A stretch of DNA of 64,000 bases from Octopus sinensis (GCF_006345805.1 NC_042997.1:115940001-116004000); one strand, 5' to 3'. Shown: positions 1 through 64,000, counted from the first letter of the stretch. The notes: generated by a model not told the origin, from the sequence alone. Made by a program: numbers and translations.

Positions 1-1739
1 TGTATTCGTATCTCATGTTTTCGTTTTTGTTGTATATTGTTTATGTTCCATGACGTCCCGTGCCCACGTATGCATATGTATATATGTAAGTATGTACGTA
101 TACGTATGTATACATGCATATATATATTAGTTATATTATTATATGTGTGTGTGTGCGTGTGTGTGTATTATATACGTTATTTTAAGTGCAAGGCGGAAAA
201 ACATGGAATCAATGTGGAGGGGGGAAAATTATTTTCACAAAAATTTCGTTATTGCACAAAGACCAAATGAACTTAAAGAGGAACATATACACAAATAAGG
301 GAGAGAGAGAGGGTGGGGGGAATATTCTTCCTCTATGAATATTTTGATGTTAACGAGACTTAATTTTCTCGCGTCAGTCTAAAGACGAATTGCTTAAGCT
401 TCACAAGCTTTTAGTTATCTAGTTTGTGGAGTCCAAAGCACCAATTCTAAGTGTCTACACTATGGACATCTAGAATTGACTTTAAAATCCTATCCGATAA
501 TCCAGTTTATCCCTGGTTTAAATATATTCCAATAGTGCCTATTTGCAATAATTCTTTCCAGTTTTCAATACAGGGCCCGTTTTCGGCACGGTCAGTTTTC
601 ACCAGTTTTCGGCACAGTGCCAGTTTTCAACACAGGGCCTAACACAGGACTAGTTTTCGGCACGAGGCCAGTTTTCGATACAAGGGAGTATCAATTACAT
701 TGACCCCAGTGTCCAACTGGGACTTTATATTTTATTGTTCCCGAAACGATGAAATGCAAAGCTGACCTCGGCGGATTTTGAACTCAGGACCTAAAAGACG
801 AAACGCTGCGAAGCATTTTTCTCAACGTGCTAAAGATTCTGCCAGCTTGCGACCTCATAAATACATAATAATTTTGCCATAAGACCATTAATTGCGGTGG
901 TGGAGTAAGTCTATTTCATCGATCCCAGTACTCAACTGGTACCTATTTCCTCGACTCCGAAAGGATGAAAGGCAAAGTCGACATCGGCAGAATTTGAACT
1001 TAGAACTTAAAGACGGATGAAAAGCCGCTAAAGCACTTTGTCCGGCATGCTAATCATATTCTACCTCCTCGCTGCCTTACAAGTATAACTGAAATATTAT
1101 TGCGATAAAGAAGTAGCTTGTACTAACTTGACTTCCATGTCGCGTTTACTGTAAACCTGTTTTTACAGCATTTCTTTCTAAACCATCAAATTGTTTCTTA
1201 ACAACTTCTCCGCCTCGAAAAAGAGAGAAAAACAACATAATTCTTTGGGGGGTAAGGAGAGATAAAAAGCCATCAATTTGACGGCTCCTCCAGTTGTCTG
1301 CACTGTTTTAACTACACGTGGTAACGGATCGGATCTGAGGAGGCAATCTTTATACTTGCAAGGAGGTCTAATTAAGGATGTCATTTTACGATAGAGGTTA
1401 ACGTTAGAAGAACTCTTGTTGGGGTTTAAGAGAGTGTATATAAAATGTGTATAGGAAAATGTGGCTGACCACATTTGGTGCAAGATTATGTCGTCTTCAA
1501 ACCGATAAAAGGTCGAATGAGCGAGAGGAACAAAGAATAAGGGTGTGGGGGTTAGGGAAGGGGGTTGTTTCAGGAAATAAATCCGCCATTGTGTATCTTA
1601 CTAACGAAGAATCTGTGATGTTAACCAGATATACACATTAAAGCTTCTGGCTATCTGAAAGACATGTATGTAATTTAATGTACGTACGTATGGATGCATG
1701 CATATACACACACATATAGATATGCATGTATATAAATAA

Positions 1740-1772
<33 letters not shown>

Positions 1773-2074
1773 TATAAATACATATATACATATATCTACA
1801 TATATATATATGTGTGTACACAGACACGCGCGTACACATACATATGTAGCTATACATACACGCATGCGCACACTCGCACACTCACACCGCCATCCCCTAC
1901 CTCTCAGCGATATATCACCTCTTTATTATCTCCATTTCCGAAGTATTTGCGGTGAACCCCATCTTATTTCTCATCTAAATATGAAGTGCTTCGTACTTTT
2001 GTACTTTTTTATGAATGGTTTTAAGAAAGGGAAAGAAAGAGTCGTTATAAGAATGATCTTTTTCGCTACCCAGA

Positions 2075-2106
2075 TCACCACCACCACTACTGCTGCAGCC
2101 GCTGCA

Positions 2107-2151
<45 letters not shown>

Positions 2152-2221
2152 GCTACTACTACTACTACTACTATTGCTATTACTACAACTACTACTATTA
2201 CAACTGCCGCTGATGCTAATG

Positions 2222-2279
<58 letters not shown>

Positions 2280-2285
2280 TACTAT
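2075..2285. repeat. (ACT)n microsatellite; neighbouring (GAT)n array at 2620-2870
   Basis: Direct reading; explains the poly-Thr/Val/Ile/His ORFs in the track. Confidence 0.97.
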
Positions 2286-3628
2286 ATTGCCTTTAGTTAT
2301 TGTTGTAGTGAATGTGAATTTACCAATGTACGTTTTGGGTGGAAAACTGAATTCGTATTTTTTTTCCTCTGTAACTTCGAAGTTCTGTGTGTGACACACC
2401 GAAACCATTAGCAATAGAATGATGTTGTTGTTGTTGTTGTTTATTTAGCCCCAAATTAACTCTGCTTGTGTAGATAAGACTTCAAGATCGAAGACTTTGC
2501 TGTTTCCAGTTCGGGACATCATGTCTTTATTCTATTTTTAGGTATTGCGTATCTAGGACTAAATCCATTCTCTGTGACCTCCCTTTTTCAACACGACATC
2601 GTTTGGGCGACTCGTTGTTATTGTTGAGTATGATGATGATGATGATGATGATAATGCTGCTGATGATTGTGATAATGATGATGACGATGATGACGACGAC
2701 GACGATGGTGATAGTGATAGTGATGATGATGATGATAATGATAATAGCGATGATAATGACGATGATAATGATAATGATGCTGGTGATTGTGATGATAGTG
2801 ATGATGATAACGATGATGATGAGTATGTTGATAATGATGATGATGATGATGATTTTGACGACGATATTGGTAACGATATGATTTCGTGATGATCTCGGCC
2901 ATTTATACACTTTGGAAACCCGTAACCGTCCCAATGAGACAGCAATGTTCCCTTACAAACATGTCCGCAACAATCTGTCTTAAACTTTAATGCAACCCAC
3001 ACACATTCCCGTAACGAGGTTTAACCGATTGAATCAATCCTAATATTACTTTTGAACTTACTTCCGTACGAACGGAAGAAAAATCAAGGCCGAACCTTGT
3101 ACCCACTCTTCGCATATGAATTTTAAAGAAGAGGTCAGTTGATGTCAGATGTGGGGTGTGCGCCGTTACAGCCGCAATATGTCGGTATCTGCTCTGGTCA
3201 TTATGGGCAACCCTCCGAGTAGTGTCCTTGTCCATCCCCATCTCCGCCAGATACTACTTCATCCGCCGTGACGTTGTGACATGAGGTCGACCAAACCCAG
3301 CGGTCATCCCCGCCGGATCCTCAGTGAAGAGAACACGATACGCTGGGTGCAACTCGGAAAATCGAGCAATATGACTAAACTGTCTAAGCAGATATTTCCG
3401 AATCATACAAGCAACAGGACGCATCCCAATTTCTGAGCTGAGTCGTTGGTCCGATACGAAACTCGTCTAAGGGTAACCCATAATCTTGGGAAACGTCCTG
3501 GTACGAAAAGAGTTCAGTCGGCCATGGACTGAGACCTTACTTAATAATAAATCGCCTTATACACGTGAACCGCGAGAATCTAAACAATAACTTTCAAATA
3601 TATTCATAAGATGTCCTGATGCTCCACC

Positions 3629-3778
3629 AGATTCGAACGTGAATATGCTAATCGCTTCACAGACGAACAACGCCTTTACTGCGAATGTTTATTCATAACA
3701 CACAGGATTCCTTGCGCTAATGGAGCTATTCTCTTGTGATAAAACATAGCAGCGATTAGCATACTCACGTTCGAATCT
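3629..3778. mobile_element. Small MITE-like element with 28-bp TIRs
   Basis: AGATTCGAACGTGAATATGCTAATCGCT ... AGCGATTAGCATACTCACGTTCGAATCT (one mismatch); no clear TSD. Confidence 0.6.
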
Positions 3779-3825
3779 CACGAAACGTATTTAAAATGAA
3801 TATCCAAGTCATCGTTACGATATCA

Positions 3826-4163
3826 CATTGGCTCTCAGCCAGTGTCTAAATTATCCCTGGAGGTCCATTTAAGATTTTTCGGGGTCCCCGCAAGCATAGT
3901 AAATTGGAAACGCACTATAGTACTTTAAGTGTCTTTGAATAAATGTTGCTTTAGACCTATCCATTGCAAAAATAAGTTAGGTTCATTTCTATAATATTTT
4001 ATGTAGTTCAACCTACACAAAGTTAATGCGTGAATAACAAAACAGGAACTTTGAAAGAAGTATCTATTAAACTAATTTTTAAACACCGAATGGCTATGGG
4101 GGTCCTCCAGAATAAAATAACAATCATGGGGTTTATAGGTAAAAAAATGGTTTAGAACCACTA
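3826..4163. mobile_element. Possible hAT-type MITE remnant
   Basis: Degenerate ends CATTGGCTCTCAGCC ... GGTTTAGAACCACTA resemble CAGTGGTTCTCAACC-type hAT TIRs. Confidence 0.35.
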
Positions 4164-4767
4164 TGGTGTAACTAACAACCACAGAGAACTATTGTCCAGT
4201 AGTGTGTTACCATTTTTACGACTTCTCCATCCTCAACGCCATCTCGAAATGATACACAGCTCTGTACATCATAAACGAATCCAGCAGGAATTATAGGACC
4301 AAAATAAATTTCTGTTTAACTTGGTTCTTTGTTTGTAACATAAGTTCCTATGTTATATATTTATTTACTTTTAAATTTTACTTTGTAACCAATCTTTGGC
4401 AATTTTACTTGAAATTTACACAGAATTTCAATAGTTTTCCTAAACATAATACTTTGCACACACACATGCTGATACACACCAAAACATATACATATACGTA
4501 TATATGAATGTATGTGCTTATATACGCATGTTTATAAACATATTCACACACACATACACACACATACATTGGTGTGTGTATGTGTGTGTTTTATGGCTCT
4601 CCACAGCCATAAATCATTCACACTGTAGGCCTATTCTTTGCAGAGAAGAGATGAAACAGTGAATCAATTCTGAAATCTTCACCTCGAGTTTCCCCATAAC
4701 GTATCTCGAATAAAAACACATTTTTTTTTGAAATTCAGCATTATATACATAAACTATATATATGCAT

Positions 4768-4811
<44 letters not shown>

Positions 4812-5329
4812 ATACATGTGTGTGTTTGTTGTATGATATATGTATGAAATGTATGTATAATCTTTGATATGTGTCTGCACAAACACACACATGAATATAT
4901 GTAATTATATGGTATATATATATGTATTATGTATATATATTATGTATATATGTATAAATGTGTATATTGTATATATGTTATAAGTATATATATGTTATAT
5001 ATATGTGTGTGTGTGTATATATTATAATTATAGAGTATATATATATTATGTATATATATATATATATAATATATATATATATATAATATCTATTAATATA
5101 ATTATAATATGTATATTTTAATATAATAATATATATAAGATATATATATATGTATATATTAATATTATATATATATATAAATATTATATATGTATTATTA
5201 ATATATATATGTAGATATATAATATATATATATGTATATTTAAATATATATATGTATATTTTAATATATATATACATGTATTATAATATTATACTGTATA
5301 TATTAATAGATATATATATAATATATATA

Positions 5330-5376
<47 letters not shown>

Positions 5377-5699
5377 ATCTTTCCGTATATATTTCTTACA
5401 CACACAGGCGCGTGTGTATCCGTATGTGTGGTGTGTGTGTGTGTTTGTGTGTGTGTGCATGTGCCTGCGTACATGTATATACTTATATATGTACATAAAA
5501 AAGCAAGTCATAAAAACTTCATTTTGCCTCTCAAAGAACAATGGAGTCTTATAGTTAACCTCTAAAACAGCAAGGAGTCCAGAAACCTTACCCACGAGCT
5601 TATGTTCGTTAACATAACAGCTTAACCATCATCCAGCTATGACTACACGGGCACCAAAAACATTTAACGAAAGCATAGTACATGTTACAAAGTTACAAA

Positions 5700-6292
5700 T
5701 AATGTAAAACGGGTTCTCTGTGATCATATCCAACGAAAATGACAATGGTTAGTGGCCATTAGAAAAGGAGCAATCCACCTCCAAACTAGGACTACATCCA
5801 CCAAAACGATAAGCTCTGATTGGTGGGATATAAAGCGAGCCATTTATTATGAAGTGTTAAAGCAAAACGAGAGATTACGGCAAAGTATTGTCAATTGGAA
5901 ATATTACACACAAATATGCTGAAAAGGTGGGGATGTTGCTCACGACTACACGTTCTCCAAATAACTCAGAGAAAAATTACGACGCTTAATATGGAAGATG
6001 TGCTTCAGCCTCCTTATTCTTTGCTCCATTTGACTGCCATCTTTTCAGATCATTGCAACTGTATTTAGAGAGAAAGCAGTTGATTAATCGTGAACAAACT
6101 GAAAAGGATATTGAGTGTTTCTTTGCGTTGAAACCTGAAGAATTCTACGCCCGAGAATGAGAAATTTGCGAAATATACGGGATTATGTTATCAATAATGG
6201 AGAGATATTATTTTGTATATCCATTAAGAGCAAAGAAACAAACGTTTCTTTGCCATCATGAAATACGATTAGGCTTTCTAACTAATCCAATA
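5700..6292 (+). mobile_element. Mariner transposase 3' remnant with right TIR
   Basis: Remnants of WWDIK, YYEVLKQNE, QPPYS, APFDCHLFRSLQ and FFALKPEEFY. Ends ...CTAACTAATCCAATA TA like the 27578 end. Confidence 0.75.
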
Positions 6293-6364
6293 TAAATATA
6301 TTTAGCCACGCGCATGTGTGGGTGTGTGTCTGCGTGTGTGAATGAATTAATTAATGTATGTATT

Positions 6365-6395
<31 letters not shown>

Positions 6396-6400
6396 GTATG

Positions 6401-6435
<35 letters not shown>

Positions 6436-9120
6436 GTATGTATGTATGAATAAGCTCATATATATATGTATGAATAAGCTCATATATATATGTATAAATA
6501 CACACACATATAGTGTGTGTGAGTATATATATATTATATATATTAATATATATATATATATATATATATGGAACCCTCGTTGTCGTAACCGATGGAATAC
6601 CATGGATATATAGATATACTTTAATTTAAAAAGCAGCAGGAATTTAACAAAAGCTGTTACTCTGGAGTTCCGTGCACTCCGTCGGTTAAGACAACGAAGG
6701 TTCCAGGTGATCTGATCAACGGAACAGCCTACTTGTGAAATTAACGTGCAAGTGGCTGAGCACTCCACAGAACATGTACCCGTAACGTAGTTCTCTTACC
6801 ACACAGCCACTCCGGATTTTTAGTTTCTGGGGATTTGTTGTGTATTTATCATTAGTTTTCAGTTTTAAAGTGCAAGTAGTTTGCATATTTTCAAATGAAT
6901 TAACCAATGCTGTGTGCTACAGCGACTACAAACTATAGGGCTAAACAATAAATTCATGCACAAACGAAAGAACAATTGTACCTGCGTTTCAGTTTCTCTT
7001 TAACAAGTCATTGTGTACTAGAAATAAATTTTTAATCTAGCTGATAAAAAACAAAATAATTTAAATACGTAAATTAGTCTACATGTTTTACTTTAAATAT
7101 GCAAATTAGTCTATATGATTTGCTTTAATCCCTAATATGAGTCGGGTTTCCAGGCTGTGTGTTCAAGAAGTAGAAGTTACTGACGATGCTCTTAACAAGA
7201 ATTGAAACGTCCGTACATCGTCCTTTTCGGCCCAATAATATTTTTTTGTGTAGTGATAGAGTAGTTCGAGCCGAAAAGATCCTGGTACAATAAGATAGTA
7301 AGCATCAAACATGTACACGGCTTGTATTGATGACAAAAAGCAGACGATACTTGATCAACAAGATTTATTAACCGGCGAATGTTGTACACTTCGTTCTATA
7401 TCGAATTAATTTCAAAAAGATGACCTCCACTATACAACTCACGGTTTAGCAATAAAGACGGCCTAGTATGCGAATATAAGATTAAAGAGTGAAGGGAATG
7501 GAGAAGGTAAATCCAGATTACATATGTTTCCAAGACAATACTAACATATTTTATGTAACTCGTAACAAACACACACATATATATAAATGTATATATATAT
7601 ATATATATATATATTCAGCCAAGCTTTATTTCATATTTAATTACTTGCAGTTGTAATCCATCGTCGCCAGCAGCAACGTGAATATACATAATATATATAC
7701 ACGCATGCACGCACACATATATTTATATATATACACACATATATTATATAATACACACATATATTATATAATCTTTCATCACCGCTTAATGACAATACAT
7801 TGAAAATGATATTTCAGGGCTATCATTTGCTATTGATTGTGGTTTCAAAGACTAATATAAAAGATTATATATATATATGCTATGATAAAACTAAAACTAA
7901 AAACAATGTTTTAACATTTATTTATTATCGCGATCCGTATCGAATATTTTAAACTAGACGATATTGTGTTCTGGCAGAAGAATTCCAGTTATTTGAGGTT
8001 TCTAAAATGGCGTACTTAAAGATAAATTACACCAATTTGAAGTTTGAAATAGGGAGGTTTTGACTTCCTGGTTGTATTCCTGTTTCATCTGCTGCCAATT
8101 TTGCAGAGAAAGAGAAAATGAGAAATAATGTCTGCTGGTTACTGACCGAATAAACCCAATATATATATATATATATATATGTATAAACACATACACTCAT
8201 ATGTATATATATGTATACACAAACACACTCACACACATATATATATATGGATGTTTGTGTGTGTATATATATTGACACACATATTAGTGCGTGCGAGATT
8301 AATATACATACATAATTATATGTCTATATATACATATATATGTATGCGTATACTATTTGTATATTTACTATACGTGTATATATATGTATGTATATATATA
8401 TATATATATATATAGATATATATATATATATAATATATATATATATATTATATATATATATTGCATGTATGTACGCATGCATGTACATGTAAACATATAT
8501 GTATATGGATGCTCAGAAGCATGTATGCACACAAGAAAATTTATACATACATATATTGTTATACACACGCTCACATAATTTATCCACATATATAACTATA
8601 TATGTGCTTGCATGTGTTAAGAATATATCTATCTGTGTGTGTATGTGTGTGTGTGCTTATGTACATACAAGCGTGTAAGCGTCCATATATACATGTATAT
8701 GGCTACCAGCAGTGGCCTATTTCTTGTCAAAAATGTTTAGTTACGAACGTGCCTCGGCTGGTGTTTTCCCGGATGTACCCCAACAAAATCTTCTTAGATA
8801 TGGCCAAAACTATCTGTCAAGACAGACGGAAATTATACTTACAAATACAGGAGTTGATCATATACACACAGACACGTGTGTATTCCTACACATAGCAACA
8901 TATACGGGAACCACACTCACACACACACTCACACACACACACACACACGTACACGTAAGCATATGTGCGCATGCGCCATTGAAGAGAAACTTGTACATGT
9001 ACCGATACACGTGCACTCGAGTACGAAAAGCTGTACACATATTCACACTTCCATATAAATATCAAATGCAGACACTACATATCGTTGTGCGCACGCACAC
9101 ACAACACACACACACACACA

Positions 9121-9153
<33 letters not shown>

Positions 9154-9505
9154 ATATGAAATTAAATTTTTGCATATTTGTACAGCATGTGTATGTATGT
9201 ATGTATGTATGTATGTACATAAATACAAACATACGTACTACGTACGTAATATCTATGTACAGGAGAAAGTGAGTGTTTATCACTGCACATTTATATGTAT
9301 TATTTGCATGTATATGTATATATATGTATGTATATACGTGTGTGTGTGAGTGTGCGTGTGTGTATATATACAAGCATCCACACGCATTTATATTTATATG
9401 TAGGGTGAAATGTGTGTGTTTATGAATATATATACATGCGTATATAGATACATTTTACACACACATACACATGTTTACATAGGCACTCTCTCGTGCCGAC
9501 GTATG

Positions 9506-9540
<35 letters not shown>

Positions 9541-9668
9541 TTATGTGTGTGTGTGTATATGAATGCATATGCATTCATATGTAAATACATGTACACACAC
9601 ACATATGCACACATATTTACATACATACACACTCTCTCTCTCTCAGCCGACATGTGTCTGTGCGTGTA

Positions 9669-9703
<35 letters not shown>

Positions 9704-10142
9704 ATGTTTATACTTCAGTCTGTGACGGTATGCATATTGCGTTTGTATTTTGAGTTATAAACAAAACGTAGTTTAACCAAAATTTGAAAGTTAATCGCAA
9801 AAATTATGAGGAGGGAATAGTATGAGGTAGACGAAGGAGGTAGGTACAGTATGCTTGATATCAGCTGTTACAGCTGGATGTAACCAGTCTCAACACATTC
9901 ATTATAGCCACAGGTATGAACGAGAGTGCTATTGTGAAGTCGCTGGACACGCTAGAAATAGCAGTGACTCTTCGACAAAGCGCGTCCTGGCGCATTGAAA
10001 ATGGATATAATGTGTGATATAATCTATGCTACTATATTTCTGAAAAATCGTGGTGATGGTCATGGTGTAGATGCTTTTGAGCTGAGGTCTGCATGATCGG
10101 GAAAAATTTTGGGTCGAAGCAGCAACAGCTATATGGCTATTA

Positions 10143-10151
10143 TCCTGCATA

Positions 10152-10213
<62 letters not shown>

Positions 10214-10218
10214 ATCTG

Positions 10219-10289
<71 letters not shown>

Positions 10290-10338
10290 ATCTATCTATA
10301 CTATCTATATCTGTATCTATCTATACTATCTATATCTG

Positions 10339-10437
<99 letters not shown>

Positions 10438-10466
10438 ATATCTATCTATCTATATATCTATATCTA

Positions 10467-10537
<71 letters not shown>
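10143..10537. repeat. (ATCT)n microsatellite, about 400 bp
   Basis: Direct reading; a similar ATCT/ACCT/GTCT compound array is at 36525-36795. Confidence 0.97.
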
Positions 10538-11143
10538 TTGATGCAGATTCTCTGCTCAACTTTCTCTGTCATGGTCAATGCGACAATCCCACATTACACA
10601 CCTTCCTTCCAAGCACTGCTGTAAACAGGGTACGTGAGCTAGAACGTTAAGATTTAGTGCTCATCTACAGCAGAGTTCACGTTCAATCTGGGTGCTTTAG
10701 TTTCGTTACTATGGCAGCAGTGCGGATATTTATCAGGGAAATCGGAACCATCTGTGATTTATTTTTGATCTTCGATATAAATGAAGATATTTTCTTCGTT
10801 TTGCTGCTTTTCTTTCTACAAAATGAGAAGATACATTGCGGAACCGTTATTTTAACGAGTTGTATCTATTTATCACCCGATGAGACACATCTACACCTGC
10901 TCCTGCAGCTGTTGCTGAGCGTCCCACTTATGAGGGATCGATGCTAGATGTATCGAAACAATTGTCGTGATTTATAAAAGAAATTCTCGTATATTCTATC
11001 TTCTGCCTTTCATTTACTGTGATTATACATACTCCATCCCTCTCTCTCACTCTCTGCACACATACACACACACACAGACGCACACACACACACACACACA
11101 CAATGTAGAAAAAATAATATAGGATATATATATATATATATAT

Positions 11144-11358
11144 AAGGGAATGCTGAAAAGTCTCGCTTTAAGATTATCGCGAAAGGCCTGGTTGTAGGCC
11201 CAACCTTCCGAGTTATTTTACAGGACTTAGAAAAACTGAAGGACCACTGCAATAAGTGTGCGAATCTGAGTGGGGAATATGTTGAATAAAATCATATTTA
11301 ACTGATCCTCCTGTATTTTCTTTTAGCGAAATCCAGGAACTTTTGAGCACCCCTCGTG
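11144..11358 (+). mobile_element. Mariner-derived MITE (internally deleted)
   Basis: Imperfect TIRs GGGAATGCTGAAAAGTCTCGCTTT / AAATCCAGGAACTTTTTGAGCACCCCTCG enclose a transposase C-terminal remnant LEKLKDHCNKCANLSGEYVE*. A left-end copy is at about 49044-49115. Confidence 0.7.
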
Positions 11359-11564
11359 TACAAGTCTATATAATGTAAATACGTACATATAGTTCTCTAA
11401 CGTGTTAAGAACATTATCAATTAAACAACTGAGACAATTTTCAGGACAAATAATTAAATAAAAAAAATGAAAAGCAAAGAAATCTTACATATCCGATTTA
11501 GGGAGACAAGTCCAGGTAGATATCAATTTAGTCGTAAATTTGATTCTGATCACATCATCATCAT

Positions 11565-12000
11565 CGTTTAACGTCCGCTTTCCATGCTAGCATGGGTTGG
11601 ACGATTTGACTGAAGGCTGGCGAATCAGATGGCTGCACCAGACTCCAATCTGATCTGGCAGAGTTTCTACAGCTGGATGCCAACCAATCCGAGAGGGTAG
11701 TGGGTGCTTTTATGCGCCACCTGCACAGGAGCCAGTCCAGCGGCACTGACAACGACCTCGCTCGAATGTTTTTTCACGTGCCACCGGCACAAGTGCCAGT
11801 AAGGCGACGCTGGTAACGATCACGCTTGAATGGTGCTTTTTACATGCAACTGGCATGAAAACCAGTTAGCTGCTCTGGCAACGATCACGCTTGGATGATG
11901 CTCTTAGCGCTCCACTAGCATGGATGCCAGTCATCGAATTTGATTTCGATTTCACTTGCCTCAACAGGTCTCCGCAAGCAGAGTTTAGTGTCCAATGAAG
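11565..12000 (-). mobile_element. RTE-like LINE 3' UTR with (GAT)n tail
   Basis: Sense ...CCCATGCTAGCATGGAAAGCGGACGTTAAACGATGATGATG. Related diverged ends at about 54115-54260 and 55620-55810 (GGCTGGATGCCCTTC motif). Confidence 0.6.
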
Positions 12001-12119
12001 GAAGGGAAAGGAAAGGGAAGGTCACACACACACACAGTATTAATTCCAGTTAAATTACTTAATGTAGTAGGTTCCGAGAAAATGTAATAAAGTATACAAT
12101 CGAAACAGATATAATAATC

Positions 12120-12523
12120 TCTTTGCTCTTTTACTTGTTTCAATCATTTGGCAGTGGCCATGCTGGATCACTGCCTTTAGTCGAGCAAATCGACCCCAGG
12201 ACTTATTCTTTGCAAGCCTAGTACTTATTATATCGGTCCCTTTTGCCAAACCGCTAAGTTACGGGGACGTAAACACACCAGCATCGGTTGTCAAGCGATG
12301 TTAGGGGGACAAACACACACACACGAACATATACACACACATACATATATACATATATACGACGGGCTTCTTTCAGTTTCCGTCTACCAAATCCACTCAC
12401 AAGGCTTTGGTCGGCCCGAGGCTATAGTAGAAGACACTTGCCCAAGGTGCCACGCAGTGGGACTGAACCCGGGACCATGTGGTTGGTAAGCAAGCTACTT
12501 ACCACACAGCCACTCCTACGCCT
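12120..12523 (-). mobile_element. SINE-A copy, uninterrupted head (empty-site reference)
   Basis: Reverse complement of the 22042 copy; reads GGTTGGTAAGCAAGCTACTTACCACACAGCCACTCCT with no insertion. Confidence 0.9.
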
Positions 12524-12709
12524 TTATTTATCCATATAAATAAATAATTTTCCGACATATGTTTCTGGTTAGCTTGAATGTGTGCGTGTGTGTGTGAATA
12601 TTTGTGTTCGCTAGTACTTATGAGTATGTTTGCAAAAAACAAAGCAACTCACATCCATCCAGAACAAAATAATTGCTTCTAACTCATACTTTTATTTTCC
12701 TCATTGCAG

Positions 12710-12983
12710 GCGGATGTTCCCAACGTTCCAAGTTCGTCTCTACGGGCTCGATCCGATGGTGGATTACATGGTCATGATGGATTTTGTGCCTTGTGACGAC
12801 AAACGCTATCGCTATTCGTTCCACAGTTCCAGTTGGATAGTGTCAGGGAAATCGGAGCCCTATGTTCCTGGACGGTTCCATATTCACCCTGATTCCCCTG
12901 CTAAAGGAGCGCAATGGATGAAACAGATTGTGGCTTTCGATAAACTCAAACTGACCAATAACCCTAAAGATTTAAACGGACAT
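12710..12983 (+). CDS. TBX1: T-box transcription factor, Tbx1/Tbx10 (org-1) subfamily, first T-box exon seen in the window
   Basis: Acceptor tcattgcAG (12708-9) and donor cat|GTaagt (12984). Encodes (G)[91 protein letters not shown]. The motifs RMFPTFQV, DDKRYRYxFHSSSW and [16 protein letters not shown] are typical of Tbx1. Confidence 0.95.
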
Positions 12984-13091
12984 GTAAGTATATAGTGTGT
13001 CTATTTGTGTGTTGTGTGTGTGTGTGTGTGTGTGAATGTATGTGTCTGTGTTGGTATATATAAGCGTATATATACATGTCTATATTATTGC

Positions 13092-13127
<36 letters not shown>

Positions 13128-13784
13128 GCTATAATATAGACATGTATATATACGCTTATATATACCAACACAGACACGTTTATGTATATCTATGTATTTA
13201 TACGTATGTGTTTGTGTCTGGGTATACATATACGTATGAATGTATGTATGTTGCTTAATGTCTAATGAACAACAAAGGAGTGCTCGATACATGTTTACAA
13301 TAATTGTTGTATTAAAATTAATTTTGAAGCCGAGAGTGTGTTTTGCAATGACATGAAACTCCAGTCGCGGGACACACTTTTAGCTTAGTTTGTGTGTGTG
13401 TCTCTTCGATACAACCAGAACACGAATACAACTTCTGTTCTGTCTGAAGAAACGAAAACTTGTAATAGTATTCCTCTTAAAATCCATGGATTTTTTTCAA
13501 ATCATATTTGTAATATCCTGCGGATGGAGAACACAACAACTAAATCATGAGATTTGTGGAAACGTACGTAGCAATGCATCAAAGAATTTATGAATTTCTA
13601 TCCAAACGTTCTTTTTATTACAACACTCATTCTATACTATAGCATCACCAAACTGATAAACTTCCCATAAGATTACTGTGGGAGAAGGGCACAGTAAGAA
13701 TTAGACGAATAAATAAATAACATAGGCCCTTTTTTTTTAGCTCAATCAAAAAACGATTCACGTTCATGATTGGAAGGATATATC

Positions 13785-13820
<36 letters not shown>

Positions 13821-13841
13821 CTTCAAATATATATATGTATG

Positions 13842-13872
<31 letters not shown>

Positions 13873-13969
13873 ATATGTATGTATGTATATATATATGTAT
13901 ATATGTATGTATGTATATATGTATGTATGTATGTATGTATATATGTATGTATGTATATATGTATGTATG

Positions 13970-14018
<49 letters not shown>

Positions 14019-14139
14019 ATATATGTATATGTATATATGTATGTATATATATATATGTATGTATATATATGCATACAGTAATCCCTCGACTATCGCGGGT
14101 GTTGTGTTCCAAAACCTCCCACAGAAATAATTAAAATCT

Positions 14140-14394
14140 ATTTATTTGTATGTTATAAAATGATGAAATTTTCTTTTAAAAAACATAACAGAACAAATAA
14201 ATTATATATCAGTTGATCAGAAATTCTAAGCATTTCGTTAAATGCTTAGAACATCTGATCAGCTAGGTGATAGGACTGAAACAGATATGTAGGTTCCTTT
14301 ATTTTATTTTTTGAGCTTTACAGTTTGAATCAATATATTTGTAATGTTGTTTCTTAAAAGAAAATTTCATCATTTTATAACATACAAATAAATT
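14140..14394. mobile_element. MITE-like foldback with about 50-bp TIRs and an internal hairpin
   Basis: ATTTATTTGTATGTTATAAAATGATGAAATTTTCTTTTAA ... TTAAAAGAAAATTTTCATCATTTTATAACATACAAATAAAT. Internal CTAAGCATTT-CGTT-AAATGCTTAG flanked by TGATCAG/CTGATCA. Confidence 0.75.
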
Positions 14395-14660
14395 ATTCAT
14401 ACATCCATTTTTCTCTCTATTTCTTTTATTCTCTGAATAGTGATGATATATAATTTCAATACTTCCTAGCATATACCCGTGACTTTCGCATTATATGATA
14501 GGGACTAACCTGTGGAATACCTTGGATTATATAATCTCTAATCAGGATATAACTTCCTCGAATTAACTCTATCTATCTGTATCTATATATATGTATGTGT
14601 GTTACACACATATATGTTTTGTACACATATATATGTATATCATATATATATATATATATA

Positions 14661-14721
<61 letters not shown>

Positions 14722-14724
<3 letters not shown>

Positions 14725-14848
14725 AAATTACTACGATGATCCGGTTCTTGACTGAAGACTGAGGGTTTCGAGTGTCCTGTCCGTGTTTATTGTGTCGTCT
14801 TCAAGAGTTATACGTTCTTGTCCATGTTGTATGTTTCTACATACCTTA
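14722..14848 (+). repeat. Dispersed 125-bp repeat (possible Penelope-like terminal repeat)
   Basis: Near-identical reverse-complement copy at about 34333-34462; the 14722 copy lies within (TA)n tracts. Class is an inference. Confidence 0.55.
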
Positions 14849-14901
14849 ATATATAATATATATATATATATATAATATATTATATATATATATATATATA
14901 T

Positions 14902-15008
14902 AAATAGGAAAAAAGCAACAAGAATGGATCAATATATCGGTACAATTGTTTCGTACGAGGACAATTGTACCGATATATTGATCCATTCTTGTTGTTTTTT
15001 TCCTATTT
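14902..15008. repeat. Near-perfect 107-bp palindrome
   Basis: AAATAGGAAAAAAGCAACAAGAATGGATCAATATATCGGTACAATTGT / ACAATTGTACCGATATATTGATCCATTCTTGTTGTTTTTTTCCTATTT around TTCGTACGAGG. Confidence 0.9.
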
Positions 15009-15124
15009 GTAATCACCCCACTTTTGTCGTATAGTTAACACCATATAGATTTCCGGTGCATCCAAGTTAAGTACCAAATCATGTGAATTCATTAGAACTC
15101 ACTTGAATCTCAATGCTTAAACCG

Positions 15125-15175
15125 ATATATATATATAATATATATATATATATATAATTATATGTGTATGTATGT

Positions 15176-15236
<61 letters not shown>

Positions 15237-15263
15237 CTTATATTATATATATATAAATGTATG

Positions 15264-15303
<40 letters not shown>

Positions 15304-15310
15304 ATATATG

Positions 15311-15367
<57 letters not shown>

Positions 15368-15384
15368 GTATATATATAGATATG

Positions 15385-15418
<34 letters not shown>

Positions 15419-15577
15419 ATGTATATGTATATATGTATATATATATATCTGTATATATGTATATATGTTATGTATATATATATATAGTATATATATATGT
15501 ATATATATATGTATATATATATGTATATATATGTATAATAATGTATAGTATATATGTATATATGTATATGTATATGT

Positions 15578-15615
<38 letters not shown>

Positions 15616-15640
15616 TATGTGTGTGTGTGTGTGTGTATAA
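15125..15640. repeat. Long (TA)n/(TATG)n compound microsatellite, one of many
   Basis: Direct reading; similar tracts at about 4760-5380, 13790-14070, 35130-35515, 37680-37810, 40200-40410, 45600-45935, 60040-60420. Confidence 0.97.
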
Positions 15641-16153
15641 AAAGGTTGAATTAAATTTCGACTTTTAATTTGGTGTGTTGTGAATTTGTGGAAAGGAATC
15701 CTATAAAAATGGAGAAGAAAAGATATTAAAATGTAAGAGAATTTTAACTCATGCAGACGATCGTTTCGAACTGCGATAGAAAAATCATACAAATTCATGA
15801 TTGAACAGAAATAATTTAATTAATTTAATTATATATCACTGTACTCGTCAGTGCAAGGAGTATAAACAACATTTTTTTTTACAAAGGACTTGACTTGATA
15901 CAGGAAATAGCAAAGTAGGATTTTGGAGATTCATATTTATCGTTATGAGACAGAAAGAAGAGTTGCGAGTCACTTCGATTGCGGCCATGCTGGGGATACT
16001 GTCATGAAGAATTTTTAATCGAATGAATTGACCCAAGAACTTTATTTTTAAGCCTTGTACTTATTCTATTGATCTGTCTGGCTGAACTGCTTAGTTACGG
16101 GGACGTAAACGTACCGATTCCGGTCGTGAAGCGGTGGTGAGACACGCACACAC

Positions 16154-16204
<51 letters not shown>

Positions 16205-16929
16205 ACACACACATTATATATATATAATCTTGCTTCCCAACCACATGGTTCTGGGTTCAGCCCCACTGCGTGGCATCTTGAGCAAGTGTTTTCTACTATA
16301 GCCTCGGGCTGACCAAAGCCTTGTGAGTGGATTTAATAGACTGAAACTGAAAGAAGCTTTGTCCCCCCACCATCGCTTGACAACTGATGTTGATCTGTTT
16401 TTACGTCCCTGTAACTTAGCGGTTCGGCAAAAACGTCCGATAGAAGTGCAGTCAAATGGCTGTGAAGCAAGTAAAAGAATAAAAGGTAGCTTGCTTACCA
16501 ACCACATGGTTCTGGGTTCAGTCCCACTGCGTAGCACCTTAGGCAAGTGTCTTCTACTATAGCCTCGGTCTGATCAAAGCCTTGTGAGTGGATTTGGTAG
16601 ACGGAAACTGAAAGAAGCCCGTCATATATATAATATATATGTGTGTGTGTGTGTGTGTGTATGTATATGTATATGTTTGTATATATCTTTCTGTGTCTGT
16701 ATTCCCCCCCCCCCACATCGTTTGACAATCGAGGGTGTTGAGTTTACGTCCCCGTTACCTAGCGGTTCGGCAAAAGAGACCGATAAAATAAGTCCTGGGT
16801 TCGATTTGCTCGACTAAAGCCGCAGTCAAATGACTGAATCAAAATGACTGAATAAGTAAAAGAGTATAAGAATAAAGAGTATATTTTTATATATATATAT
16901 ATATAATATATATAAGATATATTATATAT

Positions 16930-16963
<34 letters not shown>

Positions 16964-18349
16964 TATATGTACACACACATATATGTATATATTTATACAC
17001 GATGGGCTTCGTTAGGTTTCCGTCACCAAATCCACTCACCAGACTTTGGTTGGCCCAAAATGCCATGCAGTGGGACTGAACCTGGAACCAAGTGGTTAGG
17101 AAGCAAGCTTCCTACAACACACCCTCTTTTTTTCCAGTGGCGAGAGGGGAAAAAGGCGACAAGAACAGGTCGTGAATACTACTGGAAGCCTCCAGTATTG
17201 ACCCCTGCATGCGGGAGACCCATAGAGTGATGGTCTTTTTTCACAGCCCTGCACTTGTAAATTGCTGAACGCCCGTCGCCATTCTGGCGGAATGAATCGT
17301 AAAATAAATTTCTTTACAAATGTTGTTTTAAGTAAAATTTGTTTAGTTGTGGTTTCTAATTACAAACCGCAGTCATGGTGAAGACGAAGATGAAGATGGT
17401 GGTGATGGTGATGACAGTGATGATGACGATGATGATGACTGATAATGATTTATGATGATTGATGGTGGGTGTGGTGGTGCTGCTGGTGGTGGTGGTTGTG
17501 AGGAGGGAAGCTGTGTAGAGGAGAGGTATAGGGAGAGAAAGAGGAAGCGAGCGAAGGAGCATTTCGTAAACATACTCAGTTGCGGAATGGTATTTTACCA
17601 GTTGAGCCATGTCCCGCCACTGAGTGCGTGGAAATGTCTACTCGTGTTTTTTCTCTCTTTCTCTCTCGCGCGTGAGTCTTTTAGTATGTTAGTGTGTGGG
17701 AGGCACAGAGAGACAGAACGAGAGGGAGAGGTTAGAGAGAAAGAAGCTTAGAAGGAACGAGATGTAGGTTCATTAGGGAAAGACCCTATCGCACGGTCCC
17801 TTCAGGCAGGCGTAATAGAGCAATTCATACGCAGATACAGACCCTGTACATTCAACCAACAGTCCATCCATTCAAAGAGGAAGACCCATACATGAGTTCA
17901 CTCATATCCACACACACACACATATGCGCATAGAGATTGTTACATGTAGACCATACCTGTTTACATGCATATACACATACACACACATCATCCATCCATC
18001 CGTCCACACATACATACATACAAACATACATTCATTGATGTTGAAGCGAATTACGTATTACCCACACAAATATATTCGAATACATGCAAAGATGTAGACC
18101 CATACATGCATACATATCCACACACATTCATCTATGCATGCATACATACAAGAAACCATTCATACATTCATACATACATACATGCATGCATGCATGCACA
18201 CATCCAGCCATACATACAACATAAATGCATAATACCTGTATATATCCAGCCATACATACATACATTCATCCATACATACATGCATGCATACATCCAGTCG
18301 GCCAGCCATACATACATGAATACATACATGAATATATACATGAATACAA

Positions 18350-18397
<48 letters not shown>

Positions 18398-20486
18398 GCA
18401 CACACATTACGTACATAGACGTAGAGACAGACAGCGAGATCCTTTCGTACATAAAACTGTGGCGGTGAGCAAGACAGCGGTGTTTGTTTTCTTTTGTGAT
18501 AAGCGAAAGATAAGTTATGTCTAGGTCTATAAGAGAGGGAAGGAAGGTGTGCGTGTGCGCGCGGGGTGTGTGTGAGTGTGTGTAAGAGTCGTTACTCTTG
18601 TTGTTGATGATGATGCGTTGCTTGAAACAACATAACGAACGAAAACATGAAAACCACATCAGGTTAGCTAATCGGAAGTTTATAGTCCGCCGCTGATTAC
18701 CACCACACCCACCGAAACCACCACCATCTCTATCAGCAGCAACAACAACAACAACAACCTCATCATCGCCGCCACTACAGCCACCATCTCTACTACTACT
18801 ATTTACTAATACTTATTATCACTGTTGGTGTTTCCTGGACCCCTTGCTGTGCCGCATTTGACCCTGAAAGATTTTTACGACTCCCATGTCAGGCACCCCG
18901 GTTCGTGCTTAAGTAAGTAACTGCTAATAGCGATTTAACATAGTGGTTACGAACGTTTTAGCGCGCTTCAAATGGCGTGGTATAAATCTATCTGAAAGAA
19001 GCGGTTGAGATTACGCGCGCCGCGTCTGCGTGTGTGACTGAGTATGTGTTTGTGTGCGTATATGCACCTGTGTGTGTGTGTGTACGCCAGTGTGCGTTTT
19101 TGTGTACCATATTTCGATCAGTATTTAATAATATAGGTGTGAAAAGGCTGCGAGCTAGCCGGTAGAGTCGCTAGCACGACGGGCGAAATGCGTAGCCGTA
19201 TTTCTTCTACCGTTACGTTCAGAGTTCAAATTCCACCGAGGTCGACTTTGCCTTTCATCCTTTCGGGGTCGATTAAATAAGTACCAGTTATGCACTGGGG
19301 CCGATGTAATTGACTTAATCCGTGTGGCTGTCCTTGTTTGTCCCCTCTGTGTTTAGCCCCTTATGGGTAGTAAAGAAATAGGTATTTCATCTGCCGTTAC
19401 GTTCTGAGTTGAAATTCCGCCGAAGTCGACCTTGCCTTTCATCCTTTCATGGTCGATAAATTAAGTATCAGTTGCGTACTGGGGTCGATCTAATCGACTG
19501 GTCCCCACCCCATAAATTTCGGGCTTTGTGCCTAGAGTAGATAAGATTAATATAAGTGTGAAGGCGGTGAGCTGGCAGAGTCTTTCTGAGTTCAAATTTC
19601 GCCGAGGTCGACTTTGTCTTTCATCGTTTCGGGTCGATAAATTAAGTGCCAGTTGCATACTGGTGTCGATCTAATCGATCTAAATATCGGGCCTTGTGCC
19701 TAGAATAGAAAAGAATACCGTAGCGTCTGATATGAAGGAAATTTAGCTGCTATTTCGAGCAAGTTAATTGACCGCGAAAAATGCTGCTTTTTTAAGTGTG
19801 GCCGCTGCCGTTATTGTTGCTGATTGTTAAGTTGTCACTAAATGTTCAGCTGGAGCGATTAGTCTTGCGTTACAGAGTCCGTTGGTTTTAGATGGGGCAA
19901 TTAGTCTTACATTACAGAAAACTTGTTCAGCTTCTATGGTCGTCCCTACATCACGGATTTAATTCTTCAGCTGGAGCAACCAGTCTTACATCACAGTCAC
20001 TTTTTCAGCTGCAGCAAGCAGGACAACATTACAGAATCACATGCCCAGCTGGGAGTGACTTGTCCTTCTAAATGTAGAATTTCATTCTCAACAAACTTTT
20101 TATAATAAAGAGGGGTTCCTAATACTTAGTGGGGTGGATGGACATGGCTGGAATAGCTTTGATTATAATTCTACGCTGACCAGGTATTAAACAACATGTC
20201 GCTTAATTTTCTAGAAAGAGCAGCCACAAATCCCTCAACTTACATCCTACCGTCTTAAAAAATAGCTTGTACAAAACGGGTTTGTACTCCTAGATATACT
20301 ATGTTTATGTAAGAACATCATGTGTCTGTTGGATTAGGATTGACTTAAGATTAAATGATATCTCCGCTGAGCTAAGGAAGGACTTTCTTTATGGCCATTC
20401 GATCTTCTTGAAATAACAGCCAAATATCCCTCAAATCAACCCGTCTTGGAAAAGGAAGAACACATTAGCTATTGCCCAATTCCAGA

Positions 20487-20810
20487 TGAAGGCGCACAGC
20501 TTAACGGTTAAGATATTCGGCTCATGATCACAAAGCCGCGAGTTCGATACCCAGCGATGCGTCTTGTCCTTCGGCAAGACACTTAATTTCGCGTTGCTCC
20601 CGTCAGCTAGCAAGAATGAGTTGTATCTGTATTTCAAAGGGGCCAACCACATCACATTCTGTGTCACACTGAATCTCTCCGAGAACTACGTTAAAAGTAC
20701 GCTTGTCTGTGGAGTGCTCAGCCACTTGTACGTTAATCTCACGAGCAGACTGTTCCGTTGATCCGATCAGCTGGAACACTCCTCGTCATAGTCGACGGAG
20801 TGCCAGTTAT
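20487..20810 (+). mobile_element. SINE-D: tRNA-headed, CORE-like SINE group
   Basis: Head GGCGCACAGCTTAACGGTTAAG...GAGTTCGATACCC, CORE-like TCCTTCGGCAAGACACTT, body GAGAACTACGTTAA...TGGAGTGCTCAGCCACTTG. Related pieces at 6655-6800(-), 25590-25850(+), 29345-29620(-), 31205-31365(+), 31595-31860(+), 62830-63095(-). Confidence 0.7.
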
Positions 20811-20925
20811 ACCCAATTCCAAACGGATGAAAAGACAATAATCACTCGTCTTACAACAAATTATATTGAGTTGGTGCATAATTATTACGGTTTTTTTTCA
20901 ACAAATTTTATTCAGCAAAAACAAT

Positions 20926-21667
20926 GGATCTTTTACCTTTTGACCGACAGATTTAAAAAATAATTTCTTGTAACTAAACACTTTCAAACTTCGGACACTG
21001 GTAGAATGTGTCATATAAGGCATCTTTTACTCTTAGCGTTTTTTAGAAAATCTTATATTTAGGAAGTTATTTCACGTTAAAGTTGTAGTATTTCGGTAAT
21101 TTCAACCAATCAATGACGTGTATTCAGCTGAATGAAATTACTGCTGTTGTTTGTCAACAACTTACGGCGGTGAATATTTCGTTTGCCACAGTTATTTATG
21201 ACAACCCTAACCCTAAAACCTTAACCCTAAAAGCCTAACCCTAAAATCCTAACGCTAACACTCTAACCCTAAAACCCAAACCGTAACCCAAAATCCTAAC
21301 CCTAACCATAAAACCCTAACCCTAACCCTAAAACCCTAACCCTAACCCTAAAACCTTAAAGCTATAACCAATACAAACGCACGAACGATGTCATAAATAA
21401 CAGTGACAAACAAAAAATACACCGCCGATAGTTGTTATTGACGAACAACGGCAGTAATTTTATTCAGCTGAATACACATCATTGATTGGTTGAAATTACC
21501 GAAATACGGGAACTTTAACGTGAAATAACTTCCTAAATATAAGCTTTTTTCAAAAACGCTAAGAGTAAAAGATGTTTTATATGACACATTCTACTAGCGT
21601 CCGAAGTTTGAAAGTGTTTAGTTACAAAAAAATATTTTTTAAATCTGTCGGTCAAAAGGTAAAGACC
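20926..21667. mobile_element. Foldback element with about 280-bp inverted arms and an internal (CCCTAA)n-like array
   Basis: Arms 20926-21202 and 21389-21667 are reverse complements (roughly 90% by eye). Core 21203-21358 is degenerate CCCTAA/CCTAAAA repeats. Confidence 0.85.
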
Positions 21668-22041
21668 TAAAACTATAAACAACATGTAACAAAAACATTT
21701 TAAAATCATTATTCTGCCATATTCACCATTTACTTCAATTACTGCTTCCCATTTGCTTGGCAGACAGTGAGACCGTCATTTAAAGATGTTTTTGTTAAAT
21801 AATGTTTTTGTTGAAAAAAAGTCGCAATAATTATGCACCAAACCAATATTTCTAACAAACTATCAACTGCCTTGTCGGATAAACTCCTGCTTTCATTCAC
21901 AGCCTTGTGTATTTCCAGAACCTATGACCATGTATATGCTCTATATACACATAATACTTACAGTGTAGTTTATATACACACACTGTATATACACAATTTA
22001 GTTGATATACACACTGTTTACAGATTTGTATACATACATAT

Positions 22042-22459
22042 AGGCGCAGGAGTGGCTGTGTGGTAAGTAGCTTGCTTACCAGCCACATGGTTCCGGGTTC
22101 AGTCCCACTGCGTGGCACCTTGGGCAAGTGTCTTCTACTATAGCCTCGGGCCGACCAAAGCCTTGTGAGTGGATTGGTAGACGGAAGCTGAAAGAAGTCC
22201 GTCGTATATATGTATATACATATATATATGTGTGTGTGTGTGTGAGAGAGAGAGAGATCCCCCTCCACACACACACATCGCTTGACATTCGATGCTGGTA
22301 CGGTTACGTTCCCGTAACTTAGCGATTCGGCAAAAATAATCGATAGAATAAGTACTATGCTTACAAAGAATAAGTCCTGGGGTCGATTTACTCAACTAAA
22401 GGCGGTGCTCCAACATGGCCGCAGTCAAAATGACTGAAACAAATAAAAGAATAAAAGAA
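22042..22459 (+). mobile_element. SINE-A: tRNA-derived, CORE-like SINE (full-length copy)
   Basis: Box A-like TGGCTGTGTGG, box B-like GGTTCAGTCCC, CORE-like CCTTGGGCAAGT, internal (TA)/(TG) tract, tail GGCGGTGCTCCAACATGGCCGCAGTCAAAATGACTGAAACAAATAAAAGAA. Other copies near 12120-12523(-), 15950-16215(-), 16228-16870(+, two), 16995-17120(-), 23315-23613(-), 28890-29090(+), 36225-36365(-), 41575-41725(-), 48835-49045(+), 50420-50802(-), 51015-51460(-), 54440-54575(-), 56015-56400(+), 56675-59141(-, interrupted). Confidence 0.9.
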
Positions 22460-25144
22460 CATGTATATAAATACACACGCGCGCGCGCCCACGCACACAC
22501 GCATTGCAGTAGTTAAATAAAATAAACAAGCAGAAATTAGGAGGAGATTAGTGGAGGGGATTATTACGGTGGTCTAATCTCTCACAAAACCGCAACTCTG
22601 CAAACGTAAAACGGGATTTTCTTATCAAATGCCTACAAATCACAAAATACCCTAGAATACATAAAGATACCCGGAGCTATTAAGCAATAAAAAACACTGA
22701 TACCTACCGGTGGTTGTTCTGTCTCGGCAACCTCCATTTCACAACTGCTACCCCCATCACTACTAAGATCCCTCTCTCTCCCTCCATCTTAAATTTTAGA
22801 CCCTGCTTCCCACCCTCGCTCTACATCGCTCCATTTCCTTCCTCCGTTTGCCATTATTTTACAGTCAGATATGTTAGGGTTCTTATAAACATATATTTAT
22901 AGCTAGTGTAAATAATGTTCTGTGAGCCATCACGATAGGGTCGGCTCTAAAGTGTGACTATAAAAGTAGAGAGGTGTGATTATAAGCGAAGTTAATTCAC
23001 AGAGTCACAAAGTTTTTTCATTCTTTTGATATCTCATTGGGTGGCGGCCATGCTGGAGCACTGTCTAGATATAATATATTTATTACTAGAATCACTTTAC
23101 TAACTCTTCTACCTTTATAGGTAGAAGAAAAGTTAGGAAAGTGATTCTAAGCGAAGTTAGTTCTTTTGGTCATGAAGTTCATCATTTTTGTTCTTTTTAT
23201 TCTTTTATTCGTTTAATTATCTCAATCATTGGATTGTGGCCATGCTTGGGCATCGCCTCGAAGGGGTTCAGCCAATCAAAACAACCCCAGTACTTTTTCT
23301 TTTATTTCTTATTTGTTTCAGTCATTTGACTGCGGCCATACTGGAGCACCGCCTTTAGTCGAGCAAATCGACCCCAGGAATTATTCTTTGTAAGCCTAGT
23401 ACTTATTTTATCGGTCTCTTATGCCGAACTGCTAAGTTATGGGGACGTAAACACACCAGCATCGGTTGTCATGCGATGTTGGGGGTTCAAACACACACAC
23501 ACATATATACGACGGGCTTCTTTCAGTTTCCGTCTACCAAATCCACTCACAAGGCTTTGGTCGGCCCGAGGCTATAGCAGAAAACACTTGCCTAAGGTTG
23601 CACGCAGTGGGACATTTAAAGTTTCGAAAATTTTTCTATCGGTTACTTCTGCCGAAACGCCCTGTTACGAGAACATAAACAAACCAACACTAGTTGCCAT
23701 GCGGTGAGAAAACGAACTTCGTTGAAGCTTCCACCTCTTTTCAGTTGATGAAGCTTCGTGAGTGCAAAAAGTGAGCCATGTATCGGGAACAAGTAATAAT
23801 CTGAAGAAGATACTTTTCCGCAAACCTAACGTGCATAAACGGTGGCTAAGCAAGGATCAGCTTCCGGAACTTGTCGCCAAATATGGGCCTTTCGAACGCA
23901 AGATGGTGTTCTGCGTCAGGTGGAATTGTGAGGGAGTAAATGACTAAGAGTTCGATCCGGGCAGTTACGAACGTTTTAGCGCGCTTCAATGGCGTAGCGT
24001 AAATCTATCTGAGAGACGCGGTTGAGATAACGCGTGCCGCGTGTGTGAGTGACTGACTGTATGTATGTGTTTGTGTGTTCGTGTGCGTAAAAATTGTGAT
24101 GTGTTTCAGAATGAATGTTTCCATGCTCACCATTTTTATTTTCGCATCAAATTCCAAAATATTCGCAACTTACTCACTCTGAACAGTATTTGTTGAAAAT
24201 TTCATTAAAAAATACCCATTGTTCTGAAAGTTATGAGTAAACAAACCTGACATATGTGAATTTTCTGAAACTTCCCTCCCCATTCACAGAATTTTTTCCA
24301 ACACAATTCCGATATAATCAGAATCTACACGCTTATTTGTAGAGAATTCCATTGGAAAATATTCCTTTTTCTGGATGTTATGAGGAAACAAAGTCGCCGG
24401 GATGGAGGGGACACTTGTATAAGTATGCCCTAAAAGTTTACCTTTCTTCGTATGACCTCTCTCTCACCTCAATTTCTGTCTTGTTTACCCACAGCATTTT
24501 TTTTTATTAAAACACACACACACACACACACGCACACACACGCACACACAAAAAGAAAAAGCAAAACCAATCCATCTTTATAATTAGTTCTTCATTGGGT
24601 CATTTGGTTTATGAACATTTTCGCAAAAGAGTTTCTATGTTTCTGGAATAGTCTGTAGATCAATTCACAATAAAACCATTATTTACTGTGATGAACATTT
24701 TGGTTTTCTTCAATTATCCTTCAAGAATTCTTAATCTTACCATTTTCATGCCATTTGTTTTTCTTTTACCGAAGTTCATGCTCTTTTTCCATATGTACTC
24801 CGTACTCTGTACTCTCTACCCCGATACTCTTTTTATTGTTATTTGTGTGGTTAAAAAAAATTAGATTCATATCTAACTGGCAAATCTTTCCTTGATTTTA
24901 TATATTTTCTTTCTGTATTTTTTAATCATTTCCACACTTAACTCTTCTTTTTTACAGCCATTGATATTTTTAATGATGCTAATGTCAACGTCTTCGGTTA
25001 ATACTCGAACTGTTTTGTAAATTTGGTGGTTCCAGCCACAATTGGTCCGGCACCAATTTGTTTCATTATGTTATGTTTTACGTTGAATAACGCAATATCT
25101 TACCCAGCTGAGACTTCTGATGAATGTTATTTAACTAACTTTTT

Positions 25145-25545
25145 AATCTGACTAGCAGTATCGCCCGGCGTTGCTCGGGTTTGTTTCGACCCTTTAGAAA
25201 TGGATCTTTTGAGAGGTAAAAATTTTGCATTATGTAGCTTGTTATTCTCTTTAAGTGAATATTTTTCTGATTGAAATACACCGAGAAATGGCGACACAGC
25301 AGTCAAAAAATCGTAAAAAATAGGGATTTTCATAGAAAAAAAGCACCTTTTTGATGTAAATAATTTTTGGTGTTAACATGGTCCGATTTGAATTTTATCT
25401 TCTACGTAAGGAAGAGCAAGCCTTCTTCTATCATACTCTCAATTTTGGTCAACTTGCGCCGCAGGGTCTCGGATGAGATAGTGTTAGTTGAAGGCTACCA
25501 AACCTGCCATACACAGACAACTCCAGCTTTTTATAGAGAGATTAT
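25145..25545 (+). mobile_element. Non-autonomous Helitron/Helentron-like element
   Basis: Starts ACTAGCAGTATCGCCCGGCGTTGCTCGGG (short hairpin) and ends GCTTTTTATAGAGAGAT, like invertebrate rolling-circle non-autonomous elements. A shared 100-bp repeat at about 18945-19050 and 23960-24060 may belong to a similar family. Confidence 0.5.
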
Positions 25546-26299
25546 AACATAACGTCTACATTAGATAAGTATCCCAAAACATTCATGTGAAGGCAGGTGG
25601 CCTAGTGGTTAGGGTATAGCACGCACGGTTGTAAAGATCATGGTTGTAAAGATTACCAGGACCGGGCATTGTGCTCTTGAGCAAACCACTACATTTTACA
25701 TTGCTCCAGTCTACTCAGTGGCAGGTGAGTAACCCTTCAAAAGACTATCGTCCCGTTCCGGGGAAATTTTGTTTCCTCAGTCACAAGTTAACCGGCTCAG
25801 TGAGCCCGAAGACTCGAGACGGTAATATCCAAGGGTTACCTCAACCCTTTTTCTCACTTATTTAGGGACTGATAATTATTTGATATTACTAATTGCTGTG
25901 TTTTCTGAATCGTTAACGCGCCGGAGAAAATGCTTATCGGCTTTTCTTCCGGCTCTCTGCGTTCAAATACCACGGGAGTTCAATAAAAGAAAGTACCAGT
26001 CATGTACTCGGTTTGATGTAATCGATTAACCCTTACTCCTAAAATTACTTGTCTATGGATGGTGGGGTCGGTCGGCTCCGGACGACGTTTTGAGCCCCGC
26101 GGCTCGGACAGCATTCTGGCGTCTGCTGTATAAACCTGTATTAGCAGGATGGTGGTGGGGTTAGCGAACACAAGGACTGGGAGGCACACACTCTGGCTGC
26201 TACTCCACTGAAAACAATAGCAACAAACAAAGGACCCGTACCGAGTTGACGCTGATGGGGTTTATATTCCTTATTTCAATAATTTTATTCCAGTTACTT

Positions 26300-27578
26300 T
26301 GGGTTAGGCATGAACTTCACACAATCAACGAAATATAGAATGCAATTTCGTTTTTCGCAAACAGATATAGTTACGATTTTTTTAATGACTTTTGTCAATG
26401 TTATGATTTGTTTCTTTTTGACATTTGATAGCCGTTACTTTTAGCTTACTTTGGAAGCAAATTGCGCGTAATTTTGCTTAACATACAGCTGTTGGTTCAA
26501 TGTCAATTTTAATATGGAGTGCAAAAGCGAATACTTTCGTCATATTTTGCTTTTTTTATTAGAAAGCTGCAGAGGTTCACAAAGAGATATGTGAAGTTTA
26601 TGGTGTTGATTGCTTAACAGAACGCACTCGTCAAAAATGGTTTTAAAAATTCCGTTCTGGAGATTTTTCACGCAAAGATGATCAATATTCTAGTCGACCT
26701 ACTGAAGTTGATTGATGACCGAATCAAAGCCATAATTGAATCTGATTGTCATATAACTGTACGAGAGATTGCAGAGAGGTTAAACGTATCCCACACAACA
26801 ATTGAAAATCACTTAAAAGGATTAGGATTCGTTAAGAAGCTCGATATCTGGGTTTCGCATAAATTGAAAAGGATTCACTTAACATCTCAAACACAATGAA
26901 ATCGGCCCTTTTGAAACGAATCAGCACTGGTAATGAAAAACGGATTGTCTACAATAACATCAATTGAAAACGAGTACGGTCCAAGCGTAATGAACCAGCA
27001 CAAACCACATTGAAAGCTGAATTGTACCCAAAAAAGGTCATGCTGTCAATTTGGAGGGATTACAAAGGTGTTGTATATTTTGAGCTGTCTCCAAGGAACT
27101 AAACGATCAATTCAGATATTTACTGTCAACAACTAATGAAACTGGAGAAAGCAATCAAAGAAAAATGGTCAGAATTAGCAAATCATAATGGAATCGTGTT
27201 GCGCCACGACAACGCTTGACTACACATGTTTTTGCTAACTCGTGAAAAATTACAGGAGCTTGGTTGCGAAGTGATGTCACATCCACCATATAAGCCTGAC
27301 CTTGCACCATTTATTACAATTTATTTCGAAGTTTGCAAAATTCTTTGGAAGGTAAAACTTTCAATAATGGTGATGACCTAAAATCGCACTTCACTTTTTG
27401 GCCAACAAGGACCAGAAGTTCTATGAACGCAGAGTTCTGAAGTCGCCAGAAAGATGGCAAAAGATCATCAAACAAAACAGAAATTATATAAGTTAAAAGT
27501 TCATTCTTTATATGAATAAAAAAAAATGACTTTTATTTCACACTAAAAAACCGAAATTATTTTCTTACCAATCCAATA
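26300..27578 (+). mobile_element. Decayed mariner transposon (near-full-length transposase pseudogene)
   Basis: ATG at 26514. Frameshifted remnants read ITVREIAERLNVSHTTI (HTH), LDIWVSHKL (WVPHEL motif), KRISTGNEK (TGDEKW), PKKVMLSIW, RHDNA, HPPYKPDLAP (YSPDLAP). Right TIR ...CCGAAATTATTTTCTTACCAATCCAATA followed by TA. Left end uncertain. Confidence 0.9.
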
Positions 27579-28113
27579 TATTAATGTGACCTGACATCTC
27601 GCTGACATCCCACTGCCGGCAGTTATCTCTATGAAAATATATTTCTACTAAATTACAGTGTCGGGTCACGCTTTAGGGTCTATCTGGAAGTAGATTAATT
27701 ATATATTTTCATAATACATTCTTCTGGCGTTAAATAAATAATACAATTATTTGCCCTTTTAACCCGATATAGTGTAACGGGGGGGGGGATCTTCTGGTGG
27801 TTCATACCTGGTTAATATTATACCAGAGGAAAAGAATATTATGATAACCTGCCACTCCTTGGTGTGTTATGCGTGTGTGAGTGTGCGTGTTTGCGGATTG
27901 AGTATGAAATAGGAGAAATACAAAGAAGGCAGTGATACCCCGATACCCACAGTTTGTATACATACACAGGTAGATTTGTTAGTCCGCTGTTATATAGACA
28001 CACACATACACACACATAAATATATGTATATATAAATATATATAAAAACATATATATGTGTGTGTGTGCGTGTGTATATATATATATATGCATGCATGTA
28101 TGTATATATATAT

Positions 28114-28156
<43 letters not shown>

Positions 28157-28783
28157 TGTGTGTGTATATATATATAATAGAGGTAAAAGGAACAAGTAAA
28201 CTGATGATAGATAAGTAGATAGATAGTTACATAAGTAATAGGAACAGACAAGCACACATATAGATACATACACAAAAGAAGACTAAAACACATAACCATA
28301 TATTCATATATACATATGCATACGTCACATATGAATACCCGCATATTTCACACATACATATGGACACGTATGGAGACATACATCCATACATAACAGGGGC
28401 ATGTACGTAGTCACACAAACCCGTATACATAGACACAAACATGCATAAACAAGGAGATGGAGGTACACGCACAAACACACACACATACACACACAAACAC
28501 ATACATTCAAACGCACACATACACACACACACATGCATACATACATATATACTTATATACATACATGTGTGTACACATGCACTCTGACGCACACATATGC
28601 GCACAAACAAACAGACCTAAAGAACGTAGCTCTGACGGACAGCAGAGTCAACAACTATTGAAGAAGTTGCAAGATGCAACGAAACTTAAGGGAAAAAAAG
28701 TAAATGAGTGGAAATCGAACCGGTGGCTGTGTTGATTGATAAGGCATTAAAACAGAATGACTCTTCTCAGACACTATATACAA

Positions 28784-28827
<44 letters not shown>

Positions 28828-28829
28828 TG

Positions 28830-28861
<32 letters not shown>

Positions 28862-29089
28862 GTATGTATGTATGTTTGTATGTATGTATGTATGTGTTCC
28901 CCTTACATCGCTTGACAACCGATGCTGGTGTGTTTACGGCCCCGTAACTTAGCATTTCGGCAAAAGAGACCAATAGAATAAGTACTGGGCTTACAAAGAA
29001 TAAGTCCTGCGGTCGATTTGCTCGACTAAAGGCGATGCTCCAGCATGGCCGCAGTCAAAATGACTAAAGCAAGTAAAAGAAAAGAAAGA

Positions 29090-29159
<70 letters not shown>

Positions 29160-29679
29160 ACATATAAACGGCGGTGCATCAGCATGGCCGCAGCTCTGAG
29201 CTGAAACTAGAAAAAAAAATATATATATATATATACACACACACACATACTGCGAGAGAAGCATGTGTCTTGTAGCTATAGTTTACTACAAGGGAAGCTT
29301 GCTTTGATGTGCGTAGTTTCACGTACCAGACGTGTGTGTCTGTAAGTTTAATATATGTAAGGGTAAAGACCCCCTTCGGTCATGAATGACCATGGGATTG
29401 CACCTAGAAAGTTACCCTCCTAGACACAAGTCCGGGCAAGGTTGTTTATGGAAGACCAGAGTCGCCCATGCATACCAGCCTCCCCTCTCCACGCCACCAG
29501 TGTTATCCAAGGGAAAGACAAAGGTCGATACAGCTTGGCACCAGTGACGTCGCAACTCATTTCTACAGCTGAGTGAACTGGAGCAACGTGAAATAAAGTG
29601 CCTTGCTCAAGAACACAACACCCATGTAGGGCAAAATAATTGAAAGTAGGTATGCGTGCGTATAGGCATGTATGTATGT

Positions 29680-30478
29680 CATTGTTCGGTTTTATTTCAA
29701 GATTTCTTGCCAATAAAGAAAGAAGTGGTTTTTATCCTTGATTCAAAGCTCCTTCATTGGAATTTCAACATCAACAACAGGTTATTTTTGTTAGTAAGTA
29801 TGTACGTATGTATATGTGCAGATTAGTATGTATGTATTCTCATGAATATAGTTACATATGTAGACATGCTCATATATATATATTTAAATGATAAACTTCT
29901 GTAAAGTGTTACAGATTTTTACAGTTCCAGTGATGGATTGGATAAGTTGTCTTCGAATTAGCTTCCTTGTCTCTGGTTTTGAGAAGCTTAATTTCTAAAA
30001 ATTGGTATTTATGGGTGTTACATATCCCAGACCCCCAACAATTACAGGTATAAACCTGAACTTATAATCTGGATCGAGTAACTGCTGATTTCTCAATAGT
30101 TCAGCATAAGTGTTCTCTTTGAACTGATCTTCAGCTTTATGGTAACATCAACTGGGCAGCTAATTTCTACAGCTGTACACAATTTCTCTTCTCTATCGCA
30201 AATCATTATATCAGGTCTGTTGTGCTTACACTTTATTGAGGTTTTCACTGGGACATTCCACCAGTATTCCTTTTTATTATGAGTGGTTATGGCTTCTATC
30301 ATATTGTGGGGTTTTATTTCTTTGTCCTTGGGATTATACTTCTGACGGATTTCATTATAGTGTCCTAGCTACAACATCATGTCTCATCGGTAGATAAAAC
30401 CGTGATGACATTTTCGGACAACTGCTTATGATGTGGGTATCTTCAGTGTGAACTCCACACAGTCTGCATCGGTTATCA
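29680..30478 (-). mobile_element. R4/Dong-type (RLE-encoding) non-LTR retrotransposon 3' fragment
   Basis: [34 protein letters not shown] (CCHC-type finger plus RH), then KHNRPDIMICD...AVEISCP (PD..D/E restriction-like endonuclease) and a PVIVGGLG remnant. Confidence 0.8.
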
Positions 30479-31967
30479 CATATTTTCCCTCTGTATGCAT
30501 GTATGTATGTATGGATGGATGGATGGGTGGATGGGTGAATGGATGTGTGGATGGGTGAATGGATGTGTGGATGGGTGGATGTGTGTGTGTAAGATGCTGG
30601 TCAGATATGTATGCATTCGTGTGTGTGTTTGTGTATATAAAAAGTATATGAATATATTATTGTAACACATACATATATATATATATGGATGTTTCTCTCT
30701 CTGTATGTATGTACATATGCATTTTGAATTAAATTTTGGCACAAGGCCAGCAATTTCGGGGAGGAAATATCGATTACATCGACTCCATTAATCAATTAGT
30801 ACTTATTTTATCGATCCTCAAAAGGACGAAAGAGAAATTTGATTCCGGTGGCATTTGAACGTAAAGTCGGACAACATGCTATTATGCTTTTTGTCCGGCG
30901 CAGTAACGATTCTGCCAGGTTGTCGCATTATATATTGTCCGACTTTACGTTGTGGGTTCATATGCCACCGGAATAATTTTTTTCGATGCGTTTTTTCGAT
31001 GACCGAATAACTGAAGAGATGGCGGCGTGGGTTTCTGCCCCGACATCCGAAACTCGGAGTTTTATCATGGCTACCTAATAATTATCACGTATATTTACAC
31101 ATAAATTCCTCTATTTACATAATATCGAGGTCTCTTTCATTCTTTTGTTGTCTTACCATTTCTGTCAATATATAATATATATACATACGCAAAATGCATC
31201 GCACCTGTATTTCAAAGGATCAGCCTCGTCACAGTCTGTGTCACTCTGAATCTCCCTGAGAACTACGTTAAGGGTACGCGTGTCTGGAGTGCTCAGTGAT
31301 GCACGTTAATTTCACGAGCAGGCTGTTCCGTTGATCGGAGCCCTCGTCGTAACCGATGGAGTACCTAAAGATAACCTGAAAATCTAGGACAATCACCGCA
31401 ATACACCTTTGAAAAAGTTTTGATTGGAGAAATATTTAATTTGGAGCAATTATGTAAATTAGTCACATGATTTGCCAAAAGGTACACGTTTCCAGAAAAT
31501 ATAAAAAGTAGGTAAGATTAAAATTTTAAGTTCCATATCAGTTTATTTATTTAATTATGATCCTTTTTATGATCACATTTTTATATAGCTCAACCTGGAC
31601 CAAATGGCCTAGCAGTTAGGGGTGATGTACTCACGATCGCAAGACCATGGTCTCGATTTCGATACTGGGCGGTGCATTGTATTTCTCAGCAATAGACTTT
31701 ATTTCCCGTTGCTCTCATGCACTCGGCTGTGAATGAGTAACCCTGCAACGAAAGCTACCAAGGTAATATTGTGATCTCGGTTACTTATGCCCCATTAGGA
31801 ACCAGGTTACGGGTCCTATGACTCCTTAGGACTTAAGACTGTACTGGCTTTACTTTACAGTCTTAACTATCTTTTAGAAGACTTGGATGCAATAATTCCA
31901 AGTACAACAGCATTTCTGGACCATCTGAACATTGTCCGGCACATTTTAAAGTAATTTATCTAAAAAC

Positions 31968-32090
31968 TTGCATTTCGTTGGTCAAGTTGATGTAGACGCA
32001 TTTTTTTTTTGGATTGGTCAAGTTGATGTAGATGCGTTTTGTTGGATTGGTCAAGTTGATGCAGACGCATTTTGTTGGATTGGTCAAGAT
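31968..32090. repeat. 33-bp minisatellite, about 3.5 copies
   Basis: Unit GCATTTTGTTGGATTGGTCAAGTTGATG(T/C)AGAC. Confidence 0.85.
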
Positions 32091-32989
32091 TGTGAAGATG
32101 GAAAGGATTAAGGAACGGAAGGAGAAGTTTATGGAATATAACAGAAGACATTACAAGTGGGAGAAAGTCAACTTTCTTAGCTGATCACATTCTTAGTTAT
32201 TATAAGACAGTTTTGTCTTGTTACTTAGATTAATTTCACAGGGAATAGAATGAAAATAGTTCAGCTGGAGTTTAGTTGGTACTTTACCTGCTCATTTTTA
32301 CTCTTAAACGTCTTCCCCTTTCAAATTTCCTACTCTACTCGCTACTACCATCACCACCATGGGCCAATGCCCAAATTCTTCACTTCTATTCTGCTTTCTT
32401 TTTTTTTGATTGAAAACATCGTTCAAGTTAGACGTTTTGTGACTCTGTCCTTTTCTCCTGGTATACAAGGGATTAATCTCGACTTTGTTCTATGCCTTCA
32501 CACTACTAATCGGCGAATATTGCTTTCTCCGTATCTTGTCGAAAGGCTACCACGTGTGTGTGTGTGTGTGTTGCGGTGGTGGAACCAGAGGTGCAGTGTC
32601 CTAGTATTTGAAGAAATTGAACTTAAAATACGCAGAAACCCTGATGAATCTAGTCTCTATGGCTGACGAGGGGATTTCCGTATGTATTTGTCCTTTGTAC
32701 TTTTCCGTTAATCGTTTCTGTTTCATTTAAAATTTTATATAATATATATATACGCATACGTTACTTATAACATTATGTGTTAGTGCATTTAATTATAAAA
32801 TAGTAAAATGATCACACACACATACGCTTGTGTGTGTGTTCGTGTATGTTAAGTTACTCTAGTACGATGCACCAGAATTATTCTGCTTTTGCTGAAAAGT
32901 GAAAGGAAAAAACATTTCAAATTTTCGAGTCAAAATTGTAACTTCACTGGTCGTTCGTTTAAACACATTTCATGTTATTAGTTCCCCAT

Positions 32990-33049
<60 letters not shown>

Positions 33050-33096
33050 GCATGTATGTATATGTATGTATGTATATGTATATATATGTATATTTA

Positions 33097-33160
<64 letters not shown>

Positions 33161-34186
33161 TATATCTGTTTATGTACACTTACCTTCTTTTTTCTTTTAC
33201 AAACATACAAGAGTTTATTACCAGCTAACCACCCGTTAACCGTTCGTCACCCACCCGCTAACCATCACAAAGAGAGCGGGAGGAAAGATGTTATAAGCGT
33301 TAAACATTACAGACGACGAACGACATCTTGGGAGAAAATCTTGTCGAAGGTTCGACAGAAGGTTAAAATGTCCACGGTGGGGACAGGTGGGGGATTCATT
33401 GAGTTGTTATCGAGGGAGTTACAAGCTCTATAATAGAGCGGATTTTATGACGATTGTCTATAAACAGTACCGCAATCCCTGGGAAGATATGAAGGGCTGT
33501 TGGCGTTGGGGTTACCCTCTCTCGTTCTGTCTCCCTTTCTCTTTTAGGACCCCTTTGTTTTATACATATATCTTGTGAAATAAAATCCCCCACCTTTTCG
33601 TTGTTGTTTCTTTGTGCGATTATGGCGGCGGTGGCGGTGAAGGTATTAATAATACTAATAAAGTCCCCATTTTTTTTTGCTCTCTTTTCTTTTCCTCCAT
33701 CTTCATAAGACAATTCGGTTATCTTTGTTATCTTCGTCGGACTGTTTGTTTGAAATAAATGTAAACAATTCTAGCCTGCGTTTGGTAAAACCCAAGCACC
33801 CCTCCCAAATTCCTTACATTTGTGGCCATGCACGTGTATCTATGATAGGTAGGGGTATGTGCGTAAATATACACATGTACGTGTATATATGAAGATGTTG
33901 GGGGTGTTTTTTTTTTGTGTGTGTGTATGTGTATATATTTGTTGTATATACGTGAGAATTCTATTTCTTTTTGAGCAACAGATTTCTAAAAATAAAACAT
34001 AAAATATCACATAAACAAAAAATCGCTCCCCAAAATAACAGCGAGATATCTTTTGACAGCAAACGATTTAAGTAGTGAAGGAGGAGAGAGCGCGTTGGTA
34101 ACGGCCCTCGTGGCTTCTTGACGCCACTCGCACATCCAGCCTCTCGCTTACATTGACTCTCTTTCTGTGTTACCTGATGTGTCATA

Positions 34187-34220
<34 letters not shown>

Positions 34221-34255
34221 TCCATACATACATACATACATACATACATACATAC

Positions 34256-34292
<37 letters not shown>

Positions 34293-34795
34293 TATACATA
34301 CACATATACATACACATATACTTATATATATATTAAGGTATGTAGAAAAATACAACATGGACAAGAACGTATAACTCTTAGAAGACGATACAATAAACAC
34401 GGACAGGACATTCGAAACCCCCAGTCTTCAGTCAAGAACCGGATCATCGTAGTAATTTCGGCTGATTATCTTGAGATTACTAGATCACGCCAGCCTCCAA
34501 GAAAAAACTAAGCAACGAGCATTAGAAAAACTAAGCTGGGAGCGTAGATTTCCCGGAAGAAGGATCGAATGCATACGGACACCAGGACAGCAAAAGGGAC
34601 GAATATAAAAAAACAAAAAAATAATGGAATACAGAAACATGAAATACAGAAGCATTAACGGTGAAAACAACAACAAGTGTCTTACGACTGATAACAAGCA
34701 AACAAATTTTTTCTCTGGCGCAAGGAAAGGAGCCTTATCGGCGATATATATATATATAAACATATATATATTTATGTTTAATTATGTGTGCGTAT

Positions 34796-34829
<34 letters not shown>

Positions 34830-35161
34830 CAGTGCAAATAGGAGAGGTAGAACTCGAAATATGAGATATAATTTGGTTAATGCCAACGCACGAAACTCTC
34901 ACTTTGTTACTTCTGCTAAAAATTTATGACCGCGTGTATACCGTTGGCGATTTTTTTCACCCCGTCTTCCCTTCTTTGGATCTTTCCTTTTCCTATGTTT
35001 CTGACGAAGAGCTCCGCTCGAAGCGTTAACCCCTCCTTCTTTCCTTCTTTCCTGAGTGTCCAATAATACTATACTTGTTCCACGTCCTCGCGTTGTTGTG
35101 CTTTCTCTTTGTGTTTTCATATTTGGATGAACTATATAATATATATATATTGTATATATAT

Positions 35162-35209
<48 letters not shown>

Positions 35210-35377
35210 ATAATAAATATTAGGGAATAAATCCAAATTTACAGGAAAAATCAGATTAGGATTGAATCCTTTTATAGTAAAATATTATATTATATTAAAT
35301 TTAATATTATATATATCTATATTATAATAATATATATATATATATATTATATATATTATATAATATATATATATATT

Positions 35378-35409
<32 letters not shown>

Positions 35410-35427
35410 ATATAATATATATATATT

Positions 35428-35459
<32 letters not shown>

Positions 35460-35468
35460 ATATATATA

Positions 35469-35508
<40 letters not shown>

Positions 35509-35514
35509 TATATA

Positions 35515-35796
35515 GGCGCAATGGCCCAGTGGTTAGCAGACTCGCGGTCGTGGGATCGCGGTTTCGATTCCCAGACCAGGCGTTGTGAGTGTTTATGAGC
35601 GAAAACACCTAAAGCCCCACGTGGCTTCGGCAGGAGGTGGTGGCGATCCCTGCTGTACTCTTTCGCCGCAACTTTCTCTCACTTTTCTTCTGTTGGCCTG
35701 CTCGCTTAGCCACCGGGGTGGCGTCATTTGAAGGCTAAAGCAATGCGAAGCGCATTGTGACCAGCGATGTGTAGCACATCTGATAGCCTGGTCGGT

Positions 35797-35803
<7 letters not shown>
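35515..35803 (+). mobile_element. SINE-C: tRNA(Arg-like)-derived SINE
   Basis: GGCGCAATGGCCCAGTGGTTAG (A box), GACTCGCG (TCG anticodon-like), GGTTTCGATTCCC (B box), tail GGTCGGTCACGTGA. Second full copy 37839-38136(+); 3' fragment 42326-42441(-). Confidence 0.85.
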
Positions 35804-35874
<71 letters not shown>

Positions 35875-36525
35875 TATTTATTTATTTATTAAACGCACAC
35901 ACTCACACTCTCACACACTCACACACACATGACTGTAGAGGAATGTTTATGCAAACCTAGCAGATTCCTACCCAAAGAATGTGCCAGCAAGGTAAGAGTT
36001 AGCAGCAAGCTCAACGTAGAATTTCGTAGATGAGGTGTTCAACAAGGCTCGGTTTTCACTCCGCCCCTAAACAGGTTTTAATGCGAGGATTTAGATGAAG
36101 CTGTCCGTAGAAACAACCCGTATGGCAATAATAAAGACCTCGTAGAGGAATCTCTCGAAGAAATCTTAAACCGAAATGCAAAACTAAAAGTGAAGGCTTA
36201 TTTTTTTTTATTCATTTATTCCTTTATTTGCTTCAGTCATTTTGACTGCGGCCATGCTGGAGCACCACCTTTAGTCGAACAAATCGTCCCCCCGCCCACG
36301 GGACGGACTTATTCTTTGTAAACTTAGTACTTATTCTATCAAGTCTCTTTTGCCGAACCGCTAGATTATACATATTTAGAGAGTTTTTGAAGTGATGTAC
36401 AGATATTGTATATTGAAAATAACAAGGTAGTCAGAATGTCGGACGATTATATATATTTTTATTCACAGTTTCAGCGCTTTTTTCCCGTTATGGATTTATC
36501 AAAAAAGTGCACACACACACACATG

Positions 36526-36588
<63 letters not shown>

Positions 36589-37304
36589 GTCTGCCTGTCT
36601 TACTACCTACCTGTCTGTCTGTCTACCTGTCTGTCTGTCTATCTATCTGCCTGCCTGTCTGTCGGTCTACCTGCCTGGCTATCTCCCTACCTACCTACCT
36701 GCATATCTACGTATCTACCTACTTACCTACCCACCTACCTACCTACCTACCTACCTACCTATCTATCTATCTGTCTGTCTGTCTATCTATCTATCAACGC
36801 ACAGGCACACACACACACACACCACACACAACACACACACACACACACATGTAATCGCTAAAACCTATGCCAGTATTATATCGGTTTCAAATTTTCGCTC
36901 AAATCCAGCAATTCTGGATGATGGGAGTTAGTCGATTACATCCCCCCCTCCCCCAAGTACTCGGCTAGTACTTATTTTGTCGACCCCGAAAGGATGAAAG
37001 GCAGAGTGAACCTCCGCGGAATTTATTAGAACTTGAAACGTAAAGATGGTCAATTTGACTCTAAGCATTTTCCCCGGCGTGCTAAAGATACCGTCAGCTT
37101 GCCACCTTAAATACCAGTAATATATTGAGATCAATTCCTAATCTATGTTAAGAATAGGAGTAAGGTGGAAGACAGACTGGCTGCAGCGCCGCACTAATAT
37201 GCCTTAAAACATTTATTGTTTTTTCAATTAAATTCCAGAGTTCAAATCCCTCTGTACAACTTTGTAATTCTTCCTCTCTACGGATGTTTTATCTTTATGA
37301 AATA

Positions 37305-37557
37305 CAGTAATCCCTCGATTATCGCGAATGTTACGTTCCAAACTCCCCACCCCCCGCGATAGGTGAAAATCCGCGAAGTAGAAACACTACTGTACTGTAT
37401 ATTTTTATTATTATTATTTTCATAATTTGTTTGTATTTATTTTATCATAATTAATTTTATTATGTATTTATTTTATTATTATTTATTTTATTATAAATTC
37501 CACGGAGGAATCGACGTAAGCTTAAATATTAAACCGCGATATCGAGAGGGATTATTG
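37305..37557. mobile_element. pogo/Tigger-type MITE
   Basis: TA|CAGTAATCCCTCGATTATCGCG ... CCGCGATATCGAGAGGGATTATTG. A 90-bp version is at 38163-38251 and a left-end fragment at 14076-14125. Confidence 0.75.
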
Positions 37558-37726
37558 TGGGCTGAAACAAACAAAAAAAAAAAGAATAAAAGATCACACA
37601 TACACACACACACATATATAACTAATACACCTGCTTGTTGTTCATACACAGTTTTCGTCTTTTGTTTTCTGTAAATTTCAATATATATATTATTATATAT
37701 ATATTATATATATATATATATATAAT

Positions 37727-37820
<94 letters not shown>

Positions 37821-37838
37821 TACACATATACACGTGGA

Positions 37839-38136
37839 GGCGCAATGGCCCAGTGGTTAGGGGAGCGGATTCGCGGTCGTAGGATCGCGGTTTCGATTTC
37901 CAGACCGGGCGATGTGAGTGTTTATTGAGTGAAAACACCTAAAGCTCCACGAGGCTCCGGCAGGGGATCGTGGCGATCCCTGCTGCACTCTTTCGCCACA
38001 ACTTTCTCTCACTGTTTCTTCTGTTGGCCTGCTCGCTTAGTCAGCAGGGTGGCCTCATTTGAAGGCTAAACGAATGCGAAGCGCATTGTGACCAGCGATG
38101 TGTAGCAACATCTGATAACCTGGTCGGTCACGGTGA
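37839..38136 (+). mobile_element. SINE-C second copy
   Basis: Colinear with 35515-35803 over its whole length. Confidence 0.85.
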
Positions 38137-38768
38137 TATACATATACACATGCACACACACAGAGTAATCCCTCGACTATTGCGGGTGTTACGTGCCAAA
38201 ATTCCCAAAATCCCCGCAATAGGAGAACCGCGATATGGTGAGGGATTACTGTAAATACTATTAATTGTTTAATAAAGGCGGTGAGCTGGCTGAGTCGTTA
38301 GCACGTCGGGTAAAATGTCTCGCAGCATTTCGTTCGTCTTTACGTTCTGAGTTAAAAATCCGCAAAGGTCGACTTTATCGTTCATCTTTTCAATGTTGAT
38401 AAACTAAAACCAGTGAAGCACTTACATATACAGGTACGTACGTCATCATCGTCATCATCATCAGCACCGCCATGACAGCCAATCATTTTATTAAATTGAC
38501 GTCAAGGGAGGTAGATAACCGCCACAACAGCATCTTTTGATTTCGTACTCCAAAACAACATCATTTGGTTACGCTTTTTATTTGGTTACTGTTTCTTCTT
38601 CTTCTTCCCTCCTCTTCCTACTCATGCTTCCACCCCACCCCCCAATATTTTCTTCTTCTCTCAGATTCAGTGCATTCCTTGCTTTATTGGTTGTCATATT
38701 TCTGGTTTCTTAATTATCGTAAATACCAACAACAACTGACGGTGAAGGTTTTGATACTGATTACTACA

Positions 38769-38858
<90 letters not shown>

Positions 38859-39747
38859 TGGCGAGCTGACAATCGTTAGCACTACAAGCAGTATGCTTAG
38901 ACGTATTCGCTCGTTACTAATTACTTCCGTGTTCAAATTCTGTTGAGGACGTCCTTGCTTTTCATCCTTTCGAGGTCGATAAATTAAGTACCAGTGAAAC
39001 ACTGAGGTCGGTGTAATCCCCTAAAATTTCAGGCTTAATTGATTAATAAAAACAGAAGAGGGGTCATGTACTCAACTTGATTAGCTTACAGCTGTTTCTG
39101 CTGTGAGAAGCAGTGCTCTCACAGCCGAGTCAGTGTGCAACAGCTTAAAGTTTCTTCGGAGCCATCAAAATATTAGTGATAGCACTCTCTCTATTTATCC
39201 TCGTCTTTCTGTTTATATTTTACCTTCTCACTTGCACACACATCCACGCAATCTACTTAGCAACACATACTCACCCACTTATGTAGTCGTGCATTCCTCT
39301 GTGCAATTTTACATGTATCAATGTGTGTGCGTGTGTGTGAATATTTACGCGCGCGTGCGCACACACAAACACACGTTCGAATTCGTAGCCACTTCGACAT
39401 GGCTGTCTATTCGAACAGACTCTACTGCGAATTTTTAACCCCAAGAGGACATCTCCTTTAGCTGGTTAACGATGCAGAGCTGCATCCGATAAATTGCAAG
39501 CAGGGGAGCGAACCCCTTCCACCTTCTAGCAAGTAGACCAGTCCTGGTTTCGTGCAGCTCTGTATCGTTAACCAGCTGGAGGAGATGTCCTCTTGGTGTT
39601 AAAAAATCGCAATAGAGTTCTTTCGAACGGACAGCCATGTTGAAGTGGCGACGAATATTACTTGTCAGTACAACTACTGCGTTGATCTCTTGGAGACATT
39701 TTAGAACGAGCCTTTTTGCTTATATATAAGTGTGTGTGTGTGTGCTT

Positions 39748-40197
39748 TGTTTCAGGGGTTTCAGCCAGAGGCTAAGGCCATGCTGGTGCACCGCCTTTAC
39801 TGCATCCGGGGATTTTTCCAGTATTGCTTCTGGCGAGTTGGACCTTGCCGTTCTTCTTTGTGCCTCCTGCCGCGATGTGGGTTCATCCGGAATTGCAGAT
39901 AAAAAACTATCTTGACGTTTTTTGAAGACTTCCATGTTTACACGTGGCAGATCCCTCACGTTCTGTGGTAGGGCATTAAAAAGTTGTGGTCCCTTGAATC
40001 CCAAGGTATAAAAGTATTGAGTTCGTATCTTCAATGGAGAAGATGGGATCTTTGGTACTGTGCAGTGCCGTCCATTTTAGGGATTGTTGTAGATTTCAAT
40101 TCCAATATTTGGAGCCAGACCCTCCATTATTTTCCCCATGTATAGCACAGTATAAATCTCCACATCTCCTCTCCCAGGGAGTAGACTCCCAGATTAT
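39748..40197 (-). mobile_element. CR1/L2-group LINE, ORF2 C-terminus and 3' end
   Basis: Remnants LGVYSL...WGKIMEGLAPN...LGFKGPQLFNALPQNVRDL...FKKRQDSFLSAIPDEP...SNS; 3' end AAAGGCGGTGCACCAGCATGGCC. Confidence 0.75.
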
Positions 40198-40337
40198 CAT
40201 ATGTATATTATATATATAATATATATATACATACATATATATATATAGTATATATATGTATATATATATATGTATATATGTATATATATATGTATATATA
40301 TATATGTATATATATATATTGTATATATATATATGTA

Positions 40338-40375
<38 letters not shown>

Positions 40376-40414
40376 TATATGTATATATGTATATATATAT
40401 GTATATAAATCCTT

Positions 40415-40757
40415 AAATCCTTAAAAATGGTTTAGCCCGAAGGCCGCGGCCATGCTGGGGCACCACCGCTGAATGAGCCCACCTAGTTTGTGAATCCACC
40501 TCTGATACGTGGCACTTGATCAACAAGGGATTTCGATGCTGCTGCCCGCATCCGTGTCTCCTGTCGTGAGGTAGGTGCATCTGGACTCCCAACAAGAAGA
40601 GATCCAGTTTAGTTTTAAAGAAACCCACATCCACACCATGTAAGTCTCTCAGGCATTTAGGGAGGATGTTGAAAAGCTGTGGTCCTCTGAAACCCAAGCT
40701 GTTGCAGTATCTGGACCTGTATTTTGATGGTGATGTTGGAATCCTTGGCACCACGCA
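40415..40757 (-). mobile_element. Second CR1/L2-group LINE 3' fragment
   Basis: [39 protein letters not shown]; 3' end GGTGGTGCCCCAGCATGGCCGCG...(TTAAGGAT)n. Confidence 0.75.
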
Positions 40758-41498
40758 GCGGTGTATATATGTATATATATATGTACATATGTATATATGT
40801 ATATATATATACACGCAGCGGTGTATATATGTATATATATATGTACATATGTATATATGTATATATATATATGTATATATGTATATATGTATATATATAT
40901 ATGTATGTGTGTAAGTGTGTTTGTATATGTATGTACATACATATGTATACACATATGTGAATGTATATGTGTATATATGTATGTATTTACATGTATGTAC
41001 ATATGTATGTATGTGTGTGTATATATATATATATATATACACATATGTATGTATATGTATATATATATATATATGTGTGTGTGTGTTGTGTGTGTGTATG
41101 ACACACACGCAGGTATCATATTGCAACGCAATAGGCTAATATCACTAGTCTGCTGTCAAACCCATTTTCTATCAGACGTTAAACTCTACCACTTGGCGTG
41201 TTATGCTTGCTTTTTGCTTAAATTATTTAACAACACGCGCGTGTCCAAACCTCTTTATACCCTACTTCATTAATCCACTACTCTTCCCCTTTCTCCTTGA
41301 CTCTCTCTTTCTCTCTTTGTTTCTTTTCTCTCTCTTCTTTTTCTTTCTGTCATCCATCTCTATATCTTTCATTTCACATATTTACTACGCCACTCTTTCT
41401 TTTTATCCATTTACTAAATTTTTTCTTTCTTCCTTTCTTTTCTTCTGTTTTGGAAAACAAACACAGATACATACAAACATACATATATCACACACACA

Positions 41499-41544
<46 letters not shown>

Positions 41545-42484
41545 ATACACACACACACACAAACACACGCACACACACGGACCTCCACAGAGTTTCCATC
41601 TCCCAATGACACTCACAAGGCATTTCTTGGTCCGGCACTATAGTAGACAACATTTGCCAAAAGTGCTGTGCAGTAGGACCGAACTCAAAACACGTGTTTG
41701 CTAAACAAGCTTCTTAATCGCACATCCAAATTTATAGATATGTTGTGCAATAGAACGCTGGGTATATACCTTCAAAGTATCTATGATACAGTACCTGTTG
41801 GGCAACCTTTGAGACAAAATATAAAAGCACACAAAACAGACTATCGGTTCGCTTGGAGTGGCTGCCGCAACAATCACGTGTGCTCTACATTGTATATTGA
41901 GTACTCCAACTTCTTTGTAATAAACACACACACACACCCGTACATATATTTTTATTGCGGTCATGCTGGAGCACCATCTCAAACTAATTACTTTAGCCAG
42001 TCAACATAGATACTTTGGAATTTCAAAACCTTTCTCTCTCTCTCTGATCCCCCTGTTTGTATATTTGTCTGTCTGTCTGTCTGTATATATATATATATAT
42101 AAAGGGAAAGTTTAAGAAAATAAGCAAAAGACGAAGGCAGGTGGTGTACAAACAAACAAATGTATTAGTATAGCGCTCAGGAATTGAAAAAGTCTTTTAC
42201 GTTTCGATCCTACGCTCTTCCACAGAAAGATACACAGAAAAAAAAGGAGAGAAACAAGGAGAGAAAAAAATGCGTGTAGTAGCTAACGATCTAAAATGGC
42301 GTCTGTTATATATATATATATATATCACGTGATCACGTGACCGACCAGTCCATCAGATGTAGTTACACATCGCTGGTCACAATGCGTTCGCATTGTTTTA
42401 GCCTTCGAATGACGCCACCCCGCTGGCTAAGCGAGCAGGCCAATATATATATACATATATATATATATAATATAATATATATAT

Positions 42485-42531
<47 letters not shown>

Positions 42532-43744
42532 ATGCGTGTATATGTGTGTGTATAAATAAGTGTATATGTATTTACATGAGTGTATATATATATATATTCT
42601 CAATTTTAGATGTGTGTGTGTTGTGTGTGTGTGTATGCTTAAGTATGTATGTATGTTATGCGTGTATCTGTTTGTAATATATAACTAATTCATCGATTTT
42701 ATCCAATGGGTTTTTGCTATGATTAGGTAGCATTTTTCTTCTTTCTCTCACTCTCTCTCACTGTTTCACATACGCTCTCTGATCCTTTTTTTTTTTGTCT
42801 ACAACGTTTTTGTTTTCCTCGAATTACCTGCCCGCTTTTCCCCTACCACTCCATATTCTCTCCTTACTTGCTTGTCTGTCTGTCTGTCTCTCTCTGTCTC
42901 TCTGTATCTCTCTCGGTCACTCTCTCCTTTTCTCTTTCTTCTGCACTATTCCTCTCTGTAATGCATACATATCTAAATAACACACACACACATACACACG
43001 TGTGTGTGTGTGTAATTGTATAGTTTATATATATCCAAATACACGCACATGCATACACACAAACTCAAACACACATAATCACACACACATCTGTAACTTC
43101 AATGTTAACCTTCCCATCCCCCCCCCCCACACACAACCGATTTAAAAAATGCTAGAAGATTCGCAAACTATTGTAGCATTTTGTTCATTAATTCTTGCTA
43201 TCCACGTCTGAATGTAATCAGATACACACAGACATAGAAAGTTCCTGACACAATATCTACTAAACAGACAAGTCTTTGAAATGACATGGCAACTGTGTTG
43301 GTGCCATTCTTTAGATATCTTCGACAGATATCTTCAAAATACGAGACATCAACATTTTTTTGTTGTTCTTGTTTTTTCGCTATTTGTCTTACATATTATT
43401 GGTTTCTTGTTTGGATACTAAAAATGTAATCCTTTAACGAATTAAACAAGGATCCATCGGAAAAGGAGAGGAAGGAATTCAGAAAGTTGTTGGTGATGAA
43501 TGATGTAACTCGTCTATTGGATAGGGCGCTAGTCTACCGTAGAAAAACTCTCCCAAAAAGTTTCGCATTTTCTTTTCACATAAAAATGACCTGTTCAGCG
43601 ATTATGAATTTATAACACACGATCAAGAATCGAGCTGGTATTTGAACCAACTCGTGTTATATGATTACCACAGCCAACACCACCACCACCATCACAATCA
43701 CCATCATCATCATCATCATCATCTTCTTCTTCTTCTTCTTCTTC

Positions 43745-43781
<37 letters not shown>

Positions 43782-44747
43782 GGCGGAATCGTTAGCACGT
43801 CGGGCAAAATCCTTCGCAGCATTTCGCCCGTCTTTACGATCTGGGTTCAAATCCAGCCGACTTCGTCTTTCATCCTTTCGGGGTCACTTTGTGGGGGCGT
43901 ATCTTGGTCTAAAGTGCTTTTTGTTTTTTCTTAAGATGATGGGGATGTTATTGAAAGGGACCCTAGCTGCTGTTTCTAGTAGATTTAATGACCGCATGGA
44001 AGCTGTATTCTGTACATGGTGTTGTCGCTTTAGCCCCAGATGAATCTTTATCAATCTTTATCTATGTTCAAAGGCATTCCAAACGTGATCATCTTGTTTT
44101 TAAGGTCATTATAGGCTACATAATCTAATATATCATTTTTACTTAGCATGATCTTGAGGGAGATTTCGCTACTGTTTCTAGCAAATGTTCTTTCGTTCCA
44201 TGATGCACAGTTGAACCAAAGAAACTGTACTGTTGCTCTACCCCACATTGAAATAATAATAGTGATAATAATTCTGCTCAAAACCATGAATTTGCTTCTC
44301 AGTTGTTTGAACTTAACCAGTTGAGCATGTCGCTTAGTGGCTGACGATGTGCGCATGTCTAATTACATCGCAGCCATGTGTTGAGAGGAATTCTTTGGGG
44401 TTTGAATAATTCACCTCTGAAAACATGGGTGTTTTGTTCATCATCCTTAAACAAACCTTATTTGAGTGGGATGGGCTACTCTACCTGAAGAAAATTCTAA
44501 CTGGTCCCCCACCTGCAAGGTTATGCGCCGGATGAGATCACCATGTCGCGCACATATGGTTGTGATGCATGTACCTTATGTACCCTTATCAGACGGGTAG
44601 TCATGATGGGTATACTGGGCTTCGTATATTTTACCCCAGTGTCACATTGATGACATGCGCTGCTCTCTCGCTCAATGAAAATAATAATAATTATAATAAT
44701 AGTAATTGTTGTTGTTGTTGTTATTATTATCATTACAATAATATGAT

Positions 44748-45019
44748 ATTATTTTCATTATCATCTTCTTTTAATTCTGTTTCCATTTCTTGCCGAGTGT
44801 CTTTCTGACACCTAGGGTAGAGAAACGAACTGTATACATTGGTAGGCCATTAAAATAAACACACCAGATTGTTCATTTACAAAGTCATATGATAAATCTG
44901 GTGTGTTTATTTTAATGGCCTACCAACGTATACAGTTCGTTTCTCTGCCCTAGGTGTCAGGAAGACACTCGGCAAGAAATGGAAATAGGCTTAAAGGAAG
45001 ATGATAATGAAAATAATAA
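44748..45019. repeat. Palindromic element, about 123-bp arms, 24-nt spacer
   Basis: 44748-44870 is the reverse complement of 44895-45019 with few mismatches. A half copy is at about 60805-60925. Confidence 0.9.
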
Positions 45020-45668
45020 TAATAATAATAATGATAATAATAATAATAATAACAATATCATCAACAACAACACCCAGAACGAATGAGACTTAAGTTTAGG
45101 CAAAAAAAATTCAATATTCCTTTGTTGTCGCTATATGAGTGATACCCGTATCTAATTCGAAAACACGCTGATAAGTCTGTTCTGGTTTGTATGCCATGGG
45201 AAAAGACGTGAGGAAAACGAATTTAATTAATCTTACGATGTGTGTTTCTGTGCCTGGACGCATCTGTGTGTTCGCGAATGCGTATGTATTTGTGTAGTAA
45301 AAGGCACAAACTAATTTATTTGAAGCCATTTCAAACAATTTTTCTTCATGTGAGAATGCCTAAAGAGTTTGTCTAGTTTTACGACTTGTATGAAACAAAT
45401 CATCTTGTAAGAAGAAGGTTTGGTTCAAATGGCGTAATTGTTTAAAGTCTCAAACGTTAAAAGGTTTCGGTGTAACAACGCCTTCTTCAATTCCCTGTAG
45501 AGAGATATCCATATTTTGAGAGGCTTGTCTTTACATTCCTCGACTTCTTTCTATTAGTTAACCACCAAGAACTGACATTTTCGCACACACAAACACATAC
45601 ACATATATACACGTATATATATATATATATATTTACTCATACACATAAATACATATATATACATATAC

Positions 45669-45699
<31 letters not shown>

Positions 45700-45775
45700 A
45701 ATATATATATATATACATATATTACACATGAGCACACTTCTATATACGTATATATATATATATTTATATACATAC

Positions 45776-45836
<61 letters not shown>

Positions 45837-45859
45837 GTATATTACATATACGTATATAT

Positions 45860-45904
<45 letters not shown>

Positions 45905-45977
45905 TATATATACATATATATATTATATATATTATGTATTTTCCGTGTTTTTCATTGCGGTCATTTTTCTGTTCTAG

Positions 45978-46136
45978 ATAATTTTGAATTCAATGCAAAA
46001 ATACCAGCCTCGTTTTCACGTGATATATGAAGACCCCAAGAAAGACGAAAACAAATATCCCGAGACACAGAATTTCAGAGCGTTTATATTTCCTGAGACC
46101 AAGTTCATGGCTGTAACTGCCTACCAAAACCATCGG
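45978..46136 (+). CDS. TBX1: Tbx1 T-box exon (159 bp, phase 0-0)
   Basis: tttttctgttctAG|ATA...CGG|GTaaga. Encodes [53 protein letters not shown], in frame with the previous exon. Confidence 0.95.
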
Positions 46137-48058
46137 GTAAGAACCAAAAGACTCCAAGTTTGCTTTTCGCTGTACGTCTCGGTGGCTGTGGGTTTAATCT
46201 ACAGCTTGGTTTAATACAATCAGTTGGCTATTGAGTAACTTTAGAAGCGCCAACGCTGTTGTGAGCGTTCGAGACAAATTTCTTGGTGGTGATGGTAAAT
46301 AACTTAATATATTGATGTGATTCTTTCAACAACAGCAACCTGTCGTGTTCTCCACCTTTTTCGCCCACCAACCTCAGATACTCTGCAAATGTCAAGGTCA
46401 CTGTCCTTCTCTGATTACCCATCCATCCATATTCTCCGCCCACTATTTCCCATTTCCCGGAGGGTCGTTGGGGGTAACTTCCAAATTTACCTCCTCCATC
46501 AAAAGTAACCGTCATTTTATTTTCTATTGAAACTACGGCTATTGTCCAACCATCTTGTTCTTGGTTTACCCCTAGGTCACCTATCGGTTGACTCGGCTTG
46601 AAGAATCTGTCTTGCGATTCTTACCTGCGACATTCTAATCCATAGTACTGGGGCTGTAACCTCAAAATACAGAGAAATAGTGGCTCAACTTGAAGAGCCA
46701 ACCTGATCTCTGGGATCTGCATACTGTCGAGTAACATTGCTCCAGAGACCCCTCGAAGGAATCACGTTTCAGTTTCATGTAGTTGCTCTCGTACACGTTT
46801 GGTCATTTCTTGGCATTCATGACCATAAATGAGGCTAGACATGAAAACAGAAATGAAAATAGCCATTTTGGCTTTTTTTTCCTTTTTTTTTTTGTATCAA
46901 CCTCTGTGCTTCTGAGGATCGAACGCTGGAGCTGGTGCATTGCTGTGCGAAAACTTCCAATACTAGCAGCGAATTCAAGCGCCTGTCTCTCACAGCCTGA
47001 GAATAAGGCCCTGGTCAAGTTTTAATAAAATATATTCTATGGTGTTATTAAAATATAAACAGAATGATATCGTGCCAGGGCAACTGATAACAGGACAGCT
47101 CATATCAGACAACTCATACCTGGACAACTGATACCAGGTGTAAAGCGGTAAAAGATTTAATTATGAAAGAAAAATCAAATAAGATTAAAATAACCGCACA
47201 CCACACGTACACACTCACACGCACACATATACACACCACACATACCACACACACGCACATACACACACACAAATACACACCACATACACGCACACACATA
47301 CACACACGACACAGACAGACAAATGCACACCATACACACAAATACACTCACGCACACACAGACATATACACACACACACATACACACACACCATATATAC
47401 ACACCACACATACTACACTCGCACACATGTACATATACACACACACACTACACACGCAAGATTTCTTTCAAAATTCAATCTTTATCACTTTATACCTGTC
47501 AGGTATATCATTAGAACCAATGATATACATACATGCACACCTATACAGACATATGTGCATGTATAGATGCGCATGCACGCATACACACGTATTAGGAAGA
47601 AAACGTGTGGCATCACTTTAAAATGATACCACATGTTTTGCTTGTTGATTCTACATGGGCACATGATTGAAGAGATAGGATAGAATTTGTCAAAACAGAA
47701 GTTAAATTAGCTTGTTCGATTGAAATAACCTGTTTCCCCTCTTCAAACAAGGGTCAACGATTTCTATGAAAGGAACAAAAACCAATATAGTTATAGATAG
47801 GGAACCATTTCTTTTACATCGACTGTTATTCACAAACAAATGTAACTAAACACCACAAGCCCTTCGCCCTCTGTTCGACGAGTTCTACCATCCCCAGCAC
47901 CTCACTGAATTTAATAATTTAATATCGTAAACGTAACGTGAAGTAGTAGTGCTTTAATATTTATATCAAAATACCATTTTGATAAATATTTAAATTTTTA
48001 CGGAGATGTACTTGCATAGCAAGTGACCTGATCTGAGATCGTGTGCTGAAACAAAAAC

Positions 48059-48334
48059 AATTACAGCGTGGAAGGTGTCTATAAACCATTAAACGACGCA
48101 CAAAAACCGTTAGATTCACTTAAACATTTAAATTTAATTTGGCAAAATATTTTCGTTTCTTTGAAACTGCGACCTGTCCACTGACAAAATTTCGTACTCG
48201 GAATTTTGTCAGTGAACAGGTTGCGGTTTCAAAGCGACGAATATATTTTGGCAAATTAAATTTAAATGTTGAAGTGAATCTAAGGGATTTTGTGTGTTTT
48301 TAAATGGCTTATAAACACTTTCCATGCTGCAATT
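48059..48334. repeat. Palindromic element, about 136-bp arms, 4-nt loop
   Basis: Symmetric about 48195-48198 (TACT): ...CCACTGACAAAATTTCG-TACT-CGGAATTTTGTCAGTGAAC..., with outer arms AATTACAGCGTGGAAGGTG / CACTTTCCATGCTGCAATT. Confidence 0.9.
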
Positions 48335-48389
48335 ATTTAAATTTTGTTTTTGATAGATGATGTAAACTAATACATTTGTTCTTTTATAG

Positions 48390-48457
48390 ATAACCCAATT
48401 AAAAATTGCTAGCAACCCATTTGCTAAAGGATTCCGAGACTGTGACCCAAACGACTC
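48390..48457 (+). CDS. TBX1: Tbx1 exon at the end of the T-box (68 bp, phase 0-2); too short for the ORF track
   Basis: ttgttcttttatAG|ATA...GACTC|GTaagt. Encodes ITQLKIASNPFAKGFRDCDPND(S); the FRDCDP ending is characteristic of Tbx1. Confidence 0.95.
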
Positions 48458-48859
48458 GTAAGTATTTCGTTGTAATAAGTTCTACAAACCTCATTTGTTG
48501 AAATGACTATTGACGTTTTATTGGGGTTAAATATGAAGATATGTGTTAAGAGGCATATTTGTGTATTTGGTAAGACTAATCTTTGTCTTTCTCCCTTTCT
48601 CTCTCTAACAATCTATTTCATCTATCTTAAACATCTTATCTATCTACCCTACATAACCTACTACCTAACTGCCCACGTACATACACACATACACGCATAC
48701 ATACATACTTACTTACACACCTATTTACCTGTCTGTCTATCTACCTACTTTTGGTGCTGGTTCTATCAGTCATCCTCTTTTTCTTACATATATGTTGCAT
48801 GCATGCATACATACATACTCACATATAAGCACAGACGTGGTTGTGTGGTAAGAAGCTTG

Positions 48860-48920
48860 TCCATGTCCAACCCACAAGCTTCTATCTGTGTACTACCCTT
48901 GTGGCAAATTATATGAAATA
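48860..48920 (+). mobile_element. 61-bp 5'-truncated 3' end of a related retroelement inserted in a SINE-A head
   Basis: TSD AAGAAGCTTG at 48850-48859 and 48921-48930. The last 25 nt (CCCTTGTGGCAAATTATATGAAATA) match the 3' end of the 57051-59107 element at 24/25. Confidence 0.8.
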
Positions 48921-49611
48921 AAGAAGCTTGCTTCCCAACCACATGGTTCCAGGTCCAGTCCTACTGCGTGGCACCTTGGTCGAGTCGACCAAAGCCTTGT
49001 GAGTGGATTTAGCCGACGGAAACTTAAAGAAGCCCATTATATACGAAGCGGGTGCTGAAAAGTTCCTGGCTTTAAGTGTATCACGAAAGGCCTGATTGGG
49101 GGCCCAAAATTTCAAGTTCTTTTACAAGATGGGCTACAGTAAATATTCTGCTCAATAACACAGATTTTTTGTCATTTATTTGGTCTTAAACCATTTGAGC
49201 ATATCTCTTAGTGGCTGACGATATGTGCATCTCTGATCACATGTAGGAGTAGTGGGAGAATATCATGCCATCTTTTGAAAAGAATTCTTTGGAGTTTAAA
49301 TAATTCATTTCCGGAAACGTGGGTATTCCGTTCAACATCCTTAAATAATTATTATTCAGGGATCTTTTCAGTGAGATGGGCTACTCGACCTGAAGAAAAT
49401 TCTAATTGGGTCCCATCTACAAGGTCATGTGCTGTTTATCTTGACACGAGATCACCATGTCGTGCACGTATGATTGCGATGTACGTGCTTGGTATATTCA
49501 TCAGACGGGTAGTCATGATCAGTATACTGGGCTTCGTATATTTGTATCCCAGTGTCACTTTGATGGCATGCACTGCTCTTTCACTCAACAACAACAACAA
49601 CAACAATAATA

Positions 49612-49925
49612 AGAATGATAGCAAAAGGGGCTGATTCCTACCTAGCTCAGATCCCAGGAAACCCCAAAATGGCAGAAATTCAAAAGATAGTGCACATGAG
49701 GACTACCCATATCCTACGTAAGATACTGCCTATGAAATCTCAAAATTTAAAACAAACTTAATTTTCTTATGATTTCTTAAACATTCTCTAGAAAAATACT
49801 TTGTGCAAAACGAAATATATGACAACCTAGGCAAAACACCAACTTGAACTTATAACTTGTTGTCTCTTGAGGTCTCTGGGTGAGACTTGGAGTCAACTTG
49901 TACAAATACAAAGCAAAAGTCAAAC

Positions 49926-49994
<69 letters not shown>

Positions 49995-50010
49995 CAACAA
50001 CAGCAACAAT
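49612..50010 (+). mobile_element. R4/Dong-type LINE extreme 3' end with (TAA)n tail
   Basis: GADSYLAQIPGNPKMAEIQKIVHMRTTHILRKIL (RLE C-terminal motif), then UTR ...GAGGTCTCTGGGTGAGACTTGGA... and (AAT)n. A shorter piece of the same UTR is at about 61480-61575. Confidence 0.65.
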
Positions 50011-50044
50011 CGTTATAATAATAATTTTGCTTTTAATATTTCAG

Positions 50045-50142
50045 AGTTGTCGAAGTGTTGAACAATATAACAACAGGGAACAGGAAACGAAATCATCACA
50101 GACCAAGTTCTCTCTCCTTAAAATTATTCAAAGAAGACAAAG
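50045..50142 (+). CDS. TBX1: Tbx1 post-T-box exon (98 bp, phase 2-1); not annotated in this frame in the ORF track
   Basis: tttaatatttcAG|A...AAAG|GTatat. Encodes (S)VVEVLNNITTGNRKRNHHRPSSLSLKLFKEDK. Phases match both neighbours, and RNHHRPSSL resembles the RNHRPGAL segment I recall in vertebrate TBX1. Confidence 0.8.
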
Positions 50143-50419
50143 GTATATATTCTAATTATACATGAGGCGAAAGAAAAAATTATCTCATTGTGTGTTTGTC
50201 CTGCTGGGCGTGTCTTGTTTCGCTTGAGTTAATTGAGTGACAGTTGATTATTATAATTAATGCCAACATATATATAATGAGAATATGTTCATTACGTTGT
50301 TGTTCTTTAATCTGTTATTGGTTGCAAAGCAGAGGGACAGCGGTGACAATGCTCTCCGAATCATGACTATGTCGTCAATATGATTCCATCTCGCACTCAT
50401 GGTTTTGGTGATTAGTTAA

Positions 50420-50802
50420 TCTTTTACTTGTTTCAGTCATTTGGCCATGCTAGAGCACCGCTTTAGTCGAGTAAATCGACCCCAGAACTTATTCTTTGTA
50501 AGCCTAGTACTTATTCTATCGGTCTCTTTTGCCGAACCGCTAAGTTACGGGACGTAAACACACCAGCATCGATTGTCAAGCGATGTTGGGGGGACAAACA
50601 CAAACACACAAACATATACACACACACACACACATACATATATACGACGGGCTTCTTTCTGTTTTCGTCTACCAAATCTACTCACAAGGCTTTGGTCGGC
50701 CCGAGGCTATAGTAGAAGACACTTGCCCAAGGTGCCACAAAGTGGGACTGAACCCGGAACCATGTGGTTGGTAAGCAAGCTACTTACCACACAGCCACTC
50801 CT
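50420..50802 (-). mobile_element. SINE-A copy in the last Tbx1 intron
   Basis: Near-identical to the 12120-12523 copy. Confidence 0.9.
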
Positions 50803-51132
50803 AGTTCTCAACCATTTTTTACCTATGACCTCCTTTCATTACTACTTTACTCTGGTCGACCCTCATTGTCATTCAATGTATAAAAACTAATTTTAAAGGC
50901 GCTTCTTTCAAAATTGCGATTTTGTTTTTCACATAGTTGTCGGAGGTTGAACTATGTAAAACGCAAGAGAAAGAAACCCAGCAGCTTCTTGCAATAAACA
51001 CATCTTTCATCTTTTGTCTCTTGCTTGTTTCAGTCATTGGACTGTGGCCATGCTGGGGCACCGCCTTGAAGAATTTTTAGTCGAATGAACTGATCCCAGT
51101 ACAACTTAGTTTTAAAGCCTGGCACTTATTCT

Positions 51133-51364
51133 TATTTCTTTACTACCCACACGGGGCTAAACACAGGGGGGAAAACAAGGACATACAAAGGGATTAAGTC
51201 GATTACATCGACCCCAGTGCGTAACTGGTACTTAATTTATCGACCCCGAAAGGATGAAAGGCAAAGTCGACCTCGGCGGAATTTGAACTCAGAACGTAAC
51301 AGCAGACGAAATACCGCTAAGCATTTCCCCCGGCGTGCTAACGTTTCTGCCAGCTCGCCGCCTT
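51133..51364 (-). mobile_element. SINE-B (tRNA-like head, long-tail variant) nested in a SINE-A
   Basis: Sense AAGGCGGCGAGCTGGCAGAAACGTTAGC...GAGTTCAAATTCC (B box)...GGTCGACTTTGCCTTTCATCCTTTCGGGGTCGAT...GTAGTAAAGAAATA. Apparent TSD AAGCCTGG(C/T)ACTTATTCT at 51115-51132 and 51377-51394. Other copies near 690-860(-), 905-1080(-), 19145-19720(+, three), 30730-30930(-), 36880-37110(-), 38275-38420(+), 38865-39040(+), 43780-43890(+), 55383-55600(+), 59160-59290(+), 61580-62420(-, several). Confidence 0.88.
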
Positions 51365-52209
51365 GGTACTTAGAATAAGCCTGGTACTTATTCTATCGGT
51401 CTCTCTTATCGAACCGCTATTTTACGGGGACGTAAACGCACCAACACTGGTTTCCTAAGATTTTATATTTCAGGCGATTCATGAATTTCTTTATTTACAT
51501 CATTTGATGTTGCTCCAGCAGAGGCAGAACCGTTGTATTTTATATTAACTAAATAAGCAGCAACATATTTTTTTGTATAACTCGTGTAACAATTCTGGAT
51601 ACTTTGAAAGTAAATAATTTAAACTTTGGCTATCAGCATTTTGTAGAAACCAAAGTGACATAAAAAAAGTCTTAAAATAAAGCTTTTTAAATCCTTCCAC
51701 AAAAACATGTGAAATTCTCTCGTAGTAATTATTGTAGTCTTGTGTGTTCTAAGCCAACATGCACTTTTAAGTGGGGAGAATTTTTACCTTTTAGTATTAA
51801 CACTACCTTTGTTGCTTTAATCATTTTTTGATGAGCTCACTGGCTTTTATTGACACCAGTGACAGCTTGGGCTCTGTGCGTCTATGCATGTCACTAGCTG
51901 TATGCTTACGGCAATTTATAGCAGTTGGGTAGCTTCCATTGACGTGGTCAAAGAAGGTCGACACCTCGTGATCATGGCAGATCTAGGTAGCGGGGATGAC
52001 CGTGATTGTCTCCTGCTAGCGGTGTAAACAACAGTGTTCATATACATCACAAAACCATGCATAGTAAATCTCGAGTATTGCGTGTTCCAAGATGGCTTCC
52101 ACTTTTTAAGTAGTGATAAATTTTACATTTTGCTTTTAATACTGCTTCTGTCGCTTTAATTATTTTTTAACTTCTATTTATAGCAATTCTATTTTATTTC
52201 TATTTTCAG

Positions 52210-52526
52210 ACTATCTCGAAAAAGATCCTAGTAATGCACAGTTGTCACGTGTCATAAGTCCAAATTTACCAGGAGGAATAAATTTGCCACTTTCTCGTGG
52301 TGTGGAGCCGCCACGAACCCCACAAGGATACTCGGATGGTTACAGCTACAATCCTTACAGTCCAGCCTCGTATATGCAGCCAGCCAAAGTCAGACCAAGT
52401 CCTTATGCTCGAGAAATGGATTATGCTTCATACCACTCGCGGGTCAAAGGCTTTTACTCGCGTGCAAACACATTCAGGACACAAATGCGTGATCCAATGA
52501 CGTGGAGTACACAGCCAATGACGTGA
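52210..52526 (+). CDS. TBX1: Tbx1 terminal coding exon
   Basis: tttctattttcAG|AC. The phase-1 entry gives (D)YLEKDPSNAQLSRVISPNLPGGINLPLSRG...YMQPAKVRPSPYAREMDY...PMTWSTQPMT* (TGA 52524-52526). KVRPSPY resembles the C-terminal KSRPAPY motif of vertebrate TBX1C. Confidence 0.85.
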
Positions 52527-52569
52527 AGTACACATCTAATGACGTGGAGTACACAGCTGATGATGTGAG
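52494..52569 (+). repeat. 21-bp tandem repeat spanning the Tbx1 stop codon
   Basis: CCAATGACGTGGAGTACACAG / CCAATGACGTGAAGTACACAT / CTAATGACGTGGAGTACACAG / CTGATGATGTGAG. Confidence 0.9.
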
Positions 52570-52604
52570 CGAGATGGTTCTTTTTTATCACTCACAAGTC
52601 ATAG

Positions 52605-52679
<75 letters not shown>

Positions 52680-52776
52680 AGGAAAAAAGAAACATAATTA
52701 TGATGCTTCATTTTTTTTCTTTTTCATCTTTGCCGCTATATTATGTTTTCGTCAGTAATTTTTTTTATAGATCTTC

Positions 52777-52910
52777 AATAAAAAACATACAAAACAATTT
52801 CCAACATACAATGCAGCAACAGCTATAAAGATATACATACATACAGTGTTTTCAACTCTCTCAGTTACAGTCAGAGATTTTTTTTTCGGTGGTACATAGA
52901 CTGCAATAAA
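52777..52910 (+). other. Candidate Tbx1 polyadenylation signals
   Basis: AATAAA at 52777-52782 and 52905-52910 downstream of the stop. The sequence is AT-rich, so specificity is low. Confidence 0.3.
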
Positions 52911-53740
52911 ACGAAAATATTCTGCACTTAAAACGTTAACTATGTGACTAAGAAGACGTTTCTTTCATAGTTAACTTACAATAGAAGAGAGAATACGAAT
53001 GGCTTCCACACACATTGCAAACATCGTTCTCAAACTCATTTACAAATCAATACGTATATTTCATAACAATAATAATAACAATAATAATGAACAATAAAAC
53101 AATGACAATAAAACACTGGACGAAATTAATCACCGAATCTAAGCCATTTAATGAGTGTGGGGTAACTTCAACGAGAGATTTACTATCTAGAGCATTGCAA
53201 GGAAAAAGTTTGAATGAGTTGAGGATGTTGTGCAAGGAACATTAAAAAGATAATGAAACGTAAATGAACTATAAGGTTATTTTCAAATTAATATAGTGTT
53301 GAAAAATGATGTCTTCAGAGTGACCTTCTTTGAAACCATTTAATATAGAAACAACTAAACAACAAAAAGATAGCTGAAAGACAAATATGATAAAAGTTTA
53401 AAGAACCACCGACAGACATATTTTGCGAGTTATGGTTGCAATGTTGCGTTTTACATTATACTTTTATCATTATTTTTATTTTATTTCATTTTTTTATAGA
53501 TATTTCTTTTTAAACATTGTATTTTTTTGTCTTTTGTAACCGCATCTTCAACACTTAACTGAAAATCACCGAGACGCTTACATTAAATCGCTGAAATGAA
53601 TAAAAAAACATTATTATAAAGTCACGGAAATAATTAATACACATGAAACTTTCAAAATACAAGGAAACTTCATTTATTTATTGGTTGTACTACATCATAT
53701 TTACTAAATCAACACTTCTTAGATTTGATGCCTGGTTTAT

Positions 53741-53782
<42 letters not shown>

Positions 53783-54779
53783 TAGGTATGAATGGATGTA
53801 TATACATGATGAAAGCGAGTGTGTGTGTGTGTGTGCGTGTATGCATAAATGTATGTATATTTCATATGCAAAAGAGGCTTTTCTTTAACAAACTCGAACA
53901 GCACTCTATCAACACCATTACAAATTTCAGCCTCAGCAGAAAATATCAGAAATGATTCTTTGCCGAGAAATTATGGAATGTGTTGTTATCAACAAGAAGT
54001 GAAAGAAATAAAGAATTTATTCTTAATTCTACTTTATTTTAATTTTATTATTATTTGTTGTTAATTTTTCTTTCATCATTTTTCTTGTCACATTTTCTGG
54101 CTTTTAAATCACCCTCATCGTCATCTGTATATCATTTTAATGTCCGCTTTTCAATGCTTGCATCGTGTTCAAACAGAATTCATTGATGCAGATTTTCTGC
54201 GATCAGATGTCCTTCCCGTCGTCAACCCTCACACGTTTCCAAACAAGGCATAATGTTCCACATAACCAGACATGCTTTTACAGGACATTGATATTGAATT
54301 ACAACATGTGTCATTACGTTTGTTTACAACCACCATGGTGTCAGGGCAAAGAAGCGTGCACATGCATGCACACACAATATATATATAAACACACATATAA
54401 TATATGTATATATATATATACACCCACACACACCTGACAGGGTTCTTTCATTTTGTTTGTCACAGCTATCCATAACACTTTTGTCAGCCGTAGCTATAGT
54501 TAAGAAGGCCTGGCCCAAGTTGCTACGCAGTGGAACTAAACCTGAAGCATTGTGGTTGGGAAGCTTACTATACAGTTAAGATATAAAATATACTTACATA
54601 AACATTTTAATAAATGAAATATTTATAAAATGTATATAATATCCATATAATATAATATAATATAATATAATATAATGTATATATATATATATTTAATACT
54701 CTGCTCTATTTATTTATGCTCATTTACAGCTGTGTTCACATCTCAATATGGTTGGCTCTCTTAAGAATTGTGGGTGGGT

Positions 54780-55330
54780 GATTTGTATATAATGCTGTCG
54801 AATTTGGTAAAGATCACTGCTCTTGTATTTGCAAAATTTGCAGATTCTTAAGGATTGTGCATATGGGGGTTCTTTTCAGCTATATTTAAGTTGCATATTT
54901 TGATCTCGTAAATGACCGTCATTGCATGAGGATCTTTCTTTTGATGTCAAAATCTGTTACATGTTCTTTCAAATTCCTGATGTGTTCAGACAATGTTGTA
55001 TCCCTCATTTCTGCATATCTGAAGGAAGAAGCATAATTAAAGTAATGTTTAAATTTGATCATATATACGAGGTATGTATTTACCTAATCTTTGTGAATTT
55101 TTTTCAGTTTTACATTCTTTACATATTGGTTTACATTTAAGGTTTTTTAATGTTGTGATTGCAGCTACAACTTAATTCTAAGGTGCTTCTGTTAAATAGT
55201 TTCCGACTGCTGCGGTTAATCGCCTTCAACATGTGTTCATATATAGAGGACTGATCATACAACTGGAGTTATTTTTTGTGGGATCTATGTGAAGTTGACC
55301 ACATTTAAGCTAGTTTACACATTTTGAAGT
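54780..55330 (-). mobile_element. Degraded Penelope-like GIY-YIG endonuclease region
   Basis: Remnant FKHYFNYASSFRYAEMRDTTLSEHIRNLKEHVTDFDIKRKIL...CNLNIAEK resembles the SSF..T.LSKHIW.LK..IKWKIL..C.LC..EK pattern of Penelope endonuclease C-termini; contains stops. Confidence 0.5.
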
Positions 55331-56014
55331 TTTGCTAAATATTATTAGTTCATCTTTGACTATTATTATTATTATTATTATGAAGGCGGCGAGCTGGCAG
55401 AAACGTTGGCACGCCGGGCGAAATGCTTAGCGATATTTCGTCTGCCGCTACGTTCTGAGTTCAAATTCTACCGGGGTCGACTTTGCCTTTCATCCTTTTG
55501 GGGTCGATGAAATAAGTACCAGTTACGCACTGAGGTCGTTGTAATCGACTAACCCCCTCCCCCATAAAATTTTTCGAGGCCTTGTGCTTAGAGTAGAAAT
55601 AATAATAATAATTATTATTATTATCGTCATCATCATCGTCATCATTTAACGCCCATCTCTCGAGCTGGCAAGTGTTCAATGGTTTGACCGGAGCTGGCAA
55701 ACCAGAGGACTACGCCAAGCTCCACTACCTTCTTTGGCAAGGTTTTTTTTTTTTAATGGCTGGATGCCCTTCTTAGCACCGGCCACTTTAGAGAGTGGAT
55801 TAGGTTCTTTTAAAATTTTTGTAGCGACAGTCAATTAGCAAATATTTATCTATTAAAACTTGAAAGTTTTAGCAATATTTGATTTACGGGACGCAAGCTA
55901 CAGAATGTTACAGTGCATTGGACAGCAACGTGTTGGTGATAAAATAAACCTTGGATCAACTAGCTTCTCATATTATAATGGAGAGGAGTGCCATACCAAA
56001 AATTTCTTTATTCA

Positions 56015-56400
56015 TGACTCTGTGGTAAGAAGTTTGCTTCTCAACCACATAGTTCCTGGTTCAGTCCCACTGCGTGGCACCTTAGGCAAATGTCTTCTAC
56101 TATGGCCTCCGACCGACTAAAGCCTTGTGAATGGTTGACGGAGACTGAAAGAATTCCGTCATATATATATATGTATATATATGTATGTGTCTGTGTCTGT
56201 GTTCGTCTTCCATCACCGCTTAACAACCGCTGTTGGTATATCTACGGCCTCATAACTTATTGGTTCGACAAAAAGAATCCGATAGAATAAGTATCTGGCT
56301 TTAAAAAATTACTACCGGGGTCAATTCGGTCGTCTAAAATTCTTCAAGGCGGTGGTCCATTATGGCCTCAGTCAAATGATTGACACAAGTAAAGAATAAA
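56015..56400 (+). mobile_element. SINE-A copy (diverged)
   Basis: Head TGTGGTAAGAAGTTTGCTTCTCAACCACATAGTTCCTGGTTCAGTCCC through tail ACAAGTAAAGAATAAA. Confidence 0.85.
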
Positions 56401-57050
56401 TACAAGTTTAACAGACGGTAGATTATTTAACTAATGTTATTAATCAAGTTTTTGAAAGTATGAGCAGAATGCAGAAGTCTGTATTAATGTATGTGGGCAT
56501 TTCTATGACTTTTCTATAAGATTGTATTTGTTAAATTTAGTAGAAAACTACCCAGCCAAAAGAATCTATAACCACTGTAATCTGGACAGTGTCATCTGAT
56601 ATTTTTTTAGAAATCAAATAGAATCTTTATTGAAAAGCAGAGTGGTTCCAGGTTCCATAATGATATACTCTTACTCTTATACTCTTATACTTGTTTCAGT
56701 CATTTGACTGCGGCCATGCTGGAGCACCGCCTTTAGTCGAGCAAATCGACCCCGGGACTTATTCTTTGTAAGCCCAGTACTTATTCTATCGGTCTCTTTT
56801 GCCGAACCGCTAAGTAACGGGGACATAAGCACACCAGCATCGGTTGTCAAGCAATGCTAGGGGGACAAACACAAACACACACACACACATACATATATAT
56901 ACATATATACGACAGGCTTCTTTCAGTTTCCGTCTACCAAATCCACTCACAAGGCATTGGTCGGCCCGGGGCTATAGCAGAAGACACTTGCCCAAGATGC
57001 CACGCAGTAGGACTGAACCCGGAACCATGTGGTTGGTTAGCAAGCTACTT

Positions 57051-59107
57051 TATTTCATCTAATTTGCCACAAGGGCAGCACAAAGAGTAGTTACGGGCTG
57101 GACAAGGACATTAATGGATGATGGTGGTGATTGATGAATATGGTGATGGGAGAAGTCAGAAAGCGCCCGCCGACTTTTGCTTCTCTAAAACAATGTTCTT
57201 TTTTTCCAATATTTTACAAAATTTCAAAAATTACAAAAATTTCAAAAAATTCCAAAAAATTTTCACAAAAATTTCAATTAACAATTTACACTTTTAAAAG
57301 TCTCTTCAGAGGCAATAAACCTCTGTCACAATGTAACACAATTACAATTTTACGTTACCTGACCGATGAACTCTCTTGCTTTAATGACGCAATCGTCCAT
57401 CGTCAGGCTTCCGCATACAGGTATGACTTGCAAGAGATCCTCCGGGAAAGAATTCTCGATCCTGCACATATCATTTTCGAGTAGGACCTCCGCAGCCAGC
57501 TGCGAAGGCCACACGGGATACTCCATGCAGGACCGAAGTCCCTCCCATTCGTTTCTCTTCCTCCTCTTACGTATTTCATTTTCTATAGTGCCTCCTTTAT
57601 GGAAGAGGACTACATAGAATTTCTCCGGCATCACAATCGCCGGAGGACACATGGGAGACGCCCTCTGGGTGTTACAGTCCGCTGGTGGCGTCCCGTTCCT
57701 CTTTTTCTTTTTCTTTTTACGCTGGGCCTCGGGAGGTTGAGGATCCGGTGCTATACGCACCGGGTCCTCTTTTTCTTCCACAGCCTCCGGTTCCTTTTGT
57801 GGGTCGCCATTGCTCCCCACTCTTCTTTTTCTTTTGGAGGAGGATTTTTCCCCCTCCTCACTTTGTTTCTCTCCCTCCATTGGTGGGGCAGGGAGAGGCT
57901 CTGATATTAACTTCTCCAGGATCCTACTCTGGTTCCTGGGGCAGTTTTTCTTAATGTGGCCGGTCTCCGAACACAGGTGACACTTGGGGCGCGTCCCTCA
58001 AGCATCACCGGATACTTGGACCCGGCCATCTTCAGGAAGTCCGGCAAAACCAGACTCTTGGCCGACTGGGTCCACAGAGTCAAAGTAGCCTTTCCTCCTT
58101 CCCAGTTAGCCGCAGGCTGCATTCTCACGTTTAGGATCTTGGCGCTACCACCACTCAGACCCCGGCGGATGGAATCTTCCACCCACTCGGGCTCAAAGCC
58201 GGGCGGCAGGCCGCAGACCCATAAACGTATAAATTTTTCCCCCTTATAGCTTGGGAGAAACAGAATCTCTTCGCCCTCAATGGGCTTACTCGCGAAATCG
58301 CAAGCTGCTTTAGGAGAGTCAAACAGCAACCAAATCGTTGCGTATTTGGCTCCCCGTTGAATATGTTTAACGGCTGGCATATAGTCTGCCAGCTCGTTCA
58401 TAATTGTGTCTTTCGGAAAGACCATTATGGTGTCGAGAGACTTCGAATATGTCCTCAGCACCACTGTCTTTTCCTCAAGTTCGTTCAAATATTTTTTGGG
58501 AGGTGTTAATTCCCACACTGTGTAATTCCTTGCCATAACGTAAGAAAAACGTAAGAAAAACAGTTCAAAATGTTACAAAATGAATTAGACACAGAAAGGA
58601 GAATGAAAAAAGCAACAGAAGGGAAGAAATAAAATTAAAATGGCAGTTCAAAGAAAGTTTTTTACAAATGAATGATAGGCAGAGAAAGAGAGTTCAAATT
58701 CAGACAAGGAATTAATTTTTCTTTTTTTTTGTTCACTTTTTCGGCCAACAATTGTATTCCAAGCCAAGTATATGGTTGGTACAACACCTTGGTAAATAAT
58801 CCTTGGTAAATCCGTAGATAACACAACGACAATTTCAAAGATAATTTTTGTAGATTGACTACGCCGCCTCAAAAACACAATTTTCTTCACACCCGACAAC
58901 AGGCAGAAAAATTATATCCGGAGCAAAGTGGAGCCTTATTATCTGCTAAAAAATATTTAATGCTAAAATACATTAATGCAAGTAATAAAACTTCACTTCG
59001 CTCGCAAAAATACAAAATTCCTACCTTTAGTCGAGTCGAAAGTTCAAAAATTCACGTTGAAACAACGTCAATCGGAGCAGCAAAATAACACGTCCGAACA
59101 GTTCAGA
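57051..59107 (-). mobile_element. ORF1-only (non-autonomous) Tx1/L1-like non-LTR retroelement inserted in a SINE head
   Basis: Flanked by direct repeats GGTTAGCAAGCTACTT (57035-57050) and GGTTAGCAAAGCTACTT (59108-59124) that interrupt an otherwise continuous SINE-A. About 570 bp 5' UTR, one ORF, about 300 bp 3' region; no RT or endonuclease ORF. Confidence 0.85.
57350..58536 (-). pseudogene. ORF1p (RRM-like region + CCHC zinc knuckle + acidic/basic low-complexity linker), about 395 aa with one frameshift
   Basis: Track ORFs 57907-58536 and 57350-57880 join through a -1 shift near 57992, restoring EGR(R)PK-CHLCSETGHIKKNC (CX2CX4HX4C) and reading open to the stop at 57350. IRLWVCGLPP and LPDFLKMAGSKYPVMLEGR match the layout of Tx1/L1-type ORF1 proteins. 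Confidence 0.8.
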
Positions 59108-59627
59108 GGTTAGCAAAGCTACTTACCACACAGCCACTCCTGTGTCATATATTTATAAAACTTTCCAAATTACGCCGAGGTCGAATTTACTTTCCGGGGT
59201 TGATAAAATAAGTACCAGTTGTGCACTGGGGTCGATATAATCAACTTACCCCTCGCCTGGATTTGCTAGATTTGTGCCAAAATTTGGAACCAATATTTTT
59301 TAACCGCGTAATGCCTTTTATTGTAATGCCTTTATGTACTGTTGTTATTCTATTGCTTGTGGTATGTTGAATTCTTAGTAATACTGTTATTCGATGGCAG
59401 ATTTTCTAACCAATTGATAGATCTGTCTTGGGAGGATCATTACGCCAATGATAAAAATACACGCACTGATTCGATTTCGCTTCTTCATTGTTAGTCAATC
59501 GGTTAAATATATAACCGACTAACTCATCGATCATTTGTTAGTTTAATGAGCTGGTTAAAAAAATCAATCGGTTGTTTGGCAATATAGTTTTCATTACGAA
59601 TTGCGACTTTTTCAGTGACCTGTCATC

Positions 59628-59662
<35 letters not shown>

Positions 59663-59897
59663 TCAAGGTCGTTTGCAAAATAAATAGAAAAATGATCGAT
59701 CTGTATTGCGGGATTAATGCCTCTGCATTTAGGATTATAGGTATTGCTCTCCTTATGGTCCTTAAGGGGACTATACAGTTCGCTTTTAATTAAATGTGCT
59801 AATCTATTGTCTAATTTAATCTGTACGTGTTGCCTTCATAATAGTGCGATATAATCTGATGTAGTTAAGTGTTACCGTTACAGTAAGTTGTCTAGTA

Positions 59898-59964
<67 letters not shown>

Positions 59965-60145
59965 TATGTGTATTAATGTATAGAAATGCACATACACATG
60001 CGCGCACACGCATATTACATATATATATATAAATTTATAATATACACATATATATATGTCTTTATACGTATGTATATGTATGTGTGTGTATGTATGCATA
60101 TGCATATGTGCATACATACACACATACACACACACACACACACAC

Positions 60146-60212
<67 letters not shown>

Positions 60213-60217
60213 GTGTA

Positions 60218-60258
<41 letters not shown>

Positions 60259-60332
60259 GTGTATCTATATATATATATGTATATGTATATATATATTTCT
60301 GTGTATATATATATGTATATATCTGTACTGTA

Positions 60333-60405
<73 letters not shown>

Positions 60406-60939
60406 ATGTATATGTATGTACGTGCCTGAATTGTTGAAAGTAATACTCATGCCAAACATCTCTTCAGTTGTGTATAAAGAAGGAACTTTCCAGAAATTAG
60501 CCATTGCTGCCATTTAGATAAACATCTTGAACAAACTTTAGCGAGTCCGATAGAGAATGTAATGCTTTAAGACAGACGTAATTATCTTGAAACGATCGCA
60601 CCAACATTAATAATAATGATGATGATGATGATGATGGTGATGGTGGTGGTGGTGGCGGCGGCGGCGGCGACGACGACGACGGCAACGACGACGACAACAA
60701 CAACAACAACAATAAATTCTTTCTACCATTGGCAGGAGCCCTGAAATTTGTCGGGAAGTTGGCTAATCGATTACATCGATACTAGTACCTTTCTTTCGCA
60801 TATATCTATTTGATTTTGTAAATGAACAATCTGGTATGTTTAATTAAATGCCTACCAACGTATAGAGTGAGATTCTTTGCCCTAGATGTCGAGAAGACAT
60901 TCGGCAAGAAATGGAAAACAGAAGGAGGAAGAAAAAATA

Positions 60940-61447
60940 TGACTCTCATGGCTTTTGATCTTAACTGATTGGAAGTGTTTTCATGTACATTGTTTTGTCT
61001 TGCTATAAAAGATGGGCTACAGCAAATATTCTGCTCAATACCACAGATTTGCTTGTCAGTTGTTTGACCATAATTAGTTGAGCATGTCCCTTAGTGGCTG
61101 ACAATAAGTGCATCTCTGATCACGATCAGATAGTGGCGGAGCATCATAGCCATGTGTCGAGAGTTTGAATAATTCACCTCTGGAAACATGAGTGTTTCGT
61201 TCATCACCCTTAAACAAATATTATTTGGGGATCTTTTGGGCTACTCAATCTGAAAAAGCTGTAACTGGGTCCCACCTGCAAGATCATGCGCTGTTTATCT
61301 TGATATGAGATTACCATGTCGCGCACACATGGTTGTGACGCATGTGCCTAGTGTACACTTATCAGACGAGTCGTCATGAGGGGTATATTTGGCTTCATAT
61401 TATTGTACCCAAATGTCACTTTGATGGCATGCGCTGCTCTATCGCTC

Positions 61448-61470
<23 letters not shown>
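60940..61470 (+). mobile_element. Repeat E: about 500-bp retroposon 3' region ending in (AAT)n
   Basis: Three colinear copies (about 44060-44700, 49120-49610, 60940-61470), each ending ...GCGCTGCTCT(A/C)TCGCTCAAT(AAT)n or a close variant. Confidence 0.75.
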
Positions 61471-61486
<16 letters not shown>

Positions 61487-61775
61487 TTTCTTATGGCTTC
61501 TTAAACATTCTCTAGAACAACACTTTGTACAAAGCCAAATATAGAGCACCCTAGGCATAACACCAACATGAACTTCTAATTTCAAATTTTGGCACAAGGC
61601 CAGCAAGTTCAAGGGAGGTGGATAGTCGATTACGTCGTCCCCATTACTCAAATTTGTACTTATTTTATCGAACCCGAAAGGATGAAAATTCAAAATCGAC
61701 CATGCAGGAATTCGTGTTCGGAACATAAAGCAATTTTCCCGGTGTGCTAACGACTCCGCCAACACGCTGCGACAC

Positions 61776-61806
<31 letters not shown>

Positions 61807-64000
61807 AATAGTGGTTTCAAATTTTGCCACAAGGGCAGCAATTTTGGGGGAAGGATGAGTCAATTACATTGATCCTCAGTATTGCACTGGTACTTAAGTT
61901 ATCGACCCCGAAAGGATGAAATGATAAATTCGATATCGGCGAAGTTTGAACTCAGAACGGGCGAAATACTACTAAGCGTTTCGCCTGGCATGCTAACGAT
62001 TCCGCCAGCTCGCCGCCTTCGTATAATAATGATGATAATAATAATTTCTACTCTAAGCACAAGGCCTTGAAATTTTGGGGGGAAGGGGGCTGGTCTATTA
62101 TAGTGACCCCGGTGCGTAACTGGTACTTATTTACCCGACTCTGAAAGGATGAAAGGCAAAGTTGAAGTCTGCGGAATTTGAACTCAGAATGTAGCGGCAG
62201 ACGATATATCTATTTCTTTACTACCTACAAGGGGCTAAGCACAGAGAGGACAAACAAGTACAGACAAACCGATTAAGTCGATTATATCGACACCAGTGCG
62301 TAACTGGTACTTATTTAATCGACCCCGAAAGGATGAAAGGCAAAGTCGACCTGGGCGGAATTTGAACTCAGAACGTAACGGCAGACGAAACACCGTTAAG
62401 CATTTCGCCCGGCGTGCCATTTAATAATAATAATTATTATATTTAGGTCTGCCGTTAAAAACTGTTGTTCGGCCGCTGATTCGACTAATTTCATCCTCCT
62501 TCTGTCATACGTACGTGCATAAATACATGAAGACATACATGCACGCACGGTGGGTTCTCCTATCGCACACGACATGTGAGGCTTCCTTAACATAGTATGT
62601 TCATTTCGATCTTGTGCCAAGACAAGTTTACAGCAACTGAAGATCGTACTGAGCTCTCAGCACGCTCAGTTACAAAGAGGGTTTCTACATGAGCTCACTC
62701 TCGCCACCAAGTCGACATTGCATATACGGGTGCACTGTGTGCCAGACGGCAGATGCCAAAGTGATTGCAAACCAAATTGAGAATATTAACCTTCATACAT
62801 ACAACGTGAATGGGAAATAAAATAAAGTAAAATAAAATGCTGGTAATCCGTCGGTTACGACGACGAGCGTTTCAGTTAACCCAATCAACGGAACAGCCTG
62901 CTCGTGAACCTGACATTCAAATGGCTGAGTACTCCACAGACACGTGTACCCTTTGCATAGTTTTCAAGGAGATTCAGTGTGACACAGAATATGACAAGGC
63001 TGGCTCTTTGAATTTCAGGTACGACTCATTTTTGCCAGGTGAGTGCAATGGTGCAATGTGAAATAAAGTGTCTCGCTCTAGGACACAACGCACCTTCGCG
63101 CGTAAACGCATACGTACGTTTGTATGTGTGTGTGTGTGTGAAAGAGACTTTTTAGGGCGAAACACAAGCTAAAACTAAAGGAATATAAAGAACATTAGTT
63201 TACGACACTACCTCTTTCTATAGAATGCCACAAGGAAACTAAGACAGTAACCACGGAAGCATTATCAACAGCAAAATACGAGGCAAAAAAATCCAACACA
63301 TTGCTGTATCGCATGTGGAAAATAAGCAGATATTAACAGTGAAACAGTTGTAAATACGATAGTAGCGATTTGTATCAGTAACAATATCATTGACGAATGG
63401 CAACCGTGAATATTTGACGGAATTAATAGTAAATTTATTGGGTTATTTCTGAAAACTTAATCTAAATAACCTGAAAGTGTAGCCTGTGTTGAGTCTGTAG
63501 GAAAAGATAATTGCTCATCTGCGACTCATTGAAAAGTGAAGGAAATTGAAATACGATGATTACTTAATGCACTTTATGCACAATTTTAGAGACTTAATAC
63601 ACAACACTCTCACTCTTCACCTTACCCTTTTTTCTCTTTCCTTTTTCTCTCGCTCTTCGCTTTTCCCTTCAACTTATCGCGTGGAAGTGTTACAGATGGG
63701 CTAAGTAATAGAGGAAAAGAACTTAAAAGAAAAACCATTACACATTTCACTCACCGCCATTTCTCTCTCGCACCCTTCCTCTCATTCCATCTCTTCGCCT
63801 CCATTCCCCCCCTTCCTCCTCTCCTCCTCCTCCTCCTCCTCAGCTGATCACTCGGAAGCGTTACTGACGGCCTAAGTAACAGGGTGACAAAACACAATTA
63901 TAAGATGCTGTTTATTATATAACACGGCAACAACATGCTACAATCATTACTTCGTAGAAAGATGAGACCGCGAAACTTTCCAAACGCATACGAACATAGG

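What the first reader, a model, noticed from the sequence alone, without database searches (positions are those of the whole stretch)
48835..59141. SINE-targeting, sequence-specific retrotransposon system: two independent insertions at the same nucleotide of a SINE's tRNA-like head
Seen: the empty SINE-A head reads GGAGTGGCTGTGTGGT^AAGTAGCTTGCTTACC (e.g. 22049-22080). Two copies in this window carry an insertion whose 3' junction is exactly at ^. One is the 2,057-bp element 57051-59107 with a 16-bp TSD; both TSD copies share the private variant GGTTAG instead of the consensus GGTAAG, so they come from one duplicated site. The other is a 61-bp fragment 48860-48920 with a 10-bp TSD. Both inserts end ...CCCTTGTGGCAAATTA(G/T)ATGAAATA, lack a poly(A) tail and are co-oriented with the SINE. 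A fixed 3' junction with variable 5' truncation and TSD length is the signature of target-primed reverse transcription by a sequence-specific endonuclease. Known: Tx1-clade elements often target multicopy sequences (tRNA arrays, U2, 5S, microsatellites, the Tx1D DNA transposon). Inference: this family uses an abundant SINE, cut between Pol III boxes A and B, as a self-renewing landing site. I am not aware of this being described in cephalopods.
Basis: partly seen in the sequence, partly recalled or inferred. Interest (0 to 1): 0.9.

Follow-up and report, generated by a model that had tools for sequence, protein, structure and literature searches.

The report
Octopus retrotransposon that targets a SINE
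An octopus family of LINE-derived retrotransposons that carry only the first LINE gene inserts at one exact nucleotide of an abundant short repeat (a SINE). This adds a new target class to a known behaviour of Tx1-type elements rather than revealing a new kind of system.

Summary
Two SINE-A copies in the window carry inserts whose 3' ends (...CCCTTGTGGCAAATTA[G/T]ATGAAATA, no poly(A)) abut the same SINE nucleotide (GGT^AAG). One insert is 2,057 bp with a 16/17-bp TSD, the other 61 bp with a 10-bp TSD, and both share the SINE's orientation.

I found two more copies of the family in Octopus sinensis, on two chromosomes and with different flanks. Each has a full-length 5' end joined to a SINE-A head 15 nt past the same site. 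Their 3' ends are lost.

The 2,057-bp element consists of a 5'UTR, an ORF1 (two RRMs plus a CCHC knuckle) and a 3'UTR. It has no ORF2, so it cannot move on its own. ORF1 evolved under purifying selection between copies (dN/dS 0.2-0.28).

Distant octopod relatives are complete LINEs whose ORF2 has an AP-endonuclease, a reverse transcriptase and a zinc finger, and best matches human L1 ORF2p. They share the 3' motif GCCCTTGTGG..AAT. One sits inside an (ATT)n microsatellite and others form tandem arrays.

Best reading: a Tx1/L1-type target-specific family with a SINE as landing site. Not shown: a genome-wide census, the autonomous partner, and an RT phylogeny. It is a new member of a known kind, of moderate interest.

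The parts
59108..59146 (-). Head of host SINE-A copy A (SINE positions 1-38). It includes the upstream TSD copy at 59108-59124 (AAGTAGCTTTGCTAACC in SINE orientation).
57051..59107 (-). 2,057-bp ORF1-only non-autonomous LINE derivative, full length at its 5' end and co-oriented with the SINE.
58537..59107 (-). 5' UTR of the element (about 570 nt).
57350..58536 (-). ORF1, about 395 codons, with one frameshift near 57985-57990. It has two RRM folds, a CCHC knuckle (CHLCSETGHIKKNC), a K/E-rich linker and a C-terminal domain of about 95 aa.
57051..57349 (-). 3' UTR. It holds a TTTTTGAAATTTTTG-type low-complexity block shared with the O. vulgaris autonomous LINE, and the terminal motif TGCTGCCCTTGTGGCAAATTAGATGAAATA (57051-57080). 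There is no poly(A).
56895..57050 (-). Remainder of host SINE-A copy A. It begins with the downstream TSD copy at 57035-57050.
48828..48859 (+). Head of host SINE-A copy B, with the upstream TSD copy at 48850-48859 (AAGAAGCTTG).
48860..48920 (+). 61-bp 5'-truncated copy of the same family (3' terminus only). It ends CCCTTGTGGCAAATTATATGAAATA.
48921..49043 (+). Remainder of host SINE-A copy B, with the downstream TSD copy at 48921-48930.
22043..22215 (+). Reference empty SINE-A copy. The target site is GGT^AAG at 22064/22065.

Best explanation
A long-lived octopus family of non-LTR retrotransposons integrates by target-primed reverse transcription (TPRT) at one defined site in the head of the abundant SINE-A repeat.

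Proposed steps, all inferred from the junctions:
1. An endonuclease/reverse transcriptase supplied in trans by an autonomous L1/Tx1-type LINE nicks the SINE's bottom strand opposite GGT^AAG. This lies just after the box-A-like motif.
2. The freed 3'-OH primes cDNA synthesis directly on the element's non-polyadenylated 3' end (...GCCCUUGUGGCAAAUUAGAUGAAAUA).
3. That 3' end carries the clade's conserved 3' motif, the presumed recognition signal.
4. The top strand is cut about 15-16 nt downstream for full-length copies. This gives SINE-internal TSDs.
5. Abortive synthesis gives 5'-truncated copies such as the 61-bp one, which has a 10-nt TSD.

The family members seen here encode only ORF1 (a tandem-RRM + CCHC RNA-binding protein), which is kept under purifying selection. 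In that respect they behave like 'half-LINE' parasites of an autonomous partner.

Shown: the junctions, TSDs, orientation, ORF1 fold and selection, and the LINE nature of the relatives. Inferred: the nick position, the trans-acting partner, and that specificity resides in its endonuclease.
For: 1. Two 3' junctions lie at the identical SINE nucleotide but have different TSD lengths (16/17 and 10 bp) and different insert lengths (2,057 and 61 bp). They are therefore independent events.

2. An independent test was positive. The only close ORF1 homologues in the protein databases are two O. sinensis loci. L001 is on CM016886.1 and L007 on CM016865.1. Their upstream flanks differ and the elements are 72% identical in DNA. 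In each, a co-oriented SINE-A head ends at AAG(T/A)AG(C/T)TTGCTTCC and is followed directly by homologous 5'UTR starts. All 4 known copies are therefore in the site, all in the same orientation.

3. In about 280 kb of other octopus DNA fetched, 9 SINE-A heads are intact, and 5 empty sites lie in the window. The head is not generally broken there.

4. ORF1 is a LINE ORF1. Its core is predicted at pLDDT 89 as a tandem RRM, with the best structural matches being two-RRM proteins. It also has a CCHC knuckle. Homologues sit immediately upstream of an ORF2 with Exo_endo_phos + RVT_1 + zf-RVT. That ORF2 matches human L1 ORF2p best, at 2e-71.

5. These relatives share the 3'-terminal motif GCCCTTGTGG..AAT and the 3'UTR low-complexity block.

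6. Relatives behave like target-specific LINEs. One has (ATT)n abutting both ends. There are head-to-tail arrays with a 5.28-kb period. An Argonauta copy has a clean 15-bp TSD.

7. dN/dS is 0.21-0.28 with dS 0.7-1.3 between the three ORF1 copies. The lineages diverged long ago while keeping both ORF1 function and the SINE-A site.

8. O. vulgaris is reported to hold 13 recently active L1-Tx1 families (PMC13282606). Type I ORF1 in animals is typical of Tx1 (PMC5203782).
Against: - Only four copies are known, and only two 3' junctions.
- The two window copies were the reason the window was flagged, so they are not an unbiased sample.
- In both O. sinensis copies the element breaks off, at a CA-rich repeat in L001 and at (GT)n in L007. 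No 3' terminus or SINE-A remainder lies within 10-29 kb downstream. Those loci therefore confirm only the 5' junction.
- No autonomous partner with this exact tail was found.
- An abundant second SINE ('SINE-B') shares 18 nt of the tail motif yet is dispersed. A shared partner would therefore not by itself explain the specificity.
- The 3' hairpin is not supported by folding statistics (z from +0.4 to -2.5).
- Tx1 clade membership has not been tested by RT phylogeny.
Confidence: 0.75

Rival explanations
1. Targeting is guided by homology rather than by the endonuclease. Copies already sitting in SINE-A give read-through transcripts that carry downstream SINE-A sequence. This sequence anneals to nicks made by a weakly specific LINE endonuclease in any of the thousands of SINE-A copies and fixes the 3' junction. 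ORF1p might also contribute to targeting. The outcome is the same SINE-specific family, but the determinant differs.
For: The tail motif is shared with the dispersed SINE-B family (18 identical nt). This suggests a common, not SINE-A-specific, partner. The family keeps its own ORF1 under selection. Co-transcription with the target is said to strengthen target-specific integration in R2-type elements (discussed in PMC4494074).
Against: No read-through transcript is in evidence. Relatives with other targets ((ATT)n, the unique site in Argonauta) have different junction sequences, as expected if each lineage's endonuclease differs. The consistent second-strand cut at +15/16 in three full-length copies also points to a protein that reads the site.
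Confidence: 0.15
2. This is a composite unit rather than repeated targeting. A single ancient insertion created a 'SINE-A head + element' chimera, or a SINE-A subfamily with a 61-bp insert. That chimera was then copied around as a unit, for example from a transcript starting in the SINE head.
For: Both O. sinensis copies have the head and element but lack the SINE remainder, and both end in microsatellite-like sequence. Composite and dimeric SINE arrangements do occur in this genome.
Against: In the window both inserts are flanked by SINE-internal TSDs of different lengths, and each host SINE is complete once the insert is removed. The 61-bp copy has no element 5' end yet still has the head upstream. 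A unit model cannot produce 10-, 15- and 16-nt duplications from one event. The SINE heads of the four copies differ from each other in the way independent SINE copies do.
Confidence: 0.08
3. Coincidence or a general fragile spot. SINE-A's head is simply a frequent breakpoint or insertion hotspot for unrelated elements.
For: A third SINE-A head in the window (6795-6813, minus strand) is broken 3 nt from the same site and fused to an unrelated 5'-truncated repeat.
Against: All four copies of one family are in one site and one orientation, across two species. The junction pattern is expected 0 times by chance. Fourteen other SINE-A heads are intact.
Confidence: 0.02

Closest known systems
Tx1L in Tx1D (Xenopus) and other transposon-targeting Tx1-clade LINEs: Tx1-Mar in Mariner-N4_AMi, Tx1-9_AMi in Harbinger, and Tx1-8_Crp/Tx1-4_AMi in LTR elements (PMC4494074)
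   Same: These are APE-type LINEs that integrate at one defined position and orientation inside another interspersed repeat. They lack a poly(A) tail, make TSDs of target sequence and tend to form tandem arrays. ORF1 is of the RRM/CCHC type.
   Different: The target here is a SINE, cut in its Pol III promoter region. I did not find that target class in the papers read. The copies seen lack ORF2. Clade placement by RT phylogeny has not been done.
Small-RNA-gene and microsatellite targeting Tx1 families: Keno (U2), Mutsu (5S), Dewa (tRNA-Leu spacer), Kibi/Koshi ((TC)n/(TTC)n) (PMC4494074, PMC3706591)
   Same: They use multicopy, dispensable sequences as safe landing sites. One octopus relative (L002) is likewise embedded in (ATT)n.
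   Different: Those targets are host genes or simple repeats, whose copy number is not driven by retrotransposition. SINE-A is itself a mobile element.
HAL1 ('half-L1') and other internally deleted non-autonomous LINEs (Bao and Jurka 2010, as cited in PMC4494074)
   Same: The element retains a 5'UTR, a selected ORF1 and the LINE 3' end, but no ORF2. It therefore depends on a partner's ORF2 protein.
   Different: HAL1 is not target-specific and ends in poly(A). Here the family is site-specific and has no poly(A) tail.
SINEU-3 / Tx1-Mar pair in crocodilians (PMC4494074)
   Same: A non-autonomous retroposon inherits the target preference of its Tx1 partner.
   Different: SINEU-3 is a short non-coding element. 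Here the dependent element codes for ORF1, and its partner has not been identified.
Dada DNA transposons (PMC3706591) and Dictyostelium TRE elements (the latter from my own knowledge)
   Same: They exploit tRNA-type Pol III templates as integration landmarks.
   Different: Dada is a cut-and-paste DNA transposon. TRE elements integrate at a distance from tRNA genes through Pol III factors, not at a fixed internal nucleotide.

Membership tests
Target-specific non-LTR retrotransposon (TPRT signature) | Independent copies share the same 3' junction nucleotide in the target. | tested here: met
   Both 3' junctions available are at GGT^AAG.
Target-specific non-LTR retrotransposon (TPRT signature) | Variable 5' truncation and target-site duplications made of target sequence. 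| tested here: met
   Inserts of 2,057 and 61 bp, with TSDs of 16/17 and 10 bp. The implied duplication is 15 bp in L001 and L007.
Target-specific non-LTR retrotransposon (TPRT signature) | Fixed orientation relative to the target. | tested here: met
   All 4 copies are co-oriented with SINE-A.
Target-specific non-LTR retrotransposon (TPRT signature) | The large majority of genomic copies lie in the target. | not testable with these tools
   No octopus assembly can be searched by DNA. All 4 retrievable copies are in the target. Two metagenome scans found nothing.
Tx1 clade (L1 group) LINE | ORF2 with an N-terminal AP-endonuclease, a reverse transcriptase and a C-terminal zinc knuckle. | tested here: not met
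   The window element has no ORF2 at all, so it can only be a non-autonomous derivative. Its distant ORF1/3'UTR relatives do have Exo_endo_phos + RVT_1 + zf-RVT, with human L1 ORF2p as the best solved match.
Tx1 clade (L1 group) LINE | The RT domain groups with Tx1 reference elements in a phylogeny. | not tested
   No Tx1/L1 reference RT set was on hand. The indirect support is by elimination. Among the LINE groups reported as recently active in O. vulgaris (RTE, Dong-R4, CR1, L1-Tx1, Hero, R2; PMC13282606), only L1-Tx1 fits APE + RT + zf-RVT with an RRM/CCHC ORF1.
Tx1 clade (L1 group) LINE | Type I ORF1p (RRM(s) + CCHC knuckle). | tested here: met
   The tandem RRM model has pLDDT 89 and matches two-RRM proteins. 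zf-CCHC scores E=0.001, just under Pfam's cut-off in the window copy, and passes it in three homologues and falls just below it in another.
ORF1-only ('half-LINE', HAL1-like) non-autonomous LINE | ORF1 is maintained by selection and ORF2 is absent across the family. | tested here: met
   dN/dS is 0.21-0.28. The window copy runs from the ORF1 stop straight into the 3'UTR. L007 shows the same ORF1-end/3'UTR-start junction. L001 is truncated too early to tell.
ORF1-only ('half-LINE', HAL1-like) non-autonomous LINE | Shares its 3' end with an identified autonomous partner. | tested here: inconclusive
   Only motif-level similarity (GCCCTTGTGG..AAT plus the low-complexity block) to autonomous LINEs of O. 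vulgaris, O. sinensis and Argonauta. No partner with the same tail was found.
tRNA-derived SINE (identity of the target) | The head is recognisable as tRNA, with box A and box B. | tested here: inconclusive
   Reading the sequence directly shows box-A-like TGGCTGTGTGG and box-B-like GGTTCAGTCCC on either side of the site. ARAGORN and Rfam find no tRNA.

The most novel reading that the evidence does not exclude
Octopods harbour an old lineage of L1/Tx1-type retrotransposons whose integration machinery reads a specific sequence in the promoter region of a high-copy SINE. One retroelement family would then use another, still-amplifying retroelement family as its dedicated and expanding safe harbour. 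The lineage would persist as ORF1-only elements, and their conserved ORF1 protein may itself take part in target choice.
Probability: 0.55. Interest if true: 0.6.

Novelty: new member of a known kind. Interest (0 to 1): 0.5.

Why it matters
Site-specific LINEs are the natural models for programmable, RNA-templated gene insertion. They are also models for how mobile elements avoid harming their hosts.

A family whose landing site is a SINE would add a target class. The number of target sites would grow with the activity of another retroelement. Each insertion would also split that SINE's box A from its box B, presumably disabling it.

It would also give cephalopod genomics, where SINEs and LINEs each make up more than 10% of the genome (PMC13282606), a defined example of nested, directional element-on-element parasitism. 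And it would provide a new endonuclease/target pair to characterise.

Tried and rejected
- ARAGORN and Rfam on the window and on a SINE-A copy found no tRNA or other family. 'tRNA-like' therefore rests on motifs only.
- The first profile search with full-length ORF1 homologues was swamped by K/E-rich low-complexity words and returned 2 proteins. Repeating it with trimmed cores worked.
- An exact look-up of the window's 209-aa ORF found no record. The source species of the window was therefore not identified.
- Two metagenome scans for the tail and for the filled junction found nothing.
- Folding of five 3' tails gave a small GCC-CUUGU-GGC hairpin, with or without an outer U/A stem, that recurs but is not better than shuffles in most cases. 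I do not claim a proven structure.
- Loci L004 and L005 (O. vulgaris ORF1-like genes without ORF2 or the tail motif) and L008 (a 932-bp Logan contig) gave nothing on targeting.
- Cluster look-ups gave no source names that tie the ORF1 superfamily to Xenopus Tx1.
- I searched 10-29 kb downstream in L001 and L007 for the missing 3' ends and SINE remainders, with relaxed patterns. None was found.
Full report
**1. What is in the window**

The window is octopus-type DNA, dense in repeats. The reference copy is at 22043-22215.

Five copies have an uninterrupted head reading GTGTGGTAAG(T/A)AGCTTGCTT.CCAACCAC. Two copies are interrupted.

- **Copy A (minus strand).** The head is at 59108-59146, a 2,057-bp insert at 57051-59107, and the SINE remainder at 56895-57050.
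- **Copy B (plus strand).** The head is at 48828-48859, a 61-bp insert at 48860-48920, and the remainder at 48921-49043.

When each host's two halves are aligned to other SINE-A copies, they overlap. The overlap is AAGTAGCTT(T)GCTAACC in A (16/17 nt) and AAGAAGCTTG in B (10 nt). Both overlaps start at the same SINE nucleotide, after GGT.

The 61-bp insert is 81% identical to the last 60 nt of the long one. Both inserts end ...CCCTTGTGGCAAATTA(G/T)ATGAAATA without an A-tail. The 37-nt filled-junction pattern occurs exactly twice and is not expected by chance.

There is one small correction. The GCTAACC variant shared by A's two TSD copies also occurs in an O. vulgaris SINE-A copy, so it is a subfamily variant, not a private one.

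**2. What the insert is**

In SINE orientation the 2,057-bp element has three parts:
- a 5'UTR of about 570 nt;
- one reading frame of about 395 codons with a single frameshift (58536 to 57350);
- a 3'UTR of about 300 nt.

There is no endonuclease or reverse transcriptase.

The protein has a CCHC knuckle (Pfam zf-CCHC, E=0.001, just below the cut-off). Its first 205 residues, modelled with an alignment of 24 homologues, fold with pLDDT 89 into two RRM-like domains. The best structural matches are two-RRM proteins such as NONO/SFPQ, Hrp1, U2AF65 and IMP3. This is the 'Type I' LINE ORF1 architecture, which in animals is associated with the Tx1 clade (PMC5203782).

**3. Relatives elsewhere**

The large protein database holds one close homologue. 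It is O. sinensis LOC115225585, at 58% identity.

An exhaustive profile search added 84 remote ones at 20-30% identity. The named ones among the leading hits are all octopod: O. bimaculoides, O. sinensis, O. vulgaris and Argonauta hians. Their genomic loci show what this protein family is.

- **L003 (O. vulgaris).** The ORF1 homologue is followed at once by a 1,132-aa ORF2 with Exo_endo_phos, RVT_1 and zf-RVT domains. Its best solved relative is human L1 ORF2p, at 2e-71 across endonuclease and RT. The units are arranged head to tail with a 5.28-kb period.
- **L010 (O. sinensis).** This locus holds a similar array.
- **L002 (O. sinensis).** Here a LINE with a decayed ORF2 has (ATT)n abutting both its 5' and 3' ends.
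- **L006 (Argonauta).** This LINE has ORF1 plus ORF2 and a clean 15-bp TSD, CTTCAACTTATGTTT.

All of these end in the same motif as the window element...G/CCCCTTGTGG(C/G).AAT..., 13-20 nt from the terminus. L003 also shares the TTTTTGAAATTTTTG block in the 3'UTR.

The window element is therefore an ORF2-less derivative of an octopod L1/Tx1-type LINE clade.

**4. An independent test of SINE targeting**

The two loci that carry close ORF1 homologues were found through protein similarity alone. They lie on different O. sinensis chromosomes and have unrelated upstream flanks. The two elements are 72% identical in DNA.

- **L001.** The sequence GGCTGAGGCATGGCTGTGTGGTAAGTAGCTTGCTTCC runs straight into the element's 5'UTR.
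- **L007.** The sequence GGCGCAGGCGTTGCCGTGTGGTAAGAAGTTTGCTTCC does the same.

The two 5'UTR starts are homologous. Both copies are therefore full length, joined to a co-oriented SINE-A head 15 nt past the same site. Copy A's junction is at +16.

So all four known copies are in the site and in the same orientation. Nine SINE-A heads elsewhere in the fetched loci and five in the window are intact.

The three ORF1 copies differ by dS 0.7-1.3 but have dN/dS of 0.21-0.28. The lineages separated long ago, kept ORF1 functional, and kept the target. L007 passes from the ORF1 end into the same 3'UTR start as the window copy, without an ORF2. The ORF1-only structure therefore seems to be a family trait rather than a one-off deletion.

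**5. Weak points**

- Both O. sinensis copies break off, at a CA-rich tract in L001 and at (GT)n in L007. No 3' terminus or SINE-A remainder follows within 10-29 kb. They support only the 5' junction.
- I could not search an octopus genome by DNA, so there is no census.
- No autonomous element with this exact tail was found.
- A second abundant SINE ('SINE-B', at least 15 copies in the window) ends in TGCTGCCCTTGTGGCAAA..., identical over 18 nt to the element's tail, yet it is dispersed. If both use one partner, something besides that partner's endonuclease must set the specificity.
- The small 3' hairpin recurs, and its third stem pair switches between G-C and C-G. It is still not statistically better than shuffled sequence.
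- The SINE head is 'tRNA-like' only by box A/B motifs.

**6. Mechanism**

The best-supported account is TPRT by a sequence-reading AP-endonuclease/RT supplied in trans.
1. A bottom-strand nick is made opposite GGT^AAG.
2. cDNA synthesis is primed directly on the non-polyadenylated 3' end, which carries the clade motif.
3. The second strand is cut about 15-16 nt downstream.
4. Occasional abortive synthesis gives 5'-truncated copies.

The junctions, TSDs, orientation and protein identities are shown. The nick, the partner and the seat of specificity are inferred.

The rivals are:
- homology-guided targeting through read-through RNA or ORF1p, which gives the same phenomenon with a different determinant;
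- spread of a composite head-plus-element unit, which the different SINE-internal TSDs argue against;
- a general fragile spot, which the intact heads argue against.

**7. Comparison with what is known**

Tx1-clade LINEs are known to target piggyBac (Tx1D), Mariner, Harbinger and LTR elements, microsatellites, U2, U5 and 5S genes, and a tRNA-Leu spacer (PMC4494074, PMC3706591). ORF1-only 'half-L1' elements are also known (cited in PMC4494074).

O. vulgaris is reported to have 13 recently active L1-Tx1 families, and that paper says nothing about target choice (PMC13282606). In the papers I searched I found no LINE family described as specific for a SINE, and none in cephalopods.

The finding is therefore a new member of a known kind. 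It has a new target class (a SINE, cut within its promoter region) and combines site specificity with an ORF1-only structure. It is real and worth a genome-wide follow-up, but it is not a new principle.

Noticed in passing
window 6795-6813 (minus strand), continuing to about 6640: A 19-22-nt SINE-A head (GGAGTGGCTGTGTGGTAAG) is fused to a 5'-truncated copy of an unrelated repeat, whose other copies are at 20681-20803, 31258-31339 and 62847-62965. The break is 3 nt past the same site. No SINE-A remainder follows. This could be a template-switch chimera or a rearranged insertion.
   Followed up: partly
window 61800-61990 (minus strand); also L006 6462-6541 and 9058-9137: A second, abundant SINE ('SINE-B', at least 15 copies in the window) ends in TGCTGCCCTTGTGGCAAAATTTGAAACCACTATT. 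It shares 18 nt with the tail of the ORF1-only element and carries the 3' motif of the LINE clade. Argonauta copies have the matching Argonauta LINE tail. This LINE clade is probably SINE-B's partner.
   Followed up: partly
window 61580-62413 (minus strand) and 19182-19662 (plus strand); L010 about 626-700; L011 about 37900-37992 (minus strand): SINE-B copies occur in head-to-tail runs. In three separate loci a tail ...CCCCTTGT(G/A)GGTAGTAAAGAAATAG(G) abuts the same internal position of the next SINE-B head (TAT(T/A)TCGTCTGCC...). This is either a dimeric SINE family or a second case of site-specific insertion into a SINE head.
   Followed up: no
L003 4445-19200 (O. vulgaris OX597840.1); L010 about 4600-20850 (O. 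sinensis CM016867.1): Head-to-tail arrays of full-length LINEs (ORF1 + ORF2) with a period of about 5.28 kb. Units are 96-97.5% identical, and only about 8 nt (CACTGATA) separate one 3' end from the next 5' end in L003. The array's right end lies in an assembly gap, so the target is unknown.
   Followed up: partly
L002 9727-9778 and 15349-15380 (O. sinensis CM016872.1): A related LINE (ORF1 9965-11812, decayed ORF2 to 15113) has (ATT)n directly at both ends. It looks like a microsatellite-targeting member of the clade.
   Followed up: partly
L006 about 9795-15245 (Argonauta hians BAAFZT010000045.1): A LINE of the same clade with an intact ORF1 (527 aa), ORF2 split into two long frames, and a clean 15-bp TSD (CTTCAACTTATGTTT). 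The clade predates the Octopus/Argonauta split.
   Followed up: yes
window 40413-41126 (minus strand): The end of this otherwise microsatellite-driven ORF reads ...[43 protein letters not shown]. It resembles the C-terminal tail of a LINE ORF2 of another clade. This was not tested.
   Followed up: no
window 22216-22400; L003 19300-19640; L002 8860-9470: SINE-A copies are usually bordered by (TA)n/(CA)n tracts. They are often followed by a second conserved module (...CCCGTAACTTAGCGGTTCGGCAAAAGAGACCGATAGAATAAGTAC...), so the mobile unit may be longer than 173 bp.
   Followed up: no
L004 9420-9790 and 11700-11780 (O. vulgaris OX597815.1): An ORF1-like gene (P0009) without ORF2 or the clade's tail motif lies between repeated segments (GGGACTGTTACATTAAGTTG...), including an inverted pair upstream. 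It may have been captured by, or nested in, another element.
   Followed up: no
protein P0002: A 1,434-aa database protein made of about 25 tandem 56-aa repeats, each matching the knuckle-plus-linker part of ORF1.
   Followed up: no
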